NCBI GenBank assembly: GCA_045837725.1
Contig: JBEWZL010000121.1
Location: forward strand, 186,001 to 250,000
Origin: Vermamoeba vermiformis
Taxonomy: Eukaryota
Length of the DNA stretch: 64,000 nucleotides
Direction: 5' to 3'
The notes under the pieces are model-generated. The model did not search any database. It was not told the DNA's origin and was given only the letters and a program-made list of their open reading frames with translations. Of this stretch, positions 1 through 64,000 are shown piece after piece. Position 1 is the first letter of the stretch. Every line of letters begins with the position of its first letter. A program made the translations under genes and the position numbers.

Positions 1-951
1 CGATGTACCAATCAGCAGCTTGTTTAGCGTTACCGACCCAAAATGTTATGCAATCGAAGCCTAAGTATTTGTAGGGAAACTGATTTAATTCGTTAGCTAA
101 CGAATTAAAATTTTCAGACAATATTAGCCGTTAACAAAAATGTTCTGACAATGAAAGAAAATAGTATATAATATATATTATAGGGTTTAGGTGTTGATTT
201 GAAATAATAATTTTAAGTATAAATTTAGTTTGGATGTGCTTCCAAAATAGCCCGTAAAGCAGAGAATCACTCTCTACGTTGAATTAATATCCAGCCATTA
301 TATAATGACGTCGAATCGCATCATAAGCATTGCGATTGTACTTACTGAATCAGCCTCCTAATAAGAAACAACAATTAGTTCCAGAGCGTTACTGTATAAT
401 TACTGCGTACCATGACTATAAATTAATCTAATTTGTGTATTTCCTCGCAAGTTGCTGGCTAAAGTATTTCTTTAAAAATATCGATGAACAAGAACTATTA
501 GCTGCGGCTTTCAATGAAAAATCATTTCAGTTATTTTTCGCAGTACATTTGGCAATCTGCTCTTAAATTAGCTCAATTAATATCGGAAATGATGCTATGC
601 TCTCTCGTTGATTTCTGTCCTAGATAGGGGTTCGTTTTGTGTTCTCTCTCTGGCTCCCTTTATTTTATGTCGTTGAATACCATTATATGAAATTAGTCTT
701 AATGACTTGCCTTCCTCGGCAGTTGACTCAAAAAAAACTGACACAAAATGTTTCTGGTGATAGAATTGACTCGTTTGCTTCCTGTAATCAAACAACATGC
801 AGCACTAGGATCAGGAACAGTTAGCGACTAATGAGTGGTGCGACTCGTCGCGACATCATGAGTATTTATGAAATTTCAAAGGACACTGTTTGGCACACAA
901 CGCGTGAATCATTTTCTTGAAAGAACACAATAGACATACACAAATAGTATT

Positions 952-2376
952 ATGGCTAGTTTAAGTAGGCATATTTTTCGTGTGAAACGGAAAGCAAGAG
1001 GACTTTTATCGAACGTTAATAAAAGGATTGGATGTTGTTATTCGACACTGGTTCCGAAAGTAGATCCAGTTGAGCAACATACTATAGATGAATTAGCACG
1101 ATTTATTAACGACAAGAAACGACTATTAGTCATTACTGGAGCCGGATGCAGGTAAAAAATACAAAAAAAGGATAAATAAGACTAATTAATTGCTAATAAT
1201 TATTGTATTATTTTTACATAATACACGTGTAATTTTTACGATTAATTCCCCGAGTATTTAATTATTTTTAACGGTTAGTACCGAATCTGGCATTCCTGAC
1301 TACCGCGGACCAAACGGCAGTTATTCAAAGGGCCACAAGCCTGTACAATACGGCGACTTTGTAAAGAATTATGCGACTAGACAACGTTATTGGGCCCGCA
1401 ATATGCTTGGCTGGCACTTTTTCAAATCACTCAAACCGAACAGAGCTCACGCGGCTTTATCGGAATTAGAAAAAATGAACAAATTGAACTATTTAATTAC
1501 GCAGGTACGTTTATAATAATGTTGCAATATTATCACTCTACATTTCGCTCAAATTATAAAATTTCCTAATTTGGCCAAAACACTAACTTTTTCGCATTGA
1601 ATTGCAGAATGTCGATAATCTGCATCAAAAAGCAGGCAATACTAAAGTACTAGAGCTCCATGGCTCCAATTACCACGTGGTTTGCATCTCCTGTCAAGCC
1701 ACCGAACCGCGTGCCAATTACCAAGAAAGGCTGTTGCAAGCGAATCCGAAATTCTTTTCAGAAGAAGTTTTAAGTAAGGCGATTAAGCGCTAATATACTA
1801 TAATAGTATAGTGTAGTAATATTATCGGATAATAGCACGTGTGGATGATGATCGAGCAAGTCGACCGGATGGAGATGCAGAATTGATCGTTGATTACGCC
1901 AAATTCAATACACCTCCCTGCTTAAAATGCGGCGGTGTCGTTAAGCCAGGTACACTACAGTTCTTTTATATAATATGCAAGCTGAACATTAGTGCTAAAC
2001 CTTGAACTTTTAGGTGTCGTAATGTTCGGCGAGAATTTGCCTCCCGATGTAACAGCGCACTCTAAAAAGCTTGCAGATCACGTAAGTATTATTTTTAATA
2101 TTATTGCATATATTTGGCGACGTTAAAGTATTATTTTGGTTCGGATCTGATTTTTGTTTCTTTAGTGCGATGGTCTATTGGTAATAGGAACATCGCTCAG
2201 TACATTTTCAGCGTACCGATTAGTGTCTGCAAGCGAATGAAAATTTCTCGGAAGTCGCCATGGTGAATGTTGGCCCGTCAAGAGCAGATCCGATGCTGCG
2301 ATTGAAAATTGAGGGCGTTATTGGCGATGTGTTGAGCCAAGCTGTAAATAGGCTGAAAGATGAGCAGTATAATTAA
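952..2376 (+). CDS. SIRT4: NAD-dependent deacylase, sirtuin class II (SIRT4-like), multi-exon; one apparent +1 frameshift near 2231
   Basis: Spliced translation gives [54 protein letters not shown], CISC...CLKC zinc ribbon, VKPGVVMFGE, LVIGTSL, VNVGPSRAD. The basic N-terminus resembles a mitochondrial presequence. Confidence 0.9.
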
Positions 2377-2789
2377 ATGGCCATGCAATAGCAAGATACA
2401 TTTGCGTGTTTTGGATGCAGAGTTGAAAAAAAGAACACATGACGTCTCATAGTAACAAAGCACCACAACTCTGAAGATTAAATGGAATACATACCACCTG
2501 AATTGTTTGACTGCATATTTAGCTTTATTGACGACTTTGGAATATTGCTCAGGTAAAGAAAACAAGATCAAATTCAAAAAAAAAAAAAAAAGTTAAATAA
2601 TTCTAATTGCAGTAGAATATTAATACAATATTATTTATAATTAGGTACGCTTCGGTGCACATAATTAACAATCATTTTGTAGAGTGTCGCGCACGTGTCA
2701 TTCGTGGTGAGATTTTGCCCGTCGTCGAGCAAGGGTTTTAAGCACGAAAAAAGGAAAAGGCAATAAACAGCGGCAACGGCAATCATGTG

Positions 2790-3780
2790 ATATTCAAACA
2801 CACGCCTTTGTTTCATAAGCAGAGATTTATCTGGTGCGAACTTGTTGATCTCCTTTCCAACATCCCCTCGCTCCATTTAGAAGTCGCTTATAGAATACAT
2901 CTCGAAACAAAGAACTACTTATTATTGCCGATTTTGCGGGATTAGTTGCACTTGCGACGGGACCTCATTTTCAAGAACCAGCAATTCACTAGCCATCTTA
3001 CTAATATGCAATCGCTTTCTGGACGTATTTAAAGAAATTACAGTATACCATTACGATTGAGTCTCGGTGGGTGTTTTTCGGAAGTAAATAATACGACAGC
3101 GTTTTTGTTCTACGACCCAATTTAAAAGATTAACTGCAATATGAACGAGCGAGCGATCCGTCGTTGACAAATTGCATAATTGCTACAATATCCGTTAGCC
3201 ACCAGCCTTCAAGATTAGTACTGCATGACTACAAAGCACCTGCAGAAGATTTATAGCGCATTGTCGATTCAAGAGGCTAAGTCAATTGACGCGGTTGAGC
3301 ATTGCCTCAATTTCAACAAAAGGCTTTGAAATGTTTATGAGTATGACGAATATACGGCATCTTTCGCTCGGAGGATATCCAGAATATCAATATCACCCTT
3401 CATTATGCGCATCAACAAGGCTTACTCAACTCCGACGATTAACGTTGCGCCACGAACTCAAAAACGCATCCGAAATTTTTGCTTATTCACTGCCGAACCT
3501 GGAGCACTTATCGATCAATGGCTATTACCTTCATGAAGACAATTTTCCCGCGCAAATGAATCTTACTGCACTGACGCGATTGGATCTAGTTGACAACAGA
3601 CTTACAGGCAACCCTCTTGAAATGCTGCAGAATATAACCAGCCTAACGATAAATTTCTTGCCTAGACACAGTGCAGTTGATGATTGACAACACCGACTTT
3701 ACCATTGATAGTCCAGTACGTACCAACCACGATCCCCCTGTGGCTCGAGAGGATTTCAACCGTATAATTACTTCCGACTA
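2790..3780 (+). pseudogene. Decayed leucine-rich-repeat gene
   Basis: ORF 3286-3687 has LxxLxL repeats (LTRLSI, IRHLSLGG, LRRLTL, LEHLSING, LTRLDL). Similar repeats upstream and downstream are broken by stops and frame changes. Confidence 0.5.
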
Positions 3781-3889
3781 ACTAAGCACCTTAGCACGTC
3801 GCCAATGGCAGTACGCATCGGAATTAGTAAAACATGTTTTTAATACAATACTTATTGTAACGACAGCGCTTGACGCCAAAAACGCTCGA

Positions 3890-6300
3890 TCAAGGATTGA
3901 ACTTTTTCTCGATTTCTTCGCGCACCAGTTGCTCATGTTCTTTGTTTGCAAGACTACATGATAATATGTTAGTATTAATTGATTCATTAGCCATTCTCTA
4001 AGCGTACGCTAACACATCTCTCAGCTTCTTTCTGATTTCATCCACCAGATCCGAAGTAGGCTCTATAATATTTCTCATTTCATTTGTACTCTTAGGCTTC
4101 GCTCTGAATCGTTCCATCAGGTTGTTCCCTAAGAAAAATTGAGAAAGTTAAATTCTGTGAGCGGCATTAAATTAATTTCCATATTTACTAGATTTCCTTC
4201 TGTATTAATTAAATTTTTTTATTAACAATTTTTATTTCGGATCCGAAGTGTTGTCGTGACTTACAAATATTTTTCTCGGCCTCAGCGAATGAGACTAGCG
4301 ATTCATCCTTAAATAATCTACTATAGGCGTCATTGCCAAGAAGGCACTGGATTCCAGCTTGCCTTAGCACGATTACTTCGACGGATTGAGGAAGGGCAAA
4401 GTGCTGGGTCACGTGACTAATGCGATAACAGACCTCGGACTTTTCACTCCGCGAAATTGTTTGAGCGAGCTTTTAATTTGCCAGTGATTTGCAGCAACAT
4501 AGACCAAAGTTATTGTCGCCTCGTTATCACCGGTCCACGTAAATTTACCGTCCTACAAATGTTTGAGTGCTTGGCAGATAGATCGATGAATGATAAACTT
4601 ACCTTAAATTTAATAAAAGGACATTTTCCAATCTCTTTTTTCATTTGTTGGATTGATAAGTCTTGAATACCGCTCTTAACTTGAAAACACAGGATATTCC
4701 TCGTGCCATCGTTCTTGCGAAACACCACCAAGTAATCTGGACCTTTTGACTTTTCGAGCGGATATAATCCTTGATTCGGAGGCACCTCCTGCAGAAGTGT
4801 AGCCCAGCATTGACTTCGACATTGTTTTTTTGACCGGAAACATTGTATTTCCCGATTCGAGCCAAGTGCGCATGTCCTCGATGCTAATTTCAGTCTTGGA
4901 GCTTTTGGTGACTTTAGGAATCACTAACGGCACTCGCGAGATGCAGCTCTGATGCTCGGCAATGAATGATTTTGCCAAGAATGGCCACCTCTGGCCCATG
5001 TTTTCTCCCAATGTGCCGTCGTCAGCCATGACGCGAATGATAGCCCGTTCAGCTTCTTGCCACAGCTGCTGATGGGCTTGAATCACCTCGAAAGAGCTAA
5101 ATGCTGGAAAGTCTTGCTCAAAGGCCTTCGTCAGTAGCGGAAGTGCCTTGATCACGTATGGTTCGTTGTTGCGAACAGGCACTTGGGCACCTTTCAGTGG
5201 GGACTTTAACAAGTGATACGTCATAATTAGAATACGCAGTATTAGTGGTAGGTGAATCATACTTACATCAGTGAGTCCAATTTTGGTCGATGTGTCATAG
5301 TCCTCGTCCTGCACTGAGGTATCATCTTCCGGTGTTGAAGGGCTACTTTCTTCTGAACTCTCTTTTGACGACCCACCGCTGCTATCAGAATACTGAAGTA
5401 CCCGACGAAGAGCCACTGCGACTATTATCATCTTCTGAGCTTTCTATGGAAGAACTGTATCGGGTCAATTGGGCCGTAAGAACATTGAAACCAAGTGTGG
5501 CAGCGGTATTAAGTATTGACATTTGCGAATTAAGTGTGATTGCCATATTTGGATAAAGCTGCCGACCGAGCCTTGCGTACAAGAATAGATGCATATAGAG
5601 CGGGGCGATGTTTGAAAATTCGGGCCGGCGCCACAATGCAAATTCCCGTAAAACCATTTCATCGCGCACTTCGACTCTAGGCGTTATTTTGTTCAGCATT
5701 GGAATTCCCAATGAAACGAAGATTCCTTTCACGTAGTTATTGTTAGGTCTGTGAATCGTGTTAGATCTTGTAACGGATTAATAATAATCGAAATTTTCTT
5801 GCCTTGTTGAATCTGCTTCGCTGAGTAGCGGAAATACGACCTGTCGCACTCTAATTGCAAGTCTCTTTTCTATTGAAGCGATTTGAAAAGCAAAGAGTGG
5901 TTCAGCCATTACTATAAGACACTGCGTCTTAATTGACGCTAGAAGAGTCTTCAAAATGACGCTGTCACTGGGTGATTGTTTCGTACGAAATATTACGATG
6001 GACTTCGACGCTTGAGTAGTGCTATTGATGGCCGCTTCATCTGATTCGTCCGTAACGATGATCACGTTCTGCTGGTAGTCAGAAAATTCAGCAATAAATT
6101 TGTTGAACTTGGCGCGAGTCTGGGGAGCCAATCTGCCATCGAAATCGTCTTCACATGCTGTAAATGGAAGCGTGCAGACATATTTCATGTAATCAGTAGT
6201 TAATCCTGGCTGAAATGAAAACGCAATTCGCGGGCTGTAGTTCGGTTTCAGAAGTTCGAGCGTGGTGCTTGCCCCAAACACTTAGTAGATCAAGCAGGGC
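3890..6300 (-). pseudogene. Crinkler-like NTPase + PD-(D/E)xK (REase) protein, disrupted
   Basis: Walker-B-like VIIVTDE (ORF 5778-6281); in-frame TAA at 5778-5780; frameshifts near 5395 and 4790; nuclease-like motif GPDYLVV...ILCFQVKSG; tail LPQSVEVIVLRQAGIQCLLG; two spliced 3' exons ending EEIEKKFNP* at 3890. Confidence 0.55.
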
Positions 6301-7062
6301 ATTTAACGTGTAATCTATTTTCTTTTTGCTTTTCTTTACGGCTTTTCTCATCCCTAGCTGTGTGTTTAGTATTTTTCCGAATTGGATCGCTGCAAATTAA
6401 AGAAACGATCGGTATCGGCAACCAAAAATAATTTTAGAGGGCTTATATTGCTATAAGCGACAGGGGTAATTGATTTGTACTTCAAACTTACAGTTCAGAA
6501 AGCAAATTAAAATACATATTCCAGATCTTAATAATTCTCTTCAGATCCGACTGCTATTTGTTTTACCCGATGTCCCTTCTGGCAGAGGAGCAAATCTAAC
6601 CTTAAGTCCCTTTTTCTTTTTTTTAATGGGGTGCGAATATGCTGTGCTCGCTGGTTTTGTGGTAAAAATTGTTGTTTTTTTTTTTTTTTTTTTTTTTTCT
6701 TATTGCTCCAGGTACGTCCATGGCTTCTGACATGATCAAAACCAGTTATAATATTAATCCTTCGAACGGTTACCATCAAGATTGTATGCTGCTTGTGCTG
6801 CTCTATTTAAAAATTTGGAAGTTAAGTCGGACTAAACAAATGCACCAACCATGATGTAAGCATACGAGAAAAATAATGTTTTTCTTGTAATTTTGTTCGC
6901 GAATAGAACAGAACAGAATGCGATTTACTTTTGTAATTACATTAATGTTTAATTAATTAATCTAACAATAAATACGTCTACTTCGTTTACAAATCTCCGT
7001 TCTGAGATCTCGTTGCTGTACATTTTCGCAATCTATGTGCAATATTACTTGCAGATCTACAT

Positions 7063-9561
7063 TTAAAGATCGATATCTACATTCAAGTCCCCGGCAACTT
7101 CAAGCAACATTTGCTCCAAATTATCAAAATCTTTGTCCTTGAAGTCCAAAACAGACATGCGAGGGTTCGCGAACAACATCGACATGCGATCCATGCCAAT
7201 ACCCTACAAATGCACCATTATTAATCACTTGCTATTGGATATATTGTACTCGTCGGCTACTATTAATAATAGTATGATTTAACAGATACTTACACCACCT
7301 GACTTTTTCGAGAAGTCCAAAATGCTCATCCTAACACGCTCGTAGGACGAATCAATTTCTTTCAATCCCTATTGATTTACCAAAATAAGCTTAGTGTTAT
7401 AATTACAATGTATAGTAGTTCTTACCAAGTCTTTAGCCAACTTCTTGAAGTAATTATCTGCATCGAAATCATCGCCTCCAAAATCACCAAGATCCACGTC
7501 GTCAATGTTGACCTCTTTATCGTCGTCATAAGCAGCGAGATCGTTCGTCTTGTTGGCGGTAGTAGTGGCAGTAGGTGTCTTAGGCTCGGCAGAAACATTC
7601 GAGTTATTGCTGGATGGCGGAGACTCGATCTTTTTAGGAGATTCAACAGCGTTGCCATCGCTATTTACGGCAGGTGACTTCTTGAAGGTAAGAGCAGGCT
7701 TGCTAGTTCTAGGAACTGGAGGAGGTCGCTTGGCGTTAGCTGCGTTGTTAGATTCGGTACCACGAGGAGATTCGACACTAGGATCAGCGATGAGTCTTGC
7801 GGAAGATGAACTCGACAGATTAGGATTAGTAGGAGGACGGCTAGTAGCACGACCACGCGATGAAGGTGTCGGAATGGAGCCCACATCCACTGTTGGGGCA
7901 CGTGTGCGGGGTGGTGGACGAGGACGAGGTTTGACGTCTTTATAGGTCTGCATTAAGATCAAAATTATAGTAGTCCACACGTTCTCGGGGGCATTCAACA
8001 AATCTACATGAAATTATTAGTAAAACACGAGCCATTGAGCAGATCCAAGACCAAAAAGGGTAGTAGATCAAAATGAAAAAATCAATTGCAAAAAGGATTA
8101 TAGCGACGATTCGTAAAGTTCAAGAACATCGAAACTAATTTTCAAACCCTTTGAGACGCCGCATTAATTATAAATAAATAATTTTTGTGATTAAAGAGTT
8201 GCTCGATCTGTGCACGCACCTTTTCCTTCGATACCATTGATCTCAATACCAACAGTATACAAGAACTTGATCAACTGATTCAAGTTTGCGATTCTTTGAG
8301 CTTCATTAACAGGCTTAGCGTTGTATTGCGGCATACGGAGGTTCGCCAAGATCTGTCAAAAGTAATTATGGAATCATTAGCTAATCTTCTATTGATACGA
8401 ATGCGTATTGATACGATGTAACGCAACTTACTTGAACTAATCTAATCATCATGACACCATTTCTAAGGTCAGTAGTGATATTGTGGATCTCTTCCGAGAT
8501 GCAGTGTAGATGCTTGTTGACCCACGCTACACACACTTTAGAAAGCTGTCCTTGACGATCATGTTGTGCCTGGTGCTTGATATCTTCGGTAGCTACATCT
8601 GGTTTCTATAATAAAGTTAATACAGATTGGATCTTGCGTGCTCTTTACTTACGCGCACCGTGATCTCCATTTCTGATGCATTAAGTGCTTTTAAAACAAA
8701 AATCAGTACAGTGTCTCGCACATGATTTGGAGTGATTGATTATGCGCTTGATATGCTTCGTGTAATTACCTGGCTTGTTCTTCGCTGTTTGATCGATCAA
8801 ATCCGGCATATCAGCAATGCTGTCAGAACGAATAGCTCGCGGTGTGTTTCCATCCAGTGATTTGCGTGGTGGTGGCAATGGCGGAGGTGTCTTAATTGCG
8901 ACTACAGGAACTGGATTTACAACGTGCTGTTGTTGCGTTGCGGGTTGCGCGATCGTAACAGATGGCCCGTTTGATTGCTGAGTCGATGATTCCTTTACGG
9001 GCTTTTCTTTTTTAGCACATTGAATGGTCACGAGGATAAGTACAATTATTCCAAAAGCAAGAGCTACAACGGAGTAAAGTTCATTTACGCTGCTTTGTGA
9101 TCTGTAAATAATAATAAATTAATTAATACGAGCTTGAGGGTTCTCTAATAAATAAATAGCGTGAATATAATATCCAACAAATTCGGATAAATTGTTTCGA
9201 TTGTTTGCAATATTCGCGCGGGGATCAGGTGTAACGGTAACAATACTTACTCATCAAATTCGACACTCGAAAGCGCATGCCTCCTACAACGTGTGTTAGA
9301 TTGATTCGTTATTTCAGCGTAATTATTTCATCCGTTCAAATTTAATTAAAAATTCAATCGACAAAATCAAAAAGATACTCGTTTACTGCGCGGACTCGAG
9401 CAAATATAATACGACTGCAATAATACTTACCTTTCTTCAGTTGATACAATGCTATTGGATGTGTTTGAATTGTAATTGACAAGCGCAAGCAAACCAACAA
9501 TGGCTAGCAGCTGAGAAATTAATACAGCTGAAATTATTCGAATAGCGCCTCGTTGCCGCAT
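7063..9561 (-). CDS. Membrane-anchored calponin-homology (CH) domain protein with Pro-rich and acidic regions, multi-exon
   Basis: Hydrophobic segments IISAVLISQLLAIVGLLALV and VVALAFGIIVLILVTI; CH-like CVAWVNKHL...DLRNGVMMIRLVQ...RIANLNQLIKFL...DLLNAPENVWTTIILILMQTY; PPPLPPPR/PRPPPR motifs; GT-AG introns; stop after LNVDIDL. Confidence 0.75.
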
Positions 9562-10060
9562 TGTAACTCGTTCTATAATGGCCAAAAAAGACAGCAATGG
9601 GACTGTGACACAGAGAAGATTTTCTTTTGACAGGGTCAATTCTGTCAATTTTCGATACTTTCCGGCTAATAAGCTGTTGGAAATGTAATCTTGAGGTATT
9701 TAATTTTGATTGAATTGGAAATGACGTGCAATTTCCCGTCCGAATCAATCAATTGAATTCTAGACCTCCCGAAATTGTACATAGATCCCGAAATACCGAT
9801 TCAACGAAGTAAAATCAAGTAAAGACTAGTAAAGCGTATTAAGAGCATAAATGTAAAGGTCAAAGTGAGTCTTGTATGGTTTTCCTGAAGAAGCGGTTTA
9901 TGAAAATGAAAAAAAATAAACCGTCAAGTTATTCATTGAAAATTAGCGTGTTGTTCGCAATATAACCCAGCACAGCTTGATTATTGTCTTTGAATAATTT
10001 TAAAACTGCTGTAGCACACCACTACTCAACGTATAACACTTCACCAACTCAACAGTAAAG

Positions 10061-11319
<1,259 letters not shown>

Positions 11320-11970
11320 TAATGCAGTAACAAAATCCAAAACCAAGACCTTCGAATATTAATAATATGATAAGATCGTTGTCTAATCATTTAATATCAT
11401 GTAGATAGCCCAAAACATTTATTTTAATAAATCAGTTCAATTACTACAATTTTGGAAAGTTGAGCCTTTACTAGGAGCTGTTACCCTCGATAGATAGCTG
11501 GGATTGAGTGGTCCATATTCAACGAAATATGCGTTCATGAATCATGATGCATAACTTACAAGTTTGCCTCAACGAGTAAAGGTACGAACGGATCTCGCAT
11601 TTTAACTTGTTCCTAATCCTTATCGTAGGATCGATTTGTCTTTAGCATTCATATCAATCCTCAATAGTACAATAACGGCGCAATCGGAAGTTCCTTCCGA
11701 AAGCACGTGCAATACAAATTCTGTACTTGGATGAGGTCGAGTACTCCGGATCTAAATATGTGTCATTCGGATCATCTGTGGTCCTTATGGTCGTATTGGA
11801 TAGACGATATCTGCTACTGTACGGTAAGATTTTCTTATTTTCCAAAATGACGTTCGCGTCAATGTCACAGTATACTTATTTTTTTCTGAAGCTTTGATTT
11901 TTGTGAACTGGAATACTGCGTGACTATTATTTTGCAGCGATCACCATATTAACTACCACTCAATAGCTAT

Positions 11971-14900
11971 ATGTTAGCAAGGTTCATATTTATTTTGGCG
12001 TTGTTCAATGGTGCCATCCAATCACAACGTAAGTGCAACAGGCTATTTGCCGGTGGATAAATTGATAAAAGTTGATTAATATGAGCTGCGTTATAATAAT
12101 ATTCCAGCATTTAATTAACTAATATTCTCTTTAGTGGTGTTTTATACCAGGTACCCTGATCAGATGGAGCCAAGTTTCGTTGGCAGAATTAACGGAATCA
12201 CCATATCTGACACTCGAGAAGAAGGTGTTCTCTACGTAGTATATGGCGTCGGTAATGAGACAGGCATTAATACTGTAACTCAACGATTTGGTGCGACATC
12301 CGGACACCACGTCTTTCCTCCTCGTCCAACGGAGACAATATATGCACCAAACAAAATATTGCCCATGGGATCAAGTAAGTAGCAGATTCCCTGAAGCGCA
12401 TAGCTAAATTTTTTTAGGGGATGTGCACGCGGTTGTGGCATCTGGCTCTTCGCTCTTTGTTGCGAGCTTAGTGGATAATATTAATATAATATTGTCTTAC
12501 TGGCACGTGAACAGCGATTTGAAAACAAGACAGAGATGTCTATAGGCACTTACGGCGTATGGCAAGGCACCGATCCGTTGTTTCAGACTGGCAACAATTT
12601 CAAATTCGAGGGCAGCACGACTTATATCTCGTCATTAGCTCTCTCAAATTTTGAAAATCCAAAATTAGCGTTGGTCGTAGGATTTACTAGCAGCATTTTC
12701 AAAGTTCTGATTTTTTCAAACGGTAAGCTCGATCCAGAATTTCCAAACTTTACACTAATTATCTATACGATAGTATCATTGTACGACTATGACCTCGAAA
12801 GAATTATTGACGCACCTGGCAACGGATCCATGCGAGTAGGAAAGCCAGCAGTCGTGGACTATTCATTTGGCTCAACCAACACGTCGTTTCTGATGGTGTA
12901 TTCGTACTTGATCGACTCAGTTAAATGGGGCATGATAGCGATGAGACTTGCTGGCGATCAACGAGAATGGAAAACAATGAACTTGCCGTTTGAAAGTTAT
13001 AGCGAGATGGACATAAAATTGGCACCATTAACTGGCACGTACAAACTACTAACAGAGTGGTCATAATTAATCCATATTATAGGTCCCAGTAGGGTCGTGA
13101 TGACGATGAGCTACAAGAATGGCACGCACTCAGTACTCACGCAAGGTGTGTACAGAGTGGAGGACGACATAATGCGGTGGTTTGAAATCACAGCCGGGCC
13201 AGTGAACGTCAATTATTTGTTCGAGGCGAATGTGCTCAGCAACGGCGAAGCAGTTACAGTGTGGACTAATGACCAAGACCTCACGACCATCTACGGCAGA
13301 GCTATCAAATTCCCCGACACACCGTTCTACTTCACGCTCCCAGCAAGTGCTTCGACCAATGATATCACACGGCTCACAATAGCGCCTATTTCATTTGCTA
13401 CATTTGCCGTCACGCAGACAGTCTCGGGTGGTAATCCCGCGGCATTCGTGAACTTCTACGTGCTGTCCAGTTGTTCCGACAATGTAACAACTGCGAATGA
13501 GAACTGTGTCGTGGGCGAAGGTTGCCAGAACTGCATGTGCATGACTGGCTGGTATTCCATTGGTCAAGGCTACACGTGTGAAACGAGTAAGTGTCTAAGC
13601 GAGGCACGAATGACAGTCAGGACTAATTCAGTTTGTGATAGAATGTGGCGATAATATCCGTGCTGGGAACGAGTCTTGTGATAACGTGAACGACACCAAC
13701 TGCAACAATTGCACGTGCACTGAAGGCTATTCTTGGAGCACGGAAGGTAGGCTACTGAGCACACTAACTGGTCATGCTAACATTTCAAACAAAAGAACTG
13801 CTCTGTACCTTACCTGGTCTCTCGGTCACAGGACCACCAGAGCCATTCGATACGAAGCTCGTAGCAGTAATTGTGTGCGTGCCTGTTGGCGCTGGGTTGG
13901 CGATCTTCTTTGGCGTTTACTTTGGCCGCAAGAAGGCAAACGCGAACAAGAGTAAAAAAGCTTCTATCGCTGATGTTCCTCTTGATGAATCCAATCTTAG
14001 CGGAAAGGTACAGTGTTCAAGTTAAACTTGACAATGACATGATTCTGATGTTCCTATAGTACTCGGGCATTGATCCAACTAGCGCGCAGGTCTACACATC
14101 TACTCACAGCTCAGTGATGAGTCCACCAAGCAGATCAAGTGACAGGCTGCGCGTGCCATACAAAGAGATAGTCTTCCACGAGGAGATAGGTTCAGGAGCG
14201 TACGGCAAAGTGTTTGTCGGTGGTAAGTCGGAACTGTTTTCTGTATCGCATGACTAAGTTTACTGCATCAAAAAAAGAGTGGCAACGTACCAAAGTAGCT
14301 CTGAAGATCAACACATTAGCTCGAGGAGCTGAGTTTGAGCGCGAAGCTGAACTCATGGTGTAAGTCACGCTCGATCACAGTATCTTACAGTAGTGCTTAA
14401 TATTGTAATTAGTGACCTTCGACCACACCCAAACGTAGTTCAAATGCTCGGAGTGTCATCAGACGGACCATATCCAGTGATGATTCTCGAGTTCTGTGAC
14501 GGTGGAAGTCTCGACACAAAGCTGTTTGACCCGAGTGAACCTTTTCCAGTGGCAGAGCAACTCAAGACGGTGTCAGGCATTGCGAAGGGTCTTTATCACT
14601 TGCACAGGAATCAAATCGTGCATCGAGACTTGGCAGCACGAAACATCTTGCTCAACTTCAATCAACCAAAGATTTCTGACTTTGGTTTGTCTCGTCTTGT
14701 GAATGACACACAGAAAGGCACAACACGATCGAATGTTGGACCCATTCGATGGATGTCTCCTGAATCGTTGAAGAATCAGACTTATAGTACAAAGTAAGCG
14801 TTCGGCTTCAAAATTTTGAAAATCTTTTTTGACGTAACTTCTTGTAGATCCGACGTGTGGTCGTTTGGCATTGTTGTCTACGAGATTGCTGCACGCAAAG

Positions 14901-15088
14901 AGCCTCACGCAGAAGCAGATCAAATGGCAATTGGTCTTCAAATTAGAGACAGCGGAATCACTCCCAAGATACCTGAGGACTGCGATCCGTGTCTCGCTGA
15001 ATTAATGCAAAAATGCTGGCAGTTCGATCCTGAACAACGACCGACTATGGAAGAAATATGCGACATTCTTGACAACTACATGCACTAA
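11971..15088 (+). CDS. Receptor tyrosine-kinase-like protein, copy 1 (signal peptide, beta-rich ectodomain, Cys-rich repeats, TM, kinase)
   Basis: MLARFIFILALFNGAIQSQ signal peptide; CGDNIRAGNESCD repeat; TM VAVIVCVPVGAGLAIFFGVYF; GSGAYG, VALK, HRDLAARN, DFG, GPIRWMSPE, DVWSFG. Apparent frameshift near 12522-12535. Confidence 0.88.
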
Positions 15089-15413
15089 GTTTAGCAACAT
15101 GAGAAAATGGTGCGCGTCGATTGACAATTGAGAAGAAGTTTGATCCTTGATCTGCGCGAGTTTTTGGCAGGAGATCCAGCTTGTTGGTCATCTTTGTCTT
15201 ATTATAGGCCTATTTTTGATGTTTAAATTAGCACAGGAATCTACTTTGAAGGAGACATCGATAGAATTACTATTTTACCTGCAGTTAGAATTTTTAACTT
15301 AGTATAACTTCCTCGTCAGGCCGGGGGCGGACGGACCAGTTTTTTGGCTTCGATTATATCTTATTTTCTTTACTTGAGCTCGAAATAAAGCTTAATGTTT
15401 TCGACGCAAATGT

Positions 15414-15560
15414 GTGCACTGAAGGCTATTCTTGGAGCACGGAATGTAGGCTACTGAGCACACTAACGAGTCTTTGCTAACATTTCAAATACTGTGTACA
15501 TTATCTGGTCTCTTGGTCACAGGCCCACCAGGTGCACCAGAGCCATTCGATACGAAGCTC
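15414..15560 (+). repeat. Orphan diverged duplicate of receptor-kinase copy 1 segment 13715-13860 (exon end, intron, exon start)
   Basis: Direct match of gtgcactgaaggctattcttggagcacggaa...gtaggctactgagcacactaac...tgctaacatttcaaa...caccagagccattcgatacgaagctc at both places. Confidence 0.9.
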
Positions 15561-15677
15561 AGGTCTATGCAAGTGGCGAATATGAAAAATAATACGACGT
15601 TCATACTTGTTATAATAATGACTATTTTGATATTGTTTTAATGCCTGATCGACTTTGGTTAAAACACGATTTAAAGA

Positions 15678-16797
15678 TTAAGCATGGTCATTGCACTGTC
15701 GCTTTTCATAGGTCGTGCGGAATGTACTATTGTTAGTACGGGTATAGTCGTCACCACGAATAGTAAGAGCATAAAGCGTTTTAGCCGACGTTTCCGTACC
15801 TGCAACAAAAACAGATCAGATCGAGATTCAAAAACGCTTTTCGGAACTCCAAAACTGTTAACGACTGAGTAAATATAATAAACACTCATACGTATAGCCT
15901 TGTATTACTTGCCTTCCATATAATTGAAATTGAAAGTTAACTGATAATAAAACGCATCTGCTCCATCGCCTTCTTTGACGACTGCAGAGATACCAGCAGC
16001 AAAGCAATTTTTATGTTGAAATTGACCTTGATGTGGCGCAGTAGTCACTCGATAATTGCCTATTTTCTGTTTAAGAAGAGTTTTCAGTTCGACCCACGAT
16101 ATCTTCCAAGTCAAGCCTTGCGCAACCCATTCTCTGTAAGATAATGCATTAATATATATATACAAGTGATATGCATATTATATTCAAGATCAATTCGTGT
16201 TGAGGATCGTTTTGGAATTCTTGGATGTGCCTTACGTCTGGTAATATGTCTGTGTAGGTCAAATACATCATATTGAATTTTCCATTAGTGATCCAAAAGT
16301 TATGCGAGTTATGTTCAACGTATTCAGTCGTGCCGGACTTGCTGTCCTTGGCACCGGGAGCTTCTAGTAATTCTTGTTTCGTTGTCTTGGTGATCGTAAA
16401 GCCAAATAGAGGAAATAATTTGAATAAACCTACAATAGCGCATTAATAATAATAATAATCAATCGGCAATCATAAAAAATAAACGTTGATTAATTTAAAA
16501 ATAAATAATTTGCCTTATTATATTATGCAGTACGCTAAAAATTCATAATAATATGTTGTATAGAAATATTAATCAAATAACGTGCTTACCAAAGAAATAA
16601 TAACGTTTCCAAGTTTGATCTGACGGTTTGGAATTCAAGCATAAATATTTTTGCTCACATTTCGCTTTCCAAATAGTGCCGTTGGCTTGGCTTAATTTTT
16701 TGAATAATTTTGATACTTGTGGGATTGATATAGCGAGTACTTTTGGATCACAAGCAGCTAGGATCAGCTCAATAATTTCCACAGGCAACGTCTCCAT
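15678..16797 (-). CDS. F-box protein with unrecognised C-terminal domain, multi-exon
   Basis: METLPVEIIELILAACDPKVLAISIPQVSKLFKKLS...IWK F-box. Later exons LFPLFGFTITKTT and NYMEG-TETSAKTLYALTIRG, the latter joined via a GC-AG intron at 15800-15912. Confidence 0.75.
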
Positions 16798-17294
16798 CTG
16801 ATTTGTATTCGATAGCAACTGTAATGATTAAACTACAAATTCTAGGTTTTGGTAGCTTGTTACAATTACTTAGAACGCGTTGTGGTGGCGTGTCTACAGT
16901 TCCGGAAAATGAAACAAAAAAAAATTCTTCAGTAGTGACTTTACACAACGCTATTGGGTGTTGGTTGTGTGTTTTTTGTGTGGGTTTTTTTTTTTCCTGG
17001 GTTGGTGTTTTTTTGGTTTTTTTTTTTAAAAAAAAAATAAAATTTTTTTAAACGGATAGCAACTTGACATCCAGCAAGTTAATGCCATCCAGGGCTACTT
17101 GGCGCAATTTCAGCTTAATAATAAGTCGAGGCTGCGCTGAGGATCTTTATGTTTAAAGATACATATAAATTATCCACCTTTCCGATTTTATTCTGGTTGG
17201 GGTTTTGGGGTGCTTTTCAAGTGTCGTCGTGTCATTTACTAAAAAGCCCGCAATTACCATCACATTTATACCAATTGTAGCGGAGGGATTCAAC

Positions 17295-20200
17295 ATGAAG
17301 ATTATATTTATTTTATTTGTGCTGGTGTGGAATGTTCAATGCCAGAGTAAGCATCGGTTACGATTCGGGATCTGATTACCTTACTAATTTTTTGATTTGA
17401 AATTCATATTTTTACCTATTATTAATTAATATTATTTTAGCATTTCTATTCACTAAATTCTCGGACTCCATGCAAGATCAGTTTCTTGGACGAAGAAATG
17501 GCGTAACGTTATCAAATCCCAATATAGCCAACACAATTTATGTTGGCTATGGAACACCAGGAAATGCAACACAGACTACTTTGGCAGTGCAAATGTTCAG
17601 CCCATTCACTCCAAATTCGTTTCCTCCGCAGCCTTTGGAAACGTTAACAACTTCTCCATCAAAATATGGCCCACCTGAAGGTATTAATTATGCTTTATTT
17701 TAATATTGGTTTAGTTTATTAAATAGTTCAGGCGATTTCGCAATATTGGCCACACTGGTTGGAAACGATGTGTTTCTAGCCTCTAAGCTGACTTCTGCAA
17801 TGGCCCTAACACGTTGGGCGCCTAATAGTAATACATCAAATACTGAAATGGTGTATTCTTTCGCCGATACTTCGACGTCGTGGAACACTCCAGAAGTGCA
17901 GAAAAATTCCAGTTTTACGTCAGATTCACAAGTTCAACTGATGGCAATTGCAGTCGTTGATAAGGCGCAAGTTGAGCCATTAGTAGCGATTGCGGTTAAT
18001 TTTGATAACGTGTTCCGAGTTTTTATTTACAACAGTAAGTGACACTTTGACAGATGTCAAAATTTCAACGAACTAACTAAATTATAGTTACTAGTACTAG
18101 CACGATATTAGTCGGGGTTGTGCCTTCGTCACCTCCGCCAGATAAGACAGTCGGAGCTATAGCTCTAATGCCCTTCAATGGTGGCTCTGAGTTTTTGCTA
18201 TCATTTGCCGTTCAACAATCCCCAAGCGTGTGGGAAGTAAGACTGCAAATTATAGACAAATATTTCAATTTGCGAGATTATTTAACGGTCAACGGAACGA
18301 GCATTCGTGCAGTTTACGACATGAAGTTGCATCCGTCATCAGGCACGTAACCTCATACTGTTTACCGCCGTAATTTCTAACGCTCTTATCAGTTAGTGGA
18401 TACTTCTTTGTCACCGCTCAATTAGCGAACTCAACGCATTCAATGATCAAACGGATTTTAGTGCAAGAAATTGATGCCAACAGTGGAGCCGTTGTGGAGA
18501 TGATCGATGTAGTGGCGATATACAACTCAAACTCGTTTGTTAGCGCGATGGATAAACTGTCGAGCGGCGAGATGGTCACGGTGTGGATCAATAACAACGA
18601 TGATACTTACATCTACGGACACGCTAAGAACTACAGACCGGATAAACCTGCTGCATTCACATTCAAAATACCCGCAGCAACAGCGACGAGCGCGATAGGT
18701 AGTTTGATTGTCACACCAATGTCTGACGCTACTTTTGCAATCACGCAAGTTGTTCGAGGCAGTAACCCGTCGTCATTTGTCAACTACTATGTGCTGTCAA
18801 ACTGCGGAGACGCGACGATAACTCCAAACGAGAACTGTGTCAGTGGCAATGACGGCTGCATCAACTGCATGTGCTCGGAAGCAACAGGCTGGCATTCAAC
18901 TGGTGATGGCGTGACATGCATGACTAGTAAGTAGAGGCGCTCCTATGTGTAGATTGGGTTGAACTTCATTTTCTGACTTTATTCTGACAGCATGTTCCGA
19001 TGGAATTATTGCGGGCAACGAGACGTGTTACAACCAACAAGACCCTAACTGCGTTAATTGTCAGTGCATTAACGGCACCGAATGGAACACCCAGCAAACT
19101 CTATGCCTGGTACCGTCACCAATCGTCTAATGGAGTTGCAGCACCACTGAATGGTGAGCCAAGCACTGGCCCTACCACCGGTCCTGTGCCCTTCGATAAC
19201 AAACTGATAGCTGCTATTGTTTGTGCACCTGTAGCAGCAGCCGCGGCCATCTTTTTGGGCGTGTTCTTTGGCCGTCGAAATGCCAAGAAGAAAGACCAAG
19301 GCCGCGATGATGACACCAAAGACGACTTGCCATTGAAGCCTTTAGATAGCGGAAAGGTAAGGCTGCTTACTGACTTTAAGTGATTCTCAAGACTTAGTAC
19401 TAACTGATTTCGCTCAGTACTCTGCAGTCGAGGCAATACCACCAGTTCGAACTAATGAAGAGAAGTACGGTGCTATCAATACCGCTGCGCCTGCACCACA
19501 GAAGAGCGTTGATAAGATGAACGTGCCTTACGCGGACTTGAAGTTCATGAAAGAGATCGGCTCTGGTGCGTACGGCAAGGTGTTCATTGGAGGTGAGTCA
19601 CAACTGCTTCATTTACAACCATAGCACGGCACTAATCGAAACGAACAATCAGAATGGCAGCGCACAAAAGTAGCACTGAAGATCAACACTCTTGCATCAG
19701 GTGACGAGTTTGCACGTGAAGCCAAACTCATGGTGTAAGTCGACACGTTCTTCTCGCAATCTATTCATTCTGACACGTATACAGCGAGCTACGACCTCAT
19801 CCAAATGTAGTTCAAATGCTCGGAGTGTCATCAGACGGACCATATCCAGTGATGATTCTCGAGTTCTGTGACGGTGGAAGTCTCGACACAAAGCTGTTCC
19901 ACGAATCGCAAGCCTCGACCATCAACGAGCAATTAGACATGATCTCAGGCGTTGCAAAAGGCCTTTATCACTTGCACAGAAATCAAATCGTGCATCGTGA
20001 CTTGGCAGCACGAAACATCTTGCTCAACTTCAATCAACCAAAGATTTCTGACTTTGGTTTGTCTCGTCTTGTGAATGACACACAGAAAGGCACAACACGA
20101 TCAAATGTTGGACCCATTCGATGGATGTCTCCTGAATCGTTGAAAAATCAAATTTACAGCCCGAAGTAAGTTCTGGTAATTCAGTTGTGGACGCATCTAA

Positions 20201-20465
20201 CGAAACGCGCAGATCTGATGTGTGGTCCTTCGGCATTGTTGTCTACGAGATTGTGGCCCGTAGAGAGCCTCATGCAGAAGCAGATCAAATGGCTATTGGT
20301 CTTCAGATCAGAGACAACGGAATTACGCCGGAAATACCCGAAAGCTGCGATCCAGGCCTTGCGGACTTGATGCGGAAATGCTGGCAGTTGGATCCTGAAC
20401 AACGACCGACTATGGAAGAAATATGCGACATTCTTGAAAACTATGTGAAAGAAAAGAGTGCTTAA
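17295..20465 (+). CDS. Receptor tyrosine-kinase-like protein, copy 2
   Basis: MKIIFILFVLVWNVQCQ signal peptide; CGDATITPNENC and CSDGIIAGNETC repeats; TM IAAIVCAPVAAAAAIFLGVFF; full kinase motifs HRDLAARN/DFG/PIRWMSPE. Apparent +1 frameshift near 19121. Confidence 0.88.
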
Positions 20466-20533
20466 GCAAAATAACGGTCGAGGCAATTATAATAATAAAA
20501 GTTATTTATTGTTGCGATGTGCACCACTTAACA

Positions 20534-23500
20534 ATGCAACCTGCTGTAATAGTGTTAAGTTTGTGCATCCTGTTTGGGATCGCCAATGCCCAGAGTAAGT
20601 AACGGCTAAACTCCTCGATCGGAGATGGGACGGAAAACTATTTTAATTTTTATTTGCAAGCTTTTTAATTATTAATCGAAATTTAAGCGTTTGCAAATTA
20701 ATGCAATATTAACGACCTATTATTTTAGCATTTTTATATTCTCAGTTTCCCGATCAAATGGATGACGCTTTTCTGAACAGAAAAAATGCGTTTACTCTCA
20801 ACAGTTACTATAATCCTAACACTATTGTAATCGGATATGGCGACAGCAACGATAATCTTGTCTTGCAACACTACACGAACGATCCAAACAACTTCCCTCC
20901 ACAAGCGGTGGACTCACCTACCCCGTTTATTGAAGGACTCAAACACCCGACAGGTAATATATTATCATTTTGGTCGTTATAATAAGATTGCGATATTGAT
21001 TCAGTTTTCGGATCGTAGGAGCAGGCAGCGTAACGGGAGTTATTATGTTGGATAATTATGCATTTATTGTTTCCTCTGCACAAGGCGGAATGACAGCTTT
21101 GTTTAGTAACTACAATAAGACCACCGTCAAGATGGAGCCCGTTCGGATTAAAAGTTTACAATTGGACGGAGGCGCCGTTTCAGAGCGGTACTCCATTGAA
21201 CATCACGAGCAAAGCTTTTTTTATCTCCTCTGTAGTGCTCAACGACTTCACTGCTGATGTGAACGTCGCAATCTTGGCCCGATTTTCTGATATCTACAAG
21301 GTCATTATCTTCGCATGTAAGTTAGAGGAATTTTGTAACGATAACGTGGTACTAAATGTAATAATTCGTAGTCAATACAACTGGCTTTGATATAGTCAAG
21401 GTGGTAGAGCTGCCTTCAAATGCTCAAGGCATGCCAGACATCATTCCCTTTCCTGCGACCAACAACGCACAGTTGCAAACATTCTTCGTGGCGTATTCGT
21501 ACCAAGTGGGCGTTTCGAATTGGGGCATTATGACTTATCGCACCGACGACCAGTATCAACTCGTGGACTCTTACAGCATCGACATAACGTTGAACGCTCG
21601 TACTGCTTTCCGGATCAAACTGAACGAGATATGTACGTCACGTTATTATAACTCAATCTTGTTTACTGACCCATTGTTAGCATCCACGGGACAATACTGG
21701 ATGGTCACAGCGATGTACGTGACGGATCAGGGCGTCTTATTATCACAAATCATCAAAGAAGAGGCAACGAAAATAACACGTTATGGCACGAGGATAGCAA
21801 CTCTTCCAGGCACGACTTTTACTCCATTCACGACACATGCATTGCTCAGCGGTGTTTCCGTTACATTGTGGACGAGCAGCGGCGACAATACTACTATTTA
21901 TGGTACTGCGATCAGATACGGCAGCTGACTCTCCTGTGTTCAATTTTACTATCCCTGCTGCGACCCCAGCGGCCTTGATCAATGACTTGATCTTCTCGCC
22001 CTTGGAGAACTACACCTTTGCACTCACTCAAGTCGTGCGAGACCCAAAATCCCCGTCAGGATTCATTAACTACTATGCACTGTCCAACTGCAACGATTCG
22101 ATCATCACTCCGAACGAGAACTGCGAGGCTGGAGCGATAGGCTGCGTGCAGTGCATGTGCGATGAGGGCAATGGATGGCACCCATATGATGGCATCACGT
22201 GCGTTACTGGTAAGGAGCACAAGGTACCGAAACATGAAAGTTAAACAAACCTTCTGAACACATTAGACTGCACGGATGGTATTACTGCTGGCAATGAAAC
22301 GTGTTACGATGGAAACGATCAGAACTGCAAGAACTGCCAGTGCGCCGAGGGCTTTGCCATCAATTCGACCAGTAAGTCAAAAGTACTGTGCCAATGTGAT
22401 TGCTAACTTTCAGCAGCCTCGTTATGCGCAGCGATAGCGGGCCCGGAAGCATCCCGGATTTTATATGCCGTACGTTGCCGCTATTGTGCTTTGTCCTATT
22501 GGTGCGGGTGCTATTATCTTCCTCGCTGTCTTCTTCGGCAAGAAACAAAAGAAGAACAAGCAGAAGGGCGATAAAGATGAGAATACGTCCAAGGACAACA
22601 TCCCTCTTACGACACCTACGGTAAGATTGATAACGTCAAATCAGCCACGTACTCATTGTTCGATAGGGCGCGTATACTACTGTGCCTACTGTGGATGGAG
22701 AAGTTCGCACTAATGACCATAAATACGGTGCTATCAGCAGTGCGTTGTTGACTCCCAGCGCTAACAATACTGTCGATAAGATGAACGTGCCTTACACAGA
22801 CTTGAAGTTCATCAAAGAGATCGGCTCTGGTGCGTACGGCAAGGTGTTCATTGGAGGTGAGTCACAACTGCTTCATGTAAATCAAAGCGCATCGCTAACA
22901 CGAGTCACACAAACAGAATGGCAGCGCACAAAAGTAGCACTGAAGATCAACACTCTTGCATCAGGTGATGAGTTTGCACGTGAAGCCAAACTCATGGTGT
23001 AAGTCACACGTCGATGTTGAATCGAACCATTGCTGATGTCCTTTCATAGTGACTTGCGACCTCATCCAAATGTAGTTCAAATGCTCGGAGTGTCATCAGA
23101 CGGACCATATCCAGTGATGATTCTCGAGTTCTGTGACGGTGGAAGTCTCGACAAAAAATTGTTCGATCCCAATCAACCGTTCACTGCAGCAGAGCAACTC
23201 AAGGCAGTGTCAGGCATCGCGAAGGGTCTTTATCACTTACACAGGAACCAGATCGTGCATCGAGACTTGGCAGCACGAAACATCTTGCTCAACTTCAATC
23301 AACCAAAGATTTCTGACTTTGGTTTGTCTCGTCTTGTGAATGACACACAGAAAGGCACAACACGATCAAATGTTGGACCCATTCGATGGATGTCTCCTGA
23401 ATCGTTGAAGAATCAAACATACAGCACAAAGTAAGAGTACTTTACAGGCGCTGTTTTATCACCCAAACTCACGCGATTGTGCAGGACTGACGTGTGGTCG

Positions 23501-23737
23501 TTTGGCATCGTTGTTTACGAGATTGCTGCACGCAAAGAGCCTCACGCAGAAGCAGATCAAATGGCTATCGGTCTTCAAATTAGAGACAGTGGAATCACTC
23601 CCAAGATACCTGAGGACTGCGATCCGTGTCTCGCTGAATTAATGCAAAAATGTTGGCAGTTGGATCCTGAACAACGACCAACTATGGAAGAAATATGCGA
23701 TATACTCGATAGATATATGGAAGAAAATAAAATGTAA
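20534..23737 (+). CDS. Receptor tyrosine-kinase-like protein, copy 3
   Basis: MQPAVIVLSLCILFGIANAQ signal peptide; CNDSIITPNENC and CTDGITAGNETC repeats; TM VAAIVLCPIGAGAIIFLAVFF; kinase motifs. Apparent +1 frameshifts near 21138, 21921 and 22453. Confidence 0.85.
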
Positions 23738-24145
23738 ATCACTCTTGTAAATATTTGCACTTTCTCGATACACTAAATATTAAAAGCCGAACCTACAAAT
23801 CCTCCAAACTTCAAAGCGTATAACGATGTAGACATACATTTGCGTTTCAATAATTATTATTATTTGCGAGCAAAGGAGAAGACTCTTCTTTCGTCGTTGA
23901 GTTTTTCTTCGGTTTGGATTTGCGATAAATGCGTCGGGCAAGGAAGTATCTTTGACTATTCCGGAGTTGATGGACTATCTGCTGTTTCTCATCAACGATT
24001 GCTAATTTATCTACACCAAGCTTTATCCCTAAAGGGAGTGGCAGCAATTATTTTCTCGATCGGCGTTTGCACAAGGAAAACTCTGTGGCGTACTCCGTAC
24101 TCGAGTGTGCAAGCCTTGAGACCAGATTAACCAAGAATAAGTAAA

Positions 24146-24562
24146 TTAATTACATACATATTCTGCAATGAAGTCCCAGAATTTAGGCGCAAGCTTTGAA
24201 AGGAGGTTTGAAACAGATGTCCGTCTAACGCCAAAAAATTTCGCCGCTTCTTCTTGGGTGACCTGGACTGCAGTGTTGAAATGGCCAAATAGGTATATAC
24301 ACGACGCGGCGATAGTTCTCGGCCTCTTCTTTTGAGTTTGTAGCTCCAAAAATTTCTCAAATAATTCAATCCCTGGATCTTCAGCTCCAAGAGGCAGCAT
24401 GTCTCGATGCTCATCGGCCCATGCCTTTATTTTCTCCAATATTATGGTAATTTGTCGCGGAGAAAGGAGTTTAGCCTTTCGAGCTTCTTTGATTTTTGGC
24501 TGCTTTGCATCTTTCTCTACCGCAGTAGAGGGACTAAGGCGAGTAGATTTGACGGTTGTCAT
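24146..24562 (-). CDS. Small protein with a single TFIIB/TFB-like cyclin-fold repeat (possible second exon toward about 23850-24115)
   Basis: KRPRTIAASCIYLFG...VTQEEAAKFFGVRRTSVSNLLSKL resembles the TFIIB core repeat with its HTH. No Zn ribbon or second repeat is visible. A possible gtatgt donor lies near the ORF end. Confidence 0.6.
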   Translation of the reverse strand: MTTVKSTRLSPSTAVEKDAKQPKIKEARKAKLLSPRQITIILEKIKAWADEHRDMLPLGAEDPGIELFEKFLELQTQKKRPRTIAASCIYLFGHFNTAVQVTQEEAAKFFGVRRTSVSNLLSKLAPKFWDFIAEYVCN

Positions 24563-24810
24563 AGCTTGTAGTAACTAAGTTATGCTGGGGCGTGTGGTGC
24601 TGTTTAGTGTCTGTAACGTTGAACTGTTGCTGTACATTTTTTAGTTGAGATTTCGGTTTTTGGCCGCAAGTTCAATTCAGAGAAACTTAACTTACTTAGT
24701 TACCCGTGTTGTCTACGAACACCATTTCACATTGCTTGCCAAAGAAGCGTTTCATCCATCGAGCTTTGATGGCAATTTATTAAAGTTGACAATAATAAGT
24801 TACAGATCGG

Positions 24811-26116
24811 ATGGAACTTGTACAACTGCCTCAAGAAGTATTGCTAGAATTTTTCCAATATTTAAGTTTACCAGAATTATGCGTGCTTGGTCAGACTAAT
24901 AGGGCGCTATTCAATTTAACGTAAGTGAAAATTAACTCGGGTGACCTTTGTTGATAAGCTAATAATTTTATTTTATTTTTAATATTTATATTATTACTTG
25001 CACGATAAATCTATGCTTACAATATTAATATTCACAGCAACGACGATCAGTTTTGGAAATCTAGAGTTTTGCGCAATTTACGCCACATTACATCGAAGGA
25101 ACAAGCAAATAAATACATCGAAGAGCTTGATAGAGAAATAAGAGAAAAATCAGACAAAACAATGAGGAAGTTTCAATCAAGTGATTGGAAGAAGATCGTC
25201 GACATCTATTCGGTCCTATCAAAGGAGCGACGGTGGATTCCTAAAGACCACTTCAGCGAAGCAAATGTAATGCCTCATTGGGAAAATTATAGATCCACTG
25301 GCGAGGAATTTCGGGTTGTAAGTAATTTAACAATAATGACGAGATTGAGGTTTCAAACTCAAACCTATTATTACCTATAGAGCTTACTAGGAAAAGATCG
25401 CGTTGGAAAATCAGCATTGACCGTCAGATTTGTATCGCGACAGTTTCTTGCAGAATACGATCCGACTATTGAAGACTCCTACCGAAAGACAGTTCGCATG
25501 CCTGGTGCTAAAAAAGATCATTTATTGGAATTATTAGACACTGCTGGGCAAGAAGAATATGCAGCCCTTCAAAATACTAGCATGAAGTAGGTATTGAGAG
25601 ATCCAGATCGAGCTGTTACACGTGACTGACGTTACTTTTCAGAGCACCGGCCTTTGTACTAGTGTTTGATATTACATCCACGGAGTCATTTGAACACATT
25701 AAAGAGTTATTGGCCAAAATCAAATCTGTAAAACAAGTCGAAGATATTTCAACCATCGCTATTGTCCTGATTGGGTATGTCCCAGATGCGCATGTATATT
25801 GTTCATACGTTATAGTATACTAATACTTGGGACCTAGTAACAAGTTCGATTGTGATGCTGAGCGACAAGTTTCACCGATCGAAGCTTTATTGCTCGCAAA
25901 GGAGATCAATGCACCGTACTTCGAGACAAGGTACCGGTTAATATATACGATTGTTTTTGAATGTGATATTAACACTATTGTAACAGTGCCAAGAGCGAGT
26001 TAAATGTAGATAATGCGTTCTTCCAAATAATGTACGAAATGATATTGAAGGATCTGAAGTACCGCGGAGACAAACCCGTGAAGAAATCAAAGGACAAGAA
26101 TTGTATCATAGGTTAA
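24811..26116 (+). CDS. F-box / Ras-family GTPase fusion with C-terminal polybasic + CAAX motif, 6 exons
   Basis: MELVQLPQEVLLEFFQYLSLPELCVLGQTNRALFNLTNDDQFW F-box, spliced in frame to FRVSLLGKDRVGKSALTVRF, YDPTIEDSYRK, LDTAGQEEY, IGNKFD, FETSAK, KKSKDKNCIIG*. Confidence 0.9.
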
Positions 26117-26366
26117 ATAATAATGCATATTACAGCAATAAGATTTCGAAATGTAAATTAAATTACTATAATTGCTACACATTACGAACCTAGGATTTTG
26201 TGCCGGATCAACGCTACATCCATCAAAAGATCTGCACTGCATTGGTAATCGTTGCGACGCATAATGATAGAATTTTAATACCTCTGAAAGTGCAAAAGAT
26301 TGTTACCTGTTAGTTTCGTTTCTGCGCTGAACTCAGTTATTTTAAGAGAAGCAAACAAGGCACCAA

Positions 26367-27869
26367 ATGTTAGCACGCATATTAAAGCAAACGTGCCGAG
26401 TTATTTCGACGACAAGCAAAGTAAGTGCACCATTGTCGCACTTATTTGTTCGTCGTAATCGGAACAAAGCTAAGCCGAAAGTTGTACCTCGAAAAGATAC
26501 AAGATCTACTGATGCTCTGCTCGAATATCATAAGTTATACGAGCTCATTGGTAATATTGGTGCTAATGGAACTGAAATTGGCGAGCTTATGGTTGAAAAC
26601 GAGGTTACGAAGGAGTTCCAAAATGAATACGATGAAGAGCAGATGGAAGAGGCAAAGAAGCACTTAGTCAAATCGAATCCGCAACACAAAGCTATTCAAA
26701 CAGCTATTGATAATGCCTACAAATCTTTCAGCTTTGCTTTCTCTCTTGGTGGATTTTGGGACTTCAAAAAAGATGTTTTGCAGATCAAATCTGCCGACGG
26801 TACACTTGTCGATTGCGGAAGCCCTATCGCTCTGTCAAAAGAAAAAATACTGGCGCATTGTGCTCCTGCCCCTTTTGGAGACCTAAAAACAATGACCACT
26901 GTTGTTGATCCAACCGTACGATCTGCTTGGGAGCTTGACTATGATAGAGTCGTAATTACGAATGAAAACTTCCCAAAGGACTACCAACGAAAGAAAATCG
27001 AAGAGATACTTGCAGAAGTACAACAAAACTTCCAAGATGAATCGTTGTATTTGGAGCCATACAAGTTGAACGTCTACACGAAAGGAGGGTTCTTTAAGCC
27101 TCATAAGGACACTCCTCGCTTTGAAAATATGATCGGCACTCTTGTCACAGTGCTGAATTATTGTGGAAGCTCTCTTGTTGTGCGTCATGGAAAAGAAGAG
27201 TTCGTCGAAGATTCTAGTACAACAGCTTTCTTCTCTGACCGAGTGCACGAAATTACACCTATCGAAGATGATATGCGAGTCAGCCTGACATTTAGCATAT
27301 GCAAGGAGAGTGCGTCGGTGACAAAAAGTCCTCAAGCCATCACACATAAAAGAGACACTCCGTTGGTGAAGGACTGCAACATTGCCTCGCTAATTAAAAC
27401 AATCAAAAAATCGCCTCTGAAGGCTATCGGAATCTTAACGGAATTTGATTACACTCAAAAGAGCATCAGCATTCAAAGCTTAAAGGGCAACGACAGAGCG
27501 ATGTTTGAGGCCTTATCAAAGGAACCAAGTTTTGAAGTGGATCTGCTTCCCGTAATTGTTAAAATGTACCATTCGGACAATGAAATGCTCGATGAATTCC
27601 CTGTCAGTTATTACGAGTCAGGAAGCGTTTATCGTTTTTTGACCGAGGATATGGACCGCATGTTGCGAGGCGACAAGCCTACATACAAAGATGATATAGT
27701 GTTCTTTTGGCAAGAAAAGGGCCTGGGCATCCACGAACGCCGTATAGAAGCTGCAGAATTAGTTGGCAACCACTCGCAGCCGACCGAGGTTGATAACATC
27801 TACTTCAACGGTGCTATTATTGTGAAAAATTTGAATGCAGTTAAGACTGACAAAGTGAAGAAAAAATAA
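26367..27869 (+). CDS. 2-oxoglutarate/Fe(II) oxygenase (500 aa, intronless) with putative mitochondrial presequence
   Basis: YKLNVYTKGGFFKPHKDTP (HxD), GTLV, HEITPI (distal His), RVSLTF (2OG-binding Arg); APFG...VDPTVRSAWEL; basic, acid-free N-terminus. Confidence 0.85.
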   Translation: MLARILKQTCRVISTTSKVSAPLSHLFVRRNRNKAKPKVVPRKDTRSTDALLEYHKLYELIGNIGANGTEIGELMVENEVTKEFQNEYDEEQMEEAKKHLVKSNPQHKAIQTAIDNAYKSFSFAFSLGGFWDFKKDVLQIKSADGTLVDCGSPIALSKEKILAHCAPAPFGDLKTMTTVVDPTVRSAWELDYDRVVITNENFPKDYQRKKIEEILAEVQQNFQDESLYLEPYKLNVYTKGGFFKPHKDTPRFENMIGTLVTVLNYCGSSLVVRHGKEEFVEDSSTTAFFSDRVHEITPIEDDMRVSLTFSICKESASVTKSPQAITHKRDTPLVKDCNIASLIKTIKKSPLKAIGILTEFDYTQKSISIQSLKGNDRAMFEALSKEPSFEVDLLPVIVKMYHSDNEMLDEFPVSYYESGSVYRFLTEDMDRMLRGDKPTYKDDIVFFWQEKGLGIHERRIEAAELVGNHSQPTEVDNIYFNGAIIVKNLNAVKTDKVKKK

Positions 27870-27928
27870 GTAAAGAGAGGAATGGCTAAATAAATAGTAT
27901 TTAAGGCACTAACTACACGTATTCATTT

Positions 27929-30900
27929 TCACTGTGTATCGTTAATTACAACATTTTGCAATGGCTTACGGAGATATTTCTTCGGAGGTCTGTAAATATT
28001 TAACAAGAGACTGGAGCACAGCACAGATATCGATGAGACGACCATTGCGAGAGCGGCAAGCCACGGGGGCAGCACGAAAGAAGTCCACGGATACAATAGA
28101 CCACCGGCGATAGGAACAGCAATGATGTTGTAACCAAACGCCCAGACAAAGTTCAATATAATTCTGTTGTAAGTCTTTGTTGATATATCAATAGCCACCA
28201 ATACGTCCCTAACAACACAGCTGTTAGTTTTTCGCTGACATTTTTGCAAAAAAAAAGAAGCACGTGCCTGAGATCGGAGCGCATTAATACAATTTGCGCT
28301 GCTTCAATAGCGATGTCCGTGCCAGCTCCAATAGCAATACTGACGTCTGCTTGAGCCTATCCGATCACACAATTAGCCTTGCGTGCCCTAGAAATGTTTG
28401 ATGCGAGTACTTACGAGTGCTGGACTGTCGTTGATTCCATCTCCAACCATGGCTACAGTGAGACCTCGTCGTTGCAGCTCTTCAACTTTTTCAAGTTTGT
28501 GTTGCGGCAGTACTTCTGCAAAGACGTTCTCGATGCCTAGGGACGACGCCACAGCTTTTGCCGTTCGTTTGTTGTCGCCAGTCACCATCCACACTTCAAT
28601 GTTCTTGCGCTTCAATTGTCTCACTACTGCTCGAGCCTCTTCACGCGCTGACATCTGCCACGGCCACGATGCCAACTAGGAGTCCGTTGACAGCTACAAT
28701 CATGACTCTGCAAGTGGATTAGCAACATTCAGCTTGATCTTGACACTCACGTTTTTGCTCCACACTCCAGCTTTTGGATTTGCTCTTCAATCTCAGCTGT
28801 CATACTAATGTTGTGTTCTTCCATGAGCCTCCTGTTGCCGACAAGCACGACACGGTCGCCAATTGCGCACGTGATGCCTCGACCAGGCAGCGCTTTGAAG
28901 TCTTCGGGAACCGAAATGCTGACACCTGGCATTTTTTGCACATGTTCCACAATGGCACGTGCTAATAGTTGGGGTGAGAATCTTAAACGACTGAAGCCCT
29001 TTGTGACTTACCTAACGGATGCTCGCTGCCCGACTCTGCCGACCCAAGAACTGAGAAGAACTCTTTGTCATCCATGGTAGCGTCTGTTTGAGTGTTAGAA
29101 GAGCCGAGGGAGGTTGAGAAGGAGCGTACCAAAGATAACGTGATCAGTCAGGGTTGGCTTTCCGTAAGTCAAAGTGCCAGTCTTGTCGAATATGATAGCC
29201 GAGATTTTGTGTGCAGCTTCAAGAACTTCGCCTCCTTTGATCAATATCTTATTCTTGGCAGCGACTCCCGTGCCTACCATGACTGCTGTTGGTGTGGCCA
29301 AACCCAGTGCGCACGGACACGCGATAACTATGACACTAATCGCAAACAACAACGAGAACGTGCCACTGTTAGTTCCAGGTGTCAGCCAGTCATGTGGCAC
29401 TACTTCGACCTCCACAAGAGTGATCCAAATTAGGAAGTCAAGGACGCCAATGCTGATGACGACAGGAACGAACAGGCCTTTTGAAAGCACGGTCAAAAAA
29501 AGAGTCCGGAATTAACGTCAGTTAACTTACCTGAGATTCGATCAGCAATCTTTTGGATCTCAGGCTTTGAATTCTGAGCGTCTTCAACCTGGGAGTACTT
29601 TTTAATGGACATGTCAAAGAGGGGGAAAATATTCACTTACTAATTTGGCAATTTTTCCGATAGCAGTCTCGTCTCCGACGTGTGTGGCCTCAACATAAAT
29701 CAAGCCCTGAATATTCATCGTGCCACCGAGTACTTTGTCGCCCGGCTTTTTAGTGACGGGCATACTTTCACCAGTGATCATCGACTCATTGACGGAGCTC
29801 TGGCCACGTACAATAATGCCTGTGCGTACTAACGTTAGCAAAAAGCATATCTACTCGACACTGGAGAAGCGTTTTACCGTCTGTTGGGATATTCGCGCCG
29901 GGTACAACTTTGAGAATGTCGTGCTTTTCGAGCAGATCCACATCAATCTCTTGTTCTGCCAGGGGCTCCTCTGAAACTTCATCAAAGGTAACGACAATAG
30001 CACTTTTTCCTTTCAGTGACAGAAGTTTGGTTATGGCCGAAGAAGTTCGGCCCTTAGCAATGTTTTCAAGCCATCTACCAAGCAAGACAAAGCAGATCAG
30101 GAAGATTGAGATCTCGAAGAAGTCCGTTGCCATGAATTCATGATTGACCATCGCAATAATGACACTAATCTAAGAGTAATTGTTAAAAACGTCTTCGCTC
30201 TAGACTTCTACTTACAATGGAATACAAATACGCGGCCATTGTTCCAACGACAATTAACGAGTCCATGGTCAACTTTCTGTTTCGTAGAGAAGCTCCTGCT
30301 GCCACAAAAAATCCTTTGCCTAGCCAGAACTGCACGGGCGTAGTCAAGACGAACATAATCAATACTTTGACATTGAGTCCTGGGGCGATGAAGGTATGGT
30401 CCAGCAGATCCATGACGGGAGTTGCCATCAATATCATCATGACGGCAGCAGGTACAGCAAATAACAGTGATATTAAGAACATCTTCTTGTACTTATTGAT
30501 CTCTTTCTTCCTCTTGTAGCGGTCGGATGCAGACTCAGATCCTTTGTGCAACGAAGCCTTCAGCCCAGTGTTCTCGTTGATGAAGGCGATGATATCTCGC
30601 TGCTTCAATATTTCCGGAGAATAGATGACGGTGCCAACACTAGTAGCATCATCGTAGTTAAACCGTTCAACAGGGCAAGCTAACTTGGCCTCTGGATCTT
30701 CGTTGTGGAGCAAGCTGCGCAACCGAGAGATGTCTGCGCTGCTAGTGACTCCTTCAAGTTTCAATAGAAGTTTGCCGCTAGAGCTACGCACAATCAACTC
30801 AGCACTGTAGCCCAAGTCATCAATAGTCTCTTTGATCGTCGCTGCATCGATTACAGCCGGATCATGTTTCACGACTGCTAGATTAGCAATAAGATTGACG

Positions 30901-31180
30901 TTCACTTGATTGATGCCAGGCAAACTCTTCAAATATGACTCGATGCCATTTACGCAAGAGCTGCAAGTCATTCCTTTGACACTAAAGTCGGATGTAGTAA
31001 GTTCCAGTGCTTGAGCGATATTCCTCTCCTCCTGGATTAAGCTCTCCTTGTCGCATCTGCAAGCAATACACTCACATTTGGCAACTAAATTCGATGAGTT
31101 CATTTTGTACCAAGCTAGTTGCTGCACTTACTTGAAGGATCAATCGCCGACGTAATGCACGGGCAGTTGTCTTGAACCAT
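27929..31180 (-). CDS. ATP7: Cu(I)-transporting P1B-type ATPase (ATP7/CopA-like), multi-exon; apparent +1 frameshift near 28649
   Basis: GMTCSSC HMA domain, TGES, CPC, DKTGT, SEHP, MVTGD, GDGIND, YN..P and M..SS transmembrane Cu ligands. An in-frame upstream ATG at 31339 is an alternative start. Confidence 0.92.
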
Positions 31181-31399
31181 TTTATCATATGAATTAAACT
31201 GGTACGAACGATGGCTTGCTGATTTTATAGCCCTGCGGCGCTCATGCAACACGCGAACTGAAATTTCTTTGAGCGGCGCCTGTTTTCCTTTTTTAGATCG
31301 AATGACCCGGAAGCATCGCCGGAACCAATTTTCAGTCATTCAAGCAGCGCCGATCGACCCGACAACACAACTGACCATTCCAGAATCCTTTGTGACGGG

Positions 31400-33701
31400 A
31401 TGCAGAACAGAAGACGAACCGATCTGAAACAAAACGCAGTGGCTGAGAAGAAAATCTGCCTGCGATGCTACAGACTACATAAAAAATGTAAGTAGGTTGT
31501 TGGAATTATTATTTTATGATTATTGAAAATTAAAAGATTTCGTGTGTAATAGCACAACAATAAATCAATAGCAAATTATTAATATCTAAAATTTAAATAA
31601 AAATACAGAGGTTTTATATTAAAACAAAAAATAGTCAGAGATTCTTGTGAATAATAGGTTTTTTTCAGGTGACGGGCAGACGCCTAATTGCACGCGGTGC
31701 ATTAAAGCAAAAACTACATGCGTTTATACTTACAGTACGTAGTCATTAATTATATGCTATCAAAATGTGTTGAATCATGATGCTATAAAAATTAATTTAG
31801 TCCTCTGTTCAAAATACTAACTTGTCATCGATTACAGGCACAGCCACAAATAATACGCAGGGACCAATGGTGCCTGACATTACAGAGTTGCAACAAAATT
31901 TAATGACACTGCAGAAATTCGTCGACCAACAGAAAAATGCCTATCGAACACTCGAAGCCAAGTTCGAACAGTTAGAAAAAGAGAAACGTGACTTAGAAAT
32001 GGTTAATTTGAGGCTATCTGAAGCATTAATGGTAATTTTATATGGATTTACTACCACAGATCCGGCATGCTGATAACAAAAAATTCTATTTTAGAACAGC
32101 AACCTCATGCAAGAGAAAGATCTGACATGTAAATCGCAAATGCAAGATATATTGCTGTCATATCACAAAACTGGTTTTTTCTTCATGCGAGTCAATCCGC
32201 TCGTCTCCGAAGCTGCATTGTATTTGCAAGAAAAAATGCTGGGCAGTAAGTACCTCTTGACACGTGTCAAATTTATGATGTCAAGCTAATTGCACTGTTT
32301 TTAGACAACCCGTTGAAAACTGCAGCGATGGATTTAATATTTTGCAGCGTGTTTTTATTGGCCGGAAAAGCTGACCGAGCAACTGATTTTATTAACAGCG
32401 CTAAGTACGATTTGAAATACAAATTAACGATCAAAAACAGTATTAACAATTGTATTCAGATCTATTCTATTAGGCCAAAATACGAATAATCCATTGGGCT
32501 TATTGTGCTCGCATTTAATGGCCAAAAATCACTTTTTCATGGGCCAGACAAAAGACGCAGTTGATTGGTGGCAAAAAGTGCACAATTTATTCAAAACAAT
32601 TAGCCCGCATAATATGCCGCATCGTGCTAAACACGTGGAAAATCAAATCAAAATTTTGAGTCAAGTGATGGACGTAGATTACGCGAAACATGCCAGCATT
32701 ACGTGGCTTCAATGGGCGCCAGAATACACCGCAACTAAAAAGCGTGCCGAGCAGTACAAGAAACAAGTGTGCATTCACAAGCACTTTGAAAACACGCTGA
32801 ACCACGAGGTCGTCAACTGTTGTGGCATGGCGAGTTTTTTGGCTACGAAAGTAAGTGTCAACTTTCTACACTGTATAGCAATGCTAACGATATTATTACA
32901 GCTATGGTCTGAGATACTCATCGTAATTGAAGATTTGATCGAAAACAAAGGAGAGTCACAAGTTGTTTCGGCCGAAACGCTGTTCTCAAGTTTTAATCGA
33001 CTGCTCGAGTTTGCTAGCATGGTCACGGACCAAAGATTAGTGCTGCACATGAGTATTGTCGTGTCTGTATACAAGTTATTCATCGCAATCGTCACAGCTA
33101 ATTATTCACTGCTGGATCAAGTACGCAAATGTCACTTATGACACGTGTCACTAACTAATTTTTTTCACAGCTACTTAACGAAGTTGTCAACACTGGCTGC
33201 TTCGAACAAACCTACCCCAATCCACTTGATGCTACACACCTCTTCATTCTGATGCAGTTGTTGTACTATTTGAGGTCACCGTTCTACTCCAAAGCCTTGA
33301 GCCAGTTTGAAGCGTGGTCCACGGGCTATCCAGTCTTCGGCGAGTACTTGAAGAAGTGGCGACAAATGCTCACGACCGAGCCTTTGTTCGCGTACCCCGT
33401 GGAACTCAATCAAATGGACGACTACATGGTCGTGCTGCCTCACTTGTACTACATGCAAATGCACAACATTGTGCTGTCTATCCACCTGCCGATATTCCCG
33501 ACCAACCACGCCGAGCTGTGTAATCCCAGCACTATTGACTCGTTGCTGCTGAGCACTTTTGAGGGCGCAGACAGCTTTATTGACTTTAGCTCCGATAGCT
33601 CGCCTTCTGATCCTTCAATGCATGCCGAACCACATCAACAAAGCAGTATTATTCAGCTTGAGTTCACAGATGAATTTGATTTCGAACAAAATGTAAAATA
33701 A
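31400..33701 (+). CDS. Zn(II)2Cys6 binuclear-cluster transcription factor, multi-exon
   Basis: Spliced CLRCYRLHKKC-DGQTPNCTRCIKAKTTCVY (Cx2Cx6Cx6Cx2Cx6C), then a coiled coil (LQQNLMTLQKF...LEKEKRDLE) and an acidic C-terminus (FTDEFDFEQ). Confidence 0.85.
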
Positions 33702-35077
33702 GTGTAAAAAATTTTGTACATAAATGAAGACCTTTTGAAAAACTTAATTTTACCAAATGTACAAGGAGAATTAAGGCGTGGGAGTAGGCCTCAGATTTCG
33801 AATAGTGCTTACAGCTTGGTATCGTAGCAGATCTAATATCTTGCGTACTTGCAGATCGTTCGGGTACACGTGACAATACTGTTCGAAGGACTCGATCGCT
33901 TTTTGCTTCTCGCCCAGCTTGTTGTAACAAATTCCTAACGATATCGTTAATAAGAAAAACAGCGTTAATGATTTGATCTAAGTACCTAATTCGGCCCAAG
34001 CTGATGGAAACCCATTCTTGGCCGCAATTTCTAAACAATTCACTGCCCTTCGTGTATTGCCTAATTTGGAAATAATAAGCTTCGCGTGTCATACCCGAGG
34101 CCTATTATTGATTGCAACATACCAACCGTGAACAAATATTCTCCGAATTTCTTATTTACGACTGCATCATCAGGTGTTAGCTTCAATGCTTTTTCATAAT
34201 AAATAGTGCCTTTAAGAGGTAATGCGGAATTAAGGAGCGTATGAATATATTAATAGATATGTAGTGTATCATCCGTTAGTAATAAGGATATAATCAAATG
34301 GTGGTGGCAAGCCAAAAAGTTCGCGCCACCACGGGTACTTTCTGCCATCAAAAGATAGCTTAAGGTCCATATTATAAGCGCATAAATATAAATCTCCGAT
34401 TGCAGTCAGCGCCGCAGGTGATAATTGCCCATCTGCAAAGATTTCAGTATTAGTCATTGCCATAAAAGGAAACTAAAAGAGCACGGGTTACCGAGGTATT
34501 CAAAGTTCCATTCAACGATTGCCACCAAGTATCTAATTAATGTCTCTACTTCTAATCGCTCAATGGGCTCTGCAAATATAGGGGGATGTTCGCGACACCT
34601 TTTGAGAATCGAATCCACCTGTGCAAAATGGATCAGCCAACGAAATTTATGCTAGTGGTTTTACCTTTGAAATTAACATTCTCTCATTTATTATTCTGTT
34701 CCATTCGCCATTAGTTTGCGATTTAAATTCGATGATGTGCCTAGGAATTGACAGATCTAGAAAGTGAGAGCATTAATTACGGATCGGCCTTTTAATCGAT
34801 TGTAATAATTACCTGCATATTTTGTCGGCTTTAATATTGAATTGACATTGATATTATATGGTGGGGCGGCTGAAAGAAGATGTAGTAAGTCTCAATAAAT
34901 TTCGAATCTAGTTTGAACTCACGCAATATAACCCAAAAATGTAATATTGTGATAAATTGACGTATAATTACCTCGCCATCGTCTGACATATGAAGCAAAT
35001 AAAATACCGCCTAAAGTAATCGCGCCAACAAGCATTATTTCTTTGCGCCATTCTTGCACCTTTACAGCAAGCGTCAT
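33664..35077 (-). CDS. Unknown protein with N-terminal TM anchor and TPR-like helices (model and 3' end uncertain)
   Basis: MTLAVKVQEWRKEIMLVGAITLGGILFASYVRRW; ALTAIGDLY and YYEKALKLTPDDAVVNKKFGEYL are TPR-like; several GT-AG introns. Confidence 0.5.
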
Positions 35078-35207
35078 AGTGATAAGCTCTTAAATAAGAA
35101 TTGAACAGTACTCTGTTGTAATCTACTTTGCCAGAATCTTCAAATTGTCAAAACAAAAGCCGTGTCATTTCAACCAAATTTCGCGAGACGAAAACAACAA
35201 AGCGGCA

Positions 35208-36522
35208 ATGGAACAAAATCAAAAGGACGACGATTATATTGAAGAACTCGAGCCTATTAATGAGAATTTGACGGAGGAGCAAAAAGCCATTCGTGAGAAG
35301 TGGATGGAGTAAGTCTCATTGGCGAAGCCAGTTGACGTTAACAACAATATTCTGAAAAATATCTCGAATATTTCTTTGTGATATTTGACCAATAATCATA
35401 ACTAATAACCACAAAATACCAATTTAAATTAATTTTGATATTTTTCTCAACTCGCGTATTGATGACATCATCAGAGAGCAAATTCACTTGGCTAAGAAGC
35501 TTGTTCCTCACAATAAAATCGATTGGTCACTCAATCCTAAAGCACCAAATGCCTTGTTCCTCATTGGTGGCGTCGATATCAGTTTCGTAAAAGTGAGATC
35601 CCGTTCGGCGAACCGAATTTATTTGAAAGACTGACGTTTGGCCAATAGGACAGCGATGAAGATGCATGTGCATCGCTCGTAGTACTTTCTTATCCAGATT
35701 TTAAGGTAAGCCGGCTTTAATTATAGTGGTACTGTAACGGAGATCTGCTTTTCAGATCGTGTATGAGCGATACAAAATGATTAAATTGACGCTGCCCTAT
35801 ATTCCTACATTCTTGGCATTTCGAGAGGTCCCTTTCTTGGTAGACATGCTTAAAGAGTTGAAAGAAACTCAACCTGAGCTGATGCCACAAGTACGTACTT
35901 ATTCCGTAAAGCTACTCCTCCTAATGGCGCACAATACAGCTCATACTTGTGGACGGTAATGGCAAGCTGCATCCAAGAGGTAATTAAAAGCCGCTTGAAC
36001 ATACATCCGGAAGTCTAACTTCATCATCCACTAGGTTTTGGTTTGGCGTGCCACTTGGGCGTACTTACGGACATACCGACAATAGGAGTCGGCAAGACAT
36101 TGCTTTATGTCGATGGATTGATCTTCAAAAACGTTAGAAAAGAGTTCTTGCAGAAGACCAAGAAAGGAGGCGATTACATGGAATTAGTGGGCAAGTCTGG
36201 TGCTGTATGGGGTGCTGTAAGTACATTAGTGGTATCATCCTTCTTAAATACAAAATATCAATTATTTCCGTAGGCATTTAGGAGTACAGACGACACGAAG
36301 AACCCGATCTTCGTTTCTACAGGTAAATTGCCTTACTCATTGATTGAAATTAAGAGAATAGACAAGGCCATACCTAAACTGTATTTAGGACACCGAATAG
36401 ATTTGAAAACAGCCGTAGAAGTTGTAAAGAACTCGTGTTTGTACAGAATTCCTGAGCCCATCAGACAAGCGGATCTCAAGTCCCGCGATTACATTAGGAA
36501 GAACGTGGATCAGAAGAAATAG
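35208..36522 (+). CDS. ENDOV: Endonuclease V, multi-exon
   Basis: [70 protein letters not shown]. Confidence 0.95.
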
Positions 36523-36818
36523 ATATTAATATGTAATAATTTGTGAATAAACAATAGATCTGCTAAAAGATACGGCGCTAGACGAGTTGTGACCAGATCT
36601 GAAATAGAAACGAATTTATTTTGAAATGAAGTAATTAATAGGAATCAATATCGCCCTAGCTGTTTTATTAATAATCCTATGTTAGCATTCCAATCCGGAG
36701 CACGTGCGTAGGTGCACAATTAATTCATTAGTGTCGGTTTTTTTCTTTTCATTGATGTACATATTGTAGACAACACTTTATTATATTATCTTGTATATAT
36801 TATTAATAGCCCAACACA

Positions 36819-39800
36819 ATGCTGGAAAGTATTGCATCTGCGATACTTTCAAAAGTATTGGGCGACTACGTTAAGGGATTCGAGGCCAAGAACTTAAAAT
36901 TCTCATGGAACGGTGAATTATCATTGACTGACCTCGAGCTCTCAACGACGGCCTTGGATAACTTCGACATTCCGATCCGCATCAAGGCTGGCTCCATAGG
37001 AAAATTGCATCTGCTCATCCCATGGCGAGAATTAGGCCACAAACCGTCTATTGTGCGCATAGAACGTGTATATGTTATATTAGGACCTAAGCCATTGAGT
37101 GAGGTAACTCATTTATTAATTAAATAATTTTTCTAATTTTCCTTGATCGGCTAATTATTGAGTAAAATATACACACAATTTAAAATAACCACGATAATAT
37201 ATTATTACAAAATTTAGGCTGAATTATTGCAACAATGTAATGCAACTGAAATTATTTAATTAAATGAGAAAATTGTCTGTAATTATTCTGAATTATTTCA
37301 TTAAATAGTACGATGAAGCTACGGCTAAAAAACGCGAACAAATGGCGAAAGAACGAAAATTGCAATATGTAGAGCTTGTCAAACAGACCAAAAATCAAAA
37401 TATACAAAAAGGTATGCAGTAATTGTAGCTATTCCTTTTCGAGCGAAATATGCTAATAATATTCTCCTATTAAGCTACGGACAACGACTCTTTTCTTAAA
37501 AGACTCGTCACAACGGTAGTAAACAACTTGCAAATTTATATTGACAAGATCCACATTCGCTATGAAGACGATCAAACTAATCCAGAGGTAATTATTAATA
37601 ATGCGTATTTAACTCATATTTGGATCTATTTTTTTGACATTAACCGCGTTTTAATTTATTTGTTAACTTTGCAATGCTTTAATTTACGTAATTACTTTGC
37701 AATTACCCTAATTATATCGAGTATAATAACATTAGTACTTGTTTTCGCATTTATTTGGAAGCACTTGAGGAATCACAAATTTTTCAGCGATTTGAATCAC
37801 CTTCCGCGTTGTCACTATTCGTCAACCTTCGGATAAATAACTCAAGCTTTGATAATAACGTAAATATTATTATAGAGACCGTTCTGTGCCGGTGTGACAT
37901 TGGAACATTTGCACGCACAAAGCACGGACCGTAATTGGAAGCCGATGATTCCAGACCAAGCGGAGCCACTCATTTACAAGCTGATCACATTAAAGAATTT
38001 AGCCGCGTATTGGAACCCTTACGACTCGTTCTTGCAGTACAGCTCCATTCAAGAAATGCGAGAACTGATGGAGATCCTGGTAAGCCAATTCCTTTTTTTT
38101 GTTCGTTCAGTGAATTAATCTTTGCGCAGATTTACACGGACGATCACGACCCTGAGCACGTGTACGTCATTGAGCCAGTGAGTTCGGAGCTCAAAGTGGT
38201 GATCAACAAGAGCGACTTGCCTGACATGCTCACGCCCAAGGCCAAGGCTCGCTGCACATTCGACAGAATTTCAATTGCAGTGCGCGAGAGTCAATACAAC
38301 GACTTTGTGTCATTGATGAAGCGAATGATTCGGTACAGAAAGGGCTCCAAGTACCGCAAATGGCGTCCAAAGACCACTGTCAAAGAGGACCCGAAAGCCT
38401 GGTGGGGTTTCGTGGGCAATGCTGTCTTGTCTGAAATTAAAGAACGCAAACGCAAGTGGACTTGGGAATACATCAAGCAACGCAAAGTGGACAAGTTGGC
38501 GTACATCAAGTTGTGGAAGAAAGCCAAGAAGAAAAAGAAATTCACCGAGCAAGAGACCAATGAGCTCAAGCGCTTAGAAGAGAAGCTCTCATTCGAAGAT
38601 ATTTTGTTGTAAGTAGAATACTAGATCTATTTATATATCCTTACTCAACTCTTTGTAGCTTCCGCACGTTGACCGATGTGTACTTGCGCAAAGAAGCGAG
38701 CAGCGAGAACAAGAGCAAGCCAAAGAGCGGCATTACTGGCTGGTTCTCGAGCTGGTTCTCAAAGAGTGATGACGACACACTGGAGATTCCCTACTTGAAC
38801 GTTAAAGTAGGTGACAACGAGTGGAAGGAAATCTACGAGGCCATTCAGTACCAAGAGAAAGAAGATACCAGTGGCGCGAACAAACCACCGTCGGACTGGG
38901 TGCAGATTCAAGCTGACTTCTTACTCGGTGTTGCCTCCGCGACCTTGCAGAACGAGAAGGGTGAACCAATAGCCAACGTAGCTTTTGAAGCGTTGCAATT
39001 GGGTCTGTTGCTCCGTGACAAGTGGACTTCGTTCAAAGCAGAGCTGGACTCGCTCGAGTTGACAGATTATTTCACGAAGAACACGCGATTCTCTCACATC
39101 ATTACACCTCAACGAAGGAACCAAAAATTGTTCGATTTCAGATTGGAACTCAATCCTGTCGGACAAAACTTTGACACAGGTGTTTACCTCGTGACTAAGC
39201 CACTGAACATCGTGTACAACTACCCGTTGATTCACCGAGTCATTTCATTCATTGTGGATCCGTTGTCCTCTGGCCCGTCAAAGAAGAAAAAGACAGGAAT
39301 CAACTTGAAGGCTGAAAGTCAATTGAACTTCTTGCTGAAGCTCAAGAAGACTCTTTATCTCGACCTTGATATTCACGTAAGTTATTTTGGCGACGAGGCA
39401 CGTGCATTACAAGACCTAATAATACTATATAGGCTCCGAACATTTTGATGCCGGAGAACGTGATTGAGGATACAGCTCCGATGTTAGTGGCGATTTTGGG
39501 TCAATTCAAGATGAACACCGATCTGTCGCAGATGAACCGAAAAGACTTGCAAAATGTTCTCAAGACACAAGTGCCGGACCCTGACAGCGAAGAGTATTTG
39601 AGGAATTTCTATGACTCGTACAACCTCAAAGTGTCTTCGTTGCAGATCCTGTTGACAACGTCAGCACAAAAGAGCACCATCTTCAAAGAAGTCGAGCGCA
39701 ACAACATTACTACAGACCATTTGTTGGAGCCTATCGATGCAGAGGTCACGCTCCGTTTGTGCAAGATTAACGCCGAGGAACTCAGTAACGTTAGGTGAGT

Positions 39801-42800
39801 AACACATAATTTATTTTTATATCAACCAACGGGAATTATCTGTCGTAAGTGATTGTTGCTTTACTTGCGCTCGTTCCATTCCCCAGATCAACAATATATT
39901 ATTTCAAACTTCAATACTACGGCATATAATTTCTTAAAACTTCTTCGTGTATTAACCCTCGGACAGACTCGACAGCACGTTGCCGACGCTACGCTTGAAG
40001 ATATCAGCTGAAAGATTGAGCACATTGATCAACTTGATCTTGGCTGTCGTTGATCAGTTGGAAACAGAGAAAAACAAATCAACGCCTCAGATTGTAGAAC
40101 TACCTCCTGAGCCCGTTGAGTTCAATCAAGAAGAGAGCATTGAAAAATTCACACAAAATATTATCGACATCAGTGTGCCCGAGGCCTCGAAGTAAGATCC
40201 CTCATTCATGCGTTTTATTATGTTTTGGTATTAACTGATCAATTAGCACAAATGCGGATTTGGTTCAAGAGGAATTCAAAGGCAAGGTCTTCCAAGCCGA
40301 ATTGAACATTCCTGAAGCCGTTGTAGTGCTCTACCGCCAAGAGCAGGACGCGAACGTTGACTTTGCAGTGTTGATGTTGAACGGCATTGGTCTTGAGATC
40401 TGCAAGCTCAAGTACGAGTTCACGTTGGACGCCAACCTGAATAACTTGATCATTGAAGATCTACTGCAACCGTACGGCAAGGACTACCGCTACTTGGCTC
40501 ACAGTACAACGTTGTCTGATGATTTGTTCAATAACTTCATTATGGACAAAGTTTTAGACGCAGAATCGAACTTGATTTTGATCTCGTACAGAAACGTGTC
40601 TAAGGTACGTCAGTGATTTGGGTTACGTAATGAGCTAATCAGATCTATCTAGGAATCGCCGAATTATGACAATACGGATCAATTTTTGCACTGTGAATTC
40701 AACGCTCTGTCCTTGGTTGTGAACAGACACACCGTAGCGATACTGATCAACTTCTTCTCGTCGATCACTGTGCGCAAGAAAGACGCTTTGCCCGTACAAA
40801 CAGACAACCAGACCATTATGCAAGCGAACGCTGGCAAGAAGGTTGACCCGAACCACACCACCATCAGGGTAAGATTATTTACAATTTACGTTACATCTCT
40901 TAACCCGAGACGAAATGATGGTTATAACTGATTTAATATGAAGTTGTGAAGTACACAACGAGGGATTTAACATTTTAACTGATCTCATCTTCACCTTCGC
41001 CACTGTCTTTTTACCTTAATGGCTTGTTATTAACCTTTCCGCTCAGATCACGGTGGAAATCAAGGGTATTACCCTGCTGTTGAACGGTGACGATGGAGCA
41101 GACAAAGCCTTGCCATTGGCACGTGCCGCCCTGTCTAACTCAGCGTTTGAACTGAACGTGAAAGACACTGGCTTGGCCATTGAAGGTCACCTTGGTAATT
41201 TGAACATCAAGGACTTGCGTGCCACCCCCAAGTACCCAACGATCCTCGACATCAAGGGCGATCACATGGTCGACTTCATGTTCACTATCACACCTTGCCA
41301 AGAGTTTGCAGGCATCAAGGACGAATACAATATCTACATCAAGGTCTCTAACGTTCGATTGATCTACATTGAGAGATTTGTTAGCGAGTTGATGACGTAC
41401 TTGGCCGTGTTTGGAAGCATCTTCGAAGCAACCAAACAGAAAGTCACGGAGTACTTGGGAAGCTTGTACCAAAACCCAACAAAAGGTAATTATCACGTGG
41501 CTCCAAAACTTTACGATACTAATCTTTTTGACAGTGTTCAAGTACTGCGTGGAATTGATCGCACCAACTGTTATTGTGCCTCAAAGCGCCGTCTCGCATA
41601 AAGTTTTGTTGATGGATCTTGGCAAAATATCGATTCAGAACAACTTTACTGAAATCAAGCGCTACTCGTCAATGCTTGAAGAGATTGCAATCAAGCTGAA
41701 GCATGCGAGCATTACTACTGGCTCAATGCTCAAGGAAGAAGTACATCCTACTGATGACTTGGTCGATCAAGACAACAAGATCCTCAATGATTTGATGGCT
41801 GTGCTATGCGTTGAACGTGCACTTGACCCAAAGGCTATTCAACACGAGATCCCAGATGTCCGTGTGAACATCCACATCCCGTCAATTGCCCTTACAGCCT
41901 CGCCCCAACAGCTCAAGTTTTTGCTCGATATGTGGTCTGAAAACTTATTGCAAACGCCTTCCGACCAACAAGGTAAGTCCCTTAGGTTACTAACATTGAA
42001 AACAACTCTAACTCGTGATTAGTTGCCGAAGTACGCAAAAGGAATGCCTCTAACTTGGCACAAAAGGTCCAAACTGCAGAAAAGACCGTTGCTGTCTCCG
42101 TTTGGACGACACTAGCGTTGAACATCGAGATTCCGCTCATTTCGTTGACATTGCTTGATCTTCCTCTGCATTTGAACAAAGGCAATATTCCAATGGACGC
42201 AGCACTTCCTGAACCCTTAGCGCAGTTAGAGCTTTCCTTGTTTGAGATGGTCATGAACACCACATCAGCTGAAACGATGATTGTAAGCAACCTTTATGCG
42301 GCAATTGGTAATTCAAACGTCTAATTTTTGTTCAGTTGGATGTTGACGTTAGCACGATCAAAGTGTACGACATGAGACCAAACAGCCCCGTCGTCCAGGA
42401 GTTCCAGACGTTTATCGCACCCATCACACGACACGAAGAGGCGAGCAGAAGTCAATTAGTTGTCAAGTACCTCCGCCATAGCAATGGAAAGCAAGATATT
42501 ATTGTAAGTCATGCGAAACATTTACTTCTTTGTTTCTAACTCAATCAGATCAACAATGACCGCTTCCGTGCCATTCTGATCCCTGAGGTCATTATGCGCA
42601 TGCAAGCCATTGTAATGGGTGCACAACAGCAGCTCATGGCTACGCTCGAGAAGCGCGGCAAGCTGGTGGCTTTGTTGAACCCTGAAGTCGCCCATCAAGC
42701 GGAGCTGAATGCTGCTTTGGCTAAGAACTTGACCGTGTCCGAAGCACAGAAACAAGTCGGAATGTTGATGCGACTGACGATCACGAAACCACAATTCTGC

Positions 42801-45800
42801 ATCGTTGAAGATCTGACGAAAGAGGACTCCAAAGTGTTCATCATCCACTCGAATCTTACTCTGAATATGGCTAATAGTGACAATCACATGAAGATGTCAT
42901 TGACACTTCAAGGCACAGAGATCTTCAAGACAGCCATGAACATTCGCTCAACTATTGGTGCCGTTGAGATTATGGAGCCGTTTGACACATCAATTGAGAT
43001 GAAGACTGACCCTCACAACTTCGACATCGTTGTTGACATCAAACCGTTCCGAGTCATTTTCTCGTACAATGACGTCAAGATTTTGATGAATGCAGCTCAG
43101 CAGTGGGCTGTCATGCGCGACGTCACTGCTACAGTTGAAGATACCACTTCACTGGGCTGGGATACGACGGACGAGACATCCAAATTGGGAAGTGAAGACG
43201 GACCGAGCTCCTTCAGTCTGAACTCCTCTACAATTCTTGATGAAGGCTCGGACGTGAGTGATGAAAGTGACGAATGGGAAGACCCTGCTCAAAGCGAAGT
43301 TGGTCCACTGTCTGAGGAATCAGTTACTAGTACTAGTACGAGCACTGAGCCAATTAACAACACCAATAACGCTCCCAGCACTCCTCGCCAAGTGTCTCAA
43401 CCGACCATCGTGATCGACTCGCCTTCAAAGACGGAAGAACCAAAGGACGAACCGATGTCCGCACCTTCAGCTCTTACGAAGAAGAAGGACAAGAAAGAAG
43501 AGAGGAAAGATAAGAAAGAGCGTGAAAAGGAAAAGAGCAAGCAAAAGAAAGAGCGCGAGAAGGAGAAAAAGGAAAAGAAGGAGCGTGAAAAAGAGAAGAA
43601 AGAGATCGAAAAGAAAGAGAAAATGTTGCACCGCAAGTCAAGCGAAGTCAAAAGCCAACCGTCTTCAACTCAGAACACGCCCGTGAAGAAAGAAAAAGAG
43701 CCTGATTCACAACCACTCTCCCTCGAAAAGATGAGCAAGCAGACTTCCACCGCTAGCATCGTGTCCGTTCCAAGCGAAGAGTCAATCAGTCGCGCTGGTT
43801 CGGGAACGAAGCTAGACGTTCCTCAAGGACCGGTAAAGAACCAGAAGATTGTCATATCGCCGCACTCGTTCGAGATTCTGTTCATCGATGACGTGAAAGG
43901 CATTGACATCCCTCTCTTCCGAATCTTTGTCACCAAGTGGTTTGGTCATGTGCTCGATTGGTCTGCACAACTACAACTTGCTGCGGCACTTCAAATGCAC
44001 ATCGTCTACTTCAACTCGGACTTGGACACTTGGGAACCTTTCGTAGAGCCATGGGAGGTCGAGTTCAGGAAAACTGGCATCGAGACTGAAGTCCTGAGCA
44101 GAGAACTCATGAACGTCAACATCACTAAGAACCTGATGCGCACTGTTCAAAATGCCCTGAAATCTTGGACTGCGGATTTGGGTGGCTTAGGACCAAAGAT
44201 TGAAGAGCTCCCTGAAAACACGTTAACCAAGAGCCAGAAGGAAGACTCTCTAACAACCTCCAGCTTGCATCGCAATGTTCGGTCCACGGAGTCAACCCTG
44301 AGCATTACCCGCCACGAGTTCTACATTCAAAACTTGACCGGTGTGCCCATGTCATATCGTGTTGGCAAAGACGATCCTGTCATTTTGAAAACACGAAAGA
44401 AGCAGCCAATCGTCGCTAGTGGGCGCGTAAATAGGCGAAGCAGCACACTGACCAACACGATCAACAACAGATTGTCCAAGAACAAGCGAATGGTCGTGAC
44501 GCTCAACGTTGAGGGTTACGGTGAGATCAAGAACGCTAATATTCAGAACGTGGGCACGTTTGCTGCAACGGCTGAGAATGGCAAGCGAGTATTGTACACC
44601 GTGAGCTATCACAAAGGAAGCAAGATTGTGACAGTGACCTCGCCTGTGATCGTGGAGAACAAGACTACTTATCCCATTCAAGTACTTGTGGAGATCAAAG
44701 ATTCCGACACCAAGCCCGTGGAACTGCCCACTATTCCACCCGGCAAATCAGAGCCTGTCCCCATTACGACCGTCGGCGATGCCGTGCTGCGATTCCGCCC
44801 CGTTGATGGATATCAATGGTCGCGTGTCTCTTGCTTCGTACCAAAGTTGGAAGCCTCCATTAGACAAATTCAGTGCGAACCTCGTTCCACCAAAGACAGA
44901 CCGTTCTTGTTCACGATCAATGTCGACAAGGACTTCAACCAAGAGTTGAAGGACTATCACGTGATCACCTTGACAACCCCACTCATTGTCGAGAACTTGC
45001 TCCCTGTCACAATGGAGTACAAAGTCTGTGACAAGAAGACCGGTGCTTTACTACACTTGGGCGAGCTATTGAAAGGTGCACAGACTCCAGTGCACTACTA
45101 CGAAGCTCAACAAGAGTTAGCACTGACTGTACGCATTCCCGGCTTTGACTGGAGCGAGAAGGAGCCAATTGTTTGCAACAAGTCCAAAGATCTCGCGGAT
45201 AACATTGCAGTGGACGACAAGAACAATAGGTCGCTCTATCTCTCAATTGACAATGTGTAAGTAGACTTATCGTTGATTATTATAGCAATTCTAACAACAT
45301 GATAGTGAGAGCGATGGTACGCGCAAAGTGACAATCTACTGCCCGTACTGGGTCATCAACAGAACTGGATTGCCTTTGGTCTTCGGTGAACATCGTGAAG
45401 AATTGGCCGCAGGACTGGAAGAGGATGCCACTGAGACATGGGAGTTGAGCGGAGAACCACGTGACTCGTTCTTCGAAGACTTCTTCAATGCTACTCCTCA
45501 GCTGTTCTCGCTACGTGACTCGAGCAACAAATTGCACGTGAAGATTGCAGATTCAGTGTGGTCTCGTGGCATTGGTCTGCAGAATGCCTCACACACGACT
45601 GCTTACCTGCAAATGCCTGAGAAGCGCAAAGACGGTGACCGTGACCCCGGACGGTTGTATGAACTTTCAGTCGTTGAATACAGCGCCAAGAACGACTTCT
45701 GGCGTACAAAGGTCGTGGCGTTTGCACCTCGCTTTGTGCTTTTGAACAAGATGAGCAAGACCTTGTTCCTCAAGCAAAATGGCACTATGGACGTGTTTAC

Positions 45801-48592
45801 ATTGCTGCCGAATGAGCGAGTTCCGTTCCACTGGACCAACAACAATGTCAGCGAGAAGAAGATGCAAATTCGTTTGGATCAGGGCGACTGCACATGGTCC
45901 ACTGGCTTCGCTCTCGCCGATTTTGGCTTCTTCCCAGTTCAAATGCTTGATGAAGAGACCTTTGAACCGTACATCCTTCAAGTCAAGTTCCAAATCGAGA
46001 ACGGCATCGTCTACGTGGTCTTCACTCAAGACGCCAAGAACGAAGTGTACATGATTCAGAATCAACTGGACGTGGACATTCTCGTGACACAGAAGGACTC
46101 AGGTCAAAAGCCCATCAAGTTGAGTTCCGGCAAGTCACAACCTTGGGGTTGGTTCGACCCTGACGGCACACGTCAAGTCGAAATCAAGCTACCGAACTAC
46201 CCGCACCGAATCTCGCATCACATCGACAAGATCAAAGAGCACTCCAAGACCCATAAGTACAAAGATTATGAAGGCAAGTGGAAGCGTGCCTACGTGCGCA
46301 TCAAAGCCGTCAATGGCACGCGTATCTTGCAAGTGCGAGTTTACCGCAAGAAGGTGCAGATACGCAAAGACAAGCTCAAAGAGGAAGAAAAAGAAACAAA
46401 CAAGTTCATCGTCAACTTGAAGGGCGTGGGTCTGTCGATGATCAACGAGAAGCCTGAAGAGTTGTTGTACCTGACGATGGAGGGCATTCGCGTCGAGTTC
46501 CTAACATTCCCTTCGAAGAGCTCCATAGAAGTCAACATTAAGGACTGCCAGATCGACAACCAGATCGTCACGACTTACCATCCAGTCATGCTCTACTCGC
46601 CTTCTGAGTCCCCACCACAGTTCTTTAAGTTCACTTTCATCAAGAACACTCGACGTAAGTTGAAACTTTCATTCAATTAAGTTGCAATGGCAATTTCGAT
46701 TTCTCGATATACCAAGAATAGTAATTTTTGTATGACACGGCTAATTGTTCCTATATAGATACGCACTTGACTTACATCGAGTACTTCTCGATATTGCTGC
46801 GCGAAGTGAACATAAGTGTCGACGAAGAGCTCGTACTGAAGATGCTCTCGTTCGTTGACGTGTTGATCGAAGGCTTGCAAGAGAAGAGCCCAAGCGAGAT
46901 TGAAGAAGTGTAAGTAGATCTGGTCAATTGAATGAGCCATTGAACGAGTGATTAATCGATTTACCCTCAGAAAACCATTGGAGAGTTCGATTACGGAGAC
47001 TTCGTACGCAGAAATGATCTACACAGAATTGTTCCATTTGAACCCTATCAAGCTTAACTTCACCTTCACGGCCATTAAAGGTGATGACGAAGAAAGCAAG
47101 CAAAATAAGTACGTTAATCCCATGATTTATTTTTAGTTTTTTGAAATGAGGTTATTTTTGGTGTGCGGATGAACCCTTGATGCTAATTTTGCATTTCATA
47201 CGTAGGAACAATATCGCACGAATTATTCTGAAAATTCCAGACAAGTTGATTCCTAACGTCGACAATGCTCCGCTCAACTTAAATGGTAAGTTTTTATCCC
47301 TAGCAATATAACTTAAACTCATATTAATTATTCCCATACTAATAGCATTGCTCATGTCGCATTCGTTCATTACCAAACAAGAGTTGACCGCGCGACTCGC
47401 GGAACATTATCGCACTAAATTTATGCGCCAATTGTACAAAATTTTGGGCTCGTTTGACGCGCTGGGTAATCCCGTCAGCTTCGTCAAGAATATGGGCGCT
47501 GGTGTGCATGACTTGTTCTACGAGCCCGCGAAGGGCATGACTGTTAGTGCCAAGGAGTTCGGCAAAGGCCTTGGTAGAGTAAGTACAACCCTCCGTCCGT
47601 GGAAATTTCACACGTTTTTGAAATCAGATCAGATCGTGAAATTCGCGTTAGAAATTTTTCCGTGGAACTGATCTAATCGATAAAATTAGGGTGCGGCTAG
47701 TCTGGTCAAGAAGTCTGTCTACGCCATCTTCAACAGTGCCTCGAAGATTACTGGCAGCATTTCAAAGGGTGTGGCCATTCTGTCTATGGACAATGAATAT
47801 CAGCAGAAACGACAAGTTGAAAAGTTCCGTCAACGACCTCGTAATGCGATTGAAGGCCTCGGCTACGGCTTGAAAGATCTAGGCACAGGCCTTATTAAGG
47901 GACTTTACGGCCTCGTGGTAAGTTCGCACAATCCACGTGTACGCCGTTCATGAAACTCATGGTACTTTTTCTAGGAACAACCGGTGAAGGGTGGCATGGC
48001 TGAAGGTGCCAAGGGAGTGTTCAAAGGCATCGGACGAGGCTTTGTCGGTGTCGTTATTAAGCCCACAGTCGGTGGCATTGACTTTGTTCAGCGCACCATG
48101 GAAGGAGTCAAAAACACGACGACAATGGACGAGAAAGTTGCAACGAGAAAACGACCGCCGCGCTACTTGAATTCGAGCACAAAACTGCGCGTCTATTCAG
48201 CCTATGAAGCACAAGGTCAAGACATGTTGCACTCGTTGGGCAGCACGGGCGAGTATTGGGACCACATCTACTGGTACCACGAAGAATTTGATCGTAAACG
48301 CGTCTTGTTGGTCTCAGACAAGGCCATATTTATTATCAAAAAGAAGAAGCTTGAGTGGCGCCACAGCTTTGCCAATTTGACTAACGTGGAGCGCGGACCA
48401 GAGACAAATCAAATCACGTTGACAGTCAGCAAGAAATCGCTGTTAGAATCATCGCCTGACAAGACTGTCAACTGCCAATCGGAAGAACAGGCGAACAAGG
48501 TGTACAAAACTCTCATGGATCTGTGGGAGAAGTTCAAACACATGCAAGAGCAGAACGCACTAAGCATTGAGAACAACACCAATAAGAAATAA
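36819..48592 (+). CDS. VPS13: VPS13 bridge-like lipid transfer protein, complete, multi-exon
   Basis: Chorein-N MLESIASAILSKVLGDYV...GKLHLLIPW and IHIRYED; WEPFVEPW; VAB repeats (ENLLP, YCPYWVINRTGLPL, PRFVLLN); GVGLSMIN; ATG2_C-like LGNPVSF...FYEP...KPTVG; RKRPPR followed by a PH-like domain. Confidence 0.95.
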
Positions 48593-48637
48593 GCATCGGA
48601 AATTTTGCGCAACAAAAAACTACTTGTAATAAATATT

Positions 48638-51629
48638 CTATTTTCGTTTTTTAAACAATCGATGGAACGCACTACGGCCCATGGACTGATAGCCTTCAAC
48701 GTGACTGTCCATCAACACAACTTCTTCCTCGCTGAAGTCGTAGTCAGTCTTGCGTGCTTGATCCAGTCTGTACACAGGCACTTTGCGCGTGTGTTTGTAT
48801 GCCGTGACCATGAAGAACCCTAGCAAGACTGCAGCCAACAGTACAACAGCCCCAGCTATTTGCAGCACAACGGTAAAACCACCTAAAGAGCCACGTTAGT
48901 AAACAACATTAATGAGGCCTGAAAGCATGCTTACTATATTTACAATAAGGCCCAAACCACAAGCCCGTGCAGAAACAAACTCCGTCGTTACACTTTCCGT
49001 GGCCGTGACAATCAAAGGGACACAAACACTTTGCTGTCTCTTCGCTGCACAGTCCTTCACATGCCTGGCCACCGACGTGCATCTGTTTGAAGCACCAAAA
49101 TACTTCACCAACAGCTGTCTCGTTGTTGTTTGCACAATAGCGCCCATTTGGTCGCCGGTCACACGTCGCCATCTACTCAAAAAAATGGTGAGAACTATTG
49201 TTTTAACAGCTAGCAAGGTTCGCGTACCTGTTTGTCTTGACAATTGTAACCAGCCCAGCCAATGTCACACTGACACACGCCACCCAGACACGTGCCGTGA
49301 CCTGAACAGTTGTTCTCGCGGTTGCAAATACACTTTCCATTCCGACACCCCTCCGCACAGGTAGTTGCATTGACCGCTGTATGATGAACGCACGTCACTA
49401 CTTGGTTGCCCTCGCACACCCTGACTGGGGCTGTGTTATTGACAAAACTACACGCGCTGATGGGTTCTTGACACGTGTCACCGCGAAATCCTAACGGACA
49501 CTCCGAGTAACCTTTTGCACACTTGCAGCTGCCGTCAATCGATGAGCCATTCGGACCGCAATCCATATTACATCTGTCAAAGATTATTAGTCACAGCTCT
49601 CTTAATAGTGCTGCAATCTGCTTACTGTGACACTCTTCCTTCCGTCACACAGCCAGCAGAGCAAAACATTTTTGTGGACGTCTTGTAGCCGCTGGCAGTA
49701 AGGTTAGTGCGGTACCAATATGGCACGTTTGCCTTATGTTACGTACATGCATTGCACGGCTGTATAATTATTCACGCACAGTGTTCCTTCATTGATACCG
49801 GCAACAGTGCATGGATCCGGTGAACAATCGGCGGTGAGACCCACTGCATTACAATTGAGTACACTGCTAACACAGCCACAATGAACTATTACCTCGATCG
49901 CAATAACACGTGCCTTGACTGCATGTGCCAGCACCGCTACATTCGAGGCCATTTGGACCAATAGGACACGAGCACCGATCATCGCCGCTATAACCGTTTG
50001 ACAGACAGCCACTGCCACGAGAGTTAATGCGTTGTGCTGTGCTTGAATGGACTTACTATTGGCAGTTTATTTGTTGTTGAACGTAACTGCCGCTGCACGT
50101 GACGAGCGTACTTTCATTAATGCAGCGCGTGTGGTAACCACCTGCCAATAAGAACAAAACGAGTTAGTTGCTATTGAAAATTCGAATAAAAAGCATCCTT
50201 CAAACGTACTCTCCCCATGACATACTCCATAGGATAAAATCTATATAATAGTGTTAGTTGCTGTGCTCCAGTGTATCGTTAATCCAAAAAGGCCCAGATC
50301 TTACCTGCAAGGTCCAACAATGAGGTCCTTTCCACTGACCGTTGCATGAACACGAGCCATCAGACAAACAATACGAATACTTATCGTGCGAACTATCGCA
50401 AGCACATTGGCACTGCGAGTAGCCGTAGTCAGTGACACATGTTGTGCTGCAGTTTGTGACCGTGATAGAATAGTCAATTGACGAGCAATAGACGCGTTGA
50501 TTGCTGTTAATATAGAAGGTGTCACCTATAGTCCACTGACATGGTACATAGTGTTACAACTTACCCTTGGCAGGAATAACCATATTTGTCTGGATCATTG
50601 TAGCACGGACTTGCGTACTCGCAATTGTGGCCAGAATAGCCCAGGTCGCAACTACAAATGCCTTGACTATTGCACACTCCATGCATTTTGCACCTAGTTG
50701 AACAATCACACTCACCAGTCGAGTACTTGCAGCCGTAGGGACAATTGACTATGCCATACAAATTCGTGCCAGAACACATCGCCGATGCCGTAGCATTTAT
50801 ACAAACAGCCATATTTGAACCACTTTTGCACGGGTTAATAATGCTGCAGTCAGAGCCTGTACGACCTACAGGGCACCGACAGCTGCCGTAGGTATCGCAC
50901 GTGAAGCCTATGCACTTGTCAGCATTGAAAGATCGATAGAGTCTAGAATTAGAGGTCATTACCTGAGCAATTATTCGGGCAATTACACCCTAAAGATGAG
51001 CAGCCAAGTGTACAACCGAATTGATACGTCCTGTTTGATAGGACAGGTTAGAAAATGATAGGTGAAGGCAGATCTAGACCTTGATACTTACGCCTGTCGA
51101 TTGACGCAATCTACGTACGTGCTGTTAATACAATAGTACCCATTAGTGAGGTCCGCACAAACTGATCTTGTGCTGCAATCGGCGCCTGTGTAGCCTGCAC
51201 AGAAGAAAATGTCAGATCGTCTGTCTGACGTTTATAGGTAAAACTAGACTATACTTACCAAGAGGACAGCTACATTGACCACTACTGCACGTTCCTATGC
51301 CGCTACAATTATTTAAACAGCCACAGTCTGCGAGATCTGCCCTTTTCTGCACACAACCGAATTGACCTAAATAATCGCGTAAATATTCGATATTCTTACT
51401 ATTATTAATAACGATAATATTTTCGGCTGTTATAAGCGTATATCTGACACGTACATGAAATTGGATAATCCTTCCAGCTACTGCATGCTATCAATGTGGT
51501 AGTATTTGCACAAAGTGAGCCACTATCTCTTCCATAACATAAATTTTTCTTATAACAGTTATTCTCTGTTGATACGACAGCGAAGAAAACCAATGCAAGG
51601 AAGATCCACCGAATTGCTGCCATTATCAT
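48638..51629 (-). CDS. Type I membrane protein with many EGF/tenascin-like Cys repeats, multi-exon
   Basis: Signal peptide MAAIRWIFLALVFFAVVS; repeats such as NCSGHGTCLGGVCQCDIGWAGYNC and DCHGHGKCNDGVCFCTGLWFGPYC; TM IAGAVVLLAAVLLGFFMV; short tail. Confidence 0.85.
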
Positions 51630-51819
51630 TAATCAAACACTGGTAACGTTGTAATCATCATCGACATAGCTCGCACATGTATGCTTGTATTACAAATAAA
51701 AATGGTGGAAAGAATGACGGCACGAGGAACATTCAATCGACATTGTTGTCTTGCGAAATTGCGTATTGAAAACAACTAAACACCTTTAAACAAGCACCTC
51801 AAATCCTTGAGGCATATTG

Positions 51820-52750
51820 GGAGATTAACAACGAGGCGTGGTATTTTTAGGAGTGTCGGCTTGGATGGATTGGCCTCCAGGAGTAACGAAGGATGTAGCC
51901 GTTAAAGTCTATCTTAAGAGCTTATCCCCGAGCTACCTCCGTATACTGTCCTGGAAGAAAAAAGCCATCCATGGTCCCAGATTATACCAGCCGAAAAGAA
52001 GATCTCAGCAAAATGCAGGTACATTTACGTTTTAGGTGAAATAATATGCTTAAAAGAATTAATCTTCAATTTTGCCAATATTTTCGTTCAAGAATGAGGC
52101 ACGCTGCAATTCTGTTTAATCGAATTCAATCTGTTAGAAAACTCGTGCAATTTAAAAAATGGAACGCATTCACATCTTGAAATTTAACACTCGCAAATAA
52201 TGTACATTTAATATCGTAGACTCAATTCATATTTTCGACTTTTGTTTGCTGATTCATGATCTGCGTACTCGGTCAGTGATTCTCACACACAAATTAATAC
52301 GGCCCTAGAACACTGCTTGCAATATTCCATATCCCAAGCGGTTCACGAAAATCATGCAGTTTTCTGAGGATCTCGAACAAGATCTGTGTTGCTACGAACA
52401 GCAAGCACAGATCGACTTTCTAACGCGTTTCAGCACTGCCCTAAGAACGTCACGTAAGTATATAATGCCATTATGCGCTCAAACCCAGGAAAGATTGGAT
52501 TACCCGCTTAGTATACGGATTTATTTCACGTTCACGCCATTGCAAGAAGCATGAAATTGTTCGAGTTTGTTCCGATTGAACGATGGGAAATTCATAGGGT
52601 TGCCATAAGACTGTGCGATATATACTATGATGCAATCTCCTTCATGTTCGAAAGTACGAAGCACTCCAACGCCAACTGGAGTGTGGCCCATCAAGAAATC
52701 ATCGATGATCAGCCGTTTGAACTTGAACTTAGCCGGTTAGTTGCGGGTTA
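51820..52750 (+). pseudogene. Possible highly decayed protein kinase relic
   Basis: Fragments across frames resemble kinase subdomains in order: RGIFRSVG..W..KDVAVK, HEN/IMQF, RLDYPLSIRI, AIRLCD. There is no continuous frame. Confidence 0.3.
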
Positions 52751-53194
52751 GACTAGGCCAACAAGTCTGTACTACCATGCGTCCTGGCCAAAAGGCTTAA
52801 ATTAGCTGACAAGGTTACAGGTGTCAATTACTGTTGACAAGCTCAGGAGGATCCCTTCGCCGACCATGTAAGGGTGTAACAAAGGAACAATACGCAGCAA
52901 TTGAATATTTCACGTTTGTCACGTAATTTCAAGATAGCCACGATGGGATAATAGCTAATTAACGTTAAATTGAGGCAGACCAAAAGAGTAAAATTTCACA
53001 GCCGGAAATTTCGTGGGGGAATTTCACTCATTTTGCACCAGACATAAAAAGCGAATTTTGTGCTCTTTTGATTCATTATCTTGTTCGATAGAACACGGTT
53101 GAAAGCAATTTTCCACTGATCCTTTGCGTTGCTACGACGTTTAGCTGCTTAGGACTCTTCTCATAGCAAATCAACTGCAAAAACAGAAGCAAAC

Positions 53195-53930
53195 ATGCAA
53201 TCTGCAAGATTCGAAGAGGACTACGACTTGCCTCCTCTTATTCACGTTAACAACACAAAAGAACCCCGAAGCGACAAATACAGTTGCATAAAGGGCACAT
53301 CTCCCCGTCGTGTAATCATCAGAACGCGAGTGGAGCGATCACCAAAGACATCTCCTACAAACTCAAACCCAACAAGTCCGAGGTCAGAAATTCCTTCTGC
53401 CGCCGACGTAATCTGTAAATACCAATCAATTTTGAATTCCAATGAGCGCTCACGCCTTCAATATGTGTAAATAATGTAAATAAATCCGAATGTACAGTAA
53501 TTAACCAAACTTCGGCTTTCCTTACTATGGGCATGGCATGCTTGAATACATGCTTCGCGGGGCTAATACTCCTGCTCGATTTCAAAGTCATGCAAACATA
53601 ATTTCCGGCCATCCACACAACTCGATCAAAATTTGGAACTCTCGTTTAACGATTTTATTTACGTGCCTAACTTGTTCTATAGCACCTGCAGTAGTTTAGG
53701 AGTGATAAGTTCGCCGTGCAAGGCACCGAATCATTTCTTATGGGCTATTTCCCAAGCAGATCAGCGTGCCGGCCGATAGTACGACGATTTTGGCCAAGGG
53801 CTAGAACCATCCTCGCTGATGAACTGCCGATATCCCTTCGCAGTTTCGCCATTAATCACACCAGTGCGGTGCAAAGTAAGACGGAGTTGACTGAACGAAA
53901 ATTGGCCGAGATGCGACAAGAAATAATATA
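53195..53930 (+). CDS. Hypothetical Ser/Pro-rich protein or pseudogene (probably two exons)
   Basis: 91-aa ORF with repeated SP motifs after an A-rich start context; probable intron to about 53681; the downstream frame contains stops. Confidence 0.3.
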
Positions 53931-56207
53931 TTTTTTGAAATTTCCGAATGTCGATACATTAAGGCTCCTTCTAATATGATGTAGGGTAGTGATTCAATGC
54001 TCTTTTAATCGAATTGAGCAAGCGCCGGCTAATTGTAACCTAAATATAGCCCTTTCGTTGTACGATAAAGGTCCAACTCGAAACGCTTTCACTGCAGGTT
54101 ACTCCTGAGCTGTTAGTAACGCAGATACTATTGTTTGCACGTATTCGTTCAAAGCCCAAACTTGGCTAAAGACTTACCACGATGAATCGATTAAAAATTA
54201 ACTCCGTATCGATTGAATGCCAATAATAATGGAGAATATGGTTATTGCTAACTTCATAATCTCGCGTTTAATCTCTAATCTACAGTCTCAAATTTCAGCC
54301 CAAGGACGTAGATCCGTCCTAATTTCGTATTAATAGTATCTCTGTTGGTGCACAAAAATAGGGCTGCGTTCAACGCCGTTATATACCTTTAAATTTATCG
54401 TTCAACAAAGCACTAATTTAACGTAAAGTAACTCCTGCACTGCGGCGGCCTAATGGTCCAAGCTTTTCCTTATAACCAGTGTGGTCAGTGGATCGAACAA
54501 CAGAGTCATCATTATAATGGTTATTAGTACGAGCTGGCGCAATTAATTAATCGGTATACCATTGGTGGCATTAGAACAGATAACATGCTTCTGCTGGAAC
54601 TGGATCTTACAATTATGAGATTAAGACTTGCTGGTCGGCAAGCCCAACACAATCGACATTTCTGCATGTGCGTGGCCATAAAGATTTTGTGTTAAATTGG
54701 TGTCACATTTGTGGGGTAAATTAGTGGACAAATAGAGTCGATAGCGCGATAATGTTGCCGGACTGTAAACGACCAGTTAAACAAACATCATCATATATTG
54801 TATTAATCGCTCATATTACGACCGGTTAAATGTTAATTACTCCGACGAGATTGTAAAGCACGAGATTAATTAAACGGTGCTCCGAAAATTTGTCAATTTG
54901 CTGGAAATTTGACTACAGATAAAGGCTTATCAACTGAAATGGTAACGGCGGTATAATATAAATTCTACTTATATAGCGATTCGTAAAGCGGTGGAGAGCG
55001 GTGCTTGACGTTCAAAAAGCCGCGCAGAACTGTGCGAGATCTCACGCGCTTCTCTCTCGTACCTATTTAAAGCTTAGCCTTAGAAGGCAATATGAATTTA
55101 CTTCGTAATAATAATGCGACTTTGCGAGTCAGGACATAAGTAGTAATTCCCGTCCATAAAGTAGTAAATTGCACTTAAGACTAAACTCAGAAATCGAGAT
55201 CAGCAACTCCGAATCTCGAGAAAGCTCCGAAAAGTGATTTATGACAAGTAAAGAAGGACGAGCAAGTTAATTAAACTCTATTAAAAATGTATTTTTTGGC
55301 TTAAAAGCCGGTTCAAAAAGGTACGTAAGTTGATCGTCCACCTGCGGACAAAACTAGCTCGTGGTCGTGCGCTTAAGACTTATTTGGCTTAGCATATATA
55401 ATATATTTGGTAGGTAACAATTTATATTGGTTCGGTCTTAGACCTCGCGACCTCGAGATCACTTCGCGAGGTTCAATTTCAAACTGCTCGGTACTAACGT
55501 ACATTAAAACGGTCTTTGCTAATTTTAGCACGCAGAACCTCCAAAATTAAATTGTTGTAACGAAGTTTTGACGGATGGGAGGTTGGCTAATGAAATAGGC
55601 ACTGAATGAATTTGTAATTAAGAAAATAATATATACGTACTTATAATTATAATAAATTAAATGTAAACCACTAGCAAGCCTAAAAATGCCGTAGAAAATT
55701 TGTGATGAAGCACAAAAAATTTGGGAACGAATCCAGAGAGAACGAATATTGGTTTGTACCGTTTAATTTGCGATTGATACTTTTTGTTATTACCACAAAA
55801 TCGTAATATATTTTTTCAAAATTGTTTCAAGGGTTTAAGAGTACCTGGAGGGCAATGCCGTTATTTTGAGATCAATCCACTAAATCTGCTGCCACCTATC
55901 ATTTGGGCGCAAGAAGAGGTCCAATTGTAACGAACAATCAATCGATTTTCCAGTCTGAAAGAGGTGTTCTCGTGCTCCTGTGATAACTGCGAATAGAGGC
56001 AGAAAAATATCGCACAAAAAAACTGCGCAGCAAAAATTGGCCTTAGACTCTGCGATATTTTTATTGTATTATAATTGACAACGATAATAGATCGCTACTT
56101 CTTGTTATTAGATCGGCCATAGATCGTATTTGAGACATTTAAGCCTCGATCAAGAGATGGCGAGACGGATGTTCAGCGACTGATCCACGATAAATTAACG
56201 ATTAGCT

Positions 56208-58622
56208 ATGTACGCCGAGATCAGCCTTAGAACCAGCATACCATATTTCAATCCCTATGCCAATCAGCAAGCTGCGTACGATAAGAAAGGACCCGTGTCG
56301 CTTAGCGAACAATGCTGGCGAGTCATTTTGCATCGCTGCATCCCTCTCCCGAAAGAGTAATTATCTATCAATACTATATAAATAATATCACAGAAATATT
56401 ACTATACTTTTCGCACGCATTTAATGTCGTTAAAGAAGTCTACACCAGATTTTGTTTATGCAAATTATTTTATTAAAGTGCGTGCGATAGACATTTTAAT
56501 ATCTAGCCCATTAAAATAATATTAGACACATATACATAATTAATATTATATTTGCAAATTTATTGGACTATTTTTAATGTAATTTGTAGGAGGGTCGCAC
56601 AGCTTCCGGATTGGCTATTAGCGGAGATTGTCAACCGATTACTCAATACAGGAAAGTTAACTAGGGCCATTTTAGAGCCTTACCAAGCAACAAATAAGTA
56701 AGTCGATTACGCCTAACCAATTACCGTCAGATCTTTAGAGACGATTTATGCTACCATTAAATTTATCATTATTATTATTTTAAATAAATATTATCACTAC
56801 GGTCTCAGAATTTAAAATTATTTACATTTTCTAACCGAATGACAATAGAATGGGTGTCATTACGCGGCTGGATCTGCGCGGTTATCCAGCACAAACACCT
56901 CACACAACCACGCGCACCAATGTTAAACAACCAACGCATCAAATCACACAATCGCAACCAGCTCTCAAACACACGACCTCTGAAGGCGAGCCACTCACGC
57001 ATCGGAGTAACTCGCTGGATCTCGGAGACCGCGTAGAGGAGACACGTGTCAACTCAGCCCCGGGACAAGGAACACGGTCTCTACGGCACTCCCTGTCACA
57101 GAGCGGTGGAGGTCACGTTGTTGGCACAGCGAATACAAATATGATAGACTTGTTGTGGCTGTTGGTCAATGCGCCCAATCTGGTCTACTTGTCGCTGCGC
57201 AGTCACAAATCATTTCGCATTAACGATGCAGACTTGGCACAGAGTATGTAGTAGAGGTGTATTCAGTGCAAATAGGACGCTAACAGCTCTGTTGTAGTCG
57301 CGCAGAGTGTGACACCCTCGCTCATGTCAATGGACATGCGATACTGCACGTCAGATCATCGCGTGACGTTGAAGGGCATGTCCGCAGCTGTAGGTCACTT
57401 CAACATGAGTCAATTGACATTTTTGGATGTGTCGTGGACCTCAGTGGACGACGAGTGTCTCAAGTCAATGGTCACTGGCTGCAAGTGGCTGCGACACTTG
57501 TACATTGAACACTGCAATCGCCTCACACTGCACTTCGATGAGAATGGCACGGGTATATTAGACTTGGCGCCCAATCTCTTGACGCTGCATGCTAAAGGTA
57601 CGCACTAACTCGGTTAGAGTGTGAGGTCGTAACAATAGTGACTCATGACACGTGCGACAGGTTGCGAGCAGTTGGGCAAGCGATATCCAGTCAAATTGGC
57701 CTCGGACACATTGACGCATTTGAACTTGGCCAATTGTCCCAACATTGGCGATGACTCGCTGGAGCTCTTCAATTGTCCGCGACTCATGTCACTCAACTTG
57801 CAGCACTGCAGCAAGATCACTGATCACTCGGTCAGCGAGGTGCTGCATCTGTGTCGGCACTTGCAGCTATTAGACTTGCAGTTCACTAATCTGGAGAGTC
57901 CTGAGTTCAATGAGAAATCAGCGTCAATCAAGGTGCGTAATGAAATTAATACGCGATGTAAGATTAAAGCTCATATTATCGTTGACTAGGAGTTGCATCT
58001 ATGTGACAGTGTCAACATTTCACTGACAGCGCTGCAGTGGATTGCATACTACTGCACAGGACTGATGGAACTACACGTGCGAGGAGTGAAGGCCATCAAT
58101 GACTCGGCACTCGAACAATTGTTTGTCGAGCCGCACGAGTTCGCAGCAATCAGCTATCAACTGAACTCATCAGCCGAACTTCCACCACTCGCAAATCCAC
58201 TGCGAGCATCAAGTCATCAATTCAGAGAAGATAGTGCCAAGAAAAAGAACTCCAGTGTCAGCCGATACTTTAGCGGGCTGAAGAAATTGAATGCCAGTCG
58301 GTGTGCCAATTTATCAACCAAGGGAGTGACGCACATTGCCAAGCATGTCACGGGACTAGACTGGCTCGACTTGTCTTGGACGAGTGTCGACGACAATGTG
58401 TTTGATGTCTTGGTGCAAAACTGTCCGCACTTGCGCTCGATCAAATTGTTCGGCTGCAACGCCATCACTCACGAAGGTAAGCAAGCATACAATTATTTAG
58501 GCTTGATTGTTGCTCACTATCTCCTTGTAGCGATTAATAGGACAAAACAAGAACGAACAAGCCTCGACATATTCTCAGTATCACAACCTCTCGATTGGTG
58601 TCTCTACGGTGAAATATCTTAG
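56208..58622 (+). CDS. Cys-containing LRR protein (FBXL/AMN1/RAD7-like) with N-terminal BC-box-like motif, multi-exon
   Basis: VSLSEQCWRVI...QLPDWLLAEIVNRL at the N-terminus; LRR-CC repeats LDVSWTSVDDECL, LNLANCPNIGD, LNLQHCSKITD, LNASRCANLS, IKLFGCNAIT. Confidence 0.8.
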
Positions 58623-58759
58623 CACCACTCGGAGCCGTCATCATTTTTCAATTGTAATTTTTGCGAACAACACTCGAACTCTTGTAAATATGTGTAATAA
58701 AGAGGATAACTCGATTGAATTCAAAATGTTTATTAATTACAATAGGCCGAGTGGCTCTT

Positions 58760-61700
58760 TTAAGCCTCAGTTATAATCCTTTCCTTTTCAGGGTGGAAGT
58801 CACGCATGTGCGTTATTTGCCAGTCGTGACAAACAGTGCGTAGTTTGTGCTCAATATTGTGTGCTTGTTCTACTGTAATGCACGGCAAGTGGCGTTGATT
58901 TTCGCGCGCATCAATCGTGTCGATTGTGACAGTCGGAGGCTGCATGTGATGAGCGACATGAATGCGGCTGATGTTGGTGAAGTGAGCTTGCCAAATGACT
59001 TCATCGCTGTTCAAGAAGTAGATCATCTTGTCGGACACTAAGATGACACGGTCGTTTGAAACAAACTCGTGGAACATGTACTGTTGGTTGCGGGCACGTT
59101 CTTCCTTCACTTTCATTAGCAAGTTCAAGCCTCGTGCTTCGTACAAGTTGTATTCGCGCAGCTGAACTGTACGGCGGTCCAATGAAGCGAAGTTTCTTGG
59201 CGGTCTCTTGCGCGTGATTTTCTTCTCGTGGATCTGCGTGTTGTTTCGAATACCTTCAGCAGTACGAGAGAACAAGTCAACAGTGCCGACTACAGGTTTT
59301 ACAACAAGTCTACGAGCGAATGAATTAGCTTACAGAACTGTGAATGATGGTGAGTTACTTACCCAGCAAGTCCTTTGCCTACACCTTTAGCAACCCCTTT
59401 CGGGCCTTCTTCTCTTCCTCCCTTGATGGGCTGTTCAACGACGCCAGTGATGCCGCGGACGATACCAGTGGTGAAGTCCTTCAAGCCGTAGCCAAGGCCC
59501 TTCAGTGCATTGCTAGGTTGGTGACCCAAACGCTCAGCACGTCGTTTGCGTTGATAGTCTCGGTCCATGGACAGTGCAGCAACTCCGTGCGAGACACTGC
59601 TGGTGATCTTGGTAGTCGCGTCAGAGATGCCGTAGACTGTCTTCTTGGCGAGTGATTTGGAGCCTTTGCCGAGACCATAGCCGAACTCTTTCGCACCCAA
59701 GGTGATGCCTTTAGCGGGCTCGTAGAAGAAGTCGTGCACACCCTCACCAATGTTGCCGAACATGTTGATGGGATTGCCCAGGATATCAAGAGATCCGACA
59801 ACACCAACGACTTGGTCGCCGATCTGCGACATTAGGAAGGAAATCAAGCGCGTGACCATCTCATTCTTCGACATGTAAGCATTTTTAAGGTTGAGAGCTC
59901 TGAGTCGAATTGGGGCATTCTCGATAGAGGGCAAGATTTGGTCAGGAATGCGCAAGAGAATGTTCGTCATATTCGTCGCTTGAATTTCATCGACTTTGCC
60001 TTTGCGAGCAATGAAAGTGAGATTGGCAGCAATGGGATTGAGTAAGAAGAACTGATTGTAAATCATTTGCGAGTGGTCGTCTTCGGCTACTGCAAGATCC
60101 AGTGGTTGACTAAAAGAGAATCATGAGTAAATGTACAGCAAAAAAGCTGTTTGCCGTGGACTTACACTTCATCAATATCTCCTTCAGCAGGTTTCTTTGA
60201 GTTCTTAAGGTCAGCCATGATGTAGTCTGCAAACGACAACAACTTCAAGAGCAACTCTTGGTCGAGTGTTAACCACATCTCACGCATGAGCAGGGAGAAG
60301 TAGCGGAAGTATTGAATGGTGTCGTAAGTGTTGTCCTTGACAGCAGTGAACTTGAGGAACTGCGGAGGTCGCTCCGTGTTCGAGTGCATCATGATGGGTG
60401 TGAAGGTAGAGAGGGTCTGATTGTCGATTTGACAGTCCTGAATCTCGACTTCTAAGCTGCGCGTGACGGTCATGTCAACAAATTCAGCCTTGATGCCGTC
60501 AATGCTCAAGTACAGCAACTCTTCAGGCAGCTCGTTAACGACACTGACGCCAACACCTTGGAACATCAGTGACACCTTCATCTTCTCAAGACCTTCTTCA
60601 AGGCCAGTCTTTTCAGTTCGGTTTGGCACATCGCTGCGTGGCTTGATGCGAATGACACGTGTCATGCCAAGGCCAAGTACTTGAACCACGACATCTCTAA
60701 CTTCACCAGACTCATCGACGTATTTGAAGGGCGTGTGCTCTTTGAGCTTGTACGGCTTCATCGAGTAGACAGTCTTGTCCGGGAAGATGATGTCCAAGAT
60801 ACGTGGCTGATTGGGCTCTAACCAACCCCAGCTCTGGGTCTTGCCAGTCGGGATGTGCAACACCATGCTGGTAGTGGACTGTAAAGCAGTTAGACAAATA
60901 TCAACGATAACACCTGAATTCGCAACTTACTTGTTGTTGGACAAAGATACTGTCGGGCAGACCATTTTCAATGCGGTAAAGAGCGTTGTTGGTCTCTTCC
61001 ACAAAGTTGACGATCATGACACCTTGTTCGATTTTGATGCGTACGCGCATGACGTAAGACTTGGGCAAGTCTTCATCGAGCATTTGAACGGTGAAGTAGT
61101 CAGTGTTCTCAATAGTGAATACACCAGACCAGTTGCACTTGTTCTTGTCAATTCTAAAGCGCAGTAACTTCTCCTTGTGTGCGTGAGGCCAGTGGAATGG
61201 AGCGTGCTCGTAGGGATCTAGTTTGTACTCGCGTGCATCACCTTCTTGGCGCAAGAACAAAGTCTTGTCGGTGTTGTTAACGAGCACGTATCGAGGGAGG
61301 ATAGTGATCACTTCAGTGCGCGAGAAGATATTCTTGGCACCTGACTTGATCAAGCTCAGCTCGTATAAGCGAGGTGGTTGGTCATTATGAGCAGCGACGG
61401 CTTCTTCGATCTGCATATGAGCACCTTCTTGAGGGATGCTGCGAATAGCGAGGCCAGAGGACCATTTGGAGTTGGCAGCCTTGATGAAGACATTCAATCG
61501 TTTCAATCGATCGGAGCTCAACGACATCATCAGTGGCTCGCCCTTGAAGAAGTTATCGACGTGCCACTCCTTGGGTTGACCGCGTGATGAGCCAGAGAAG
61601 GCGGCACAGCCCTCTTCTGACTGACCAGCAACGAGCTTGGCGCGGTGAGTTCGCTTCTTCTTGTCGTAAGCGAACAAGAGTGGCAGGCCAGTGCGGTTCA

Positions 61701-64000
61701 AGAGCCAGTAGCTGCTCCAGAAGGTGACTCGACGACAGCCCTCAAGGTCGAATCTGTTGTCGATGCGAATGCTCAGGGGATGTTTCTTCTCGTCGTACAC
61801 GCTGATCGACTTGGCGTTTTCTCTACGTCGAGCAGAAGAGATGTATTCTTTGTCACTCCACGAGTAACCCTCGATAAAGATGCTGCAGCACAATTCTTGT
61901 TCGTAGCGCAAGTTGTGCATAGGAATAGTTTGACCCTTCTTGAGCGTTCCTTCGAGGAATGCGGTGCCTTGTTCATTGAAGATGCGGTACTTGATGTCAA
62001 CAGGCAAGACGTTCTCAAGCATAAGAGGAGGACGAATCTTGACGATGTGTTGATCGGCGAACTTCTGTGAAGTGTCTTGATCGATAGAGATCGAGTACAA
62101 GAAGAAGTCGTTCGGGGAGATGCGGTGGTGATAGCTGGACGACTCTTCGCTTGAGCTAGAGGAGCTGGAAGCGACTTGATAGTGATCTTCAAGGTCGCAA
62201 GGGAGTTGGTGTGCGCTAGGGTGCAAATTGGGCAAGAAAAAGCTCATGGAACTCCACTTGTAGCCGAGCTCATACGGTCTGAAGCGAATCTCGGCATTGT
62301 GCGTCAAGTACTGCAAGGGCACGGAGACGGTGCGATTGGGCTCTAGGCACTTGTTAGCCACGTCAACCAGGGGAGTGTAATGAGTTACTTACGAACTACG
62401 AATCGGTGTTTCTCTTCGTCCATGGAAACAAGAGCTTCCAAGGGGATCTCTGTCTGATTCTGCAACAGGACAGGGGACGAGAAGATAATCACCTTCGAGC
62501 CACGCTGATACTTGACTTGGTAGACAATCTTTTTGTTGACACCAGCATTGATAGTGAACTTAATCCAAAATGTCAGTTGTGACACGTAAAGAACATATGC
62601 AGAATTAATTTATATTATGAAAACGTCCATACCTTGCCAGTGTTGCCGAGATCAATGTTATCGACGCGTTCAAAGCCCTCCACTTGAATAGACAAGTTCT
62701 GACGAGGACGAACACCACCGATACGAACAAATGTGCCGGTAACATCATCGGCCACAGTGCTCATTAGAATGGCCTGTTTCTTGTTGTGCAACAAGCGTCT
62801 CTCTTGTCCGGTCAAGCTGAAGAACAATGGCATGCCAGTCACGTTTCTGATGTAGTAATCAGTCCTTAGAGTGTTTGACTCCATTGTGCCTGCATCCTCT
62901 TCTTCGTAGTCTTCATCTGAGGCATCGTAGTCGCTAAACCTTGAGGCTGTATAACTAGTTAGTAATGTGAATTATAATGTCCCTAGACTACACGTACTAT
63001 CAGATGTCTGAGCCATCACTGCACGATCATTAGCATTCGCAATTTCGTTTGAAAGTGCGTTGCGCTGACGGATCTGATTGTCTGCCTCAGCAAGAGTCTC
63101 AAGTTGTTGTGACTTCTTGCCAGTCTTGAGTTGACCTCGGGCATCGTATGTGTTATCACCGACAAATTGATTTTGGTCGTTGTCTGATTGTTGGCTGAAT
63201 ACTTGTTTGTTCTCGCGCATTGCTTGGTCAGTGATGTCGTACGGGTTGACTTGATTCTGGTAATTGACAGCGTTTTCTGTTTCTTTACCCTTGTACTTCT
63301 TGTTAATCTCCGCGGCTTCGTCCAACTCATTAACGGGTTGTGTGCTGGGTCTTTCGTTGCCAACAGTTGTCTTCCAGTCCTCCGTCCACTCTTCGATGGT
63401 GTTCTTCATTGTGTACAACAGAGGGCCAGTCATATTCATGTTCATGACATCAGTGCTCCAAACTTGAACTGTTGTGCCTCCGAGTTTGGCTTGAACTTTC
63501 CATGGTTCCAAGAATGGCTCCCAAGCAGAGTTTACATTGTTGTAATAGCTGCCAGAGAGGCGAGTCCACGCCAAGAATGAAGTAGTGCTTTGAGTTATAA
63601 TGATCTCAGAAGTAAACTCGTCAACTAGCAGTCGCGCGAGAGGTCTGTCATAGCCTCGAACATCATCGAGCAACAAGATTTCGAGTCTGTAAGGAGGGAG
63701 AACAATCTTTTGCGTGGACTTGGGAGTCGTGCTTTGCAATGTGATGATTTCGCGCTCTTGTTCTTCTCTTTCAGCTTCAATGGCCTTCTTGTCTTCTCTA
63801 CTCTCGCCGTGCGAAGAGGTGTCGTCCTCAGAGTTCCTGGACTCACGCGAACGACCAATGCTCATCAAGGTCTTGACTTGTTCATCCTCTTCGAGCTCAA
63901 TGCTGCCTTTCAAGTGTTGGCCATCCTCGCCCCCTTCGAAGTCTCGCTCGAATGGGTTGTCATGCACGTTAGTGGCTTGAACAACAACAGGCTCGCTCCT
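58760..64000 (-). CDS. VPS13: Second VPS13 paralog, C-terminal part (5' end outside window)
   Basis: WEPFLEPW, ENVLP, WSSYWLLNRTGLPL, PRYVLVN, GVGVSVVN, DCQIDNQ, LGNPINM...FFYEP, RKRPPR. Confidence 0.93.

Follow-up and report, generated by a model that had tools for sequence, protein, structure and literature searches.

Gene Structure and Transcription

The window analyzed here is a stretch of 64,000 nucleotides from Vermamoeba vermiformis, and positions are counted from its first letter. Its forward (+) strand carries, at 24811..26116, a gene for a protein of 316 aa in which an F-box is followed by a linker predicted to be helical, a Ras-type G domain, and a Lys-rich tail ending in CIIG; all features described below lie on this strand. 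The coding sequence (951 nt, in frame) comprises six exons (24811-24920, 25038-25317, 25381-25586, 25643-25774, 25838-25930, and 25987-26116, the last including the stop codon TAA at 26114-26116), and the five introns (117, 63, 56, 63, and 56 nt) are all bordered by GT..AG. A stop codon in the same frame lies close upstream of the ATG (24811). Exact-match contigs from runs X3 (starting at 24720) and X1 (starting at 24764) continue into exon 1 and give the 5' UTR a minimum extent of 24720..24810. Removal of intron 1 (24921..25037, 117 nt) is shown by a 280-nt contig of run X1, which joins 24920 to 25038 with 0 differences.

Intron 2 (25318..25380, 63 nt) separates the linker from the Ras domain. 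A preliminary description of this DNA, made from its letters alone, had placed an intron at about 25318-25380 and looked to junction reads for its confirmation. The coordinates are exact, the borders are GT..AG, the phase is 0, and the position matches that in a genomic ortholog (L001), but no read of this species crosses the junction; the two contig runs reach no farther than exon 1 and a portion of exon 2. Raw RNA-seq data from two runs yielded 0 and 2 reads with 90-95% likeness and thus provide no test of this species.

This gap in coverage is what would favor an annotation artifact, that is, a small F-box gene misjoined to a Ras gene, or a gene in decay. Such an artifact is extremely improbable in view of the relatives. 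The closest of them, P0001, is 75% identical and encodes 325 aa in a single unbroken ORF that reads through the point equivalent to intron 2 and ends in CIIS. P0001, P0005, and P0007 all are 325-aa ORFs without interruption and with the same order of parts; one of them lies on a contig of 1103 nt, which is too short for a coding sequence of 975 nt plus introns of the size found in the window gene. Five further relatives are full-length. L001, the one locus confirmed among 96 pattern matches in a metagenome scan with the linker, is a syntenic ortholog with a kinase gene upstream, and its introns fall at the same three positions. Between the window gene and L001, dN/dS is 0.10 over 196 codons (dS about 1.5), with values of 0.10 for the F-box exon, 0.13 for the linker, and 0.06 for the Ras exon, so all parts of the gene are under purifying selection. 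The Ras exon, moreover, lacks its own start codon 5' of the P-loop. The spliced contig, the contiguous ORF in a relative, the conserved intron positions, and the selection on every part show that the fusion is genuine: the gene and its F-box/Ras architecture, the central proposal of the preliminary description, are real almost beyond doubt. We take the locus to be a functional eukaryotic nuclear gene, whose introns are short and fungus-like. An Rfam search gave no match, and the atlas neighbors of a VPS13 fragment are clusters either fungal or unrecorded, a lead only.

The F-box and Its Linker

The F-box (24820..25071; residues about 4-48) is split by intron 1 and is recognized both by Pfam and by a family N-terminal profile. 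Exon 1 matches the Pfam F-box-like model with an E-value of 2e-07 (31.1 bits; cut-off 24.3) and the F-box model with 23.8 bits (cut-off 20.5), and residues 4-48 of P0001 match the former at 9.5e-11 (41.7 bits). The N-terminal profile was built from eight members plus the linker exon of the window, and its match to the window model (E 1.5e-43) is partly circular; P0071 (1.7e-06) and P0093 (9.4e-05), neither of which was used in building it, also match. Compared with solved F-box proteins, the profile aligns with FBXO3 (1.9e-09), FBXW7 (4.3e-06), and Skp2 (5.7e-06), and the alignments with the first two extend past the F-box through the second Trp-Lys (positions 6-91 for FBXO3 and 2-94 for FBXW7).

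The linker (25072..25317, about 85 aa) has the Trp..Trp-Lys..Trp-x-Pro pattern conserved in the family, and three residues of P0001, W43, W87, and P105, do not vary across the nine aligned rows. An AF2 model predicts helices at 40-54, 57-70, and 84-97, with the G domain thereafter; confidence in the N-terminal half is only moderate (block pLDDT 55-76). Exon 2, which encodes the linker, matches no Pfam family, and Pfam finds no FYVE domain either in P0001 or among the exons of the window gene. In word-indexed protein searches the linker alone retrieved only P0001 (1 of 23 candidates) and the N-terminal 140 residues of P0001 only themselves (1 of 106); the N-terminal profile gave five matches among 7998 scored sequences, all known members. 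Judged from these alignments, the F-box is an ordinary one, and the separate C-terminal domain behind a putative helical linker is the layout of an SCF substrate receptor.

The linker bears on whether the F-box serves a foreign substrate or the protein itself. F-box proteins are commonly auto-ubiquitinated, and the F-box may mainly couple the GTPase itself to SCF for rapid turnover, making it a short-lived Ras-like signal. The linker, which is conserved and under purifying selection, resembles the rigid substrate-positioning linkers of FBXW7 and FBXO3 and counts against such self-regulation, because a mere degron would not need a linker of this kind. We regard self-regulation as rather unlikely, and return to it below.

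The Ras-type G Domain

The G domain (25381..26071) occupies exons 3-6 and contains introns 3-5. Exon by exon, Pfam Ras (PF00071) is matched by exon 3 (5.2e-18), exon 4 (1.1e-05), and exon 5 (0.0051, below the cut-off), exon 6 giving nothing meaningful; for the Ras domain of P0001 the E-value is 1.3e-43, far beyond chance. The best solved sequences for P0001 are Ras (1.5e-36), Rap2A (3.3e-36), and KRas (7.1e-36). The predicted model superimposes on Ras/Rap structures with a TM-score of about 0.9 of the target and a Z-score of 25.9, and Rap1 and KRAS top the Foldseek list. Whole-model fold searches returned only Ras-like chains, covering residues about 127-305, among the 50 matches listed, and barely probe the N-terminal half. 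By sequence and predicted fold, the G domain is nearer to Ras/Rap than to Rab, Rho, or Arf, a comparison that does not separate Ras from Rap.

The five motifs G1-G5 are all present, as the preliminary description had read them: the P-loop GKDRVGKS (25390..25413; codons GGA AAA GAT CGC GTT GGA AAA TCA), the switch I/effector loop YDPTIEDSY (25456..25482), the switch II motif DTAGQEE with the equivalent of Gln61 (25537..25557), the guanine-specificity motif NKFD (25839..25850), and SAK (25929..25993), whose Ser codon is divided by intron 5. In the HMMER alignment of P0001 to solved Ras and Rap2A, the Asp and Arg of the P-loop fall on Ras positions 12 and 13, again as first described. The canonical GAP-assisted set Gly12/Gly13/Gln61 is thus represented by Gln61 only. 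The P-loop is identical in P0001, P0050, and L001, so that Asp12/Arg13 is conserved in four close relatives including the window gene.

These are the residues of oncogenic Ras G12D and G13R, at the same P-loop positions; the difference is that in the window gene both occur together, are inherited, and are conserved in four related sequences, the gene itself being under purifying selection. We know of no published study of Asp12 and Arg13 together in Ras. In the available part of a report on KRAS mutants, G12D is about 950-fold less sensitive to NF1 and G13R is 'relatively unresponsive' (PMC13725342). Reading the double substitution from these single mutants is an extrapolation. The same available text gives codon-13 mutants near-wild-type intrinsic hydrolysis (PMC13725342), so the term 'GTP-locked' used in the preliminary description may overstate the case.

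Arg13 could instead act as an internal arginine finger, allowing GAP-free hydrolysis on dimerization and making the protein a nucleotide-timed ligase. It stands at the third variable P-loop position, the site of the arginine finger in GBP1 (Arg48) and atlastin, Gln61 is retained in the clade with GKDR, and several F-box proteins act as dimers, Fbxo4 being the example in the available part of a review (PMC9101129). KRAS G13R, however, shows no gain in hydrolysis and responds poorly to GAP in the excerpted KRAS data (PMC13725342), Arg13 is limited to one clade of the family, and no head-to-head catalytic dimer is known for the Ras fold; a self-activating GTPase is thus very improbable. A homodimer prediction for P0001 (score 0.01, mark 0.32) counts neither for nor against a dimer.

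Variation Across the Family

The N-terminal module joined to Ras is common to 11 divergent lineages (including P0001, P0017, P0023, P0045, P0102, and P0125), one of which is the amoebozoan Nematostelium gracile, with Kelch repeats ahead of the F-box. A tabulation of positions 12, 13, and 61 across F-box/Ras architectures, proposed at the outset as a check, finds the canonical residues changed in 10 of the 11 (DR, KE, I12, R12, A13, Q61P in three cases, and Q61A). The nucleotide-binding motifs are mostly retained, and 7 of the 11 have the effector loop unaltered. P0017 keeps G12, G13, and Q61, so loss of switching is not universal in the family. Taken as sequence patterns, the loss of the canonical residues in 10 of 11 lineages and the kept effector loop fit a GAP-insensitive binding module. 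The self-regulation reading can appeal to the Ras domain of the window protein, which retains everything needed for signaling alone, but a binding module accounts for this degeneration of the catalytic site more easily than a timed switch does.

In free trees the F-box-bearing Ras domains do not form one clade, requiring six changes both in a FastTree of 146 rows and in an IQ-TREE of 56 rows (all 11 family rows plus every third of the 135 others, 90 rows being left out). Forcing the 11 into one clade gave a better likelihood (+8.49 lnL; p-AU 0.638), and a single clade is not rejected.

The C-terminal Tail

Gly at the X position of a CaaX box is unusual among Ras proteins. The tail of the window protein (26072..26113), described correctly at first reading, is a polybasic stretch followed by such a CaaX-like end, CIIG, and a C-x-x-x end is found in 9 of the 11 family lineages. 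In the available part of a study of yeast FTase, K, P, and R are the main restrictive residues at X and Ile is favorable at a2, so that the Gly of CIIG lies outside the restrictive residues (PMC10320760). From its sequence, prenylation of CIIG is plausible.

A lipid-anchored F-box protein need not belong to an SCF ligase. Yeast Rcy1 is a CaaX-bearing F-box protein in a non-SCF Skp1 complex, and the available part of one report predicts prenylation of F-box/LRR proteins in organisms from mammals to fungi (PMC1847700). The F-box of the window protein might likewise bind Skp1 without a cullin and serve membrane traffic or signaling, not degradation. The sequence offers nothing to tell this non-SCF case from the SCF case, and we consider it distinctly improbable.

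Comparison with Known Fusions

The preliminary description suspected that F-box-GTPase fusions were already annotated in some protists, and rightly so. In Naegleria, the F-box is fused to Rab, Rho, and Ran domains as well as to G-alpha domains, and the authors propose 'GTPase-dependent ubiquitination' in the available part of their work (PMC8296547, Herman et al. 2021). As in the window protein, the F-box there shares one polypeptide with a Ras-superfamily G domain and is the N-terminal of the two, and Kelch + F-box + GTPase forms occur, as in P0045. The differences are that Ras with F-box is not named in supplementary files 1 and 13 of that work, that the organism is another one, and that the window gene has five introns; the two sets are compared here by description.

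TbFRP, the FYVE-F-box-GTPase protein of Euglenozoa, also has an F-box followed by a small GTPase and membrane targeting within the same protein, to judge from the available text (PMC3593210). It differs in that a PI3P-binding FYVE domain stands at its N-terminus, its G domain is Rab18/Ypt6-like, and it ends in VLLD without a CaaX box; the window protein lacks FYVE, its G domain is Ras/Rap-like, and its tail is polybasic and CaaX-like. In the same part of the source, the authors favor the view that the F-box acts in rapid turnover of the protein itself, reading rapid proteolysis and reporting difficulty in over-expression (PMC3593210), which speaks for self-regulation. Fusions of ARF-family GTPases to F-box or BTB are described in protists as well (PMC8358228, available part). 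What they share with the window protein is that small GTPases have repeatedly been drawn into ubiquitin-ligase adaptors; as far as that source is available, they differ in that the GTPase is ARF, not Ras, and the N-terminal regions are lineage-specific and unrelated.

Rab40 (a Rab with a SOCS box) and RhoBTB (a Rho with BTB) are adaptors of Cul5 and Cul3, respectively. Both resemble the window protein in joining a GTPase domain to a cullin-adaptor module, but the adaptor box, the cullin, and the GTPase subfamily are other ones, and their adaptor is C-terminal. In feature space, the nearest neighbors of P0001 are Rab40 clusters (score 0.80-0.81), which is a lead only.

The C-terminal domain of FBXO4 is said to have a small-GTPase fold. 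FBXO4 thus has an F-box, a linker, and then a C-terminal domain, like the window protein; the difference is that the G domain of the latter retains all nucleotide-binding motifs. The available part of a review calls the C-terminal part of FBXO4 only a 'substrate binding domain' (PMC9101129). Kinship with FBXO4 was considered and is unsupported: solved FBXO4 aligns over the F-box only (E about 7e-06, profile positions 5-60). It was absent from the 50 fold-search matches listed, all filled by Ras-like chains. FBXO4-like clusters occur among the atlas leads, one of them with Arf matches in 65% of its members.

A literature search with F-box/Ras fusion phrases found no paper, and a broader search on Amoebozoa gave four papers, none of them about such a protein to judge by title or abstract. 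F-box-GTPase fusions in protists are already known, and the Ras-type example is new.

Proposed Function and Implications

We propose that the protein is a membrane-anchored SCF substrate receptor with a GAP-insensitive Ras domain as its binding module. In this mechanism, the F-box would dock Skp1/Cul1, as is known for its family, while the polybasic CaaX-like tail, if prenylated, would anchor the protein in the membrane. The Ras domain would occupy the place of the WD40 or LRR domains of other F-box proteins, and its effector face may bind partners, most likely RBD- or RA-domain proteins, or regulators of Ras/Rap. Going by KRAS mutant biochemistry, the Ras domain is probably GAP-insensitive and mainly in the GTP form, since positions 12 and 13 are altered here and 12, 13, and 61 in relatives; its binding would then be constitutive and unswitched. 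As a whole, this mechanism is quite possible, if somewhat short of probable.

A bolder extension sees a natural 'degrader': an inherited, GAP-resistant, GTP-loaded membrane Ras on SCF that would continuously capture Ras/Rap effectors or GAPs by its intact effector loop for ubiquitination, an oncogene-type P-loop thus serving to set the levels of Ras-pathway components, in a single ancient family of amoebae and other protists or fungi. We think this unlikely and put it forward as speculation. The architecture resembles that of engineered Ras-pathway degraders.

If the F-box only governs the turnover of the protein itself, the gene adds only modestly to the multidomain GTPases on record. If the Ras domain is the substrate arm of an SCF ligase, the protein would be a cullin-1 counterpart, with Ras itself as its GTPase, of Rab40/Cul5 and RhoBTB/Cul3. 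The P-loop changes responsible for cancer in humans would then have been fixed under purifying selection for a permanently 'on' binding module, and the partners of this module would point to ancient Ras effectors and regulators in little-studied eukaryotes.

Gene Structure and Sequence Motifs

The F-box-Ras-CaaX gene lies at 24811-26116 (+) in the window, and its six exons (24811-24920, 25038-25317, 25381-25586, 25643-25774, 25838-25930, and 25987-26116, all +) join into an in-frame coding sequence of 951 nt that encodes 316 amino acids. An in-frame stop is situated immediately 5' of the ATG, and all five introns (117, 63, 56, 63, and 56 nt) are bounded by GT..AG. In Pfam, the translation of exon 1 matches F-box-like at 31.1 bits (E 2e-07), above the cut-off of 24.3, and those of exons 3 and 4 match Ras (5.2e-18 and 1.1e-05), as does that of exon 5 below the cut-off (0.0051); exon 2 matches no family and exon 6 gives nothing meaningful. 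The P-loop, GKDRVGKS, is encoded by GGA AAA GAT CGC GTT GGA AAA TCA (25390-25413, +), and when the close relative P0001 (75% identity) is aligned by HMMER with solved Ras and Rap2A, the Asp and the Arg fall at Ras positions 12 and 13. The protein also contains YDPTIEDSY, DTAGQEE, NKFD, and SAK, and it ends in a Lys-rich stretch followed by CIIG. The preliminary description had reported the F-box, the Ras motifs, this P-loop, and the polybasic end with CIIG, and the gene model, Pfam, and HMMER bear it out in every checkable particular. The residue following Gln61 (25555-25557) varies among Glu, Thr, Ala, and Val across the window, P0001, L001 (a genomic relative), and P0050 (a further close relative), with the flanking switch II residues kept.

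Evidence for a Single Gene

The fusion of F-box and Ras domain is real, and four lines of evidence agree. First, a 280-nt contig of sequencing run X1, identical to the window, connects 24920 straight to 25038, so that intron 1, which lies within the F-box, has been removed in some nucleic acid pool. This spliced form is hard to explain other than as RNA-derived, the RNA label of the run itself being a guess. A contig of another run, X3, spans 24720-24920. Second, the linker exon as sole query retrieved a single protein among 23 candidates, P0001 (E 1e-38, 75% identity, full coverage), an uninterrupted 325 amino acids with its parts in the same order, GKDRVGKS, and a canonical CaaX-like end, CIIS. 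Its cluster comprises three 325-residue proteins, whose contigs measure 1656, 4512, and 1103 nt; the last is too short for the 975-nt coding sequence plus introns of the size found in the window and is thus transcript-like. Third, the one genomic relative recovered by a metagenome scan, L001, carries exons 1-3, GKDRVGKS, and introns at the same three positions before its contig stops after exon 3. Directly upstream is a homolog of the kinase gene at 23045-23728, which makes the two loci syntenic. Fourth, over 196 codons of window and L001, dN is 0.152 and dS 1.48 (ratio 0.10; F-box exon 0.10, linker 0.13, Ras exon 0.06), which shows purifying selection on all three compared parts. At intron 2, no read of this species spanning the junction was found in the four runs compared. 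A mis-joined gene model, with the F-box and Ras parts belonging to separate genes, is very unlikely given these four lines, and the view of the preliminary description that both parts belong to one gene holds.

Neighboring Genes

Three tandem paralogs encoding a TKL-like Tyr/Ser-Thr protein kinase occupy 14411-15073, 19780-20459, and 23045-23728 (+; Pfam PK_Tyr_Ser-Thr, 6.4e-17 for 23435-23734). The third is immediately 5' of the F-box-Ras gene, and in L001 a single kinase of this type occupies the corresponding place. In the window, the spacer between the third kinase and the F-box-Ras gene (23740-24810) is about 1.07 kb vs. about 150 nt in L001 and holds a 142-residue ORF, 24146-24574 (-), with a weak HTH_Crp_2 match below the cut-off (4.6e-04); perhaps the extra DNA is a remnant or a small gene that was inserted. 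Directly downstream of the F-box-Ras gene is an uninterrupted 507-residue ORF, 26346-27866 (+), whose match to 2OG-Fe(II) oxygenase falls short of the threshold (2.2e-05; 25.8 bits vs. 27). Two VPS13-like genes, 38564-46677 (+) and 59362-64000 (-), show VPS13_N, VPS13_M, and VPS13_VAB on several long ORFs. A weak tblastn match to the Ras-domain part at 10540-11154 (+; 21% identity, 209 columns, E 0.006) could reflect a remote P-loop GTPase or be due to chance.

Domains and Family

A profile made from the N-terminal parts of the family (alignment A1, in which W43, W87, and P105 of P0001 are invariant) matches, among solved proteins, FBXO3 (1.9e-09, profile positions 6-91), FBXW7 (4.3e-06, positions 2-94), and Skp2, FBXL5, and FBXO4 (about 6e-06 to 9e-06). 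The FBXO3 and FBXW7 alignments extend beyond the F-box into the linker, as far as the second Trp-Lys, which marks this as an ordinary F-box with a helical linker; that of FBXO4 is confined to the F-box, with no alignment over the linker. In well-studied F-box proteins, the helical linker positions the substrate-binding domain. The G domain is nearest to Ras, Rap2A, and KRas (E about 1e-36). Modeled with AlphaFold2 (36-row alignment; mean pLDDT 76.8, pTM 0.79), P0001 is predicted to have six helices ahead of a standard G domain. The matches listed for this model by Foldseek and a wide VIA search were all Ras-like chains (TM about 0.9 of target; Z 25.9 for NRAS).

A full HMMER search of 1.84 billion representatives with P0001 yielded 33,091 matches at E <= 0.001, the great majority of them ordinary Ras-like proteins. 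Five divergent proteins in the top 150 (P0017, P0023, P0045, P0102, and P0125) align from the F-box through the end of the Ras domain at 31-36% identity. The N-terminal profile, run against the 163 collected proteins and the window model, found the module in 19 rows, representing 11 distinct lineages, and recovered P0071 and P0093, which were absent from its construction. The source of P0045 is the amoebozoan Nematostelium gracile (EukProt); the other lineages stem from transcript-sized contigs. P0045 and P0159 are isoforms of one transcript family in that species, with Kelch repeats ahead of the F-box-Ras module, echoing the "Kelch, F-box" Rac entries of the Naegleria table. In free trees, the 11 family G domains were not recovered as one clade and were scattered (six label changes). 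A tree constraining them together, tested on 56 rows (all 11 of the family and 45 of the 135 others), had a log-likelihood 8.49 above the quick-search tree and a p-AU of 0.638, so a single origin is compatible with the data, not proven.

Tabulation of residues 12, 13, and 61, as the preliminary description had proposed, revealed departures from the canonical residues in 10 of 11 lineages. Asp12 and Arg13 occur in the window, P0001, L001, and P0050. P0045 has Lys12 and Glu13; P0102, Ile12 and a switch II of DCPGQ; P0093, Arg12 and a degenerate switch II; P0125, Ala13 and AKSD in place of NKxD. Gln61 is replaced by Pro in P0023, P0129, and P0071 and by Ala in P0079; P0017 retains Gly12, Gly13, and Gln61. 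GxxxxGK[ST] is retained in every lineage, YDPTIEDSY is identical in seven, and a C-terminal Cys-x-x-x is present in nine. In the same table, 56 of 140 non-family proteins have Gly12, Gly13, and Gln61, and 38 have Rap-type Thr61.

Possible Function

The best reading, held tentatively and at a little less than even probability, is that the protein would be a membrane-anchored SCF substrate receptor with the Ras domain as its binding module. Skp1 binding would be expected from F-box family membership alone; a role without cullin, in which the F-box binds only Skp1, is improbable. An F-box serving the protein's own turnover, as the authors of TbFRP suggested for that protein (PMC3593210), is rather unlikely. 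For the anchor, prenylation of CIIG is plausible by analogy with yeast FTase, a complete screen of which showed restriction at X chiefly by K, P, and R and a favorable influence of Ile at a2 (PMC10320760).

Loss of GAP control is proposed because of the family-wide changes at 12, 13, and 61 and KRAS biochemistry. In KRAS, every codon-12 mutant shows impaired intrinsic hydrolysis, and sensitivity to NF1 is about 950-fold lower for G12D. Among codon-13 mutants, whose intrinsic hydrolysis is near normal, G13R alone is "relatively unresponsive" to NF1 (PMC13725342). Given this near-normal hydrolysis, "GAP-insensitive" is a safer term than "locked." Arg13 could instead act as an internal arginine finger, considered because GBP1 so employs Arg48, its third P-loop residue (PMC5084822); this is highly improbable. 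The preliminary description raised a possible GTP-locked bait for SCF ligase. This interpretation is partly supported: the architecture holds, as do the conservation and the suspected precedents in protists, and we infer the protein's biochemical state and its role as a bait that delivers partners for degradation.

The nearest atlas neighbors are Rab40 clusters (0.80-0.81), a lead only. Rab40 (SOCS box) and RhoBTB are functional analogs using other cullins. The suspicion that F-box-GTPase fusions were already annotated in protists was well founded. TbFRP of Euglenozoa combines FYVE, F-box, and a Rab18/Ypt6-like GTPase, without a CaaX (PMC3593210). In Naegleria GTPases, the F-box is the commonest extra domain, with 72 "F-box" entries in file 1, and "GTPase-dependent ubiquitination" was suggested in file 13 (Herman et al., 2021; PMC8296547). 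ARF-family fusions with F-box or BTB are described as lineage-specific inventions (PMC8358228). The consulted portions of these three fusion lists name no Ras-proper G domain with F-box and CaaX tail, and a literature phrase search for an F-box-Ras-type protein found no paper. F-box-GTPase fusions are thus already known, and the Ras-type form is what this gene adds: an Asp12/Arg13 P-loop conserved under purifying selection and a family-wide pattern in which catalytic residues are altered and the effector loop stays intact.
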